Assembly (NCBI RefSeq): GCF_006345805.1
Contig: NC_043026.1
Coordinates: forward strand, 4,588,001 to 4,652,000
DNA: 64,000 nucleotides
Source of the DNA: Octopus sinensis
Lineage: Eukaryota
Direction of reading: 5' to 3'
Shown: positions 1-64,000 of the stretch, piece after piece
How positions within the stretch are numbered: the stretch's first letter is position 1
Layout: every line of letters begins with the position of its first letter
Notes under the pieces: generated by a model
Seen by the model: the letters and a program-made list of their open reading frames with translations, nothing else
Told to the model about the DNA's origin: nothing
Database searches by the model: none
Made by a program: the position numbers and the translations under genes

Positions 1-600
<600 letters not shown>

Positions 601-2330
601 TATGGCTACCCTCGTCACATCTACTCTGATAATGTTTATTTCTATGTCCTCTTCAGGAGACACTCTATTCTCAGATGTTACGATCTATATGGACAAATGA
701 AATGGCAGTGGGAACTGCCTTTCCCTGTTCACCCTCACATTGCTGTTTTCCAAGGAACTCTTAATGTCCCCGACACTCAACTCAACAGGGTTCTTCTTTA
801 CAAGTATCAAGACCGGTCGTCTGCTTGCCTTTTACCCATTAAAAATCCTTATATCAGAAATCTAAATCTACGACTCAAAGAAAAGGAGAATGACCAAAAA
901 CTTGTCATTGGCGAAATATGTAATCTGTCCAATGGACAGTTGGTGGTGTCCGACATCAAGCATGATTGCTTGTTGTACATTTCTGAGGAAGGAGACATTG
1001 TGTCCAGATTATCTCTGCTGTCTACAGCCACAGATATATGTTAGTGGGGTTCTAATAATATAGGGGTCACAAGATGGTCGCCAGTGTTTTACAGTCCCAA
1101 ATGAAACCTCCCCACAATTTCTATGGTGAATGTATAGATAAAAATGTTTATCTGTTAGACAACATGCCTATGTTTGTTATAAATGATTACGCTTTGGTGG
1201 TTAAGGATCTCGTTACAAATAATCAGCTTAATATTGACATGGCACATCTATTTTATAGAAACATCTGTGTCAGTGAAATGTTGTCTTCTAAATTCTATCT
1301 ACAGGATCTCCAGGTTTCCGAGACAAACAACCAGTGCAGATTTTTCGTTTGGTTATTACTGAAAACAACTTGATTGCAATATACGACAGGAAAAATAAAA
1401 AACATAAGAAATTCATATTTGATGGTCATCTTTTGGATTCTATCAAATTGAATGTCTCTCCCATCAATATGTGTCGATGGCAGTCAAACCAACTGGTTAT
1501 TACAACTGGTGATGGTGACAACCAAATGTTGACATTAAAAGTTGAATTTCAATTGTCATTGGTGATTTAGCAGACAAGAAATAAATATCATTGTATTGCT
1601 TCTTTGTCGGATGGTCTACTAGTATATAATTGGGATGGAGATGAACGTACTTTGTATGTCATTGATTTTGATGAAATCCATTCGACTGTGAGTATAATGA
1701 AGCAAATAGACATATCCGAGACATTATTGATGAGAGGTGGTGAGGTTATTGATTATGTTGAAGGCATATGCAATATTACAGTGACTGTTAATGATGTCAT
1801 CCTCATTAGCAACAACAAATTCATCAATTTCCTCAGTAGTGATGGTCAGTATTTACATTCAGTTAGACACTACATGAAGTATATCAGTATTCATAGCAAC
1901 ATAACAGTTGATGAGAAAAGATATCATCTCTATGGTATATTTAAAAACATGGTGTGTTTCACACAGACTGGTGACCACAGCAAAATATATTTAAATGAAA
2001 GAATTTGTGTATGTAAAGTGGGCTTTAGCTGTATAAACAGTAAAGGGCCGAGATTTATTGGAAGTCACAGAAATAAATTGTATGTTGAAGGTTTGTTTCA
2101 GCTTAATCGGGAGAGATTCCCTGTTTGTCGGTTACAAACAGACGACTGTCCTGTTCAAGTAAAAGATTTTGATGTCTCTGAGGAAGGAAAGACAGTTGTG
2201 TGTGAAAAAGCCAATAATGGAAATGTTAAAATATTCGATAGAGACGGGGAGTTGCTATGTCATAGAGATGTTGGAAGTTTAGTTGGTGGTGTGTATTTTA
2301 CAGGAGAAAGAGGGATAATGGTCACACTTA
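601..2330 (+). pseudogene. Partial, disrupted paralogue of the 1393-aa tandem beta-propeller gene (equivalent to about aa 614-1320)
   Basis: 601-1060 is nearly identical to 39121-39590. ORFs 697-1044, 1074-1373, 1334-1570 and 1604-2401 are collinear with the intact protein (e.g. VQVKDFDVSEEGKTVVCEKANNGNVKIFD). It has a ~315-bp deletion near 1070, stops and frameshifts, and is truncated by a SINE. Confidence 0.92.
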
Positions 2331-2334
2331 CTCT

Positions 2335-2560
2335 CTCACTCTTTTACTCTTTTACTTGGTTCACTCATTTGACTGCGGCCATGCTGGAGCACCGCCTTTA
2401 ATCGAGCAACTCGACCCCGGGACTTATTCTTTTGTAAGCCCAGTACTTATTCTATCGGTCTCTTTTGCCGAACCGCTAAGTAACAGGGACATAAACACAC
2501 CAGCATCAGTTGTGAAGCAATGCTAGGGGGACAAACAGAGACACACAAACATACACATGC
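2335..2560 (-). mobile_element. 3' half of the abundant tRNA-derived SINE; truncates the paralogue
   Basis: Reverse complement matches 19600-19800 (ggcggtgctccagcatggccgcagtcaaatg). Confidence 0.85.
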
Positions 2561-3231
2561 ACATATATATATATATATTATATATATATTATATATATAT
2601 ATATATATACGGGTGTGTGTGATTGTGTATAGAAAAATATATTAATACAAGGAATTCCAACCGTGTCTGATTTTCACGTTTTATTTACAATCTTATAATG
2701 ATATAATATAATATAATATAATATAATATAATAAAATAAAATAAAATAGTAGAATGTTAAATGTTCATTCTGATTGAACTAGTACTTTCATGCATTAAAT
2801 TCTGCAATCTTCAGGTTCCTGTAGTAGTGGTGACATTCATGCTTCACAATTTTCAACTGTAGCGAGATGATTGAATCTGTGCTTTAAATACAGTTGTGTA
2901 GGCTCCAGATGCTAGGTTTTGCAAACTGTATTCTGACCAATCAGTGTGTAGTATCACTCAATTACTTAAGCTGATTGGTTGGTTGAGCTGATTGGTTTAG
3001 GCATCACGCTTTGTTGGACATGTCAAGAGTCCTGTATCTTGACCCTGGCCGAAGCAGCAATTGTTGGGCTATTTTTAGAAATGTTGTAAATAGCCTTCTT
3101 CAGAGATTTTTATTTCAATTGTCATCATCATCATTGTCAGCACCTTAATTATTGTTGCTAGTGGTGATGGTGGTGGCAATAGAACTTTTAACCCTAAATA
3201 AGATCATTTTCCTGCTATCTAAGTATTATTA

Positions 3232-5095
3232 TTATTGCTTATTTAGCTTGGGTTCGAATTTATCAATAAAATTATTTTCTCTGATTTTCCTCTCGATTTC
3301 ACTTGGGCTTTGTAATTTGTAGAATGGAAATATTATATATATTTTCCGGCCACATGTTGCTAGGTGGTTACTTAAAGATATCTGACGGACCTCTGGGTCT
3401 CTAATCTGTTGTCGGTGTACACGTGAGCATTCTGATAGTGCGTTTCCTGTCTGACCTACATATACTTCTTCACAATTTGGGCATTTGATGCAGTAAATTA
3501 AATTTCTGCTTTTGCAGTTCATATTCGTGTTTGTGAATATTTTCCCGGTGTTTGTGTTTGTATATTGGCCGGTATGTATGAATTGGCATGTGCCACAACG
3601 GCTATCATTGCATTTAGATACAGTGAATGTTTGGTCTTTGTTGCTAAGGTCAAATTTTGCCTTTGTTAGTAATTTTTTCAAGTTTTTAGGCTGTCTTTTA
3701 CAAAGCACCATAGCTCGATCCGTGATTATGTCTTTTAATTCATTACTTTGGGCAATGATTGGTAGGTTTGCTTTGGTAATGTTGAAGATTTTCTGGTGAC
3801 ATGGGTTGTGTGTCACTATGAATGGTTTTTGTTTTCCTCTTCCTTGGGTTGTCCTAAGTTGTTGTATGGGTATTTTTATAGCCTGCTGTGTGCCATTTTC
3901 TATAAGTAGAGATGGGTATTTTTGTTTGAGCAAACATTCTCTTAGTTCTGTTAGGCGTTTGTTCCTGATATTTGCATCTTCTATAATGGTACAAATTCTT
4001 CTGGCTAGGCAGTATGGCATGTTGCGCTTTGTATGTGGTGGCTGGCACGACTTAAAATTTAGGTATTGATGTGTGTCTGTGTGTTTATAGTATATATCTG
4101 TGGTGTTGGTGGTGTCTTTTTTAATTACCATTATATCTAGGAATGGTAATTTGGTACTACTCATCTCCTTTGTAAATTGGAGAGATGGGTGTAGGTTGTT
4201 CAGGAGGATATTGAACTCTTCCAGAGTATTTAGAGATTCTGTCCAGATTATGAAGCAGTTGTCAAGGTATCTCTTCTATGCCTTTTCAATATACTTTCTA
4301 AATCCAGTGCCATAGTTTACCTCCACCTCTTGGTAGAGTTGTGGTTCTAAGTATCCCATTACAGAGTTGGCGTAAACGGGAGCAAACCTCGTTCCCATCG
4401 CCGTGCCTCTAATTTGGATGTAATTCTTTCCATTGAAGAAGAATGTGTTGTTTTCTAGAATAAGTTTGACTGTGTCTAATATAAATGGCACTGTGAATCT
4501 GCTGGGAATCACTTCTCTATGTTTTTCTAACCAGTATTTAATTGCCTTTATTCCTAAATCGTGTGGAATATTGGTGTAGAGGCTTACCACATCAAAACTT
4601 AGTAAAACTGATTTTTGTTTCTGTTGTTTTGGGAAGATGGGACAGGAAGACGATGTCATCCGTGATGAAACTGGGTATGTAAGTACATAGTGGTTTCAAA
4701 ACAATGTCAATAAAATTGCTTAGACGGTGGGTAGGGCATGCTGGACCAGCTATAATAGGTCTAAGTTTTAGGTCTTTTGGATGTAGTAATTTTATGTACT
4801 CACTTTCTTGTTCTTTTACTGCCTGTTGAATATCTTTTGATTTATGTATTTTCGGTAAGCCGGAGAAGTTGCTGGGTTTTGGTTCGAAATTGGTGATGTA
4901 GTCTCTTTCATTATCCGTAAGTGAGTTGTAGTGTTTTGAGATCAGGTTGTTGATCTTTTTCATGATGTGGTGGTCTATATTTGCGGGTATTTCACAATAG
5001 AAGGTTGTGTCCTTCAGTTGGTCCTCAACCAAATCCTTATAGTATTTGGTATCCATAATAACAATTGCACCACCTTTATCTGCTTTGTATGATAA
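3232..5095 (-). mobile_element. Penelope-like retroelement (RT plus GIY-YIG endonuclease), frameshifted
   Basis: RT motifs KADKGGAIV, LRPIIAG, SFDVVSLYTNIP, GTAMGTRFAPVYAN, RYLDN and LPFLD. C-terminal YCIKCPNCEEVYVGQT is a GIY-YIG signature. Split across three ORFs. Confidence 0.93.
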
Positions 5096-5099
5096 AATT

Positions 5100-5460
5100 C
5101 AGGACCGACATCTCCATTACCCTGTCTAAACAATCCCGCTACAAAGCCAAATACGAAGCTATCGATGATCAAATCAGAGACGAAATATCCAAACTAACAA
5201 CCGGCAATATAGCAGAAAAAATGTGAGAACTATGGACCAGAGATATCTCAAAAGAAGTAAGCAGATCAAGAAAGTTTTGGCAGCGGAAACAATTATTTCT
5301 CGACAAATATGCTACAAATTACGGTAAAGACACCAGAACTCTGAGAAATAGCATTAAAAGTGGACAACTTCACAAACGCAACATACGCCAGAACACGTGG
5401 CAACATGAACACCCGTTTCACCACGAATCGAAGACGAACTACGGTAAGAACTCTTCCCTT
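5100..5460 (+). mobile_element. Probable N-terminal Penelope ORF fragment in opposite orientation
   Basis: Plus frame reads TDISITLSKQSRYKAKYEAIDDQIRDEISKLTTGNIAEKM*ELWTRDISKEVSRSRKFWQRKQLFLD with one stop, abutting the truncated 5' end of the minus-strand RT. The family assignment is from recalled resemblance only. Confidence 0.5.
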
Positions 5461-5955
5461 TTTGTATGCAAACACCCTCATGCACACACCATGAACAAAA
5501 AGCACAAACAAAATAGATATTCTTTTGAACAGACCATTATCAGTAGAAATAAGAGGAGATCATTTCCAAGACCTCAACAGAGATTACCTTATCATGATTT
5601 CATACTTTCCTATCTTTCTTGTAATTCTCGGAGTTTTAATAGCTGTCCTCCCCTCACTCCAGTGAGAGCAATCCGGAAAAGCGGTTTCGAATCTCGATGA
5701 ATACTTTTCCCTTCACTTATGGTGGAATGCAATAATCCTAATTAAATTACATTAATAAAATATAGACCTTATGCTTGTGCGTGTGTGAGGGGGGGGGGGG
5801 CGTATGTATAATTTTGCACAAAGACAATAAAACTTGGAAAGAAACTACCTACACTTAAGTAGAGAAACATTTTTACAGGGTAAAGCTAACACTAACTTCG
5901 AAGTTATTAATCAAACCAAATGTTAGAACTTCGAAGTCACTGTCAATATTTTCCC

Positions 5956-6372
5956 GGATCTTTTCGGTTTGAACGGCAGTTTCTTAAAATAATTTCCACG
6001 TAACTAAACACTTTTAAACTTCGTATACTGGTAGAATGTGTTTATAAAACATCTTTTTCTCTTGGCTTTATTGAGAAAATTCTATAGTTTGTAAGATATT
6101 TGTTGTTTTTTTTTTCTTCAATCTCTGCAATTTCAACCAATCAATGACGTCTATTGAGGTGAAAACATTCTATGCCGTATGAATATATCCCTCGTTTAAG
6201 AAACAGATTGGGTTTATTTACATTGCTGAAGAAAAAAAAATACCCTTCCCCCCTCCTAACCCTAACCCTAAAACAGATTGAAATGCAATAGATCGATACT
6301 AGTGTCATAATTATGGGTGACAATTTCATATGACACCGCTAGAAAAAACTGCCGTTCAAACCGAAAAGATCC
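5956..6372. mobile_element. MITE with 27-bp TIRs and 8-bp TSD (Merlin-like termini)
   Basis: ggatcttttcggtttgaacggcagttt (5956-5982) and its exact reverse complement (6346-6372). TSD attttccc at 5948-5955 and 6373-6380. Confidence 0.9.
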
Positions 6373-6393
6373 ATTTTCCCTCTTAATAAACAC

Positions 6394-6418
6394 GTATGTA
6401 TGTATGTATGTATGTATG

Positions 6419-6449
<31 letters not shown>

Positions 6450-6695
6450 GGAGTATTCATCGACTTAAAGTAGTAGGCATGTACTGTGTATGAGTGCTCT
6501 GTTTGGTTTACCATTGAAGCTCCAGTTTCAACAGCAACTGAACGTGTGATGTTGAGACCGACGATCAGAAGCGGTTATATGTGGTTATTCCTTGAGCAGA
6601 TAAAAGATTAAAGTAAGATTGAAAAAGCAAGCCGTTTGCATCACTTGAAAAAGACGTTTAATTTAGATCGAGAATATAGCTATACAGAGTCTCTC

Positions 6696-6732
<37 letters not shown>

Positions 6733-6779
6733 ATGTATGTATGTACGTATGTACGTATGTATGTACGTATGTATGTATG
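6394..6779. repeat. (TATG)n and (CTGT)n microsatellites
   Basis: Tetranucleotide runs at about 6394-6448 and 6688-6779. Confidence 0.9.
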
Positions 6780-6789
6780 GGAAGTGTCT

Positions 6790-7105
6790 TCCTATGATGC
6801 TGACATGCAGTGTCTGTGCAAGACCCTGCCTCAGTAAAGCTGGACTCAAGAGTCATCTTCGTAGTCATAAAGCGAGATGGATGAGTGACAACCTGGCCAC
6901 TTGTGGTGGTGCTACACATCATACTAATTATATCTCTCAGGCATGTGGAAGAGAGTGTAATTCGACATGCAAAGGTACGTGAAGCCCAGTTACAACTACA
7001 GCCGGCTTTTTACCGGTAAAGGTTTTAGCAGCCAATTCTGTACAAGACATTGTAGATCTTTAGCTGGGCTAAATAGTCACATTCGATCACAGCTCCAATA
7101 ACAGT
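6790..7105 (+). mobile_element. 3'-end fragment of a non-LTR retrotransposon with C-terminal C2H2 fingers (RTE-type)
   Basis: CSVCARPCLSKAGLKSHLRSH, followed in other frames by CGRECNS and FCTRHCRSLAGLNSHIRS. Confidence 0.6.
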
Positions 7106-7437
7106 TAAGCTTCGTGCAATGGCCATACTCGATAACGAGGGGAAGCCATCATGTATATGTAATCGTTTAAGGGAGCGTCGTCGCCATACTCCCCCAACAA
7201 ACCCTTCTGACGAGCGCTCGAATTAGGTTTTTCTCCAAACACTTGCGTGAAAAACCGATTGGTAAAATTGGCTGAAATGTATGATTAATACTGTTAGTAT
7301 AAATATTAATACGCGTACAGCATGTCTGCTACTGACGCAATAAGTCTTGTGCTGTATGCAACATGAATGTACTACAAATTATATCTATTGTAGTAATGTA
7401 AATTTTAGCCTTCACACACTGGATATATATAAACAAA

Positions 7438-8023
7438 TGTAGTGGATGCGTGGATGTATTAATAAATACATAAGTGCTTTGTAAATTAAAGATTTATTAT
7501 CACTACATCAATTTGTAAGCAATGCTACACATCGCTTGTACAAAATGCATATTAAATAGTGGTTGCAAATAATACATATTAAAGGAATGCATAATACAGG
7601 ATACACATTAAAGCAGAATATGTTTGATGGTGTGTGTGTGTGTGTGTGTGTGTGTAAATCATGCATGACAGAGTCACCTTTCTGAATATTCTTTCGTCGT
7701 CCTCATAAATGCGTGACGTTCTCTTAAACGTTGGTTCGGCTTCTCTCTAGATACCTATTTCTCCGTTCTATTTATAACATCTCAAATAGCCAGAAAAATA
7801 GATATACCGCAAGAGTGTTATTGCGTACAGTAGGTCGCTGGTCGTCCTATTAAACTTCGCCTGACCTGCTCGGGTCAGAGGTCGAAGGGAGACGATCCAT
7901 CATTTTTTGTCAGAACAAAGAGATTCTGATTTCGCGCCTTTTTGTGCATTGGTATTTTACGACCAATGATTCTTGGGTCTGATTTCGAATCCAAGCTTTG
8001 AGAAGGAAGTGCTAATTCTTACA
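7438..8023 (-). repeat. 3' LTR
   Basis: Near-identical to 12735-13319. On the minus strand it is preceded by the polypurine tract AGAAGGGGGG (about 8027-8037). Confidence 0.95.
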
Positions 8024-8597
8024 CTACCCCCCTTCTAGTGAGAAAGCCACAGAGATCGAACGATATTGGAAATGTATTATTATTATTATTTTTATTATTT
8101 TTTTTTTTTTTTTGATTGTGTGCATGTAGAAAAAAAATTTTTTTTTACACATTGAACGATAAAAATATGGATGAAAGAGTTACAATTTGTATGTGCTATA
8201 TGGTGGGCAATATGTATATGTGCCCAGGCAGAATTATGTTGGTGCGTTGAAAGAGATGTGCGTCTATTGATTACTCGACCTACTAGAGGTCTAATAGAGA
8301 CAAGGTATCTTTCAGTGGCGAAAAAAAAAATCGAGTGATAGCACGCATGAGAACAAGATTTGTAAATGTGTGTGGATATACAGTTAGCAAAAAAATATAT
8401 TTATGAGAAAGCAAACATTTTGAAGAGAAAACAAAAAATATGTACATGCAAAAATGAAAGAAATGTTCATCGGCAAAGTTCGATTTTGAAATGTTCCGTA
8501 AAAGTTCATACAGACAGTTTTTGTTTTCATTTTTTTTTTCTTTACGTACACAAATGTTCTTTGATTTCTCTGGGTGGGTGATGCAGTTATGTGTTCA

Positions 8598-11500
8598 TTA
8601 GGAAGATGGATACGTTAGGAGTTCAGAACTTACCCGAAAAACTTGCACAAACCTTGCTGGCCATCGAACTGTTCTTCCTGATTTGGTGTGTCGGGGTTGT
8701 GCAGAATCTGTGGTGTTCGCTGGAGTTGCCGAGTCTGTTTGAGGAAAAGAGGGGACTGAATGTAAGTCCTCCTCGATGAAAGCTTTTTTTAAACGATCAA
8801 TCGAGACCGTATTTCGTTTACCTCCAATATCGAGGACGAAATACTTGGGTTCTCTTTTGATGACCTTGTAGGGCCCGGAATATGGTGGTCGAAGTTGAGA
8901 GGGTATCCCATCATTCCTCACGAAGACATGAGTCCATGTGTTGATATCTTTTGGGACACGTGAAACGACGTTCTGTTGTATGGGGCCTGAGGGTGATACT
9001 TGCGACATGGATGTTCGTAATCGGTGCACATATTGTTGTGGGTCAGGGAAGTTTTGTGAAACAGGTTCGATCATCTGCCCAGGTAAGGTGAGTGTTGTGC
9101 CATAAACGAGTTCGGCCGGAGTATATCCCAGTTCTTCCTTAATCATGGATTGAATTCCAAGGAGGATGAGAGGGAGATGTTCCAACCAGTGAGAACTGTC
9201 TGGAGCTGCTTTTATAGATGCCTTGAGTTGGCGGTGAAAGCGTTCCACCATGCCATTTGCTGCAGGGTGGTAAGCTGTAGTGCGGGTGTGTTTACACCCG
9301 AGGAGACGAGTCAGCTCGGTGAAAAGGTGGGAATCGAACTGACGTCCTCTGTCGGTGGTAATTGTTGCGGGTGTGCCAAAACGCGAAACCCATTGTGATA
9401 TCAGCGTTTTAGCGACCGTTTCTGCTGATATATCAGATAGGGGCCAGGCTTCGGGCCATCGCGAGAACCTATCTACGCAAGTTAGCAAATATGAATAGTT
9501 CTGCGAAGGTGGCAGGGGTCCAACGATATCAATGTGAACGTGCTGAAATCGTGCATCGGGCTGTGAAAATGAACCGATTGGTGATTTTATGTGCCGGTGG
9601 ATTTTCGCTTTTTGGCACGCAACACAGCACTTGGTCCATTCTCTGATATCCTTGTTGATACTGGTCCACACAAAACGGGTCGATATTAGCTTTTGAGTGG
9701 AGCGAATACCAGGATGTGACAGAGAATGTAGAGCGGAGAAAACTTCTCGACGATATTTCTGTGGTACATAAGGGCGTTGGTAACCAGTGGAAATATCACA
9801 CCACATTATGGGCTGTGGATGATGGTAGTGGAACATGCTGAAATTTCAGAGATGACGAATTCCGGAGCTTTAGAAGTTCTTCGTCATTCTCCTGGTCAGC
9901 TGCTATACGTGCCAGATCAATTGTAGACGTGGTGTGGATAGCATTGATCTGCGCACGTGAAAGTGCATCGGCTGCCACGTTGGTCGTCCCTTTGATGTGG
10001 CGTATATCCGTCGTGTACTGCGATATGAAGTCGAGGTGACGAATTTCTCTCGGCGAATGGCGATCCGGTTTGGTGTTAAATGCGTATACTAATGGCTTGT
10101 GGTCGGTATATATGGCAAAATTGGTACCTTCTAGCATATGACGGAAATGCTTAACGGCCAGGTATGCCGCCAATAATTCCCGACTGAATGTGCTGTATTT
10201 GGTTTCCGCGGGTTTTAACCGCTTAGAAAAGAAAGACAACGGTTGCCATATACCGTCAACAAGCTGTTGTAGCACAGCTCCGATTCCGGAATCGGATGCA
10301 TCAACGAGTAAACATCGTGGGGCGTCTGGTTTTGGATAAACCAACATGGTAGCGCTAGATAACGCTTTTTTCAGGGCAGCGAAGAAACGAGTTGATCTTC
10401 GGTCAGAGCTATATCTGCGTTTTTGCAGGTTCGCTGACGTAGCAAATCCGTGAGCGGTTGCGCTATTTCAGCGAGGTGGGGCACGAACCGTCGATAGAAA
10501 TTCGCTAGACCGAGATATTCCCTTAATTTGCGGAGAGATGTGGGTGGTGGAAAATCCACGATGGCCTTGACTTTCTCGGGAAGGGGACGAATTCCATTTT
10601 TATCGACTATATGGCCGAGAAAATGAAGGGAAGCAACTCCGAACAAACATTTGGTAGGGTTGATAACAATTCCGAATTTACGTAAACGTTCGAATAGCAG
10701 GTGAAGGTGTTGATTATGCTCTTCGTCCGAGTTACTGGCCACGAGTATGTCGTCTATGTAGGCATAGACGAAAGGCAAACCTCTAGTCACCATGTCGATA
10801 AACCTTTGGAATGTCTGTGCCGCGTTTCGTAAACCGAAAGGCATACGCAGGAATTCAAACATTCCGAAAGGTGTAGTCACTGCTGTCTTTGAGATGTCTG
10901 CAGGTTCGACTGGGATTTGGTTGTATGCTCGCACCAGGTCGATTTTTGAAAAGATGCGAGCTCCATGCAGCGAGCTCGAAAAGTCCTGAAGAAAGGCACC
11001 GGATAGGCATCACTGATAGTGCTTTTATTCAGTGATCGATAATCGCCGCAAACCCCGCCAATCGGTCGATGATTTTTTTGGGACGCAGTGTATCGGCGAG
11101 GACCAGTTGCTGCTGGAAACGCGGATGATTCCGAGGTCGAGCATGTGCTGGAATTCCCGCTTGACGGCCTGGAGACGATCAGGTGGTAACCTTCTGGGCC
11201 TTGCAGCAACAGGTGGACCGCTGGTTTTGATGTGGTGGGTAACGTCGTGCTTTATCGGCTGGTTATGAAAAACTGGCCGGGCGACATCTGGATAATCATT
11301 CAGGATGGAACTGTGACGAGTCGTTGTCGTAAGCATTACAGTTGGGCTGACTGTGTCCATTCGAGCGGCTATACCGCGCACAGTAAGCTTGGTGGTGGTG
11401 TCGACAAGTCGTCTGTTCTTTATGTCTACCAGGAGACCGAAATGATGCAGGAAATCGGCTCCTAAGATAGGGGTCGGCAGTTTAGCGACGACGAATACCC

Positions 11501-11840
11501 ACTGAAATGTGCGGCGTAGTCCTATGTTTAATGTTAGGGACTGTTCACCGTAGGTTGGAATGGGTGAATGGTTGACTGCCTGAAGACAGACTGATGTCTC
11601 TTTTCTTTTTCCAGAAGTGTTGGAGACTGGGATGATGCTGACTTCCACACCTGTGTCAACCAGGAAACGCGTGCCTGTTACACGATCGCAAACGAAAAAC
11701 AGGCGACTGTGTGGGTGCGAACCAGGAACTTCCGTCGCGTTCAATTCCTGGCTGTGCCGTTTCCCGAACTGGGTGAGGAAAACGAGCACGGTACCGTACA
11801 TTTTTGTGCCCGTGTTCTGAATGTTCGGTGGTACCCACAC
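8598..11840 (-). pseudogene. pol: gypsy pol (protease, RT, RNase H, integrase), frameshifted
   Basis: FLVDTGVEVSII (protease), [14 protein letters not shown]...[11 protein letters not shown] (RT), LLVDASDSGIGAVL...DHKPL (RNase H), HSLSHPG...HIDIVGPLP...TDRGRQF...NGMVERFHR and GPY (integrase). Confidence 0.95.
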
Positions 11841-12733
11841 GTGTCATGTGAGTTTCGGGTAGCACTGGGGCTTCGAGACCGTCTGCCATCTCATCGAGAT
11901 CGGCTGGTGCTTCGACGCTGGGGACTAAACTTTAGGGCTTGTATTTGGGCTGTGAGAATTTGTATTTGCGCAGCTTGCTGCGTCATTAATGCACGCAAAT
12001 CCGAAATCTCTGAAGAACTGGTTTGTGCACGGAAAGGATTGGTACTGGGAGCGGCTGGCGTCACCGTCGATACCGTTGGATATCTGTGCGGTACTTCGGC
12101 TATTTTGTCAGCTAGCTCCGCCAGTTCTTCAAGGGATGTGTTTTCTCTGGTGGACGCGAGAACAACCTGGGTATTGGAGGGCAGACGCTGGAGAAAAAGT
12201 TGCTTGAAGATTTTTTCTGGGAGCGTCTCATCTCCGAGAAGCTGTTTCATTCTCCGAAGAAGCTGGGACGGCGTTTTGTCACCCAATTCTTCCGATATCA
12301 GAAGCTGGTGAAGTCTTTTTTGTTGGGATTCTGAGGTTCTGTTTATTAACGTGGTTTTTAAAACTTCATATGAAACAGAACCGGGTGGTGCCATGATAAG
12401 GTCGCGTATCACGTTCGTTATTTCTGGTGACAGAGAACTGATAACGTGAGAAAGTCGAGCCGCATCGCTCGATATTCTGTGAGAGGCAAACTGTGCCTCT
12501 ATATGGTGAAACCACAATGTCGGGTCGTGGGTCCAGAATGGTGGAATTTTTAACGAGATCGCCGCTTGGAATGCCATGTCGATGTTGGCCGCTGGGTTTT
12601 GTTCCGGGAGATTCATTGTTTTCGTCGGAATTTTCAGTTGCTTCGTTGCTGGTGATGTGCAAACTGTAATTCTTCGACGCGGTTGATGAAGCTGGTTCCG
12701 GGGAAGGCGCGATTCGTTTTGCGGGGTCACCAA
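11740..12733 (-). pseudogene. gag: gypsy gag with one premature stop; GGGAAAC slippery site at 11759-11765
   Basis: LKIPPFWTHDPTLWFHHIEAQF...LGDKTPSQLLRRM. TGA at 11891-11893, then in frame CGYHRTFRTRAQKCTVPC and SGN overlapping the pol frame. Confidence 0.92.
12722..12732 (-). promoter_or_regulatory. Primer-binding site, tRNA-Trp type
   Basis: TGGTGACCCCG begins 2 nt inside the 5' LTR edge and is complementary to the eukaryotic tRNA-Trp 3' end. Confidence 0.85.
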
Positions 12734-12734
12734 A

Positions 12735-13319
12735 TGTAGTGGATGCGTGGGTGTATTAATAAATACATAAGTGCTTTGTAATAAATTAAAGATTTATTAT
12801 CACTACATCAATTTGTAAGCAATGCTACACATCGCTTGTACAAAATGCATATTAAATAGTGGTTGCAAATAATACATATTAAAGGAATGCATAATACAGG
12901 ATACACATTAAAGCAGAATATGTTTGATGGTGTGTGTGTGTGTGTGTGTGTAAATCATGCATGACAGAGTCACCTTTCTGAATATTCTTTCGTCATCCTC
13001 ATAAATGCGTGACGTTCTCTTAAACGTTGGTTCGGGTTCTCTCTAGATACCTATTTCTCCGTTCTATTTATAACATCTCAAATAGCCAGAAAAATAGATA
13101 TACCGCAAGAGTGTTATTGCGTACAGTAGGTCGCTGGTCGTCCTATTAAACTTCGCCTGACCTGCTCGGGTCAGAGGTCGAAGGGAGACGATCCATCATT
13201 TTTTGTCAGAACAAAGAGATTCTGATTTCGCGCCTTTTTGTGCATTGGTATTTTACGACCAATGATTCTTGGGTCTGATTTCGAATCCAAGCTTAGAGAA
13301 GGAAGTGCTAATTCTTACA
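12735..13319 (-). repeat. 5' LTR
   Basis: Differs from the 3' LTR by a handful of substitutions, a 4-bp indel and (TG)n length. Confidence 0.95.
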
Positions 13320-13956
13320 CATTCATCAACATTGTTAGTTTACGTTTCTTTGTTTGGTACTACTTTAAGAGGCATTCTTTCGATATAACTCGACAAAATC
13401 AAAACATTTCACTTCGGGTATCTCCGTGGGTTGTGGAGTTTAGATATAACGAAATTATGCCAGCAATGTCTAGTTTTAAACTTGAAGAAAGAAAAAGCCT
13501 TGCATATTTGTTCTTCCCTGTTTCAGGTGTGTATGTAAAATCCGCAAATTTCCAAGCAGAAAACAGAATCGAACTGTCGTTTGCTTCCACGTCTCTGTAT
13601 CTTAGATTCTTGTTTCTTTATTTTTTCAGAATATCAGATGACATTGGCACAACAGAAGATATACAAAGCAGATATATAACATTGTTTCTATAAATATGGT
13701 GTAGATTTCTGTGAAATATTTGTTCTAATCTGATATTAATAGCAACACTTTTGCACTTCACTGACTGGAGTGCCAAGAGGATGAGATTGTGTGCTAAGTA
13801 AAGTTGGATACAAGTGTTACTAGAGAAAGAAACCAGTGGAAATATTTGTAAGATTAAACAATAGGAAGAAAACCAAGAAAAGTATATTTACATTGTGATT
13901 TGAGAGAAGTAATAATGGAAAAGAGTGAGAAGCTTAAAGAATTGATTTCCCATTAA

Positions 13957-15130
<1,174 letters not shown>

Positions 15131-15602
15131 GAGGGGAGAAAGGAAAAGGCTACTTTGTATGGTTCTTTTGTAATCTTCTTTTTCTTTTTAATATTCCCGT
15201 GAGTCATGTAATTGACACCATGACTCTGAAAATAACGTTTTTACAAAAATTTCAGTTTTTGTCTCTTTTTTGAAAAATTTCTCTCAGCTTCCTCCTTTAC
15301 TTCCATTCCCATTTCATTTTCCATGATGTAGGGACCTCTATACTGAAATTCCTCCTGGCAACCCTACACATGGCTCTTTGCTGAATATCACTTCCCTAAT
15401 TTACTGTATATTTATTCATTATTAAATTTTAAATACTTTGCTCATTAAATGTGTTAACAGTTACGTATATTAGGAGTTTTTCAAACACAGAAATGCAGTA
15501 AAGTTGTCAAATATTCAACAACGAAAATATTCAATCTTTTATCTTAAATATATGAGACGTTCGGTTTCTGACATTTTCATTCTTTGTGTCTCTTCTGTCT
15601 TT

Positions 15603-16629
15603 TATGGAAGAGAGATGTCCATTATTTATGCAAGATTTGGCTGCTATTTCTAGCTATGGAAGAGAGATGTATACTATTTGTGCGAGATTTGGCTGCTATT
15701 TCTAGCTATGGAAGAGAGATGTCCAGGATTTATGCAAGATTTGGCTGCTATTTCTAGCTATGGAAGAGAGATGTCTATGATTTATGCAAGATTTGGCTGC
15801 TATTTCTAGCTATAGAAGAGAGATGTCTATGATTTATGCAAGATTTGGCTGCTATTTCTAGCTATGGAAGAGAGATGTCTATGATTTATGCAAGATTTGG
15901 CTGCTATTTCTAGCTATGGAAGAGAGATGTCCAGGATTTATGCAAGATTTGGCTGCTATTTCTAGCTATGGAAGAGAGATGTCCAGGATTTATGCAAGAT
16001 TTGGCTGCTATTTCTAGCTATGGAAGAGAGATGTCTATGATTTATGCAAGATTTGGCTGCTATTTCTAGCTATGGAAGAGAAATATCTATGATTTATGCA
16101 AGATTTGGCTGCTATTTCTAGCTAAGGAAGAGAGATGTCTATGATTTATGCAAGATTTGGCTGCTATTTCTAGCTATGGAAGAGATGTCCATGAGGTATT
16201 ACTTAAGAAGAGTGGTCCTGGTGCGTGCACTCGCGCATCCACGCTAGCTGCTTGTGACCAGTTGATTCTACAACGACTACATAGCAAAGTAAATAATTTT
16301 TTTTAAAACAAAGGAAATAAAACACAAATAAGGATCGACTAGTCACGACTAGCTAGGGCGAGTGCCTGCACCGGGACCACTCTTCTTAAGTAGTACCTAT
16401 CCATCATTTGTGCGAGATTTGGCTGCTATTTCTAGCAATGTAAGAGAGATGTTTATGATTTGTGCGATATTTGGCTGCTATTTCTAGCAATGTAAGAGAG
16501 ATGTTTATGATTTGTGCGAGATTTGGCTGCTATTTCTAGCAATGTAAGAGAGATGTCTTTGTTTTGTGCGAGATTTTGCTGCTATTTCTAGCTATGGAAG
16601 AGAGATGTCCAGGATTTATGCAAGATTTG
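15603..16629. repeat. 52-bp minisatellite, about 15-16 units, split by a MITE
   Basis: Unit tatggaagagagatgtctatgatttatgcaagatttggctgctatttctagc. Confidence 0.95.
16193..16399. mobile_element. 207-bp MITE with ~40-bp TIRs and 5-bp TSD
   Basis: gaggtattacttaagaagagtggtcctggtgcgtgcactcgc versus gcgagtgcctgcaccgggaccactcttcttaagtagtacct. TSD tccat at 16188-16192 and 16400-16404. Confidence 0.85.
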
Positions 16630-16856
16630 ATACAAAATGGCTGACGGTTAGTAAGGAGAGACACAAATAAGAAAGAAGAAAACAAAGGACCACTGAGGCG
16701 GTCACAGGAGTGTGACGAAAGAACTCTGGCCGAAATAAGATTAAGATTAATGTAAAAAATAAATAACACCAAATATATAGTGCGTGTGTTTTTATTGGCT
16801 AATCTGGCAATATGACCATTCCGAAATATAAAAATATATATATATATAAGTATATA

Positions 16857-16897
<41 letters not shown>

Positions 16898-16900
<3 letters not shown>

Positions 16901-19386
16901 CCTTCCAGACCTAGAATTACGTGGTGGTGGAATAGTGCAGTAGATAAAGCCATCTGTGAAAAGAGACGGGCCTGGAAAGCCTGGAAGGATGGGGGCAGCA
17001 GGGAACTGTACCAGATAGCCAAAAGGGAGGCTGGGCGGCAGGTATACATTGCCAAAGATGTAGCAGAAAAGAAGAAGTTTGCCAATGTCCAGCGTCGCGA
17101 GGATCAAAGAGCTGAAGTATTTCGGATTGCCAGACAGTGTGTCAGAGAAAATAGCGATGTTATAGGAGAGAAATGTGTCCGCATGGATGATGGGGCACTT
17201 GCTTTTACTACTAGTGAAAAGAAAGAGGCTTGGAAAAGCCATTATGAAAGACTGCTGAATGAGGAGAATGAATGGGAGGAGGAGAGCCTGCCAAATGTTG
17301 ACCCAGTAGAGGGACCAGCTACCCGAATAGACAGCTCCCTTGTAGATAAGGCAATTAAGGATATGAAACCAGGCAAAGCCCCTGGCCTATCAGGAATCAC
17401 TGCTGAGATGCTTAAAACAGCTGGCTATGTGGGCCATGCCATAGTCACCCGCATTGTAAACCAGGTAGTTCACAATGGAGCAATACCCAATGACTGGTGC
17501 AGCAGTACCATAGTCAACTGCTACAAGGGTAAGGGTGATGCTCTAGATAGAAATAACTACAGAGGTATCAAACTGTTGGACCAGGTGATGAAGGTCTCAG
17601 AGAAGGTCATAACCAATCTCATTAGGGAGAGAATTTGTTTAGATGAAATGCAGTTCGGTTTTGTACCAGGTAGAAGCACCACTGATGCTATATTCCTGGT
17701 CCGACAACTGCAGGAGAAGTACCTAGCTAAAGATAAACCCCTCTACATAGCTTTTGTAGACTTGGAGAAAGCCTTTGACAGGGTTCCCCGTTCCCTTATC
17801 TGGTGGTCGATGCGGAAACTGGAGATTGAAGAATGGCTAATAAGGGCTGTACAGGCTCTATACAGAGAGGCTGTTAGCAAGGTTAGGATTGGCAACGAAT
17901 ATAGTGAAGAATTCCGAGTAGAAGTAGGTGTACACCAGGGCTCAGCCCTCAGTCCCCTTTTATTCATCATAGTCCTTCAGGCAATAACAGAGGAATTCAA
18001 AACGGGATGCCCCTGGGAGCTCCTCTATGCCGATGACCTAGCTCTCATAGCAGAATCACTACCGGAACTAGAAGAGAAATTTCGGGTGTGGAAGCAAGGG
18101 TTGGAATCAAAGGGCCTTAGAATAAATGTAGCAAAGACCAAAGTATTAGTAAGCAGCAAGAGGTACTCAACACACATCCCCTCGGGTAGGTGGCCCTGCT
18201 CAACCTGTAGGAAAGGTACAGGTAGAAACTCCATAAGATGCACCCAATGTAAGTTATGGACACATAAGAGGTGCAGCAACATTAAAGGGAAATTAACAGA
18301 TAAGATAGCTTTCATGTGCGGCAGATGCACAGGGACAATAGACACAACAGACACTCAGAAAACAGATTCCATCACACTCCAGGGAGAGAAACTAGAAGTA
18401 GTTGATAGTTTCCGCTACCTGGGAGACCAAGTTAGTAGCGGAGGTGGATGCACAGAGAGTATCACCACTAGAATACGAATAGCCTGGGCAAAGTTCAGAA
18501 AGCTCCTACCCCTACTGGCAACAAAAGGCCTCTCCCTCAGAGCAAAAGGTAGATTGTATGATGCATGTGTGCGAACTGCCATGCTTCACGGTAATGAAAC
18601 ATGGGCTGTGACTGCAGAAGACATGCGTAGACTTGAAAGAAATGAAGCTAGCATGATCCGCTGGATGTGTAGTGTCAGTGTGCACGCAAAACAGAGTGTA
18701 AGTATCCTGAGAGAAATGCTGGATATAAGAAGCATCAGATGTGGTGTGCAAGAGCGACGCTTGCGATGGTATGGTCATGTGCTGCGGATGGATGAAGAGA
18801 GATGTGTGAAGAAGTGCCACTCCCAAACAGTTGAAGGTATCAGGAGGAGAGGTAGACCCAGGAAGACATGGGATGAGGTGGTCAAGCATGACCTCAGAGC
18901 ATTGGGCCTCACTGAGGCAATGACGAAGGACCGAGATCTCTGGAGATATGCTGTGACTACAAAGACCCGGGCTGCTTTCTGCAGCAATTCCACATACCCC
19001 CTACCCATTCTAAGTACCCCGGATCCCCAAAGTACCCCGGATCCCCAAAGTACCCCGGATCCCCAAAGTACCCTGGATCCCCAAAATACCCCGATCCCCA
19101 AAGTACCCCGGACCTCGTTGCCCCCGTGCCGCTGACACGTTAAAATGCTCGAACCGATCGTGACGATGCCGGACCCTCCGGCCCCTGTGCAGGTGGCACG
19201 TAAAAAGCACCCAATCCACTCACGGAGTGGTTGGCGTTAGGAAGGGCATCCAGCCGTAGAAACTCTGCCAGATTCAGACTGGAGCCTGGAGCGGCCCCTG
19301 GCTTCCCAGACCCGGTCAAACCGTCCAACCCGTGCTAGCGCGGAAAGCGGACGTTAAACGATGATGATGATGATGATGATGATGAT
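16898..19386 (+). mobile_element. RTE-clade LINE, 5'-truncated, uninterrupted RT frame 16898-19135, (GAT)n tail
   Basis: NYRGIKLL, QFGFVPGRSTTDAIF, FVDLEKAFDRVP, GVHQGSALSPLLF, LLYADDL, FRYLG. The 3' UTR ends ...ggacgttaaacgatgatgat. Confidence 0.96.
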
Positions 19387-19397
19387 ACATATATATA

Positions 19398-19800
19398 GGC
19401 GCAGGAGTGGCTGTGTGGTAAGTAGCTTGCTAACCAACCACATGGTTCCGGGTTCAGTCCTACTGCGTGGCATCTTGGGCAAGTGTCTTCTGCTATAGCC
19501 CCGGGCCGACCAATGCCTTGTGAGTGGATTTGGTAGACGGAAACTGAAAGAAGCCTGTCGTATATATGTATATATATATATTTATGTGTGTGTGTTTGTG
19601 TGTCTGTGTTTGTCCCCCTAGCATTGCTTGACAACCGATGCTGGTGTGTTTACGTCCCCATCACTTAGCGGTTCGGCAAAAGAGACCGATCGAATAAGTA
19701 CTGGGCTTACAAAGAATAAGTCCCGGGGTCGATTTGCTCGACTAAAAAAAGGCGGTGCTCCAGCATGGCCGCAGTCAAATGACTGAAACAAGTAAAAGAG
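19398..19800 (+). mobile_element. Full-length tRNA-derived SINE
   Basis: Box A-like tggctgtgtggt, box B-like ggttcagtcc, cttgggcaagtgtctt core, internal (TA)/(TG) tract. Many copies in the window. Confidence 0.88.
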
Positions 19801-19809
19801 TATATATAC

Positions 19810-19979
19810 ATATATGTACATACATACGTATTGAATTTGTATGATTCACTAATACAATTCTTTCCTTCATCTGTTTTTTAATTTCATATCCTTTTTCAAA
19901 CAATGGAATGTGTTTATGTATATGTGTGGGTGTGTGTTTGGCTATGAACAATACCTGAAAGACATCACCATTATATATA

Positions 19980-20034
<55 letters not shown>

Positions 20035-21036
20035 CTACATATAGACGCTGGGGACATCACAAATATACACACACCATACATTTAAACAAGTTTACACACA
20101 CATACTTGTTATATTCCAATAATATAAAGTATAGTTTGAATATAACTATGTCAAAACTACAAAGTGGGGGGGGGTGTTACTGTAGCTTTTTAGCCGCAGG
20201 AGATCATCGTCTCCAGCTGGCTTTAGACACCCTTTCAGTGCCCTTGAAGTGTTTGCAAAAGGAGGCCATCCCTTCCTCGCATACGCACCGGACCGGTTTT
20301 GCGATTATTGTCTCTTATCAATGGGCGGTAACCACCAGATCATGATTCAGGCTTGTGAGAAAGGGATGGCCTCCTTTTGCAAATACTTCAAGGGCACAGA
20401 AAGTGTGTCTAAAGCCAGCTGGAGACGATGATCTCCTGGGGCTAAAAAGCTACAGTAACACCCCCACTTTGTGGTTAGCCATATTGAGATGGCTTTTATA
20501 CTTTACATTTATCGAGCGGTTAAGTTTTACATCTCGCTCCGAGATTTAATAATGCTTATGTCAAAACTATCTGATGGAAATTATAGGAATGGATATGTTC
20601 ATCAAAGGATACACAATATTAGGTAGTATACAGTGGATATTGGGCAAGTGCCTGCTACTAGAGCCTTAGGCTGACCATAGCCTTGTCAGAAGATTTGGTA
20701 GCCAGAAGCCTGTCATGATTATATATATATATTTGTGTATCTGTGTTTGTGTCCCTGTAACTTAGTGGTTCACCAAAAACGGGCCAATAGAATGAGTACT
20801 AGGCTTACAAAGAATAAGTTCTGGTGTCGATCTCTCGGACCAGCACTCTTGAAGGAGGTGCTCCAGCATGGCCACTTTCAAATGAGTGAAACAATTAAGA
20901 GACGAAAAGAATACTTATATATATTTATACACGTTTTTATTAAAGCTGCAAAAATGTCACAAAAAATCTCACTAAGTTAACTCTACCTTCGGTAGTTGAG
21001 CACTATTTTTGCCCCTTGCTTTTCATTTATGTGTAC

Positions 21037-21072
<36 letters not shown>

Positions 21073-21271
21073 GTATATATACATACATACATACAGGTTC
21101 ATCCCTCTCCTTATACATACACACTTATGTATTGTATTTGTATGATTCACTTAGTCAATTTTTTCTTTCATCTATTATTCAGTTTCTTTACTTTTTAAAT
21201 CAATAAATTCTGTTTGTGTACCTGTGTGTGTATGTGTTTGACTATGAACGATACCTGAAAGATATCACCAC

Positions 21272-21317
<46 letters not shown>

Positions 21318-22523
21318 TTTCGACATATAGATGCTGGGGACATCACAAATTTATATGCACCATACATTTAAACAAGTTTACACACGCACACACAAATACA
21401 CAAAAGTTACCAAGGTAACGCCCACACATCTATAAACTTCTTCCTGGTATGTTATCGATCCCTCGCTAACAGCTTCAGAAGTCATACGTATGTTTGTGTT
21501 TGACTGAACTGGTTTCACAAGATTTTGCTGAGATACAAAGAGACTTGAGGCTAGGACTGGAACGTATTCTTTTCCTGAATTCGTGTGTTGAAGCATATTT
21601 TGTTGTGTCTGGGGTGAGTCATTCTGTTTAAATGTCTTATTAGTTAACGATTCTACTAAAAGCACAAAGCTTCAAATATTTTGGGGGGCCGGAATTAAGT
21701 TGATTGCATCAACCCCTGTGTTTCACTGTAACTTAATTTATCGACCCTGAAAGGATGAAAAGTAAAGTTGACCTCAGCGGAATTTGAACTCAGAACATAC
21801 CGATGCTAAGCATGTAGTCCAGCTTACTAACGATTCCGCCGGCTCCTCACCTAAAATGCCTTATTAATTAACATACTCACCAGTTCACTTTCCACTCATT
21901 TACTTAATCAATTTTTTTTTTTCTTAAATTTTCATTACTTCTTGCAACCTCTTCATTTAATTAAATCACAAATCAGAAAAGAAAACTTTAGTTATACTCC
22001 TGCTTCAAATCTGATGGCATTGGGTGTGGCAGCGAACTCAATACAACAACCACCATACACCACTGCTTAGATAGGAACTTGCTTCATTTTCATATATTTT
22101 ATAAGACTAGAAACTGTTAAAACATTTTACAGTGTCCCTTACCTTTCCAGAGTATTCAGGGTGATTGCAAAGTAACTCCTAATTTAAAAATACTTTTCTA
22201 TTATTTATTAATTGTAATTTATTTCTCAAGTCTTTTGTGTTTGTTCTTTTTTCTTAAGTATGAGAATTTAATCTGTAATCGTATTGCACTTGTCGTTGGT
22301 GAATGGCCCCTTCCCCAGGGGATGGATGGGTCGCATGAGGGGTCAGCCAAGAGACCTAACTAAACACCCTGTGAGTTCTTTGTTTGGGGTCGGTTGAAAG
22401 AACAAGTCTATTGTACGAAAGCAGAGACTCTGGAAGAACTGGAACGGCAATTACAAGAAATCATACATCTTCTTCCATCGCATCAGAGTTCCTGGTGAAA
22501 TCACTTCATGCAATTCCTGGCTG

Positions 22524-22525
<2 letters not shown>
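19810..22525. repeat. Copy of the ~2.2-kb compound repeat unit
   Basis: Collinear with 27420-28740 and 28900-29800, with the same nested TE-fragment junctions. Confidence 0.85.
20160..20471. mobile_element. Foldback element with ~120-bp inverted arms
   Basis: 20160-20281 is the reverse complement of 20354-20471 with few mismatches; ~70-bp spacer. Confidence 0.8.
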
Positions 22526-22558
<33 letters not shown>

Positions 22559-22562
22559 TGTA

Positions 22563-22630
<68 letters not shown>

Positions 22631-22631
22631 A

Positions 22632-22705
<74 letters not shown>

Positions 22706-23084
22706 GTATATGTATATGAATATAATAATAAATATTAGGGAATAAATCCAAACTTACAGGGAAAAATCAGATTTAGGATTGAATCCAATTTTATAGTAAA
22801 ATCCTATATTATATTAAATTAGAGACAAAACCACTATGAGGCAAATCATACAATGAAAAACTTAAGCCAATACATAAGATTATTTAATTTATATTATTTA
22901 AATATATAACAAAAAATATTTAAAAAATATATTTAATACATCACTACGATCGTTTCATGGCTGTTAATTAAATAATCTTATGTAATGGCTTAAGTTTATT
23001 CATTGTATAATTTGCCCAATAGTGGTTTTGTCTCTTATTTAATATAATGTATATGAATATATATACATATATATATACATCGAT

Positions 23085-26000
23085 CGGGCCAACATACCAG
23101 CCAAATTGACTACATCCTTGCCAGGCAAAGGGAGAGATGGCTACTTATAAATGCCAAAACCTTCCCAGGCGAAGAATGCACCCCACAACATAGACTGGTA
23201 GTTAGTGACTTTAGGATCAGAAGTAGGAGAACAACCAGAAGACGACCAACATGGAGAAGAAGGATCTGGAAGCTTAAGGATCCTGTGAATGGACAGAGAT
23301 TTAGAGACATGTTACTTGAAGCCTTTGACGAAGTAGAAAGTAGAAGGGGATAGTGTATCACATGGGGTAGAGGACAACTGGACGTTTCTAAGGGACAACC
23401 TGCTGAGAGCCACTGACCAGATCTGTGGCTGGTGCAAAGTCCCCTCTCGTCCCAAGGTAACGTGTGGTGGTGGAACAGTGTCGTAGACAGGGCTATTAGA
23501 GAAAAGAGACAGACTTGGAAGCACTGGAAGAATGGTGGTAGCAGGGAATTGTATCAGACTGCTAAAAGGGAAGCTAGGAGACAGGTCTATCTAGCCAGAG
23601 GGGAAGCAGATAAGAAAAAATTTGCCAATGTTCTGCGCCGTGAGGACCAAAGACTGGAGGTGTTTCGCGTTGCAAGACAGTGTGTGAGAGAGAATTGTGA
23701 TGTGGTGGGAGAGAAGTGTGTTCGCATGGAAGATGGTTCACTTGCGCTAAACGAGGATGCAAAGAGAGAGGCTTGGAGATGCCACTATGAAAGGTTGCTG
23801 AATAAAGAAAATGAATGGGATAAAGAGAGTCTGCCGAACGTTGACCCAACAGAGGGACCAGCTATCAGGGTTGATAGTTCCTTAGTAGCTAAGGCAATTA
23901 GAAGCATGAAGACAGGGAAAGCCCCAGGCCCATCAGGTATCACTGCAGAGATGCTCAAAATATCTGGTAGTGTCGGCTATAGCCTAGTCACCTGTATAGT
24001 TAATCATGTGATACATGAAGGAGTCATACCCAATGACTGGTGTGTAGCAGCATAATAGTCAACTGCTACAAAGGTAAAGGTGATGCCCTAGATACAAATA
24101 ATTACAGAGGTATCAAGCTGTTGGATCAGGTGATGAAGGTTACAGAGAGGGTCATAAGCCAACTAATTAGAGAGAGAGTTAGTTTAGATGAGATGCAGTT
24201 TGGTTTCGTGCCAGGGAAAAGTACCACTGATGCTATATTCCTGGTAAGGCAGCTGCAGGAGAAATACCTAGCCAAAGATAAGGCCATGTACCTGGCTTTT
24301 GTTGACATGGAGAAAGCCTTCGACAGGGTCCCCCGATCCCTCATATGGTGGTCAATGAGGAACTAGGAATAGAAGAATGGTTAGTGAGAGCTGTGCAAGC
24401 CATGTACAGGGACGCTGCTAGTAAGGTGAGGGTTGGAAATGAGTACAGTGAAGAATTCCGGGTAGAGGTAGGGGTCCACCAAGGCTCAGTCCTCAGCCCC
24501 CTCCTATTTATCATAGTCCTCCAGGCAATAACGGAGGAATTCAAGACAGGATGCCCCTGGGAGCTCCTCTATGCTGATGACCTTGCTCTAATTGCTGAGT
24601 CATTATCAGAACTGGAGAAGAAGTTTCAGGTGTGGAAGCATGGTTTAGAATCGAAGGGCCTTAGAGTCAACCTAGCTAACCAAAGTCGTAATAAGTAGGA
24701 AGGTAGACAAATCACAAACGCCTTCAGGTAGATGGCCCTGCTCGATCTGTAGAAAAGGTGTAGGTAGAAACTCTATAAGATGCACCAAGTGTAAGCTATG
24801 GACACATAAGAGGTGCAGCAATGTCATAGGAAGGCTAACTAGGAAGATGGTTTTTGTATGTGGCAGATGCTCGGGAGCATTAACCTCTGAAAATCTGCAG
24901 AAAACAACTTCCGTCACTTTCCAGGGGGAAAAACTAGAAGTGGTTGATAGCTTCCGTTATCTTGGTGACCAAGTCAGTAGTGGGGGTGGGGGTGCTGAAA
25001 GTGTAACGGCTAGAGTAAGAATAGCCTGGGCAAAGTTTAGGGAGCTCTTACCTCTGTTGGTGACTAAAGGCCTCTCGCTCAGAGTAAAAGGCAGACTGTA
25101 TGATGCATGTGTACGAACAGCCATGCTACATGGCAGTGAAACATGGGCCGTGACTGCTGAGGACATGCGTAAGCTCGCGAGAAATGAAGCTAGTATGCTC
25201 CGTTGGATGTGTAATGTCAGTGTTCATAGTCGACAGAGTGTAAGTACCTTGAGAGAAAAGTTGGACCTAAGAGGAATCAGATGTGTTGTGTGCAAGAGAG
25301 ACGATTGCGCTGGTATGGTCATGTGGTGAGAATGGATGAAGATAGGTGTGTGAAAAAGTGCCACACCCTGGCAGTTGAGGGGACCTGTGGAAGAGGTAGA
25401 CCCAGGAAAACCTGGGTCGAGGTGGTGAAGCACGACCTTCGAACTCTAGGTCTCACCAAGGAAATGACCAGAGACCGAGACCTATGGAAGTATGCTGTGC
25501 GTGAGAAGACCTGGCAAGACCAGTGAGAACAATCAAAATCAAATCATATATCAGAAAGCAGGGGTTAAGTGACCCATCCGTTCATGTCCGCTGTCAGCCT
25601 CGTCTGGCACCCGTGCCGGTGATACGTAAAAGCACCATTCGCTCATGGCCGTTTACCAGCTCTGCCTGGCCCCGTGTCGGTGGCACGTAAAAGCACCATC
25701 CATTCGTGTTCGTTGCCAGCCTCGCCTGGCCCCGTGCCGGTGACACGTGAAAGCACCGTCCGTTCGTGGCCGTTGGCCAGCTCTGTCTGGCCCCGTGTCG
25801 GTGGCACGTAAAAGCACCATCCGTTCGTGGCCATTTGCCAGCTCTGTCTGGCCCCGTGTCGGTGGCACGTAAAAGCACCATCCGTCCGTGTCCATTGCCA
25901 GCCTCAGCTGGCCCCCGTGCCGGTGACACGTAAAAGCACCGTCTGCTCGTGGCCGTTTGCCAGCTCTGTCTGGCAACCGTGTCGGTGGCACGTAAAAGCA

Positions 26001-26342
26001 CCATCTGTTCGCGTCCGTTGCCAGCCTCGGCTGGCCCCCGTGCCGGTGACACGTAAAAGCACCATCCGTTCGTGTCTGTTGCCAGCATCGCCTGGCCCCG
26101 AGCCGGTGACACGTAAAAGCATCATCCGTTCGTGGCCGTTCACCAGCTCTGTCTGGCACCTGTGCAGGTGGCACGTAAAAAACACCCACTACACTCGCGG
26201 AGTGGTTGGCGTTAGGAAGGGCATCCAGCCGTAGAAACACTGCCAGATCTGACTGGGCCTGACGAAGCCTTCCAGCTTCACAGACCCCAGTTGACCCGTC
26301 CAACCCATGCTAGCATGGAAAACGGACGCTAAACGATGATGA

Positions 26343-26346
<4 letters not shown>
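23085..26346 (+). mobile_element. RTE-clade LINE, second subfamily, truncated within the APE domain and frameshifted
   Basis: SQIDYILARQ...TPQHRLVVSDF (end of endonuclease), RT pieces 23432-25526 homologous to the first RTE, same 3' UTR and (GAT)n tail. Confidence 0.95.
25590..26190 (+). repeat. ~61-bp minisatellite, about 10 copies, inside the RTE 3' UTR
   Basis: ggtg(g/a)cacgtaaaagcacc recurs at about 25618, 25679, 25739, 25801, 25861, 25922, 25985, 26046, 26106 and 26168. Confidence 0.93.
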
Positions 26347-26389
<43 letters not shown>

Positions 26390-28377
26390 GTGTTGATGTC
26401 TTCCAGGTATTGTTCATAGCGAAACAAACACACCCACACATATACACAAACACATTCTATTGATTGAAAAAGGATAAGAAATTGAATAATAGATGAAAGA
26501 AACAATTGAATAGGTGAATCATACAAATACAATACATATGTGTGTATGTATAAGGAGAGGGATTAACCTGTATGTATGTATATATATATATATATATACA
26601 CATAAATGAAAAGCAAGGGGCAAATAATAGTGCTCAACTACACAAGGTAGAGTTAAATTTGTGATATTTTTGCAGCTTTAATAAAAACGTGTATAAGAAT
26701 ATATATATCTTCTTTTGGTCTCTTACTTGTTTCACTCATTTGAAAGTGGCCATGCTGGAGCACCTCCTTCAAGGGTGCTGGTCCAAGAGATTGACACCAG
26801 AACTTATTCTTTGTAAGCCTAGTATTCATTCTATTGGCCTTTTTTGGTGAACCACTAAGTTACAGGGTCACAAACACAGATACACAAATATATATATAAA
26901 CATGACAGGCTTCTGGCTACTAAATCTACTGATAAGGCTATGGTCAGCCTAAGGCTGTAGTAGCAGGCACTTGACCTATATTCACTGTAAACTACCTGAA
27001 ATTGTGTATCCTCAGATGAACATATCCATTCCTATAATTTCCATCAAATAGTTTTGACATAAGTTATAACCAAACTATACTTTATATTATTGGAATATAA
27101 CTCCAAAATAGGGAGAAAAATAAATAGAAAAACCAAAGAAGGAAAGAAAAAAATGGGAAAGGAAAATGTAAATGAAATGTTTTATTAGTAATGTAACTTT
27201 GTAAAATGTTAAAACCAAACTTTACTTCGTATTACAGGGTGATTGAAAAGTAACTCCCTATTTTGGAAATACTTGTGAATTATTTGTTAATTGTAATTTT
27301 TACAGAAAGAAAATATCATTATGAGAGGTTTTACTATGAGGTTTGATTTAAAATTCGATATGCACTCCAGATGTCACCACAAGCATTTTGTATCAGCCAG
27401 GAATTGCATGAAGTGTCTTTTTTAAATCAATAGATTCTGTTTGTGTACATGTGTGTGTGTGTGTTTGGCTATGAACAACACCTGAAAGACATCACCACTA
27501 TGTATATATATATATATATATATATATACGTATATTTCTGCCAATAGAAGCTGGGAACATCACAAATATACACACACCATACATTTAAACAAGTTTACAC
27601 ACGCACACACAAATACACAAAAGTTACCAAGGTAACGCCCACACATCTATAAACTTCTTCCTGGTATGTTATCGATCCCTCGCTAACAGCTTCAGAAGTC
27701 ATACGTATGTTTGTGTTTGACTGAACTGGTTTCACAAGATTTTGCTGAGATACAAAGAGACTTGAGGCTGGGACTGGAACGTATTCTTTTTCTGAATTCG
27801 TGTGTTGAAGCATATTTTGTTGTGTCTGGGGTGAGTCATTCTGTTTAAATGTCTTATTAGTTAACCTTTCTACTAAAAGCACAAGGCTTCAAATATTTTG
27901 GGGGGTCGGAATTAAGTTGATTGCATCAACCCCTGTGTTTCACTGTTACTTAATTTATCAACCCTGAAAGGATGAAAAGCAAAGTCGACCTCAGCGGAAT
28001 TTGAACTCAGAACATACCGATGCTAAGCATGTAGTCCAGCTTACTAACGATTCCGCCAGCTCCTCACCTAAAATGCCTTATTAATTAACATACTCACCAG
28101 TTCACTTTCCACTCATTTACTTGATCAATTTTTTTTTCTTCTTCTTAAATTTTCATTACTTCTTGCAACCTCTTCATTTAATTAAATCACAAATCTGAAA
28201 AGAAAACTTTAGTTATACTCCTGCTTGAAATCTGATGGCATTGGGTGTGGCAGCGAACTCAATACAACAACCACCATACACCACTGCTTAGATAGGAACT
28301 TGCTTTATTTTCACATATTTTATAAGACTAGAAACTGTTAAAACATTTTACAGTGTCCTTTACCTTTCCAGAGTATT

Positions 28378-28902
28378 CAGGGTGATTGCAAAGTAACTCC
28401 TAATTTAAAAATACTTTTCTATTATTTATTAATTGTAATTTATTTCTCAAGTCTTTTGTGTTTGTTCTTTTTTCTTAAGTATGAGAATTTAATCTGTAAT
28501 CGAGTTGCTCTTGTCATTGGTGAATGGGTCCTTCCCCAGGGGATGGATGGGTCGCATGAGGGGTCAGCCAAGAGACCTAACTTAACACCCTGTGACTTCT
28601 TTGTTTGGGGTCGGTTCAAAGAACAAGTCTACTGTACAAAAGCAGAGACTCTGGAAGAACTGGAACGGCAATTACAAGAAATCATACGTCTTCTTCCATC
28701 GCATCAGAGTTCCTGGTGAAATCACTTGATGCAATTCCTGGCTGATACAAAATACTTGTGGTAACATCTGGAGTGCATGTCGAATTTTAAAGAAAACCTC
28801 ATAGTAAAACCTCTCATAGCGATATTTTTTTCTGTAAAAATTACAATTAAAAAATAATTCAAAAGTATTTTCAAAATAGGGAGTTACTTTTCAATCACCC
28901 TG
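28378..28902 (+). mobile_element. Internally deleted Tc1/mariner element (further copies 30607-31141 and 22157-22522)
   Basis: TIRs cagggtgattgcaaagtaactcc and ggagttacttttcaatcaccctg followed by TA. Transposase C-terminal remnant RPNLTPCDFFFWGWLQEQVYCTKAETLEEL (translation of the 30607 copy) resembles the WPxxSPDLxPxDF motif. Confidence 0.85.
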
Positions 28903-29522
28903 TAATACGAAGTATAGTTTGGTTTTAGCATTTTACAATGTTACATTACAAATAAAACATTTCATTTACATTTTCCTTTCCCTTTTTTTTCTTTCCTTCT
29001 TTAGTTTTTCTATTTATTTTTTCCCCTATTTTGGAGTTATATTCCAATAATATAAAGTATAGTTTGGTTATAAGTATGTCAAAACTATTTGATGGAAATT
29101 ATAGGAATGGATATGTTCATCTGGGATACACAATTTTAGGTAGCTACTACAGCCTTAGGATGACCATAGCCTTGTCAGTAGATTCAGTAACCAGAAGCCT
29201 GTCATGTTTATATATATATTTGTGTATCTGTGTTTGTGTCCCTGTAACTTGGTGGTTCACCAAAAAAGGCAAATAGAATAAATACTAGGCTTAGAAAGAA
29301 TAAGTTCTGGTGTCGATCTCTTGGACCAGCTCCCTTGAAGGAGTTGCTACAGCATGGCCACTTTCAAATGAATGAAACAAGAAAGAGACCAAAAGAAGAT
29401 ATATATATATTTATACACGTTTTTATTAAAGCTACAAATGTCTCATAAAAAAATCTCCCTGAGTTTACTCTACCTTCGGTAGTTGAGCACTATCTTTGCC
29501 CCTTGATTTTCATTTATGCGTG

Positions 29523-29566
<44 letters not shown>

Positions 29567-32547
29567 TACATACATACAGGTTCATCACTGTCCTCATACA
29601 TACGTATTGTATTTGTGTGATTCACCTGTTCAATTGTTTCTTTCATCTATTTTTTTATTTCTTTATCTTTTTTCAATCAATAAAATGTGTTTATGTATAT
29701 GTGTGGGTGTGTTTGTTTGGCTATCAACAACACCTGAAAGACATCACCATTATATATATATATTTCTACATATAGACGCTGGGGACGTCACAAATATACA
29801 CACACCATACTTTTAAACAAGTTTACACACGCACACACAAATACACAAAAGTTACCAAGGTAACACCCACACATCTATAAACTTCTTCCTGGTATGTTAT
29901 TGATCCCTCGCTAACAGCTTCAGAAGTCATACGTATGTTTGTGTTTGACTGAACTGGTTTCACAAGATTTTGCTGAGATACAAAGAGACTTGAGGCTGGG
30001 ACTGGAACGTATTGTTTTCCTGAATTCCTGTGTTGAAGCATATTTTGTTGTGTCTGGGGTGAGTAATTCTGTTTAAATGTCTTTTTAGTTAACCTTTCTA
30101 CTAAAAGCACAAAGCTTCAAATATTTTGGGGGGTTGGAATTAAGTTGATTGCATCAACCACTGCGTTTCACTGTTACTTAATTTATCAACTCTGAAAGGA
30201 TGAAAAGCAAAGTCGACCTGAGCGGAATTTGAACTCAGAACATACCGATGCAAAGCATGTAGTCCATCTTACTAACGATTCCGCCAGCTCCTCACCTAAA
30301 ATGCCTTATTAATTAACATACTCACCAGTTCACTTTCCACTCATTTACTTGATCAATTTTTTTTTTCTTCTTCTTAAATTTTCATTACTTCTTGCAACCT
30401 CTTCATTTAATTAAATCACAAATCTGAAAAGAAAACTTTAGTTATACTCCTGCCTGAATTCTGATGGCATTGGGTGTGGCAGCGAACTCAATACAACAAC
30501 CACCATACACCACTGCTTAGATAGGAACTTGCTTTATTTTCACATATTTTATAAGACTAGAAACTGTTAAAACATTTTGCAGTGTCCTTTACCTTTCCAG
30601 AGTATTCAGGGTGATTGCAAAGTAACTCCTAATTTAAAAATACTTTTCTATTATTTATTAATTGTAATTTATTTCTCAAGTCTTTTGTGTTTGTTCTTTT
30701 TTCTTAAGTATGAGAATTTAATCTGTAATCGTATTGCTCTTGTCGTTGGTGAATGGCCCCTTCCCTAGGGGATGGATGGGTCGTTGTGGTCCGCATGAGG
30801 GGTCAGCCAGGAGACCTAACTTAACACCCTGTGACTTCTTTTTTTGGGGTTGGTTGCAAGAACAAGTCTACTGTACGAAAGCAGAGACTCTGGAAGAACT
30901 GGAACAGCAATTACAAGAAGTAATACGTCTTCTTCCATCGCAGCAGAGTTCCTGGTGAAATCACTCGATGCAATTCCTGGGTGATACAAAATGCTTGTAG
31001 TGACATCTGGAGTGCATATCGAATTTTCAATCAAACCTCATAGTAAAACCTCTCATAGCGATATTTTTTTCTGTAAAAATTACAATTAAAAAATAATTCA
31101 CAAGTATTTTAAAAATAGGGAGTTACTTTTCAATCACCCTGTAATACGAAGTATAGCTTGGTTTTAACATTTTAAAAAGATACATTACAAATAAAACATT
31201 TCATTTACATTTTCCTTTCCCTTTTTTATCTTTCCTCGTTTGGTTTTTCTATTTATTTTTCTCCCTATTTTGGAGTTATATTCAAATAATATAAAGTATA
31301 GTTTGGTTATAACTTATGTCAAAACTATTTGATGGAAATTATAGGAATGGATATGTTCATCTGAGGATACACAGTTTTAGGTAGTTTACAGTGGATATTG
31401 GGTAAGTACCAACTACTATAGCCTTGGGCTGACCAATGTCTTGTCAGTAGATTTAGTAGCCAGAAGCCTGTCATGTTTAAATATATATTTGTGTATTTGC
31501 GTTTGTGTACCTGTAACCTAGTGGTTCACCAAAGAAGGGCAATAGAATAAATACTAGGCTTACAAAGAATAAGTTCTGGTGTCAATCTCTTGGACTCACA
31601 GCCTTTAAGGAGGTCCCCCAGCATGGCCACTGTCAAATGAGTATGAGATCAAAAGAATATATATATATATAATCATATATATATATATGATGTCCCCAGC
31701 GTATACACATTTTTATTAAAGCTACAAAAGTCTCACAAAAAAATCTAAGTTTACTCTACCATCGGTAGCTGAGCACAATTTTTTGCATCTTGCTTTTCAT
31801 TTATGCGTGTATATATAAATATATATATAAAGTATACATACATACAGGTTCATCACTGTCCTCATACATACATATTGTATTTGTATGATTCACTTATTCA
31901 ATTGTTTCTTTCATCTATATTCTAATTTCTTATCCTTTTTCAATCAATAAAATGTGTTTACGTATATGTGTGGGTGTGTTTGTTTGGCTATCAACAATAC
32001 CTGAAAGACATCACCACTATGTATATATATATATATTATATATATATATATATATTTCTGCATATGGAACCTGGGAACGTTACAAATGTACACACACCAT
32101 ACATTTAAACAAGTTTACACACGCACACACAAATACACAAAAGTTACCAAGGTAACGCCCACACATCTATAAACTTCTTCCTGGTATGTTATCGATCCCT
32201 CGCTAACAGCTTCAGAAGTCACACGTCAGTAGATTTAGTAGCCAGAAGCCTGTCATGCTTATTTTGGAGTTATATTCCAATATTATTCCAACAACTAATT
32301 CACAAGTATTTTATAAATAGGGAGTTACTTTTCAATCACCCTGTAATATTAAGTATAGTTTGGTTTTAACATTTTAAAAAGTTACAATATAAATAAAACA
32401 TTTCATTTACATTTTCCATTTCCCTTTTATTCTTTCTTTGTTTGGTTTTTCTATTTATTTTTCTCCCTATTTTGGAGTTATATTCCAATAATATAAAGTA
32501 TATTTTGGTTATAAGTATGTCAAAACTATTTGATGGAAATTATAGGA

Positions 32548-33495
32548 ATAATAAATAATAATAATGAAATTATTGTATACAGTGCTCAGGTGCACCACAA
32601 CTTGTCAGAAAATGCATATAAAGTACATGCAGTAATGTAGAAATGTCTGGAAAGTGAACATGCTTGCGTGTGTATGGAGGGGAGAAAATTTAGTGTAATG
32701 TTGGCGAATCTCAGGAAGCATGGAAGTCTTGAAGGTTGCAGTGCTCCGACAACTAACAACCGATGCCGGCAGTTTGTTCCATGCTTCAGCAACTCTCAGC
32801 GTGAAAAAATGTTTCCTGAAGTCATGGGAGCTGTGCTGTTTTCTGACTTTGTAAATATGTCCACGGGTGTTAGATGGGTGGAGTTTGAAAAGGTGCTCAG
32901 AGTTATTGTTTGTGCGATAGTTGATAATTTTATGGGTGTCTGCCAAGTCAGCTGCCAGACGTCGGAGTTTCAATGTGTCCATGCCCAGGGAAGTAAGGCG
33001 TTCAGGATATGGCAAATGCCTGATGGAGGGTATTCTTTTGGTTGCACGTCGCTGAACAGCTTCCAGACGATTGATGTCCTGGGCAAGATAGGGGTTCCAG
33101 ACCGGTGATGCAAATTCCAGGTGAGGTCTTACCATAGCTATATAAAGCCGCAGATAGATAGCCGGAGAGCGGCTCACAAAGGATTTGGTGAGTGATGCCA
33201 AGACACCCTAAGCCTTCTTGACAATTTTAGCGATGTGTTTTGTCCAACGCAAATCACTGTCGACAATAACACCCAGGTCACGTTCACTTGAAGACTTTTT
33301 GAGACTAGTGTTGTGGGGGGAGTAGGTGGACGCTGGGTTTCTCCTCCCAAAATGCATGGTGGTACATTTGTCCACAGCCAGCTTGAGTTGCCAGTCCATG
33401 ATCCACTGCTGCATTGTGTCCAGGTCTGCTTGCAATATAGATCCATAGTGTATAGGATTTGACCTCTTTATTTCGAGGTACAGCTTGATGGATAT
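32548..33495 (-). mobile_element. CR1/L2-like LINE 3' portion inserted into one array unit
   Basis: [62 protein letters not shown]; short AT-rich tail. Confidence 0.9.
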
Positions 33496-33933
33496 GTTCA
33501 TCTGAGGATACACAATTTTAGGTAGTATACAGTGGATATTGGGCAAGTGCTTGCTACTACAGCCTTAGGCTGTCCAAAGCCTTGTCAGTAGATTTAGTAG
33601 CCAGAAGCCTGTCATGTTTATATATATATTTGTGTATCTGTGCTTGTGCCTCTGTAACTTAGTGGTTCACCAAAAAAGGCCAATAGAATGAATACTAGGC
33701 TTACAAAGAATAAGTTCTGGTGTCGATCTCTTGGACCAGATCCCTTGAAGGAGGTGCTCCAGCATGGCCACTTTCAAATGAATGAAACAAGTAAGAGACG
33801 AAAAGAAGATATATATATATTTATACACGTTTTTATTAAAGCTACAAATGTCTCGCAAAATAATCTCCCTAAGTTTACTCTACCTTCGGTAGTTGAGCAC
33901 TATTTTTTGCCCCTTGATTTTCATTCATGCGTG

Positions 33934-33975
<42 letters not shown>

Positions 33976-35044
33976 TATATACATACAGGTTCATCACTGT
34001 CCTCATACATACGTATTGTATTTGTATGATTCACCTATTCAATTGTTTCTTTCATCTATATTCTAATTTCTTATCCTTTTTCAATCAATAGAATGTGTTT
34101 ATGTATATGTGTAGGCGTGTTTGTTTGGCTATCAACAGTACCTGAAAGACATCACCACTATGTATATATATATATATATATTTCTGCATATGGAACCTGG
34201 GAACGTCACAAATATACACACACCATACTTTTAAACAAGTTTACACACGCACACACAAATACACAAAAGTTACCAAGGTAACACCCACACATCTATAAAC
34301 TTCTTCCTGGTATGTTATCGATCCCTCGCTAACACCTTCAGAAGTCATACCTATGTTTGTGTTTGACTGAACTGGTTTCACAAGATTTTGCTGAGATACA
34401 GAGAGACTTGAGGCTGGGACTGGAACGTATTCTTTTCCTGAATTCGTGTGTTGAAGCATATTTTGTTGTGTCTGGGGTGAGTAATTCTGTTTAAATGTCT
34501 TATTAGTAAACCTTTCTACTAAAAACACAAGGCTTCAAAAATTTTGCGGGGTTGGAATTAAGTTGATTGCATTAACGCCTCTGTTTCACTGTTACTTAAT
34601 TTATCAACCCTGAAAGGATGTAAAGCAAAGTCGACCACAGCAAAATTTGAACTCAGAACATACCGATGCTAAGCCTGTTGTCCATCCTACTAACGATTCC
34701 GCCAGCTCCTCACCTAAAATGCTTTATTTACAGTGAAATCTATTCACTGGTCACTGAAATTAGAAATATTGAATTTCTAAATGTCTCAGAGAGACAGGAG
34801 TGGTGGTGCAGCGAGAGAGGGGTTGTATACTGTCAACATTACGTGACAGTCCCAAAAAGGGAATTACAACCTTCGCAAATATAATGACACACGAAATGTG
34901 TCAAAGTGGACAGGAAGCATCGATGCTTCCTAGGGCTAAATAGCAGTGGTGTAATTCCCTTTACGGGACTGTCACGTTATGTTGACTTTATACAACCAGT
35001 CTATGTCAAAACTATTTGATGGAAATTAAAGGAATGGATATGTT

Positions 35045-35415
35045 CATCTAAGGATACATGATTTTATGTAGTTTACAGTGGATTTTGGGCAAGTGTCCCC
35101 TACTACAGCCTTGGGCCAACCAAAGCTTTGTCAGTGGATTTGGTAGACAGAAGCTGGAAGAAGCCCGTCATATGTTTATATGTACATGTATGTATATATT
35201 TGTGTGTGTGTCTCTGATTGTCCCCAGCCATCACTTGACAACCGATGTTGGTGTGTTTATGTCCCTGTAACTTAGTGGTTTGGCAAAAGAGACCGATTGA
35301 ATAAATACTAGGCTTACAAAAATAAGTCCTGGGGACAATTACTTAGACTAACACCCTTGAAGGAGGTGCTCCAGCATGGCCACTTTCAAATGAGTGAAAC
35401 GAGAAAGAGACCAAA
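35045..35415 (+). mobile_element. Diverged tRNA-SINE copy
   Basis: ttgggcaagtgt...gaccgattgaataaatactaggctt...ggtgctccagcatggcc. Confidence 0.7.
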
Positions 35416-35426
35416 AGAATATATAC

Positions 35427-35467
<41 letters not shown>

Positions 35468-37252
35468 TATATATATATACATACATATACACTTTTTCTA
35501 TTAAAGCTGCAAAAATATCAAAAAAAATCTCACTCAGTTTACTCTACCTTGGGTAGTTGAGTACTATTTTTTGCCCCTTGCTTTTCATTTATGTGCTTAT
35601 TTACATGTGTATAAATATATATATACACATACACGTATATAGGTTAATTCCTGCCCCCTTACATCATTGTTTTTCTTTCAAGCAACATAATTTTTTGTAA
35701 AACTGATTTCTACTTTAATATTAAATTTTGAATAAAAATGTTATTTTCTAAACTCTTTAACATTGTGGTTCTTTTCCATCAAATGTAACATTTATTTCTT
35801 CACATTATTTTTAATTAAAGAAGGAGGCAAGCTGGCAGAATCGTTAAAATACTTCGTAACATTTTTGTCTGTCTTTATGTTCTGAGTTCTAATTTCACTG
35901 AGGTTGACTTTGCCTTTTATTCTCCCAACCAATTAAGGTTGAATGAAACACTGAGGTCTATGTAATCAACTAGGTCCCCCCCAAAAAAAAATTTCAGGTC
36001 GTCAAGTGGTGGTGGTAGGGGACAAACAGACAGAAAAAACATGCAAACACACACACATATTTCTACAGCAGGTTTCTTTCAGTCTCCAACTCCCAGATCC
36101 AAGATTATGTTGGAAAATACTTGTGCAAGGTGCCACTCAGTGGGAATGAACCTGGCACCATGTGGTTGGGATGCAAGATTCTTATTACACAGTCACGCTC
36201 ACATCCGTATCCAATGTTATAAAGTAATGTGCGGGAAATTTATATTTCAAGGTAAATTTGTAATTTGTAAAATAAATTTTAGGGATATGGAACACAGACT
36301 TTGGTTTCTTCCTATACTTTAAGGTAATCTCTGCAATACAACTCCTTTGTTACCTAAACAATAAAATGTTTTAAATCAAATTAAATTTTTATAATTAGGA
36401 TGAACCGACCTTTCATTAGCTGGGATTATTGCTACCATGTATGATTCATTAATTCATCTTCATTATCTCATTCATCAACAAATAATAACGATCCTCTCAA
36501 CATGCTGTCTATCAGTGTGATTATATGAAAGCCCATCTTTGGATAAGCTTTCCGAGTTAATCAATGTTGTGTATGATAATTGTGTGGATTATATTGAAAT
36601 GTCGAGAGATTTACAGCATTTGTCAGGTTAAGAACAGTTTCATCTCCAGCTTTATTCGTATCTGTTAATCCAGGTAAATATTACGGAAACCAAGCCAACC
36701 ATGACTGTCCCATCATTTTCAGTACATATAATCATTAGTAATACTTATATTCCATCTAACTAGCAAAATGTTCAGTCTGTCTTGTATCTGACAAATGTCT
36801 ATGAAACATAATAAAGTCTATGTTTTGCTAATTGTTCCATATTAACGAAGTTTGAATATGATTGCTGTGTGTTGGGACATAATATAGCATGTACACCAAT
36901 TAAAGTTAATTTTCTCTACAGTTTAGAGTGTCTCGTTATTGAGTGCTTTTGGAGCAGGGGAATCTCTTTGACTAATTATTGTTAAATAAATCTAAGCCAC
37001 ACATGACTATTTCTTTGTGATGTTGAGAGCAAATATCATTTCCAGTGAAAATAATTATTTCTAATATTTAGACTCCATGTAATTAATGAAACTTATTAAT
37101 ACATCTTAGAATAGATTGTAATAAGTTGTTTAAATATTAATTAGACAAGATTAATTCACTGACAGAAATACATAAATGTTTTGTTTGTGTTTTTCAAATG
37201 ATGAAGAAAACATCATCTCCCTGAAACTTTAATATTTTCACAAAGCTAAATG

Positions 37253-37274
37253 TTTTCCTTATATTTCTTTACAG
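37253..37274 (+). promoter_or_regulatory. Putative splice acceptor 7 nt upstream of the ATG (5'-UTR intron)
   Basis: ttttccttatatttctttacAG|attcactATG. Confidence 0.6.
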
Positions 37275-37281
37275 ATTCACT

Positions 37282-40200
37282 ATGGAAGACCAGACTGAAA
37301 ATACTCAGAAAAGAGCTTTAAGGGACTCAACACCAAAAGGGGATGAAGAAGAAGTTGACAATAAAAGGTGGAAATATGAGGAAGATGATGGTTCAAGGAG
37401 AGAAATGTCCGAGAAACGATCTTCATCTCAGCCAACAACAAAACAAAAAAGACATAAAGGAGACCCTAAAAACAGGGAAATAATTAGAAAACGAGATGTT
37501 TTGGACAAACACATATTTTATACAAGATTCAATGCCTATGAGGACAAAATTGATTTGCTGATAAATTCTCGGAAAAAAATATGTACTTTTTTAAAAAGAA
37601 TAGGAATGGATGAAAATACTTTTCTAAAACATTTTACACAGAGAATAGAAATTCTGATGAAAGACATTAAAAAAAAAGATTACAATCAAGAATTTATAAT
37701 TTTTGGAAAACTAGAATTGTTCCTGGAACACTATTTAAAGACAAATGTTTTACAAGACAAACACAAAACCATTGAAGCACCAAAAATAATCACAAAATTT
37801 CGGCCTCTTCAGCCAGTTGTGACTAGAGAAGCAAACATTGAGGAATCTGGAGAAGAATTTGAAGAAATCCCAATAATATCCAATATTGTCATCATAGAGG
37901 AGGGAGTGATGACATATTCCCACCATTGCAAGATAATAAGTTTAGTAACAAGAGACAGTGACAGAATTGATGTCCATTGTCCATCTTCTGTGACCAGTTT
38001 CACAAGAATCAGTGAAGACATGGTTCTGGCAACCCTCCCCTTCCATGAAATGATTCTTATTATCAGCCCCAAAACCTTCAAGATCAAAAGGATACAGTTG
38101 GGGTTACATATGGTGAGTTACTTGGAAGATTCTACACTCTTAGGTGTAGAAATGTTTGGTAAGACTGTTTACCAATTTGATTGGGAGGATAACACCATTA
38201 ACTATCAATTTATTACCAAAGAAACCCCTACAGATATTGCTGTAGGGGTCCAGAATATACTTGTAATTACATTCGCCAGCATCAACAGAGTAATCTGTTA
38301 CAAACTGGATGGCCAACAGTTATGGGAGGTAGAGACCCATTCTCTGCACCTCCCAAGTAAAATCTCTCTCTACCAAAATTATTTCTATGTCCTCCAGGGA
38401 CAAATAATTTATAGGATTTCAGCTAAAGGTGGTGTAACAAGGAGGGACATTGGCAGGAAATGCCGCTCTATTTCTGTTGGTAAAGATACCATTTTGGTAA
38501 CAGATTATTGCGGCAAACCACATGGTATTCAAATGAATAAAGACTTTTGGCCCAACCTGTCATACAACCACCAGCTACATACTCCCAGTTTAAAAGACTA
38601 TATTGATATTGAGGATTGCTACAACATTACAAATATTCTACCTATGTCTACATCTTCTATATTAATAATTTACAAAAACAAGAAAGCTAAATTATTCACT
38701 GATAACGGGGAAATAATTAACCAAAATAATTCAGTTTTCCTTGAGCTTCCTTTTTTCTGTTGTAGAATAAACGCAAACAGATTCCTGGTATTTTATTGTG
38801 AAATGAAAGGATTTCAGTATATCACCTGTCCTGAACTAAGAAAAGGCCCTTTAATAAAGGTGCAAACTGGTTACATGAAAATATGTCATATTGTATCAAA
38901 TAAGTATTTAGCTGTGACCACCAATGAAAACAAAAGCGAGGTCCAAATCCTATTGATCAACGAAGATAAAGTTGACATTGCAGAAAGAATTTCTCTGGGA
39001 CATCATAATGTCAGCATTGCTGCAACTCCAATTAATTTTGTAGTCGTAGATGGAAACGAAAATAAAATGGTATTTTATTCCACATGTGGTGAAGAACTTT
39101 TTCAAAAATACCTTCCATTCTATGGCTACCCTCATCACATCTACTCTGATAATGTTTATTTCTATGTCCTCTTCAGGAGACACTCTATTCTCAGATGTTA
39201 CGATCTATATGGACAAATGAAATGGCAGTGGGAACTGCCTTTCCCTGTTCACCCTCACATTGCTGTTTTCCAAGGAACTCTTTATGTCCCGGACACTCAA
39301 CTCAACAGGCTTCTTCTTTACAAGAATCAAGACTGGTCGTCTGGCTGCCTTTTACCCATTAAAAATCCTTACATCAGAAATCTAAATCTACGACTCAAAG
39401 AAAAGGAGAATGACCAAAAACTTGTCATTGGTGAAATATGTAATCTGTCTAATGGACAGTTGGTGGTGTCTGACATCAACCATGATTGCTTGTTGTACAT
39501 TTCTGAGGAAGGAGACATTGTGTCCAGATTATCTCTGCCGTCTACAGCCACAGATATATGTCGATGGGATTCTAATCATATAGGGGTCACATTACCCCTA
39601 CAGAAACAATTAAGCGTCATTGGAAACCTATCAAAGACAGTGAGAAGTGTAAAATTAAGGCAGCCTTATGTACAGGTGTGTAAGATGGGTGAATGTGAAA
39701 TTGTTTGTTATTGTGATAAACCATCACATTTAGACATTTTAGCCATCAATAATTATAATCAAGTTGAAGTAATTAAGACAATTAATATCCCTGTGTTTGT
39801 GAAATCATTATCAGTAGACAAGGAAACAGAAAAGCTATTAATTGTTACTAGGGGAAAAGCTTTTCAGTACAACACTAGAATAGGTGGTGGTGGTCGTGGA
39901 GGTCGTCAGATGGTCCCCAGTGTTTTAATGTCCCAAGTGAAACGTCCCCTCAGTCTCCAAGGTGGATCTATTGACCAAACGTCTGTTTATCTGATAGACA
40001 GAAGCCGTATGTTTGCCATAAACGATCAGAATTTGTTGGTTAATGATCTCGTTACTAATAATCAACTTAATTATTATATCGACCTGGTGGATGTATTTTC
40101 CAGACACATTTCTCTCAGTGAAATGTTGTCTTCCACTTTATATCTACAGGACCTGACAGTTTCTGATAAAGCCAGACATATTCCTCTCCCTAAACATTTG

Positions 40201-41463
40201 GGAGACAAAGGACCAGCGGAGATTAGATCTTTGGTTCTTACTGAAAATAATCTGATTGCAGGATGTGACAAGAAGAATGGAAACATTAAGATATTCACAT
40301 TGGATGGTCACCTTATGGATTCAATCAAAGTGAATGTTTATTATAATATTAAAATGTGTCGATGGCAGTCAAACACACTGGTCATTACGAGTTGGGATAA
40401 TGAAAATCATGGTAAACCCCAACTGTTGACATTAAAAGTGGAATTTCCATTGTCGTTGGTAATTTACAAAACGAGAAATACATATGAATGTGTGGCTTCT
40501 TTATCAAACAATCAACTGGTTTTTAGTGAACGGAGAGATGAAAGACATTTGCATTTTGTTGATATTGATGAAATAAATTCGAGTGTGAAGGAAATAAAAA
40601 AAATAAACATACCTGACCCATTAATATTGAGAGAAGATGGAGATTATTCTGATAGAATCCAGGATATTAAAGTTACTGATGAAGATGTCATCATTGTCTT
40701 CAACTGGAGATTCATCATTTTCTTCAACAGTGGTGGTCAATATTTACATTCAGTCAGACACTACATGGGGTATTCTGGTGTTGACAGGATGACAATTGAT
40801 GACAGTTTTTTGTACATTTATGGTCGGTGGGAGAAATGTTCAGGTTCATCTGGATATCAAAACATTTTGTGTTTGACCCAGAATGGGGAATACAAGAGAA
40901 TATTTTTAAATAAAAGAATTTATAAAGATGAAGTAGATTTCTCCAGTATAGACTGTCAAGGACCAAGGTTTGTTGGAAGTCTTCGGAAGAGGGAAAGAGA
41001 GAATGAATTGTATGTTGAAGGGTTGTTTATGGTGAATCGAGACAGCTTCCCGGTTGCTCGTTTACAAACAGACGAATGTCCTGTTCAAGTAAAAGATTTT
41101 GATGTCTCTGAGGAAGGAAAGACAGTTGTGTGTGAAAAAGCCAATAATGGAAATGTTAAAATATTCGATGAAGACGGCCAGTTGCTATGTCACAGAAATG
41201 TTGCAAGTTTAGTTGGTGGTGTGTGTTTTACACAAGAATCACACATAATGGCCACGGTTCCTAAAAGGAAAGAAATATTTCAACTGAATGGAGAAGATTT
41301 GCAGACATCTCAAGTTTGCTCGAGTCTCATCCCTTATGGTGTAATATGGAGAAAAGTGGCGGGTATTTACTGGTGTGTACATAATGAATTGATTGAATGT
41401 CATTGCATAAAGATTGATGGGGACCAAGTGAACATTCTGGAATCTGTGTCGTCATTAACTTGA
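37282..41463 (+). CDS. 1393-aa protein: charged/helical N-terminus plus about five tandem NHL-like beta-propeller units
   Basis: 4.2-kb stop-free ORF in AT-rich DNA with no transposon motifs. Similar blade-start motifs at aa ~197, 445, 714, 979 and 1268, and recurring (D/K)(I/M)CRW. The fold is inferred from resemblance to the C-terminal propellers of molluscan TRIM/NHL-like proteins. Confidence 0.85.
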   Translation: MEDQTENTQKRALRDSTPKGDEEEVDNKRWKYEEDDGSRREMSEKRSSSQPTTKQKRHKGDPKNREIIRKRDVLDKHIFYTRFNAYEDKIDLLINSRKKICTFLKRIGMDENTFLKHFTQRIEILMKDIKKKDYNQEFIIFGKLELFLEHYLKTNVLQDKHKTIEAPKIITKFRPLQPVVTREANIEESGEEFEEIPIISNIVIIEEGVMTYSHHCKIISLVTRDSDRIDVHCPSSVTSFTRISEDMVLATLPFHEMILIISPKTFKIKRIQLGLHMVSYLEDSTLLGVEMFGKTVYQFDWEDNTINYQFITKETPTDIAVGVQNILVITFASINRVICYKLDGQQLWEVETHSLHLPSKISLYQNYFYVLQGQIIYRISAKGGVTRRDIGRKCRSISVGKDTILVTDYCGKPHGIQMNKDFWPNLSYNHQLHTPSLKDYIDIEDCYNITNILPMSTSSILIIYKNKKAKLFTDNGEIINQNNSVFLELPFFCCRINANRFLVFYCEMKGFQYITCPELRKGPLIKVQTGYMKICHIVSNKYLAVTTNENKSEVQILLINEDKVDIAERISLGHHNVSIAATPINFVVVDGNENKMVFYSTCGEELFQKYLPFYGYPHHIYSDNVYFYVLFRRHSILRCYDLYGQMKWQWELPFPVHPHIAVFQGTLYVPDTQLNRLLLYKNQDWSSGCLLPIKNPYIRNLNLRLKEKENDQKLVIGEICNLSNGQLVVSDINHDCLLYISEEGDIVSRLSLPSTATDICRWDSNHIGVTLPLQKQLSVIGNLSKTVRSVKLRQPYVQVCKMGECEIVCYCDKPSHLDILAINNYNQVEVIKTINIPVFVKSLSVDKETEKLLIVTRGKAFQYNTRIGGGGRGGRQMVPSVLMSQVKRPLSLQGGSIDQTSVYLIDRSRMFAINDQNLLVNDLVTNNQLNYYIDLVDVFSRHISLSEMLSSTLYLQDLTVSDKARHIPLPKHLGDKGPAEIRSLVLTENNLIAGCDKKNGNIKIFTLDGHLMDSIKVNVYYNIKMCRWQSNTLVITSWDNENHGKPQLLTLKVEFPLSLVIYKTRNTYECVASLSNNQLVFSERRDERHLHFVDIDEINSSVKEIKKINIPDPLILREDGDYSDRIQDIKVTDEDVIIVFNWRFIIFFNSGGQYLHSVRHYMGYSGVDRMTIDDSFLYIYGRWEKCSGSSGYQNILCLTQNGEYKRIFLNKRIYKDEVDFSSIDCQGPRFVGSLRKRERENELYVEGLFMVNRDSFPVARLQTDECPVQVKDFDVSEEGKTVVCEKANNGNVKIFDEDGQLLCHRNVASLVGGVCFTQESHIMATVPKRKEIFQLNGEDLQTSQVCSSLIPYGVIWRKVAGIYWCVHNELIECHCIKIDGDQVNILESVSSLT

Positions 41464-42704
41464 TTCTGGTCTTCGTTTCCCTTCCATTACATCTGAAACG
41501 AACAAGAAAATATTCAGTAATGAATTAATTAGTAATTGGAATACAGAGGAGGAGATGGAGATGGAGGAGGAAAAGAAGAAGAGGTAAATCAGGTGAAATA
41601 ATTGGTAAAGGTAGATTAAAGGTGAGATGTGGTAATTACATAGCGGAGATTAATAATTCAGGAATTCATGAAATATCAGTGAGGAGATTTCCATATAGGA
41701 CAGCAATGGTCCCTTTTTCCATTCCTGCATTCGAGGAACCTCTCGATTATAATCGGAGGGACATTAGGGACCAGAACAGTAAACTAATTAAGTTAGATGA
41801 GAATGTGAGTGTGTTGATGTTTCGAGAAAGTGTCACATTAATCAGAACAACAACAACAACAGTGGACATACTTCAACATGAACAACAACAACGACCAGCA
41901 CTGGACATATGTCGGTGGACAGAGGAATGTTTCATTGTCGCCTTTGGGAGAGAAATGAGGGTCTTCACAGGGATCTCCGTCATTTAAAACCATCAGAACT
42001 GAGAAATACTACAAGGATTTATAATACAACGACAATCAACTCGTGTGTGGTGGTCATTATATTAGAGACATAACTCAAAAAGAGAGACACAAGAATACCA
42101 AAGAAGATGGGAGAACAACAAGTATTACTATTATTGCAAAGACCCCAAAATCTTTGACCCTTATTATGTGGATGTGGTTGATTTTGAAGATGGGAAATGT
42201 AAAGATGAAGTGTGTGGTGGGAAGATGTGGAGAAAGGGAAGGTTGGAGGGACATGAAGGGGTGGATGGTGTGGGAGTCACATCTTTTGGTGATGTTGTTG
42301 TTGTGAGGAGGGAGATGGAAGAGGGGGAGTCTGGATGGAGGGAAGTTTTTTGTTTTGTGGAATGGTTCAGGGAAAAGTCTTTGGTGAGGAGGATAAGAAT
42401 AAAAGAAATATTTATTGGTCTGGGATATTATATTCCAAGACTTGGTCTGACCATAATTGGTGAATGTGTTTATATAACAGATACAATAAACAATATTTAC
42501 GAAATACCTCGACATATTGAAGAGGAAACATCTGAAGATGATGAAATCCTGAGATTAAAAGATAATCCAAAATATTTACTCCTGAGATGGGATGATAATG
42601 AAGTCTTTGAAGTTCTTGGTTTGGATGTTTCAGACAATTCTTTGATGGTTTTTGGAATTATTCCTGGACGTCAACCTTTTGCTTTCTTTTATTTTGACAA
42701 ATAA
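41462..42704 (+). pseudogene. Frameshifted continuation of the propeller gene (acidic linker plus probable sixth unit)
   Basis: Successive frames read DSGLRFPSIT...EEEMEMEEE, GKSGEIIGKG...PALDICRWTEECFIVAFGREMRVFT, KTIRTEKYYKDL*YNDNQLVC and DPYYVDVVDFEDG...PFAFFYFDK*. Confidence 0.7.
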
Positions 42705-42949
42705 ATATTTCCAGAAATATTAAACTTCAATCTTCTTCTTCTTCTTCTGCTTGTTGTAAATGGCTTCGCCCGGGAATCGAACCTGCATCGCATACATTGC
42801 ATTCTACACACTAACAATTATTGTTGTAACATTCCTCAACACTCTCTCTTTGTGTGTGTGTATATTTATTTACAGTATATATACATGTGTTTATATATAT
42901 ATATACACACTTATTTAGGAATGTATGTATAGAAATAAGTATGTATGTT

Positions 42950-42987
<38 letters not shown>

Positions 42988-42990
<3 letters not shown>

Positions 42991-43097
42991 GGAGCTTCTA
43001 CAGGACTAGAACTGTTTCATTCCAAGAGAAATCTTCAGGAAGCTTCCTGAAGATTTCTCTTGAATGAAACAGTTCTAGTCCTGTAGAAGCTCTTTCT
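42988..43097. ncRNA. Near-perfect palindrome carrying a type I hammerhead-ribozyme-like motif on each strand
   Basis: Plus strand: gcttc CTGAAGA tttctcttgaat GAAA cag-ttctagtc-ctg TA gaagc (43042-43090). Stems I and III pair; the base of stem II is non-canonical. Confidence 0.55.
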
Positions 43098-43201
43098 ATA
43101 TAATAAATTAATTTTACTCTGCTATGTATTGAGTACCTTATTTACTATGGTTAACCCCGAATCAGCCCGGGACCTACATATATATATATATATTATATAT
43201 A

Positions 43202-43232
<31 letters not shown>

Positions 43233-43304
43233 GCATGCATGTATATATAGGAATGTCTGGTCCGAAAGCAGAGACTTTCATAATCATTGATTCTCCATTA
43301 AAGG

Positions 43305-43490
43305 CAGACGACCAACAACAACAACAACAAAAACAGCAGACGACCACCGCCGCCGCCACCACCATCATCATCATCATCGTCACCACCGCCGCATTCATCA
43401 TCATCATCGTCATCATCATCGTCATCATCGTCATCATCGTCGTCATCATCGTCGTCATCATCGTCATCATCATCATAATCATCATCGTCG

Positions 43491-43522
<32 letters not shown>

Positions 43523-43545
43523 GTCGTCGTCATCAGTGTCGTGTG
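43305..43545. repeat. (CAA)/(CAC)/(CAT)/(CGT) trinucleotide low-complexity tract
   Basis: Directly visible. Confidence 0.9.
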
Positions 43546-45202
43546 TGCAGTCTGCATCTGACAGTTTTTAACGTTTAATAAGAATAGATTGTTGTTGTTG
43601 TTGTTGTTGCAGTGACATTCCAACTGCACACACGCACAAACATTGCCTTTCGTCCTCGTAGGGTTGTTGTTGTTGTTGTTGCTGTTGGGGATTCATAAAA
43701 AAAGAGAAGGACACTTTAAGAAGCATTCAGTAAAAGCTTTCCCATAGCTGGTCATTTTTCATATTAGAAATCGAAACCACTTTACTTTTCATATAAAATT
43801 TGAAGGACACTTTAAGAAACATTCATAAATAAAATTGACCTGTATATGGTCTCATTTCATGCTAGAAAGAGCCACAAAAACCTTCACATTTTTGTTTCAT
43901 CACAAATAAAAATCGAAGGACAATTTACAAAGCATCCACGTCAAATATTGTCCTATAGATGGCCTAACATCATGCTAGAAATAACAGCCAAATACTCTGA
44001 AATTTGCATCGTTTTTCATCAAAAAAGTGATGGACACTTTAAGAAGCAACTCTGAAAATATTGTCCTGCGGCGGTTTAAGTGTAAAATAAGTGTAAAAGT
44101 ATGCATCTATGAGTTTTATGTGTTTAAAAAACATAGCAAAGACATGTGTGTATATGTAGGTATATATAAATATACATGTGTATAAAGGTTCCTTTATGAT
44201 GTATATGCTTCTTCCCTAATAACTTGCAGAGAAATGGATATTTTTCATGGAATTTCCTACAAATATGCTTCAGATGGTGTAAATTCCGATTCTATGGGGA
44301 TTTATTGGGAAAACTTTATTCTTTCAAAGCAAAGGCAAATCTTGTTAATTTTCTAAAACTGCTTTTCCCCACCCAGGGACAAACGTTTTCACAATGAATT
44401 CTGATTTAATCGGATCTAAACCATCTGAAGAATATCTGTAGAAAATTTCATTAAAAAATATTTAATTTTGCGCAAGTTGTGAGAAGCAAATTCGGCATAA
44501 CTACAGATATATACCCCACCGACTTTGTGTCCTCATAACTTGCAGAAAAATGCATATTTTTTTAAGGAAACTTTCAACAAATAATCGCTTAGATCCTGTA
44601 GATTGAGTTTTTGTAAGGATTTGTTGGAAAAACATTTTCTGAAGGGTTGCAGAAAGGAGTTTCTCAAAATTCACACAACCAGACATTTTCCCTCCTCATA
44701 AATTTCAGGAAAATAGGAAATTTTCAATGAAATTTAAAAGAAATAACTTTCAAACGATGTAGATTACGATTAAAAAGAAATTTGTTGGCAAAATGTTTTG
44801 TAAGGGGTCGAGGGAAAAAGTGTGTGATTTAAGGGAGATTTGGCTGTTGTTTCTAGCACACCACCCTCCTTGTCTTCTTTTTTTTCTCATTTTTTCCCTC
44901 AGAAACACATTTATGTTATAAAAAAATAAAAAGAATATTTAAAATCTCTGATTATTTTTAGCCCCACTTCTGGCCCCCGATTCTTTCTCTTTATATAATT
45001 GTAAAATATTGGAGAGCCTGAGAAGATTCTTGCTGGGATTTATCCACAGGGATTTAAATAAGAGCTTTGTAAAAGAGGATTTCTTTTGAGAGCATCCTTT
45101 TCTCTTAGAAAATGAAAGTGGAAGTTTCATTAAAAATATCCATTTTCCTGGAAGTTATGAGGAAACAAAGTCGATGGGGTGTTCATCTGTAGTTATGCCA
45201 CA

Positions 45203-45244
<42 letters not shown>

Positions 45245-46234
45245 CTGTAGAAATGTAGGTGTGTATATATATATTATATGTATGTGTGTTTGTGTATACA
45301 TTTATTCATGTATATGTACAAGTTTAAAAAAGAAATATCAAAAGATGTTGGAATATTTGAGGTATTGGATAATTTCCGACTCTATTGTATAGGATTGCCG
45401 ATACATTTATATAGGAATATAAATATAGGAATATAAATATACATCATGATTATACCCACAGGAAAGAAGAATATTATACATACATACATATTCATATATA
45501 AACTCAGATATATATACACCTAGATATATATACATATAATTATACATTATTATACGTAGCCTTCTTGCACACACATAGAAAAGACGACGGGTAAATCCAT
45601 TTGTGACCATCCATACTTAAGGGTATCTGGTGATATTTCGGGTCTGGTATCACACAAACCGCCCAGTCTGGAGTCTCTCTATAACTTCTGCCGCTTCCCG
45701 TTCAATTGTTTCTATCCGTTGCCTAGCAACAACTATTTGAATGACAAAAAACGTGGAGAAAAAGGCGCGAAATTTAGACAAAACTTTGTCTAAATTATTT
45801 ATTTAAAATCAAAGAGACATTGTCAGCATTTTTATGAATTAAATAATGTAAAATGACATTAAAGGTCTCACAATTAAATCATTAATTAGGAATTATAATT
45901 AATTTGAACGTGAAAAAGAAAGGAAAACTAACGGATGTGTGTATATGTATGTATTTATGTATGTACATAAGCAGGTAAATATTTATATATGTAAGTGTGT
46001 ATGAATATTTACATACGTCTATAGACAGAGAAGGGGGGGAGAGAGTGTGGAGTATTACACATGTATACACGTAAGGCGAATGATGTCTAGGGTGTGTATC
46101 GGTGTGTCTGTGTGTGTGTATACACGCCTGTTTATGTTTGTGCGTGTGTGTGTATTTATGTGTGATGTTGTGTGTGTGTGTGTGTGTATCCGGGAACGTC
46201 ACTTTCTGCCTCTCTCTCTATATCTGACTGTCTC

Positions 46235-46271
<37 letters not shown>

Positions 46272-46365
46272 ATATATATATATATGTCTGTTTGACTCTC
46301 TCCCCTATCTATCTAGCCCTCCTCTCTCTATCTGTATATTTTTTTATGTATCTATCTATTTATGT

Positions 46366-46402
<37 letters not shown>

Positions 46403-46519
46403 CTGTTTGACTCTCTCCCCTATCTATCTAGCCATCTCTCTCTCTATCTGTCTATCTTTTTATGTATATAATCTATTTATATATATATGTATATATCTAT
46501 TTATATATATCTATTGCCC

Positions 46520-46987
46520 CGAGCCGACCAAAGCCCTGTGAGTGGATTTGTTTGATGGAAACTGAAAGAAGCCCGTCGTATATATTATATATATATATGA
46601 GTGTGTGTGTGTCTGTGTTTGTCCCCCTAGCATTGCTTGACAACCTATTTCTTTATTACCCACAAGGGGCTAAACACAGAGGGAACAAACAAGGACAGAC
46701 ATTGCTTGAACCGATGTTTACGTCCCCGTTACTTAGCGGTTCGGCAAAACAGACCGATAGAATAAGTACTAGGCTTACAAAAGAAAAAGTCCGGGATCGA
46801 GTTGCTCGATTAAAGGCGGTGCTCCAGCTTGGCCGCAGCCAAATGACTGAAACAAGTAAAAGAGTAAAAGGATTATATATATACTATATATATATATTAT
46901 ATATATATACATAAATAGATATATACATAAAAGATAGACAGATAGAGAGAGATATGGCTAGATAGATAGGGAGAGAGTCAAACAGAC

Positions 46988-47024
<37 letters not shown>

Positions 47025-47175
47025 ATATATATATAGTCTGTTTGACTCTCTCCCCTATCTATCTAGCCAATATTATATATATATATATAATATATGTCTG
47101 TTTGACTCTCTCCCCTATCTATCTAGCCATATCTCTCTCTATCTGTCTATCTTTTTATGTATATATCTATTTATG

Positions 47176-47233
<58 letters not shown>

Positions 47234-47690
47234 TTTTACTCTTTTACTTGTTTCAGTCATTTGGCTGCGGCCAAGCTGGAGCACCGCCTTTAATCGAGCA
47301 ACTCGATCCCGGGACTTTTTCTTTTGTAAGCCTAGTACTTATTCTATCGGTCTGTTTTGCCGACCGCTAAGTAACGGGGACGTAAACATCGGTTGTCAAG
47401 CAATGTCTGTCCTTGTTGTTCCCTCTGTGTTTAGCCCCTTGTGGGTATAAAGAAAAGGTTGTCAGCAATGCTAGGGGGACAAACACAGACACACACACAC
47501 TCATATATATATATAAATATATACGACGGGCTTCTTTCAGTTTCCATCAAACAAATCCACTCACAGGGCTTTGGTCGCCCGGGGCAATAGTAGAAGACAC
47601 TTGCCCAAGATGCCACGCAGTGGGACTGTACCCGGAACCATGTGGTTGGTAAACAAGCTACTTACCACACAGCCACTCCTGCGCCTACCA
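46520..47690. repeat. Inverted duplication of a SINE-containing segment
   Basis: The SINE at 46520-46870 (+) and the SINE at 47230-47690 (-) share the same ~65-nt internal insertion and the flanking gtctgtttgactctctcccc blocks. Confidence 0.8.
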
Positions 47691-47837
47691 CAACACACAC
47701 ACACACACACACACACACAACACAACACACTACACATATATATAAATATCCTCGTTCTTCCCTCTTTCCTGAGCGCCTAATAATAATACTTTATTGTTCC
47801 ACGGGTTGTTGTTTTTTCTGTTTTCCCGTTTGGATTA

Positions 47838-47889
<52 letters not shown>

Positions 47890-47992
47890 CTATATAATAT
47901 ATAGTATAATTAAGGGTAGAAATTGATATTTATCAATTAAGACCAGTGGTCTAGCATATTAAATAAGAATCCGAAGATTAAAATATTTATAT

Positions 47993-48192
47993 ATACCAAT
48001 TGAGGACTGAACACGAAAAGTGGACAGTCAACATGCTAGATATAGACGTCAAATCGCCATTCTCCACAAAAGATTATTCTCAGATCAAACTCACCAAGTT
48101 TGATCTGAGAACATAATCTTTTGTGGAGAATGGCGATTTGACGTCTATATCTAGCATGCTGACTGTCCACTTTTCGTGTTCAGTCCTCAATT

Positions 48193-48197
<5 letters not shown>
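47993..48197. repeat. Hairpin palindrome, ~100-bp arms, 5-nt loop
   Basis: Loop cacca at 48092-48096. The arms differ by one substitution and a 2-nt indel. Confidence 0.92.
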
Positions 48198-48255
<58 letters not shown>

Positions 48256-48739
48256 GTCTGTATTTAACTCTCTCACTTTGTCTTTATCTACAACAACCTC
48301 CACTCTGTACCAGTGTCTGGGGTTTGGTTGTTTATGGAAGTGGTATGTTTAACAAGGAGTGTTTCAGCCTCCCATTCTACTACTGAGTCCTCAACACACA
48401 CACACACACACACACATGCAAACAATCCAACACATACACACCCACGTCGTTCAGTGATGGAAAGGGACATCCGTCCTATTTGTGCAGATGTGTAGGTGTG
48501 AGGCAATCCTTTTACTCAATATAGAAAGAGAAATAAGGAAATAGATTTCCTTCTCTACCTCTGCCTTGTCATGGATTTGAACGCGAATCCACAGGAAGCC
48601 AACTCGCAGAATTATAACACGCGTTTTATACATACATTCACCCATATAAACACATGCAGCCACAAGTACACAGTCATATACAAAACATGTGTGTACGTCT
48701 CTCTGCTTGTGGCCATATTATGTGTATATCTATGAGATA

Positions 48740-48988
48740 TTGAGTTGGTGTATAATTATTGCGGCTATTTTCAACAAATTTTATTCAACAAAAACAATAA
48801 CAATATTTAACAAAAACATCTTTGAATGACGGTCTGACCGTCTGCCAAGCAAATGGGAAGCAGTAATTGAAGGAGATGGTGAATATGCTCCGGAATAATC
48901 ATTTAAAGATGTTTTTATTGCATGTTGTTATTGTTTTTGTTGAATGAAATTTGTTGAAAAAAGCCGCAATAATTATGCACCAAGCCAA
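48740..48988 (+). mobile_element. mariner-derived MITE
   Basis: TA-flanked TIRs ttgagttggtgtataattattgcggct (mariner ITR-like). Interior encodes RLPSKWEAVIEGDGEYAPE*, a mariner transposase C-terminus. Confidence 0.85.
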
Positions 48989-50568
48989 TATGTATATAAC
49001 AAGGTAGAATGAACAGAACATTTTCGGCCTCTATTCTAGGACTCAACCAAGTAGAAACACACACTGATCGATCGATAGGTAGACAGATAGAGAGAAAGAG
49101 AGGGAGAGATGGATAGACAGACAGAAGACAGATACATAGATAGACGCAGGAGTGGCTGTGTGGTACGTAGCGTGCTTACGAACCACATGCTTCCGGGTTC
49201 AGTCCTACTGCGTGGCACATCTGTAGCCTTGGGCCAACCAAAGCCTTGTGAGTGGATTTGGTAGACGGAAACAGAAAGAAGCTCGTCGTATATATATATA
49301 TATGTATACATAGACAAACACACGTGTAAGCATACGCACGCACGCACACACACACGTAAGTTTATGCAAGTATTTATATACTTGCATACACCTGTATAAT
49401 TATGGCTCTGGTAAAATCCTCACAATGAGATTCTTAGAAATGTTGTCGCTAAATCCTGTGCATCACAGGCTGCAACAGTTACCATTCTCTCACTCCACAT
49501 CGACAGACATGTCTCACCTGCACACTTCATCCTATCAACAACTTCCAACAGAAAATGCCTTCCTTTTATGCGTTGCATCTCTCCTGAATTCTTACATGTG
49601 CAACCAGTAAACATTTTAAAAAGTTTAGTCAGCATTTAAATCTAGTCTTGTCGACTGCAGTTTTTGTGCCTCTAGCAACAAACAGCTCTCCTAAGAGATT
49701 TCCTATTCCACTTACGAGAGGCGATTCAAGTCTTTCAGAACCAGCTCCCCTGCAATTCTTGACTTCGTCCCTTGAAGCAGAGGTTAGGACTCACCTAAAA
49801 GACACAAATGAACGTCTGGAAACAGCAGTCTATATCTGACCAACTCAGACTGGTTTGCCAGCTCCAAAAGGCAACGAAAAATGCTCATTTTCTAAGAATT
49901 CACCCAACAGTGAATCAATATTCTTTACTTAATATCGTCACCTATTTCTTAACGTCTCCATTTTCCTGGTGTATATATTTTATCGCCTGCCGTCTTCTTT
50001 CTATCGTTTAAACACAGCAGACACGGCAGAATCGTATCGAAAACTGTTCAGAAGTATTTCAGGAGGAAAAAAGAAAGCAAAGCCACCTCAGTGATCAAAA
50101 GCAAAATCTATTCAAACAAACCTAAAACATACAAGTCACCATACGACATTATGTGATGTAATATAGTTTTGTGTATAGAAAGTATTAGATTTGATGTGGA
50201 CCTTGTTGTTAATGACAACCAGTGTGTTATGTATTCTTTTGGTTCGTGGTGAGATAATAAACAACTCACTGAAGGCATTTTTATGATTCTACCCGTTTCT
50301 TTACTTGGCATGTTCACAAACTGTAAATGTACAGCGGAGTGATACACACTGTGCGTATCCGCCTTAGACACAGTTCATACTGTTTACTAGATGCGCTTAA
50401 CAAAATAGTACTATAGTGGGGATGTATTCATATATACGTATATCTTCGCATACACATAGATATGAACGTGTAACATTAATAAACACCCACTTTACAATTA
50501 TCTAAAGTGTGTATACATTCGTGTGGGGCACACCCTGTATATATACATGTACAACGGGCTACTTTCAG

Positions 50569-50668
50569 NNNNNNNNNNNNNNNNNNNNNNNNNNNNNNNN
50601 NNNNNNNNNNNNNNNNNNNNNNNNNNNNNNNNNNNNNNNNNNNNNNNNNNNNNNNNNNNNNNNNNNNN
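50569..50668. other. Assembly gap (100 N)
   Basis: Run of exactly 100 N. Confidence 0.99.
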
Positions 50669-50980
50669 TTTGGTGATGCAGCTAGAAAGACTCACGGGGC
50701 GATAGTTGACAGGCGATGTGCGGTCGCCTTTTTTTAACAGAGGGATGACACTGGCAGTTTTCCACTGTTCTGGAGTAACACCATTGTCAAGACAGAATTG
50801 GAAGAATAGAAAAAGTTGGCTTAGAAGAAAGTACCCACCGCGTTTGAGAAGTAGGTATGTAACACCATCGAGACCAGGAGAGGCATAATTGCGTTTATTC
50901 TTAAGGTGGCGTTGCAGCATTGCTGGTGTAAATTGCATAGTAGATATAGAGTCCGATGTCAGTGGTGATGAAGATGGAAT
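50669..50980 (-). mobile_element. CR1/Jockey-like LINE RT N-terminal fragment, cut by the gap
   Basis: SPGLDGVTY...PEQWKTASVIPLLKKGDRTSPVNYRPVSLSS. Confidence 0.85.
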
Positions 50981-51032
<52 letters not shown>

Positions 51033-51184
51033 TTAGGGATAAAAGAACTATTAGGCAAATCAAACAGTGTAAAACATAAACCAAGACATAATTAAAATTA
51101 TTAATATGATATACAAAATATATAAAATATAAAATTTATATATATGTATACACTATATATATACATATATAATATATATAATAT

Positions 51185-51232
<48 letters not shown>

Positions 51233-51244
51233 CATATACGTATA

Positions 51245-51276
<32 letters not shown>

Positions 51277-51464
51277 CATATATGTATATATATATATAAT
51301 ATATATATACATATATATATATATATATTGAAGTAGATAAGTGAATTATCTTATTACGGATAATTCAAATGATAACCGATACCTGGGTAGCCTTTGAAAC
51401 ATATGTAGAAAATAATAAAAAGGAATTTTGTTAAATCTTCGTTCAGCTCCATTTATTCCTACAC

Positions 51465-51573
<109 letters not shown>

Positions 51574-51591
51574 ATGTATATATATATATTA

Positions 51592-51607
<16 letters not shown>

Positions 51608-51623
<16 letters not shown>

Positions 51624-52035
51624 GAAATTAATTGTATACAGTGCTCAAGTGCACCACAACTTGTGAGAAAGTGCATATAAAGTATATGCAGTAATGTAGA
51701 AATGTCTGGAAAGCGAACAATGTATGAGTCAGATACATGCTTGTGTGTGTATGGAGGGGAGAAAATCAAGTGTAGTGTTGGCGAATCTCAGGAAGCATGG
51801 AAGTTTTGAAGGATGCAGTGCTCCGACAACTAACAACTGATGCCGGCAGTTTGTTCCACGCTTCAGCAACTCTCAGCGTGAAAAAATGTTTCCTGAAGTC
51901 ATGGGAGCTGTGCTGTTTTCTTACTTTGTAAATATGTCCACGGGTGTTAGATGGGTGGAGTTTGAAAAGGTGCTCAGAGTTATTGTTTGTACGATGGTTG
52001 ATATTTTTATGGGTGTCTGCCAAGTCAGCTGCCAA
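51608..52035 (-). mobile_element. CR1/L2-like LINE 3' end, same family as 32548-33495
   Basis: [10 protein letters not shown]...[16 protein letters not shown], near-identical to 32560-32960. Confidence 0.9.
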
Positions 52036-52193
52036 TATATATATATATATATATATAATATATATATAATATATATATATATATAATATTATATATATAT
52101 ATATAATATATATATATATATATAATATATATATACACACATATATATATATACATATATATATATGTATATATATATATATACACATATATG

Positions 52194-52241
<48 letters not shown>

Positions 52242-52271
52242 TATACATATATATATATGTGTGTGTGTATG

Positions 52272-52389
<118 letters not shown>

Positions 52390-52394
52390 TATAC

Positions 52395-53695
52395 ATAAAG
52401 GCGTTTCACCTTTACCAGTATTATATTACTCTTCAAAAAACAGGTGGATGAATGAACACTTGTTCACAGAATGGTTCATACAAGAATTTGTGCCAGCTGA
52501 ACAAAAGCACTCTCACAAATGTGGTAAATCTGATTCAAAGTGCCTGCAGCTATTAGACAATTGCAGAGCACATCCTCAAGACACAAAACTAGTGTCATCG
52601 TGTGGGAATGTTTTTACGTGCTACTTACCACCGAATGTGACATCTCTCATTCAACCTCTGGAGCAAGGGATTATTTGGAGCTTAAAACGTTTCTACAGAA
52701 ATGATTTCATGATGAATATGATAAATAGCAATGTTAGTATAGGCAGTTTCCAGTGCAATTTTACCATCAAAGAGGCCATTTTTTCCCTTGCAAGTGCATG
52801 GAATCAGGTTTGAGCAGGCACATTAACAGAAGCGTGGGGGAAATTATACCCAGCGTCTTGTGCTCCTAAAGTGAAAGAAGCAGAAAATGTATCTGGAGTA
52901 CAAAATATTCTTGAAAGTAGAGGATTTCCAACCAAACACACCGTTCTTCAATCACTTGATGCAAATGGAATTGAAATGTGGGTTTGACAAGATGAAGAAA
53001 ACACTAAACAATGTCCTGAAGAAAATATTGGTCATGAAATTAGTGACAGCAACAGCTCCCATTTGAGTGAATCTTATGTAAATGGCCAAGAACACTCTAA
53101 TGAGGAAATATCATGGAATAAGATGACAGAAAAGTCTATGGAGATAATGATAAAATTTCTAGAAAGAAATCCTTACTTTAGTGACAACTATTTTTGGCAA
53201 GCAATGTCACTTTGAAAGGATATGATCATAAAGAGACTACAGCACGAGGAAATAGTGGAGTTTGGTGATCGCTTGAGGAATGCAATGGCAGACCCCGTCA
53301 GTTTGATAAATGAAGACAGAAACAAAAGTGAAGAAGCTCATTCAATGAACGCATAAAAGTATTCTACATTGGTGATTGATTGTTAAATGCAGATAATTTA
53401 TGTAATAAATACCTAACAATTAACATTTATTTAATTAGAAAAAAAATTTGAAAGTAAATTAACATTATTTAATATTAATTTATTTTCAAATTTTTTCCCC
53501 CCAAGCAATGATATTTAACAATTCTTTAAAATATATAATGTGCTCATCTTAATATATACATTAAATACTAGAGGGGGTACCCGGAAATGTAAGAGGAAAT
53601 ATTTTCACACCCTTATGCATTTTCTTCCCATAATTTGAACAGCATCCTCTAACTTGAACATAGCACATGTTCGAATTAGAGTAGTTCTACTGTAT
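52395..53695 (+). mobile_element. pogo/Tigger-type DDE transposon remnant
   Basis: [11 protein letters not shown]...LLDNCRAHP...[25 protein letters not shown]...AWNQV, and a terminal ...gttctactgTA. Confidence 0.85.
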
Positions 53696-54296
53696 ATACA
53701 TACAGGTGGAGGTGCATGGCTTAGTGGTTAGGGTGTTGGACTCATGATCGTAAGACTGCTGTTTCAATTCTTGTACCAGGTGATGCTTTGTGTTCTTGAC
53801 CAAAACACTTCATTTCACTCAAAAATGAATTACCATAAAAACCCATGTAATTTGCGCACCTGTGTAATTTACGCAGGTGATTTTTAGGATAAAATTTGTT
53901 AGAAAAAGCTTCTGCTCATGTAAAATTCTCACCCAAAAGTTTTCAGAATTTCTGGCGAGACAGCTGCAGGAGAAATGCCCAGCCAAAGATAAGCCCCTGT
54001 AAATTGGCTTTCGTTGACATGGAGAAAGCCTTTGACAGGGTCCCCTTGTGTATAATACACACCCCTTTTCTAAATTGAGTCGTGCATAATTAAGCCAGCA
54101 GCACCTAGTCAAACAAACACTTCCGCGCATGCGTAATACAATAATGGTGATGTTCTTAACTGTTATATGGGAATGTAAATATGTTTGCAAATTGTTTTTG
54201 TTATGGATTATTCTGTGTTCTGAATACTTTTATTTTAATAAATGTTGCTTATTGCAAGTTATAGATGATTCTTCATTGCTTTCAGGCTTAGCTTAA

Positions 54297-55369
54297 CCCT
54301 TTCGTTACTATATTTCTGACCAAAATACACCCCTTATGTGTTTCAATTAATTTCTAACGTAATCATAAATTTAGTCTGGTTTCATTAAACAACTATAACT
54401 TTTTTATTTATCAATATATTAACATGAATTTTGGAAGATAATTTAATGAAATGTTCTCAACCAATTCTATACTATAATTTTTGTCACAAAGTGACTCTAA
54501 TTGCAGGCAGATACAGGTAAATTCAACAATATATAAAATTATTAAAATTTTGTTCAAACATCGCTATAGAAAATGGGTTATTAGCTAATATTCAATTGGG
54601 TATACAACAAAATTTTACGATAGAATTTGTTATTCTTGGTAACTTTCTGATACCCATAATAATATTTATGGCAAAATAGGCCTTAATTTCATTTTAGGTT
54701 GTGGGAAATAACAAACTATCCTTTCTTTCACTTTGTTTACGTTTAGCGTAACGGTTCGTTTCCGCCGTAATGATTTCAAATAGGCTCATTCGAAAAAGTA
54801 AAAAGAAATAGTTTAAGGCTTTACTCTTCTGGGAAAGTCTGTGGCTTGGTCCAGTTTCTTCAGAAAAATCACCGAAAGAAACAGTTTTTAAATTTTCACT
54901 CCATTCAGGTGCCAATTCATTTTCTTTATCGCTGTCGGAGCTCTCAAATTCACTGTTTTCACTTTCGGAAAATGAAACAGATTCATTATCAAATACCACA
55001 TGCTTTTTTTTTCAGTCATAGAATTAGATTTATGAAGGTCTTCAGTAGAAAATCCTTCGAATTCTGACTCGCTGCTTGATATAATGAAATTCGTATCCAT
55101 TTTTTGTCAGAATTACAAATTTTGAAAACACAATAGGAACAAATTTCGGAAAAAAATCTCCCAAAATTCACGGAATTAAAATTACACTTCGATTATTGTT
55201 CAAAACTGTAGTTGAACTCTTTACGAAGTATAATACGTGTTTTCACGAATGTACTAAAGAGATTTGCTCTGATATTCTCATTTAAATATGAATAGGTAAA
55301 TTCGGGCGGTTTGGGGCGGCTTGGTCACATTAACCAAAATTTTTTTCGGGCGGTTTGGTAACGAAAGGG
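54297..55369 (-). mobile_element. Internally deleted piggyBac element
   Basis: TTAA-ccctttcgttac...gtaacgaaaggg-TTAA. The minus strand encodes an acidic N-terminus and YFFLLFRMSLFEIITAETNRYAK, resembling the piggyBac transposase N-terminal region. Confidence 0.85.
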
Positions 55370-55574
55370 TTAAGGCATTTTCATGCCCGACATCACAAAA
55401 TGCGTCTGAATAAACATTGCCAGACAGCAAATAGAGACTCGGACATTGCTTGGAAAATAGTTTTCAATTTTAACCTTGTATATAGCACGCACTAGGGATT
55501 TTGACCTTTAAATTTTGGTGGGAAAAAATGCGGATTATACTCGAGGATTTACGGTTTATATATATATATATGCA

Positions 55575-55960
55575 GAAGTGGCTCTGTAGTAAGAAACTTG
55601 AATGTGGTTGCTTCTCAACCACATTATTGTAGGTTCAGTCCCATTGCTTGGTACCTCGGGCAAGTGTTTTCTACCAAAGCATTGGGCTAATTAAATATGT
55701 GTGAGTGGATTTGGTAGACTGAACTGAAAGAAGACCAACCCTAAACCTAATTTTTGTATTTGTGCCTTGCCACTGCTTGACAATCCATGGCAGTGTGTTC
55801 ATATCCCCGTAACTTAGTGGTTTGTCAAAAGGGACCAATAGAATAAGTACTGCACTGACAAAGAAAATAAGTGTAGGGTGAATCGATTTGACAAGCAAAG
55901 AATACCCCAAGGCAGTGCCCCAGCATGGCCACAATCTAATGACTGAATCAAGTAAAATAT
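55575..55960 (+). mobile_element. Diverged tRNA-SINE copy (further copies ~58010-58460 -, 58520-58920 +, 59000-59390 -, 63478-63900 -)
   Basis: Same box A/B head, gggcaagtgt core and ccagcatggcc tail as 19398-19800. Confidence 0.78.
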
Positions 55961-56569
55961 TGAAATATACACACATATACATAAATACATACATAAGTAC
56001 ATGCTAATATGATCTGGCAGAGTTTCTAAAGCTGGATGCCCTTCCTAACACCAACCATTCCGAGAGTATAGCGGGTGCTTTTACGTGTCACTGGAACGAG
56101 GGCCAGTCAGGCAGTACTGACATTGACCACGCTCAAATGGTGCTTTTTACATGCCACCTGCACAGGAGCTAGTCAAGCAATGCTGGCAACGGCCATGCTT
56201 GAATGGTGCTTTTTACATTCCACCGGCACCAGAGTCGGTTAGGTGGCACTGGCATCAATCATGCTCAAATGGTGCTTTTAACGTTCTACTGGCATGGGTT
56301 CCAGTCAGGCGGTACTGTCATTGGCCATAATAACAATATCATATGCCTCAACAGAGACCATTGCCCAATAATTGAAGGGTACTCTTAAATAGGCTGGTTA
56401 TGCAGCATTGGCATAGGCCATGGTTATGTATGTATGTATATATATATAAATATATATATAATTGCATGGCAATTTTTAACATTTATGTATTAGTCTTGTT
56501 GGGTACCTCTCTAGCAGTATATTGGATATATGTTATCCCATGGTGGGTTGAATTTTCAACCCCTATCTC

Positions 56570-56677
<108 letters not shown>

Positions 56678-56705
56678 TATATACATATATATATACATAT
56701 ATATA

Positions 56706-56752
<47 letters not shown>

Positions 56753-57073
56753 ATATATATATACTACATGTATATAAGTTAGAGAAGAAGTACCATGTAA
56801 CATTTACCTAGAACTAAATTATGTACTATTTATTTATTATTTTGTACTTTATTTAGTTCTACATAAATGTTTTATCGTATCTTTAATTTTTTCCTACATG
56901 GTATGATTTAAGTATATCATTGCTGAATTGCTACATGGTGGTTCTTCTCTGATTTACATACATGCATCATATATTGTGAAATTTGATTTAGTATTACTAA
57001 ATTGAATTTCTCCCTGTAAGTTAGGAATCATATTCCCTAATGTTATTATATATATATATATATATACATATAT

Positions 57074-57106
<33 letters not shown>

Positions 57107-57369
57107 GATATGAGATTAAAGCTTTCTCAAGGCATTAACTTAAAAAGATGGTTTCCCGGATTCTGTAGCGTATATATTTCCCCGCAGAATAGGAAGGTGG
57201 GCCATCGCTGGATTGCTCATTTTTATCAGCTAATTAGTTTGGGGTAAGTGGAGTGAAGGGTTTTGCTCAAGAAAGTAATCTCTCACCCAATCCAGGAAGA
57301 GAAACTTCGATCTTAAGAAAGACTCACATGCAGGCACACCTACACATGTATACATATATATATATATAA

Positions 57370-57418
<49 letters not shown>

Positions 57419-57575
57419 ACACACACACACTCACACACAAATATACACCTTTATATATTCATACACATAAATACATACATGTTCACACCCACAGTTATAT
57501 ATATATATGCATAATTGTACTGAGAAAATGTTTTTCAATTGAAATTTTCCCAGGCCACTTGTTGACTCTGTTTAA

Positions 57576-57795
57576 CCCATTAGTGTTTAAACCGGCTGTA
57601 TCCGGCCCAAATATTCTACACATTTATTGCTCAAACTGGCCAGAACATGCATCTCACACCTACCCTGCAATGTCACTCCAAAAATAAGCAATTACATCTT
57701 TCCTATCTTGAAGGTACAAAATAATATCAGATAATTTTTTTTAAATGTGAATAAATAAGGATTACTTTTGACAAATTAATCTGAACGCTAAAGGG
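57576..57795. mobile_element. piggyBac-type MITE
   Basis: TTAA-cccattagtgttta...tgaacgctaaaggg-TTAA. Confidence 0.75.
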
Positions 57796-58648
57796 TTAAG
57801 CCAAACAAAAGCTTTCTAAGAAAGTGTATCATGTGAATGCTTATCCAAGTGTAAATAACACCAATTAGCAATTTTGACTTTGCATTCAGACACAAAATCG
57901 ATTCATTGAATGTATCTCTTTGCAATTTGGGATTTCCAAACATATACCCTCATCCACCCATTTATACACACCCACATACATACATTCATTCTTATAACAA
58001 CAAACAACTTCAATTGTCTATATCTTTTATTCTTTACTTGTTTAAGACTGTGGCCATGCTGGGGCACTGCTTTCAAGAAGATTTTGCTAAATTTATCAAC
58101 CTGAGAACTTAATATTTTAAAACTTGGGGCTTATTCTAAGGGTCTCTTTTGCCAAACCGTTAACTGATGGGGACATAAACACACACTCACCGGTTGCCAA
58201 GCAGTGAGAGGGGGAACAGACATAGACACAGATACACACTCACAGGCAGATGCACACAGATACACGCTCAGATGCACACACGTACACATATGGTTTTGTA
58301 TATATGTACACATATATAAGGTGGGCTTCTTTTAGTTTCCCTTTACCAAATCCAAACAAGTGTTTAATCACTCTGTCACTATCGTGGAAGACACTTGCTG
58401 AAGGTGCCACACAATGGGACTGAACCCAGAACCATGTGGTTGCGAAGCACATTTCTTACTACACAGACATGCCTGTACACACACACACACATAGCTTTTA
58501 TTTCCATAATAAGTTTACTTCCCAAGCACATGGTTCAGGGTTCAGTCCCACTACATGGCACCTTGGGCAAGTGACTGCTACTCTAACCTCAGGCCAACCA
58601 AGGCTTTGTGATTAGATTTGGTAGATGGAAACTGATAGAAGACCATTG

Positions 58649-58703
<55 letters not shown>

Positions 58704-59558
58704 GTGTGTGTGTGTGTGTGTGTCTTCACGTCTGTGTGTGTTTTGGTGTGTCTCTGTCCTTGTACCTAAGCAGTTCAGCAAAAGGTACCAATAGAATAAG
58801 TTCCAGACAAAGAAATGAAATATGTGCAGAGTCAGTCCATTTGAATGGCAAAGAATACCCCAAGGTGGTGCCCCAGCTTGGCCGTAGTTTAATGACTGCA
58901 GGATCCAGTAAAAGATCAACATACACATACAAGTAAATATATTTACATGGTTATGTTCACACATTTGTTAATATACGTGTGTATATATATATCTTTTCTC
59001 TCTTTTTCTCTCGTTTACTTGTTTCAGTCTTTTGACTGCGGCCATGCTGGAGCACCACCTTCAAGTAGAGTAAATCGACCCCAGGACTTATTCTTTGTAA
59101 GCCTAGTACTTATTCTATCAGTCTCTTTTGCTGAACCGCTAAGTTACGGGGACATAAACACACCAGCATTGGTTGTCAAGCAATGGTGGGGGGACAAACA
59201 TATACACACATACATATATATACATATATACGACGGGCTTCTTCCAGTTTCCGTCTACCAAATTCACTCACAAGGCTTTGGTCATCCCGAGGCTATAGTA
59301 GAAGACACTTGCCCAAGGTGCCATGCAGTGGGACTGAACACAGAACCATGTGGTTGGTAAGCAATCTACTGACCAAACAGCCACTTCTACATATATATAT
59401 ATGTGTGTGTGTATATATGCATATGTATGTGTGATAGACACTCCAATTGAAAACAACATACGAGCATCCATCTTTTGCCCAAAGGTCTGCAGAAACAATT
59501 CCTTTACAGTGATGAAATGTTCATGCTATACTTTCACTCACTCTACTCATCAAATACA

Positions 59559-59598
<40 letters not shown>

Positions 59599-59763
59599 CA
59601 TATATATACATATACATACATATACATATACATACATATACATATATATATATATATACATATACATACATATACATATACATGTATATACATATACATA
59701 TATATATATACATATACATATATATATATACGTATACATATATATATATACATATATATATAC

Positions 59764-60005
59764 TGTTGTGTCTGGGGAAAGTCATTCACTTTTAGTGCCT
59801 TATTATTTAACACACTCACTGGTAAAATTTCCACTTATTTCTTATTTTTATTTTCTAAAATTTTCGTTGCGTCTTGCAACCTTTTCAATAGTCTTGACGC
59901 AACGAAAATTTTGGAAAATAAAAATAAGAAATAAGTGGAAATTTTACCTGTGAGTGTGTTAAATAATAAGGCACTAAAAGTGAATGACTCTCCCCAGACA
60001 CAACA
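59764..60005. repeat. Hairpin palindrome, ~110-bp arms, 22-nt loop
   Basis: tgttgtgtctgggga...cgttgcgtc versus gacgcaacg...tccccagacacaaca. Confidence 0.92.
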
Positions 60006-60299
60006 GAATATGCTTCAACACAAGAACTCACATAAAGAATCTTGCAAACCAAATCCAAAAACGAAATATATATATACACACATATATATACATACATACA
60101 TATGTGTGTGTGTATATATATAAATAAATAATACATATAAATATATATGTATAAATATACATAATACGTGTGTGTGTGTGTGTATTTATATATATATATA
60201 TATATAAATAAATAATACACACACACACATATATATATACATATATATAAATTTTGGCATTGAAAGCTACACCAATGCCAGAACGGGACGACACTGCAT

Positions 60300-60600
60300 A
60301 GTGCCAAGATCCCAGCAATGCTATCGCACTTCGGGATTCAGGGGCCCACAGCTTTTTAATATTCTCCTAAAGAACCTGAAGAACTTGCACAAAGTAAATG
60401 TAGGAGATTTTAAATCAAAGCTGGACCTCTTCCTGTCGAGAGTCTCAGATGAACCTCCCTCACGTCAAGAGGTGTAAATAAGGGTGGCTACATCAAACTC
60501 CATTCTTTACCAAGTGCCACATATTGAAGGAGGCACTCAGTAATAACAGTGTAGCAGAACGGCAGTCGCTCCAGCATGGCCACAGCTCTGAGCTGAAACT
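60300..60600 (+). mobile_element. CR1/L2-like LINE 3'-end fragment
   Basis: [42 protein letters not shown]. Confidence 0.65.
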
Positions 60601-60645
60601 ACAGAAATAAAATATATATAATACATATGTGTGTGTTTTGATATT

Positions 60646-60689
<44 letters not shown>

Positions 60690-60694
60690 TTACA

Positions 60695-60735
<41 letters not shown>

Positions 60736-60743
<8 letters not shown>

Positions 60744-61384
60744 ATGAGGGTGTCTAAGAGACACCAACATGCCGAAATAGCAGTCGAAACTCTGACTATA
60801 AAAACCACGTTAAGTGTTCATATCGCACCATGAGATAAGACAGAGGGACAAAATATACAAGCAAAAATTATTGAATAATTCAAGATCCAGGATTTCTGGT
60901 TTTGCTTTAAATAAGCTTTACCGTCATCGGTTGAATATATCAAGAGTACATAAATACAGATATATATATGCAGAACAAACGATATACTTACATACACGAA
61001 CGCCCATACATAAATACATATGCACGTATGCACGCGGCCAGTTAAATTACCCGCCGAATCATCCCATAAGTACGATACTGGCCGCGTGCATACGTGCATA
61101 TGTATTTATGTATGGGCGTTCGTGTATGTAAGTATATCGTTTGTTCTGCATATATATATCTGTATTTATGTACTCTTGATATATTCAACCGATGACGGTA
61201 AAGCTTATTTAAAGCAAAACCAGAAATCCTGGATCTTGAATTATTCAATAATTTTTGCTTGTATATTTTGTCCCTCTGTCTTATCTCATGGTGCGATACG
61301 AACACTTTAACGTGGTTTTTATAGTCAGAGTTTCGACTGCTATTTCAGCATGTTGGTGTCTCTTAGACACCCTCATTTTTAATT
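60736..61384. repeat. Long palindrome, ~307-bp arms, 34-nt loop
   Basis: 60736-61042 is the near-exact reverse complement of 61077-61384. Confidence 0.95.
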
Positions 61385-61467
61385 GTTAGAAATTATTACC
61401 TTTGTAAGGTATTTTTCCCATGCTGGCCACTTGATAATATGGATACTTAAATATCGATATTATCCTC

Positions 61468-61518
<51 letters not shown>

Positions 61519-62688
61519 ATATCAATATCATCATCGTTTAACGTCCGTTTTCCGTGCTACCACGGGTTATATATGTATAGTACATACATACATATATATA
61601 TTGAATATATACCAAATAATTGTCGTCACATATTACGTTTACAGATATATATATACACACATATATATATATATATATACACATACAAAAAACATACATT
61701 AATGCATACTACATACGTATGTGACGGTGGCACGTAAAATGCATCATTCAAGCATGCTTGATGCCAGCACTGCCTCAGTGGCCCTGATGCCTGTGGCACA
61801 TAAAAAGCACCAACTTCACTCTCAGAGTGCTTGGCATTAGGAATGGTATCCAACTGCAGAAACTTTGCCAGATGAAATTGGGGCCTGGTGCAGCCTTCTG
61901 GTTTGCCAGCCCTCAGTCAAACCGTCCAATTCATGCCAGCATGGAAGCAGACGTTAAAGACGACGACGATGATGATGATACATATATGTCTATATGTATG
62001 TATGTATTTGTAGCCCTCTTAGACATGCCAGTGGCCCCTCAGACAGCCATAGTTACCAGCTATGCTGACGATACAAAATTATCAGAGGCAATAAAATAAT
62101 CAAAGATGACATCGCAAGATTACAGCTGGGGCAAACGACTGAGAAAAGCGGCAAGACCATGGTGGTGCTCCAGCATGACCACAGCTACATGTGTAAAGAA
62201 ATGTGTAAAAGAATTATATGTCTGTGCGTGTGTGTATTATGAAACCATATCAAAACTTTCCTGAGTCATTGACTCACACAGCACAAATTATCGACTCATA
62301 AGGCCGGTTTCACTGATTCTGTAGCGTATATATTTCCCCCAATGAAGAGGAAGGTGGGCCATCGTTGGATTCCTTGTTTTTACTAGCTGAATAAATTGGG
62401 GGAAGTGGAATGAAGAGTGTTGCTCAAGAAAACAATCTATCACCCAATCCAGGAATAGAAACCTTAATCTTAGTATCATGAGTGCAACACACTAAGAATG
62501 TGCATCCACACACTCACACAGACACACATACACAAACACACATGTACAGGGGTATAAATATACACAAGTATACACCCTTATATATACATATATAATTATA
62601 CATATATATATACAAATAAATACATACACACACAGTTACAGTAAATATATATATGCATATACATACATATATATATACACACACACAC

Positions 62689-62734
<46 letters not shown>

Positions 62735-63190
62735 GCACAGTAATACTTTTCAAGTTAAAATTTTCCCACGTTATTTGTTGATACTCCAACAAAAGCTTTC
62801 TAAGAAAGTGTTTTATGAGAATGCTTATCCAAGTGTAATTAACAACAATTAATAATTTTGACTTCGCATTCGTCATACCTATTTGAGTTTTGGCATTTCT
62901 AAACATAGACACTCATACACCCATTTATATACACTCACACAGATGCCTGCACATGCACACACATATCAATAAATATATATATATATATATATATATCATC
63001 ATCATAATCATCATCATTTAGCGTCCGCTTTCCATGCTGGCATGGGTTGGACGGTTACGCATACATATACACACATACACATACACATATGCATACATGC
63101 ACACACACTCACATAACATTCATTGATACTGCCTTTGGCTGATCAGAAAATTGTGATCCTTTTGTGAGAAGAAAATTGAAGAAAACCCCT

Positions 63191-63248
<58 letters not shown>

Positions 63249-63274
63249 CATATATACATACATATATATATATT

Positions 63275-63312
<38 letters not shown>

Positions 63313-63318
63313 CATATA

Positions 63319-63351
<33 letters not shown>

Positions 63352-63415
63352 GTATATGGATATATATATACATACATGTATATATATACATACATATATA
63401 TATATATATATATAA

Positions 63416-63454
<39 letters not shown>

Positions 63455-63652
63455 CATATATATATCTTTTATTATTAACTTGTTTTAATCATTTGTCTGT
63501 GGCCATGCTGGAGCACCGCGTTTAGTAAGACTAGTGCTTATTCTATCGGTCTCTTTTGCCAAACCGCTAGGTTACGGCGATGTAAACACACCAGATTCGG
63601 TTGTCAAACGATGTTGGTGGTGACACAGACACACAAATATACACACACACAT

Positions 63653-63740
<88 letters not shown>

Positions 63741-64000
63741 TATGACGGGTTTCTTTCAGTTTCCTTCTACAAAATTGACTCACAAGCTTTTTGTCGGCCC
63801 GGGGCTATAGTAGAGGACACTTGCCCAAGGTGCCACGCAGTGGGACTGAACCCGGAACCATGTGGTTGGTAAGTACGCTACTTACCACACAGCCACTCTT
63901 GTGCCTATAAAGTGAAAAGACACACGAAATACCATTAAACATTTTGGCCGGCATGCAAACGATTCTGCCAGCTCCGAGGTCGACTTTGTTCATTCATGCA

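What the first reader, a model, noticed from the sequence alone, without database searches (positions are those of the whole stretch)
37282..41463. Single-exon 'poly-propeller' gene: about five tandem, highly diverged NHL-like beta-propellers with no RING/B-box, within a zinc-finger cluster region
Seen: a 1393-aa intact ORF behind a splice acceptor. Similar blade-start motifs recur every 250-290 aa: PIISNIVIIEEG (197), YNITNILPMSTS (~447), [17 protein letters not shown] (~715), EIRSLVLTENNLIAGCD (~980) and VQVKDFDVSEEGKTVVCE (1268). xICRW-type motifs recur, and the N-terminal ~190 aa is charged/helical with basic NLS-like patches. Known: molluscan TRIM/NHL-like proteins normally carry a single C-terminal propeller, and such families are expanded and often linked to immunity. 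Inference: this is a concatemer of such recognition domains that I cannot assign to a named family, a candidate multivalent nucleic-acid or pathogen sensor. It is the best candidate for an undescribed system in this window.
Basis: partly seen in the sequence, partly recalled or inferred. Interest (0 to 1): 0.78.

Follow-up and report, generated by a model that had tools for sequence, protein, structure and literature searches.

The report
Octopus multi-propeller gene, truncated copy
This is one 3'-truncated copy of an uncharacterised, octopod-only gene family encoding soluble proteins built from a chain of NHL-type beta-propellers, one of which varies fast on a single face like a recognition surface.

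Summary
The 1393-aa ORF (37282-41463, +) is real and follows a conserved splice acceptor. It has no Pfam hit. An AlphaFold model is nearly all beta-strand, and Foldseek matches it to multi-propeller proteins (LRP2, DDB1, IFT-A). The ~270-aa units match each other in register. Unit C links to B-box/NHL proteins (hhalign 97%) and to the TRIM2/3/71 NHL propellers, so "tandem NHL-like propellers without RING/B-box" holds.

The ORF is not the whole gene. Intact paralogues in Octopus vulgaris and O. bimaculoides are single exons of 1776-1812 aa with one more C-terminal propeller. In the window that part (41464-42704) is still recognisable but carries eight frameshifting indels; the first creates the stop codon. 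The window product would have four full units plus a three-blade half unit.

In a 1.84-billion-protein library the family occurs only in octopods (Octopus, Argonauta). Paralogues are mosaics produced by gene conversion. Among recent copies, unit D and the C-terminal propeller show dN/dS of about 2; elsewhere it is mostly 0.2-0.8. Unit D's variable residues cluster on one propeller face (p = 2e-5).

The likely function is intracellular modular recognition, but this is inferred. Neither transcription nor the reality of the frameshifts could be tested.

The parts
37253..37274 (+). Polypyrimidine tract plus AG splice acceptor, 7 nt upstream of the start codon. It implies upstream 5'-UTR exon(s).
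   Evidence: Sequence. Conserved in O. vulgaris, O. bimaculoides and O. sinensis paralogues. The P0001 gene model splices in at 37273.
37282..37848 (+). N-terminal region (aa 1-189): hydrophilic, basic, one Cys, NLS-like basic patches. No RING or B-box.
   Evidence: pI 9.3, GRAVY -1.17. No Pfam hit. Two non-alignable N-terminal types exist among paralogues (dS > 1).
37849..38616 (+). Propeller unit A (aa 190-445).
   Evidence: AF2: four confident four-stranded blades (pLDDT about 70), then a low-confidence stretch. hhalign to B-box/NHL relatives 48%. dN/dS 0.17-0.31.
38617..39417 (+). Propeller unit B (aa 446-712), about six blades.
   Evidence: AF2 pLDDT about 70-83, about 24 strands. In-register hhalign to units E and D.
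39418..40206 (+). Propeller unit C (aa 713-975). It is the most conserved unit and the clearest NHL link. It contains a Gly/Ser-rich insertion.
   Evidence: hmmsearch hits to B-box/NHL proteins, E 1.7e-5 to 8.7e-4. hhalign 97%, E 5e-11. TRIM3/TRIM2/TRIM71 NHL, E 6e-6 to 1e-3. AF2 confidence is low here.
40207..41067 (+). Propeller unit D (aa 976-1262): six blades, hypervariable on one face.
   Evidence: AF2 pLDDT about 70-88. dN/dS 2.1-2.6 in all six close pairs. Variable sites: b-c loops 17/22 and d-a 15/34, against a-b 0/19, c-d 6/22 and strands 22/133.
41068..41460 (+). Half unit E (aa 1263-1393), about three blades, highly conserved.
   Evidence: AF2 strands. hhalign D-E 86%. E versus B-box/NHL relatives 89%.
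41461..41463 (+). TGA stop, created by a window-private 2-bp deletion at about 41458.
   Evidence: DNA alignment to three intact paralogues.
41464..42704 (+). Disrupted remainder of the gene: low-complexity linker plus the C-terminal propeller F. It is colinear with intact paralogues but carries seven further frameshifting indels (41533-42093), and reading in the paralogues' frame also meets an in-frame stop.
   Evidence: The equivalent part of P0003 folds confidently (pLDDT 75-95) as a WD40-like propeller.
601..2332 (+). Second, fragmentary copy of the same gene. 601-1071 matches aa ~614-770 at 93% aa identity and is fused in frame behind a C2H2 zinc-finger array. 1065-2332 matches aa ~874-1327 at 57% in two other frames.

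Best explanation
The ORF is a member of an octopod-specific multigene family. The family encodes soluble intracellular proteins with a basic, hydrophilic N-terminal region of about 190 aa followed by a chain of beta-propeller units. There are four units of about 260-290 aa (A-D), a half unit (E), a low-complexity linker and a C-terminal propeller (F).

The units descend from the six-bladed NHL-type propeller of molluscan B-box/TRIM-like proteins. They were internally duplicated and lost the RING and B-box.

The family grows by segmental duplication, mainly on one 29-Mb O. vulgaris chromosome among C2H2 zinc-finger genes. Paralogues exchange segments by gene conversion.

Units A, B, C and E are conserved. 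Unit D and propeller F change amino acids faster than silent sites, and in D the changes sit on alternate loops, which means one face of the propeller. I infer a modular binder: the conserved propellers form a scaffold or effector platform, and D (with F) is a fast-evolving target-recognition surface of the kind seen in immune or genome-defence receptors.

The window copy has lost F to frameshifts. It would make a 1393-aa product ending at the E/linker boundary, so it is either a truncated variant or a young pseudogene.

Shown: the ORF, family membership, the truncation relative to paralogues, the multi-propeller fold, the NHL ancestry, the taxonomic restriction, the mosaicism and the dN/dS pattern.
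Inferred: the recognition function, the immune or genome-defence role and the activity of the truncated copy.
For: Family and length: 42 Octopus proteins at E = 0. Full-length members align from the same Met and run about 390 aa further. Intact single ORFs of 1776-1812 aa occur in O. vulgaris and of 1783 aa in O. bimaculoides.

Fold: the AF2 model is all-beta with four-stranded blades. The Foldseek top hits are LRP2, LRP4, DDB1, IFT-A and Sevenless at E about 1e-17. The C-terminal domain is a propeller.

Internal repeats.

NHL ancestry: 12 of 13 weak PDB hits are NHL domains. The only non-octopod hits among 1.84e9 proteins are B-box(+RING)/NHL proteins. hhalign of unit C gives 97%, E 5e-11. 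TRIM3, TRIM2 and TRIM71 NHL propellers score E 6e-6 to 1e-3.

Localisation: no signal peptide and no TM segment.

Selection: dS differs up to 50-fold between units of one pair. Unit D omega is 2.1-2.6 and the tail 1.9-2.3 in close pairs. D versus B+C+E gives p = 2e-4, and omega > 1 gives p = 0.024. The one-face clustering gives p = 2e-5.

Truncation.
Against: - No expression data could be reached. The window's exact ORF is not an annotated product anywhere.
- Window-private changes in B+C+E are 3 synonymous and 14 nonsynonymous, close to the neutral ratio. This fits loss of constraint on this copy.
- AF2 confidence is only moderate (mean pLDDT 55) and low for unit C and unit E. No coordinates were available, so 'one face' rests on the strand order and not on a measured surface.
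- omega > 1 is only nominally significant, comes from non-independent pairs of recombining paralogues, and could partly reflect relaxed constraint.
- Pfam's NHL model does not reach threshold.
- No ligand, partner or phenotype is known.
Confidence: 0.55

Rival explanations
1. The window copy is simply a young pseudogene. The first frameshift killed it, the long 5' ORF survives only because too little time has passed or because gene conversion from intact neighbours refreshed it, and nothing functional is made here. The family as a whole may still be functional.
For: Eight frameshifts and an in-frame stop in the tail. The private N/S ratio of 14/3 is about neutral. The ORF is not annotated in any source. 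Fragments and chimeric debris of the family lie in the same window. Very low dS to L002 in units B and E (0.018 and 0) points to recent conversion.
Against: There are no frameshifts in 4179 nt against eight in the next 640 nt. The truncation falls exactly at the E/linker domain boundary, so a folded product is plausible. The splice acceptor and start context are intact. Counts of private changes are too small to be significant.
Confidence: 0.35
2. The frameshifts are local assembly or polishing errors, and the real gene is an intact family member of about 1790 aa.
For: Six of the eight indels are 1-bp deletions, most of them in short A runs. The indel-to-substitution ratio in 41458-42093 is about 1:1 (8 versus 9), far above what neutral decay gives. 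The following 610 nt have 22 private substitutions and no frameshift.
Against: Errors of that density should also hit the A-rich 4.2-kb ORF and the last 610 nt, and neither has any. Three of the eight are 2-bp events.
Confidence: 0.15
3. The family is a housekeeping scaffold or an RNA regulator in the manner of TRIM-NHL proteins, and not an arms-race receptor. Unit D is a tolerant spacer under relaxed constraint.
For: NHL propellers of Brat and LIN-41 bind RNA, and those of TRIM2/3/32 bind proteins (established knowledge). Divergent paralogues P0043 and P0048 sit on other chromosomes, each clustered at 90% identity or more across three Octopus species, which suggests conserved roles. omega in D falls to 0.5-0.8 in older pairs.
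Against: Relaxed constraint gives omega near 1 and spreads changes evenly. It would not give omega of 2.1-2.6 in six of six close pairs, nor changes confined to alternate loops with 0 of 19 a-b loop sites variable. Dozens of recent paralogues with gene conversion are unusual for housekeeping genes.
Confidence: 0.2
4. The ORF belongs to a transposon or an endogenous virus.
For: Many dispersed copies. Retroelement genes lie nearby in the window. One gene model (P0010) carries a hAT-related DUF4371.
Against: No terminal or inverted repeats bound the unit. Homology between copies extends colinearly for at least 12 kb into ordinary flank. No transposase, RT or capsid domain lies in the ORF. Viral fold hits are generic propellers at 8-12% identity. 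The gene has a conserved splice acceptor.
Confidence: 0.03

Closest known systems
Molluscan B-box(+/-RING)-NHL proteins (TRIM-like, about 440-490 aa), e.g. KAK3588083.1 of the mussel Potamilus streckersoni
   Same: They are the only non-octopod sequence relatives. Blades 1-2 of each unit (NGxLVVSD..., then P..D(I/V)C...(I/V)(A/G)V(T/S)LP) align with theirs, and unit C aligns over the whole propeller.
   Different: They have one propeller behind B-box/RING and a helical region. The octopod family has five to six propeller units, no zinc-binding domain and a different N-terminus.
TRIM-NHL proteins (TRIM2, TRIM3, TRIM71/LIN-41, Brat, Thin)
   Same: NHL-type six-bladed propeller. They are the best solved-structure matches by sequence profile.
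   Different: No tripartite motif. The propeller is multiplied. Pfam NHL is below threshold. RNA binding is not shown.
Multi-propeller scaffolds and receptors (DDB1, CPSF160, IFT-A subunits; LRP2/LRP4/Sevenless YWTD arrays)
   Same: They are the best fold matches: several beta-propellers in one chain.
   Different: No sequence relationship (8-12% identity). LRP-type proteins are secreted or membrane-bound with EGF spacers, whereas this protein has no signal peptide or EGF. DDB1 has three interlocked seven-bladed propellers.
Rapidly evolving TRIM restriction factors (e.g. the TRIM5alpha B30.2 domain). This is an analogy only.
   Same: A TRIM-derived recognition domain, lineage-specific tandem expansion, and positive selection concentrated in surface loops.
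   Different: A different recognition fold (SPRY versus propeller). No RING effector is present here, and no antiviral activity has been shown.

Membership tests
NHL repeat / six-bladed beta-propeller clan | Pfam NHL model (PF01436) reaches its gathering score | tested here: not met
   No Pfam family at E <= 10 for the window protein. The best result in the family is P0048 at 18.5 bits against a cut-off of 20.
NHL repeat / six-bladed beta-propeller clan | Significant profile-level homology to bona fide NHL propellers | tested here: met
   The family profile hits B-box/NHL proteins at E 1.7e-5 to 8.7e-4 library-wide. Two of the three pass the Pfam NHL cut-off. hhalign of unit C gives 97%, E 5e-11. 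TRIM3, TRIM2 and TRIM71 NHL score E 6e-6 to 1e-3, with a profile that includes the three relatives.
NHL repeat / six-bladed beta-propeller clan | Six four-stranded blades closing into a propeller of about 250-290 aa | tested here: inconclusive
   The AF2 strand pattern fits six blades in B and D and at least four in A (pLDDT 70-88). C and E have low confidence. No coordinates were inspected.
TRIM (tripartite motif) family | N-terminal RING and/or B-box zinc-binding domains | tested here: not met
   No Pfam hit. There is only one Cys in aa 1-190. hhalign of the N region against the B-box relatives gives 0.1%.
TRIM (tripartite motif) family | Coiled-coil dimerisation region before the C-terminal domain | not tested
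LDL-receptor-type YWTD propeller arrays | Signal peptide, EGF modules flanking each propeller, YWTD motifs | tested here: not met
   The N-terminus is hydrophilic (-2.16), there is no TM segment, and there are no EGF or Ldl_recept_b Pfam hits. The resemblance is fold-level only.
WD40 repeat proteins | Pfam WD40-type model at threshold | tested here: not met
   Only sub-threshold hits were found in relatives (ANAPC4_WD40 at 17.7 bits against 22.9). The C-terminal propeller F resembles WD40 propellers by fold only.
Octopod poly-propeller family (unnamed; e.g. LOC106868082, LOC115226288, CAI9728090.1) | Colinear full-length similarity from the shared start Met | tested here: met
   49-93% identity over up to 100% of the query against more than 40 proteins. 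87-95% nucleotide identity to O. vulgaris paralogues.
Octopod poly-propeller family (unnamed) | Complete architecture including the C-terminal propeller F (about 1780-1810 aa) | tested here: not met
   The window copy stops at codon 1393, and the tail is frameshifted eight times.

The most novel reading that the evidence does not exclude
The family is the recognition arm of an octopod-specific intracellular defence or genome-surveillance system that co-evolves with the expanded C2H2 zinc-finger clusters it sits in. This would be a TRIM-derived partner loosely analogous to KRAB-ZNF/TRIM28, or a multivalent sensor of viral or transposon RNA or protein. In that reading the hypervariable face of propeller D, together with propeller F, reads the target, and the zinc-finger/propeller chimeras are evolutionary intermediates.
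Probability: 0.1. Interest if true: 0.85.

Novelty: new variant of a known kind. Interest (0 to 1): 0.6.

Why it matters
Cephalopod genomes are known for lineage-specific expansions such as C2H2 zinc fingers, protocadherins and GPCRs. Their innate immune and genome-defence repertoires are poorly understood.

This is an octopod-restricted family of dozens of genes with three features that together mark recognition molecules in an evolutionary conflict:
- an architecture not described before, a chain of NHL-derived propellers with no catalytic or zinc-binding domain;
- exchange of segments between paralogues;
- amino-acid diversification on one face of one propeller.

The family gives a concrete, testable candidate for such a system in cephalopods. 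It is also a clean example of how a single TRIM-type recognition domain can be multiplied into a new protein class.

This particular locus adds a natural truncation that removes one of the two variable propellers.

Tried and rejected
- Pfam on the ORF and on five relatives gave nothing at threshold.
- phmmer of the whole ORF against PDB sequences gave only noise (shikimate kinase, E about 1.3).
- The exact-sequence look-up of the window ORF found nothing on record.
- Look-ups of P0017 and P0023, made in the hope of finding run assemblies that would indicate transcripts, returned only genome records. Transcription therefore remains untested.
- The second homology search with the unit-C alignment added few relatives and no informative names.
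- Four literature searches found no description of the family. The C2H2-expansion paper (PMC12513265) was opened only at outline level and does not treat it there.
- The transposon reading was rejected: the repeat scan found only microsatellites and short interspersed repeats, and homology between copies runs on into ordinary flank.
- The viral reading was rejected: BFVD hits are generic propellers.
- The zinc-finger fusion in gene model P0001 places its ZnF exon tens of kb upstream of the large exon. The same locus contains a complete 1812-aa ORF that starts at the family Met, so I treat the fusion as unproven.
- Structure job 2 did not resolve unit E (pLDDT 20-40). Whether E closes into a propeller on its own is left open.
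Full report
OBSERVATION

The ORF at 37282..41463 (+) exists as described: 1393 aa with an ATG start. It is more than twice as long as any other ORF in the window. Seven bases upstream of the ATG lies a polypyrimidine tract ending in AG. The same 60-nt context is identical in three O. vulgaris paralogues and nearly identical in O. bimaculoides and O. sinensis, so it is a conserved acceptor with the coding sequence in a single exon. The first 190 residues are hydrophilic and basic (pI 9.3), carry five basic patches and contain one cysteine. There is no signal peptide or transmembrane segment.

WHAT FAMILY IT BELONGS TO

The protein has no Pfam hit even at E <= 10 and no sequence hit in the PDB. 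It does have 42 close relatives at E = 0, all from Octopus vulgaris, O. sinensis and O. bimaculoides, and all annotated 'uncharacterized' or 'hypothetical'.

An exhaustive profile search of 1.84 billion representative proteins found only 30 matches. Twenty-seven score E <= 1e-10; of these, the 13 whose source was looked up are all octopod proteins, including two from Argonauta hians. The three weakest matches are non-octopod, or of unknown source, B-box/NHL proteins. The family is therefore restricted to octopods as far as HMMER can see.

Two divergent members (P0043 and P0048, 44% and 32% identical to the window ORF) sit on other chromosomes. Each is clustered at 90% identity or more across the three Octopus species. 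The window's subfamily is multiplied on one 29-Mb O. vulgaris chromosome.

THE ORF IS NOT THE WHOLE GENE

Full-length relatives start at the same methionine, align with the window ORF to its last residue, and then continue for about 390 aa. In O. vulgaris the intact genes are uninterrupted ORFs of 1776-1812 aa, and in O. bimaculoides of 1783 aa.

In the window the missing part is still present and colinear (41464-42704, ending at the family's own stop codon), but it switches reading frame repeatedly. A DNA alignment with three intact paralogues shows eight window-private frameshifting indels between 41458 and 42093. The first is a 2-bp deletion that creates the TGA ending the 1393-aa ORF.

The distribution of these lesions is odd:
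- 41458-42093 (616 nt): eight indels but only nine private substitutions.
- The following 610 nt: 22 private substitutions and no frameshift.
- The 4179-nt ORF upstream: no frameshift.

I cannot tell real decay, a conversion tract from a dead copy and local assembly error apart without reads.

FOLD

An AlphaFold2 model of residues 195-1393, built on 32 family sequences, is almost entirely beta-strand arranged as four-stranded blades. It is confident in unit A (four blades), unit B (about six blades) and unit D (six blades), at pLDDT about 70-88. It is weak in unit C and the linkers, and the overall mean is 55.

Foldseek against the PDB returns multi-propeller proteins at the top: LRP2/megalin, LRP4, DDB1, IFT-A, Sevenless/ROS1 and CPSF160, at E about 1e-17. 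The low TM-scores are expected when the relative placement of domains is not fixed.

The last 340 residues of the intact paralogue P0003, which is the part ruined in the window, fold with pLDDT 75-95 into a propeller resembling Fbw7, EED and PALB2. The family architecture is therefore: N-terminal region, units A-D, a half unit E of about three blades, a low-complexity linker, and propeller F. The window product would end exactly at the E/linker boundary.

INTERNAL REPEATS AND ANCESTRY

The ~270-aa period is therefore real, though ancient.

The NHL link rests on four results:
- The family profile's weak PDB hits are almost exclusively NHL propellers of TRIM71, Brat, TRIM2/3 and Thin (12 of 13; E 0.2-4).
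- The three non-octopod hits of the exhaustive search are proteins of 441-491 aa with B-box (one also with RING) and NHL/SGL propellers. One is from a freshwater mussel.
- Unit C matches them at 97% probability, E 5e-11; unit E at 89%; unit A at 48%. Each match begins at the start of their propeller.
- A unit-C profile that includes them reaches the TRIM3, TRIM2 and TRIM71 NHL structures at E 6e-6 to 1e-3.

The units are NHL-type propellers by descent. By Pfam's own cut-off, however, the protein is not an NHL-repeat protein, and it is not a TRIM, because it has no RING or B-box.

EVOLUTIONARY DYNAMICS

Copies share 87-95% nucleotide identity over the gene and at least 6 kb of downstream flank. 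No terminal repeats or mobile-element genes lie within the unit. This is the pattern of segmental duplication.

Per-unit Nei-Gojobori estimates among the window copy and five intact O. vulgaris paralogues show dS differing up to 50-fold between units of one pair. For example, the window versus L002 gives N 1.10, A 0.80, B 0.018 and E 0. This is the signature of gene conversion or segment swapping.

In the six pairs that are close throughout B-E (dS about 0.04-0.06):
- Unit D has dN/dS of 2.1-2.6.
- The tail has dN/dS of 1.9-2.3 in the three pairs between intact copies.
- A, B, C and E mostly lie at 0.2-0.8.

For the window versus P0003, D differs from B+C+E with p = 2e-4, and omega > 1 has p = 0.024.

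Among the four close copies, variable positions in D fall as follows:
- b-c loops: 17 of 22
- d-a loops: 15 of 34
- a-b loops: 0 of 19
- c-d loops: 6 of 22
- strands: 22 of 133

b-c plus d-a against a-b plus c-d gives p = 2e-5. Alternate loops lie on the same face of a propeller, so the diversification is on one face whatever the blade register. With the usual register it is the 'top' face that NHL and WD40 domains use for ligands (established knowledge).

MECHANISM (INFERENCE)

I infer a soluble, possibly nuclear, modular binder. The conserved propellers A-C and E provide a platform, and D and F provide rapidly changing recognition surfaces. New specificities arise by duplication, conversion and positive selection. 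This behaviour is typical of immune or genome-defence receptors. The target could be protein or nucleic acid, and nothing here decides between them.

The window copy lacks F. Its private changes in B+C+E (3 synonymous, 14 nonsynonymous) are near the neutral ratio but too few to be significant. It may be a truncated variant, a young pseudogene or, if the indels are errors, a normal member.

CONTEXT

The window is a duplication-rich region. It contains:
- two C2H2 zinc-finger arrays with in-frame stops;
- a second, fragmentary copy of the propeller gene fused in frame behind one of those arrays, which resembles annotated ZnF-plus-fragment proteins P0055 and P0078;
- several retroelement ORFs.

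One O. vulgaris gene model (P0001) joins zinc fingers to a full propeller ORF across tens of kb. The same locus has a complete 1812-aa ORF from the family Met, so the fusion is unproven.

NOVELTY AND VERDICT

No paper in the searchable library describes the family. It is a new architectural variant of a known fold family, not a new kind of molecule, and its function is unknown.

The functional reading is plausible and now has evolutionary support. The specific locus, however, is a truncated member of a large family and not a unique intact system.

Noticed in passing
window 1-1071 (+): A C2H2 zinc-finger array (with three or four in-frame stops) runs in the same frame straight into a 157-aa fragment of the propeller gene (end of unit B to blade 2 of unit C, 93% aa identity to the main ORF) and then stops. 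Annotated O. vulgaris proteins P0055 and P0078 have the same ZnF-plus-fragment make-up.
   Followed up: partly
window 1065-2332 (+): An older, degenerate piece of the same gene (aa ~874-1327, 57% identity) lies in two other frames. It is a decayed pseudogene fragment.
   Followed up: partly
window 13960-15141 (+): An array of about 13 C2H2 zinc fingers is interrupted by several stop codons. It resembles the N-terminal part of gene model P0001.
   Followed up: partly
window 41458-42093: There is a cluster of eight small indels with only nine substitutions, mostly 1-bp deletions in short A runs, flanked by indel-free sequence on both sides. The indel-to-substitution ratio is far too high for uniform neutral decay.
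   Followed up: partly
window 37282-37756 versus loci L001/L002: Two unrelated N-terminal types exist in the family (MEDQTEN... and MEKINEEN...). They have different upstream sequence, and dS between them is above 1. Unit A also comes in two deeply diverged types (dS about 0.8) that assort independently of the N type.
   Followed up: partly
window 17183-19135 (+) and about 23600-24750 (+): A 650-aa ORF has a reverse transcriptase domain (E 5e-30) and a PHD-like finger. A second, related copy lies about 6.5 kb downstream, and both resemble sequence upstream of paralogue P0003.
   Followed up: no
window 8598-12733 (-): A G+C-rich block (43-49% against about 35% elsewhere) holds LTR-retrotransposon-type ORFs: integrase (rve, E 2e-18), aspartyl protease and DUF7041.
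   Followed up: no
window 3232-4164 (-): A 310-aa ORF has a weak, sub-threshold GIY-YIG hit (E 0.005). It may be a Penelope-like element remnant.
   Followed up: no
window 47897-50333: This stretch is 97% identical to the region downstream of paralogue P0008 (L002 19718-22156), more similar than the gene itself (92%). It contains near-perfect 95-nt inverted repeats (47983-48207). It could be a recent mobile insertion or a conversion tract.
   Followed up: no
window 43342-43560: There is a long imperfect (CAT/CGT)n trinucleotide array just downstream of the gene.
   Followed up: no
locus L003 3608-10176 (-): Another copy of the gene lies head-to-head with P0006 in O. vulgaris. It is 93.6% identical to the window, but its longest ORF (1090 aa) does not have the family's start or end sequences, so it is probably also disrupted.
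   Followed up: no
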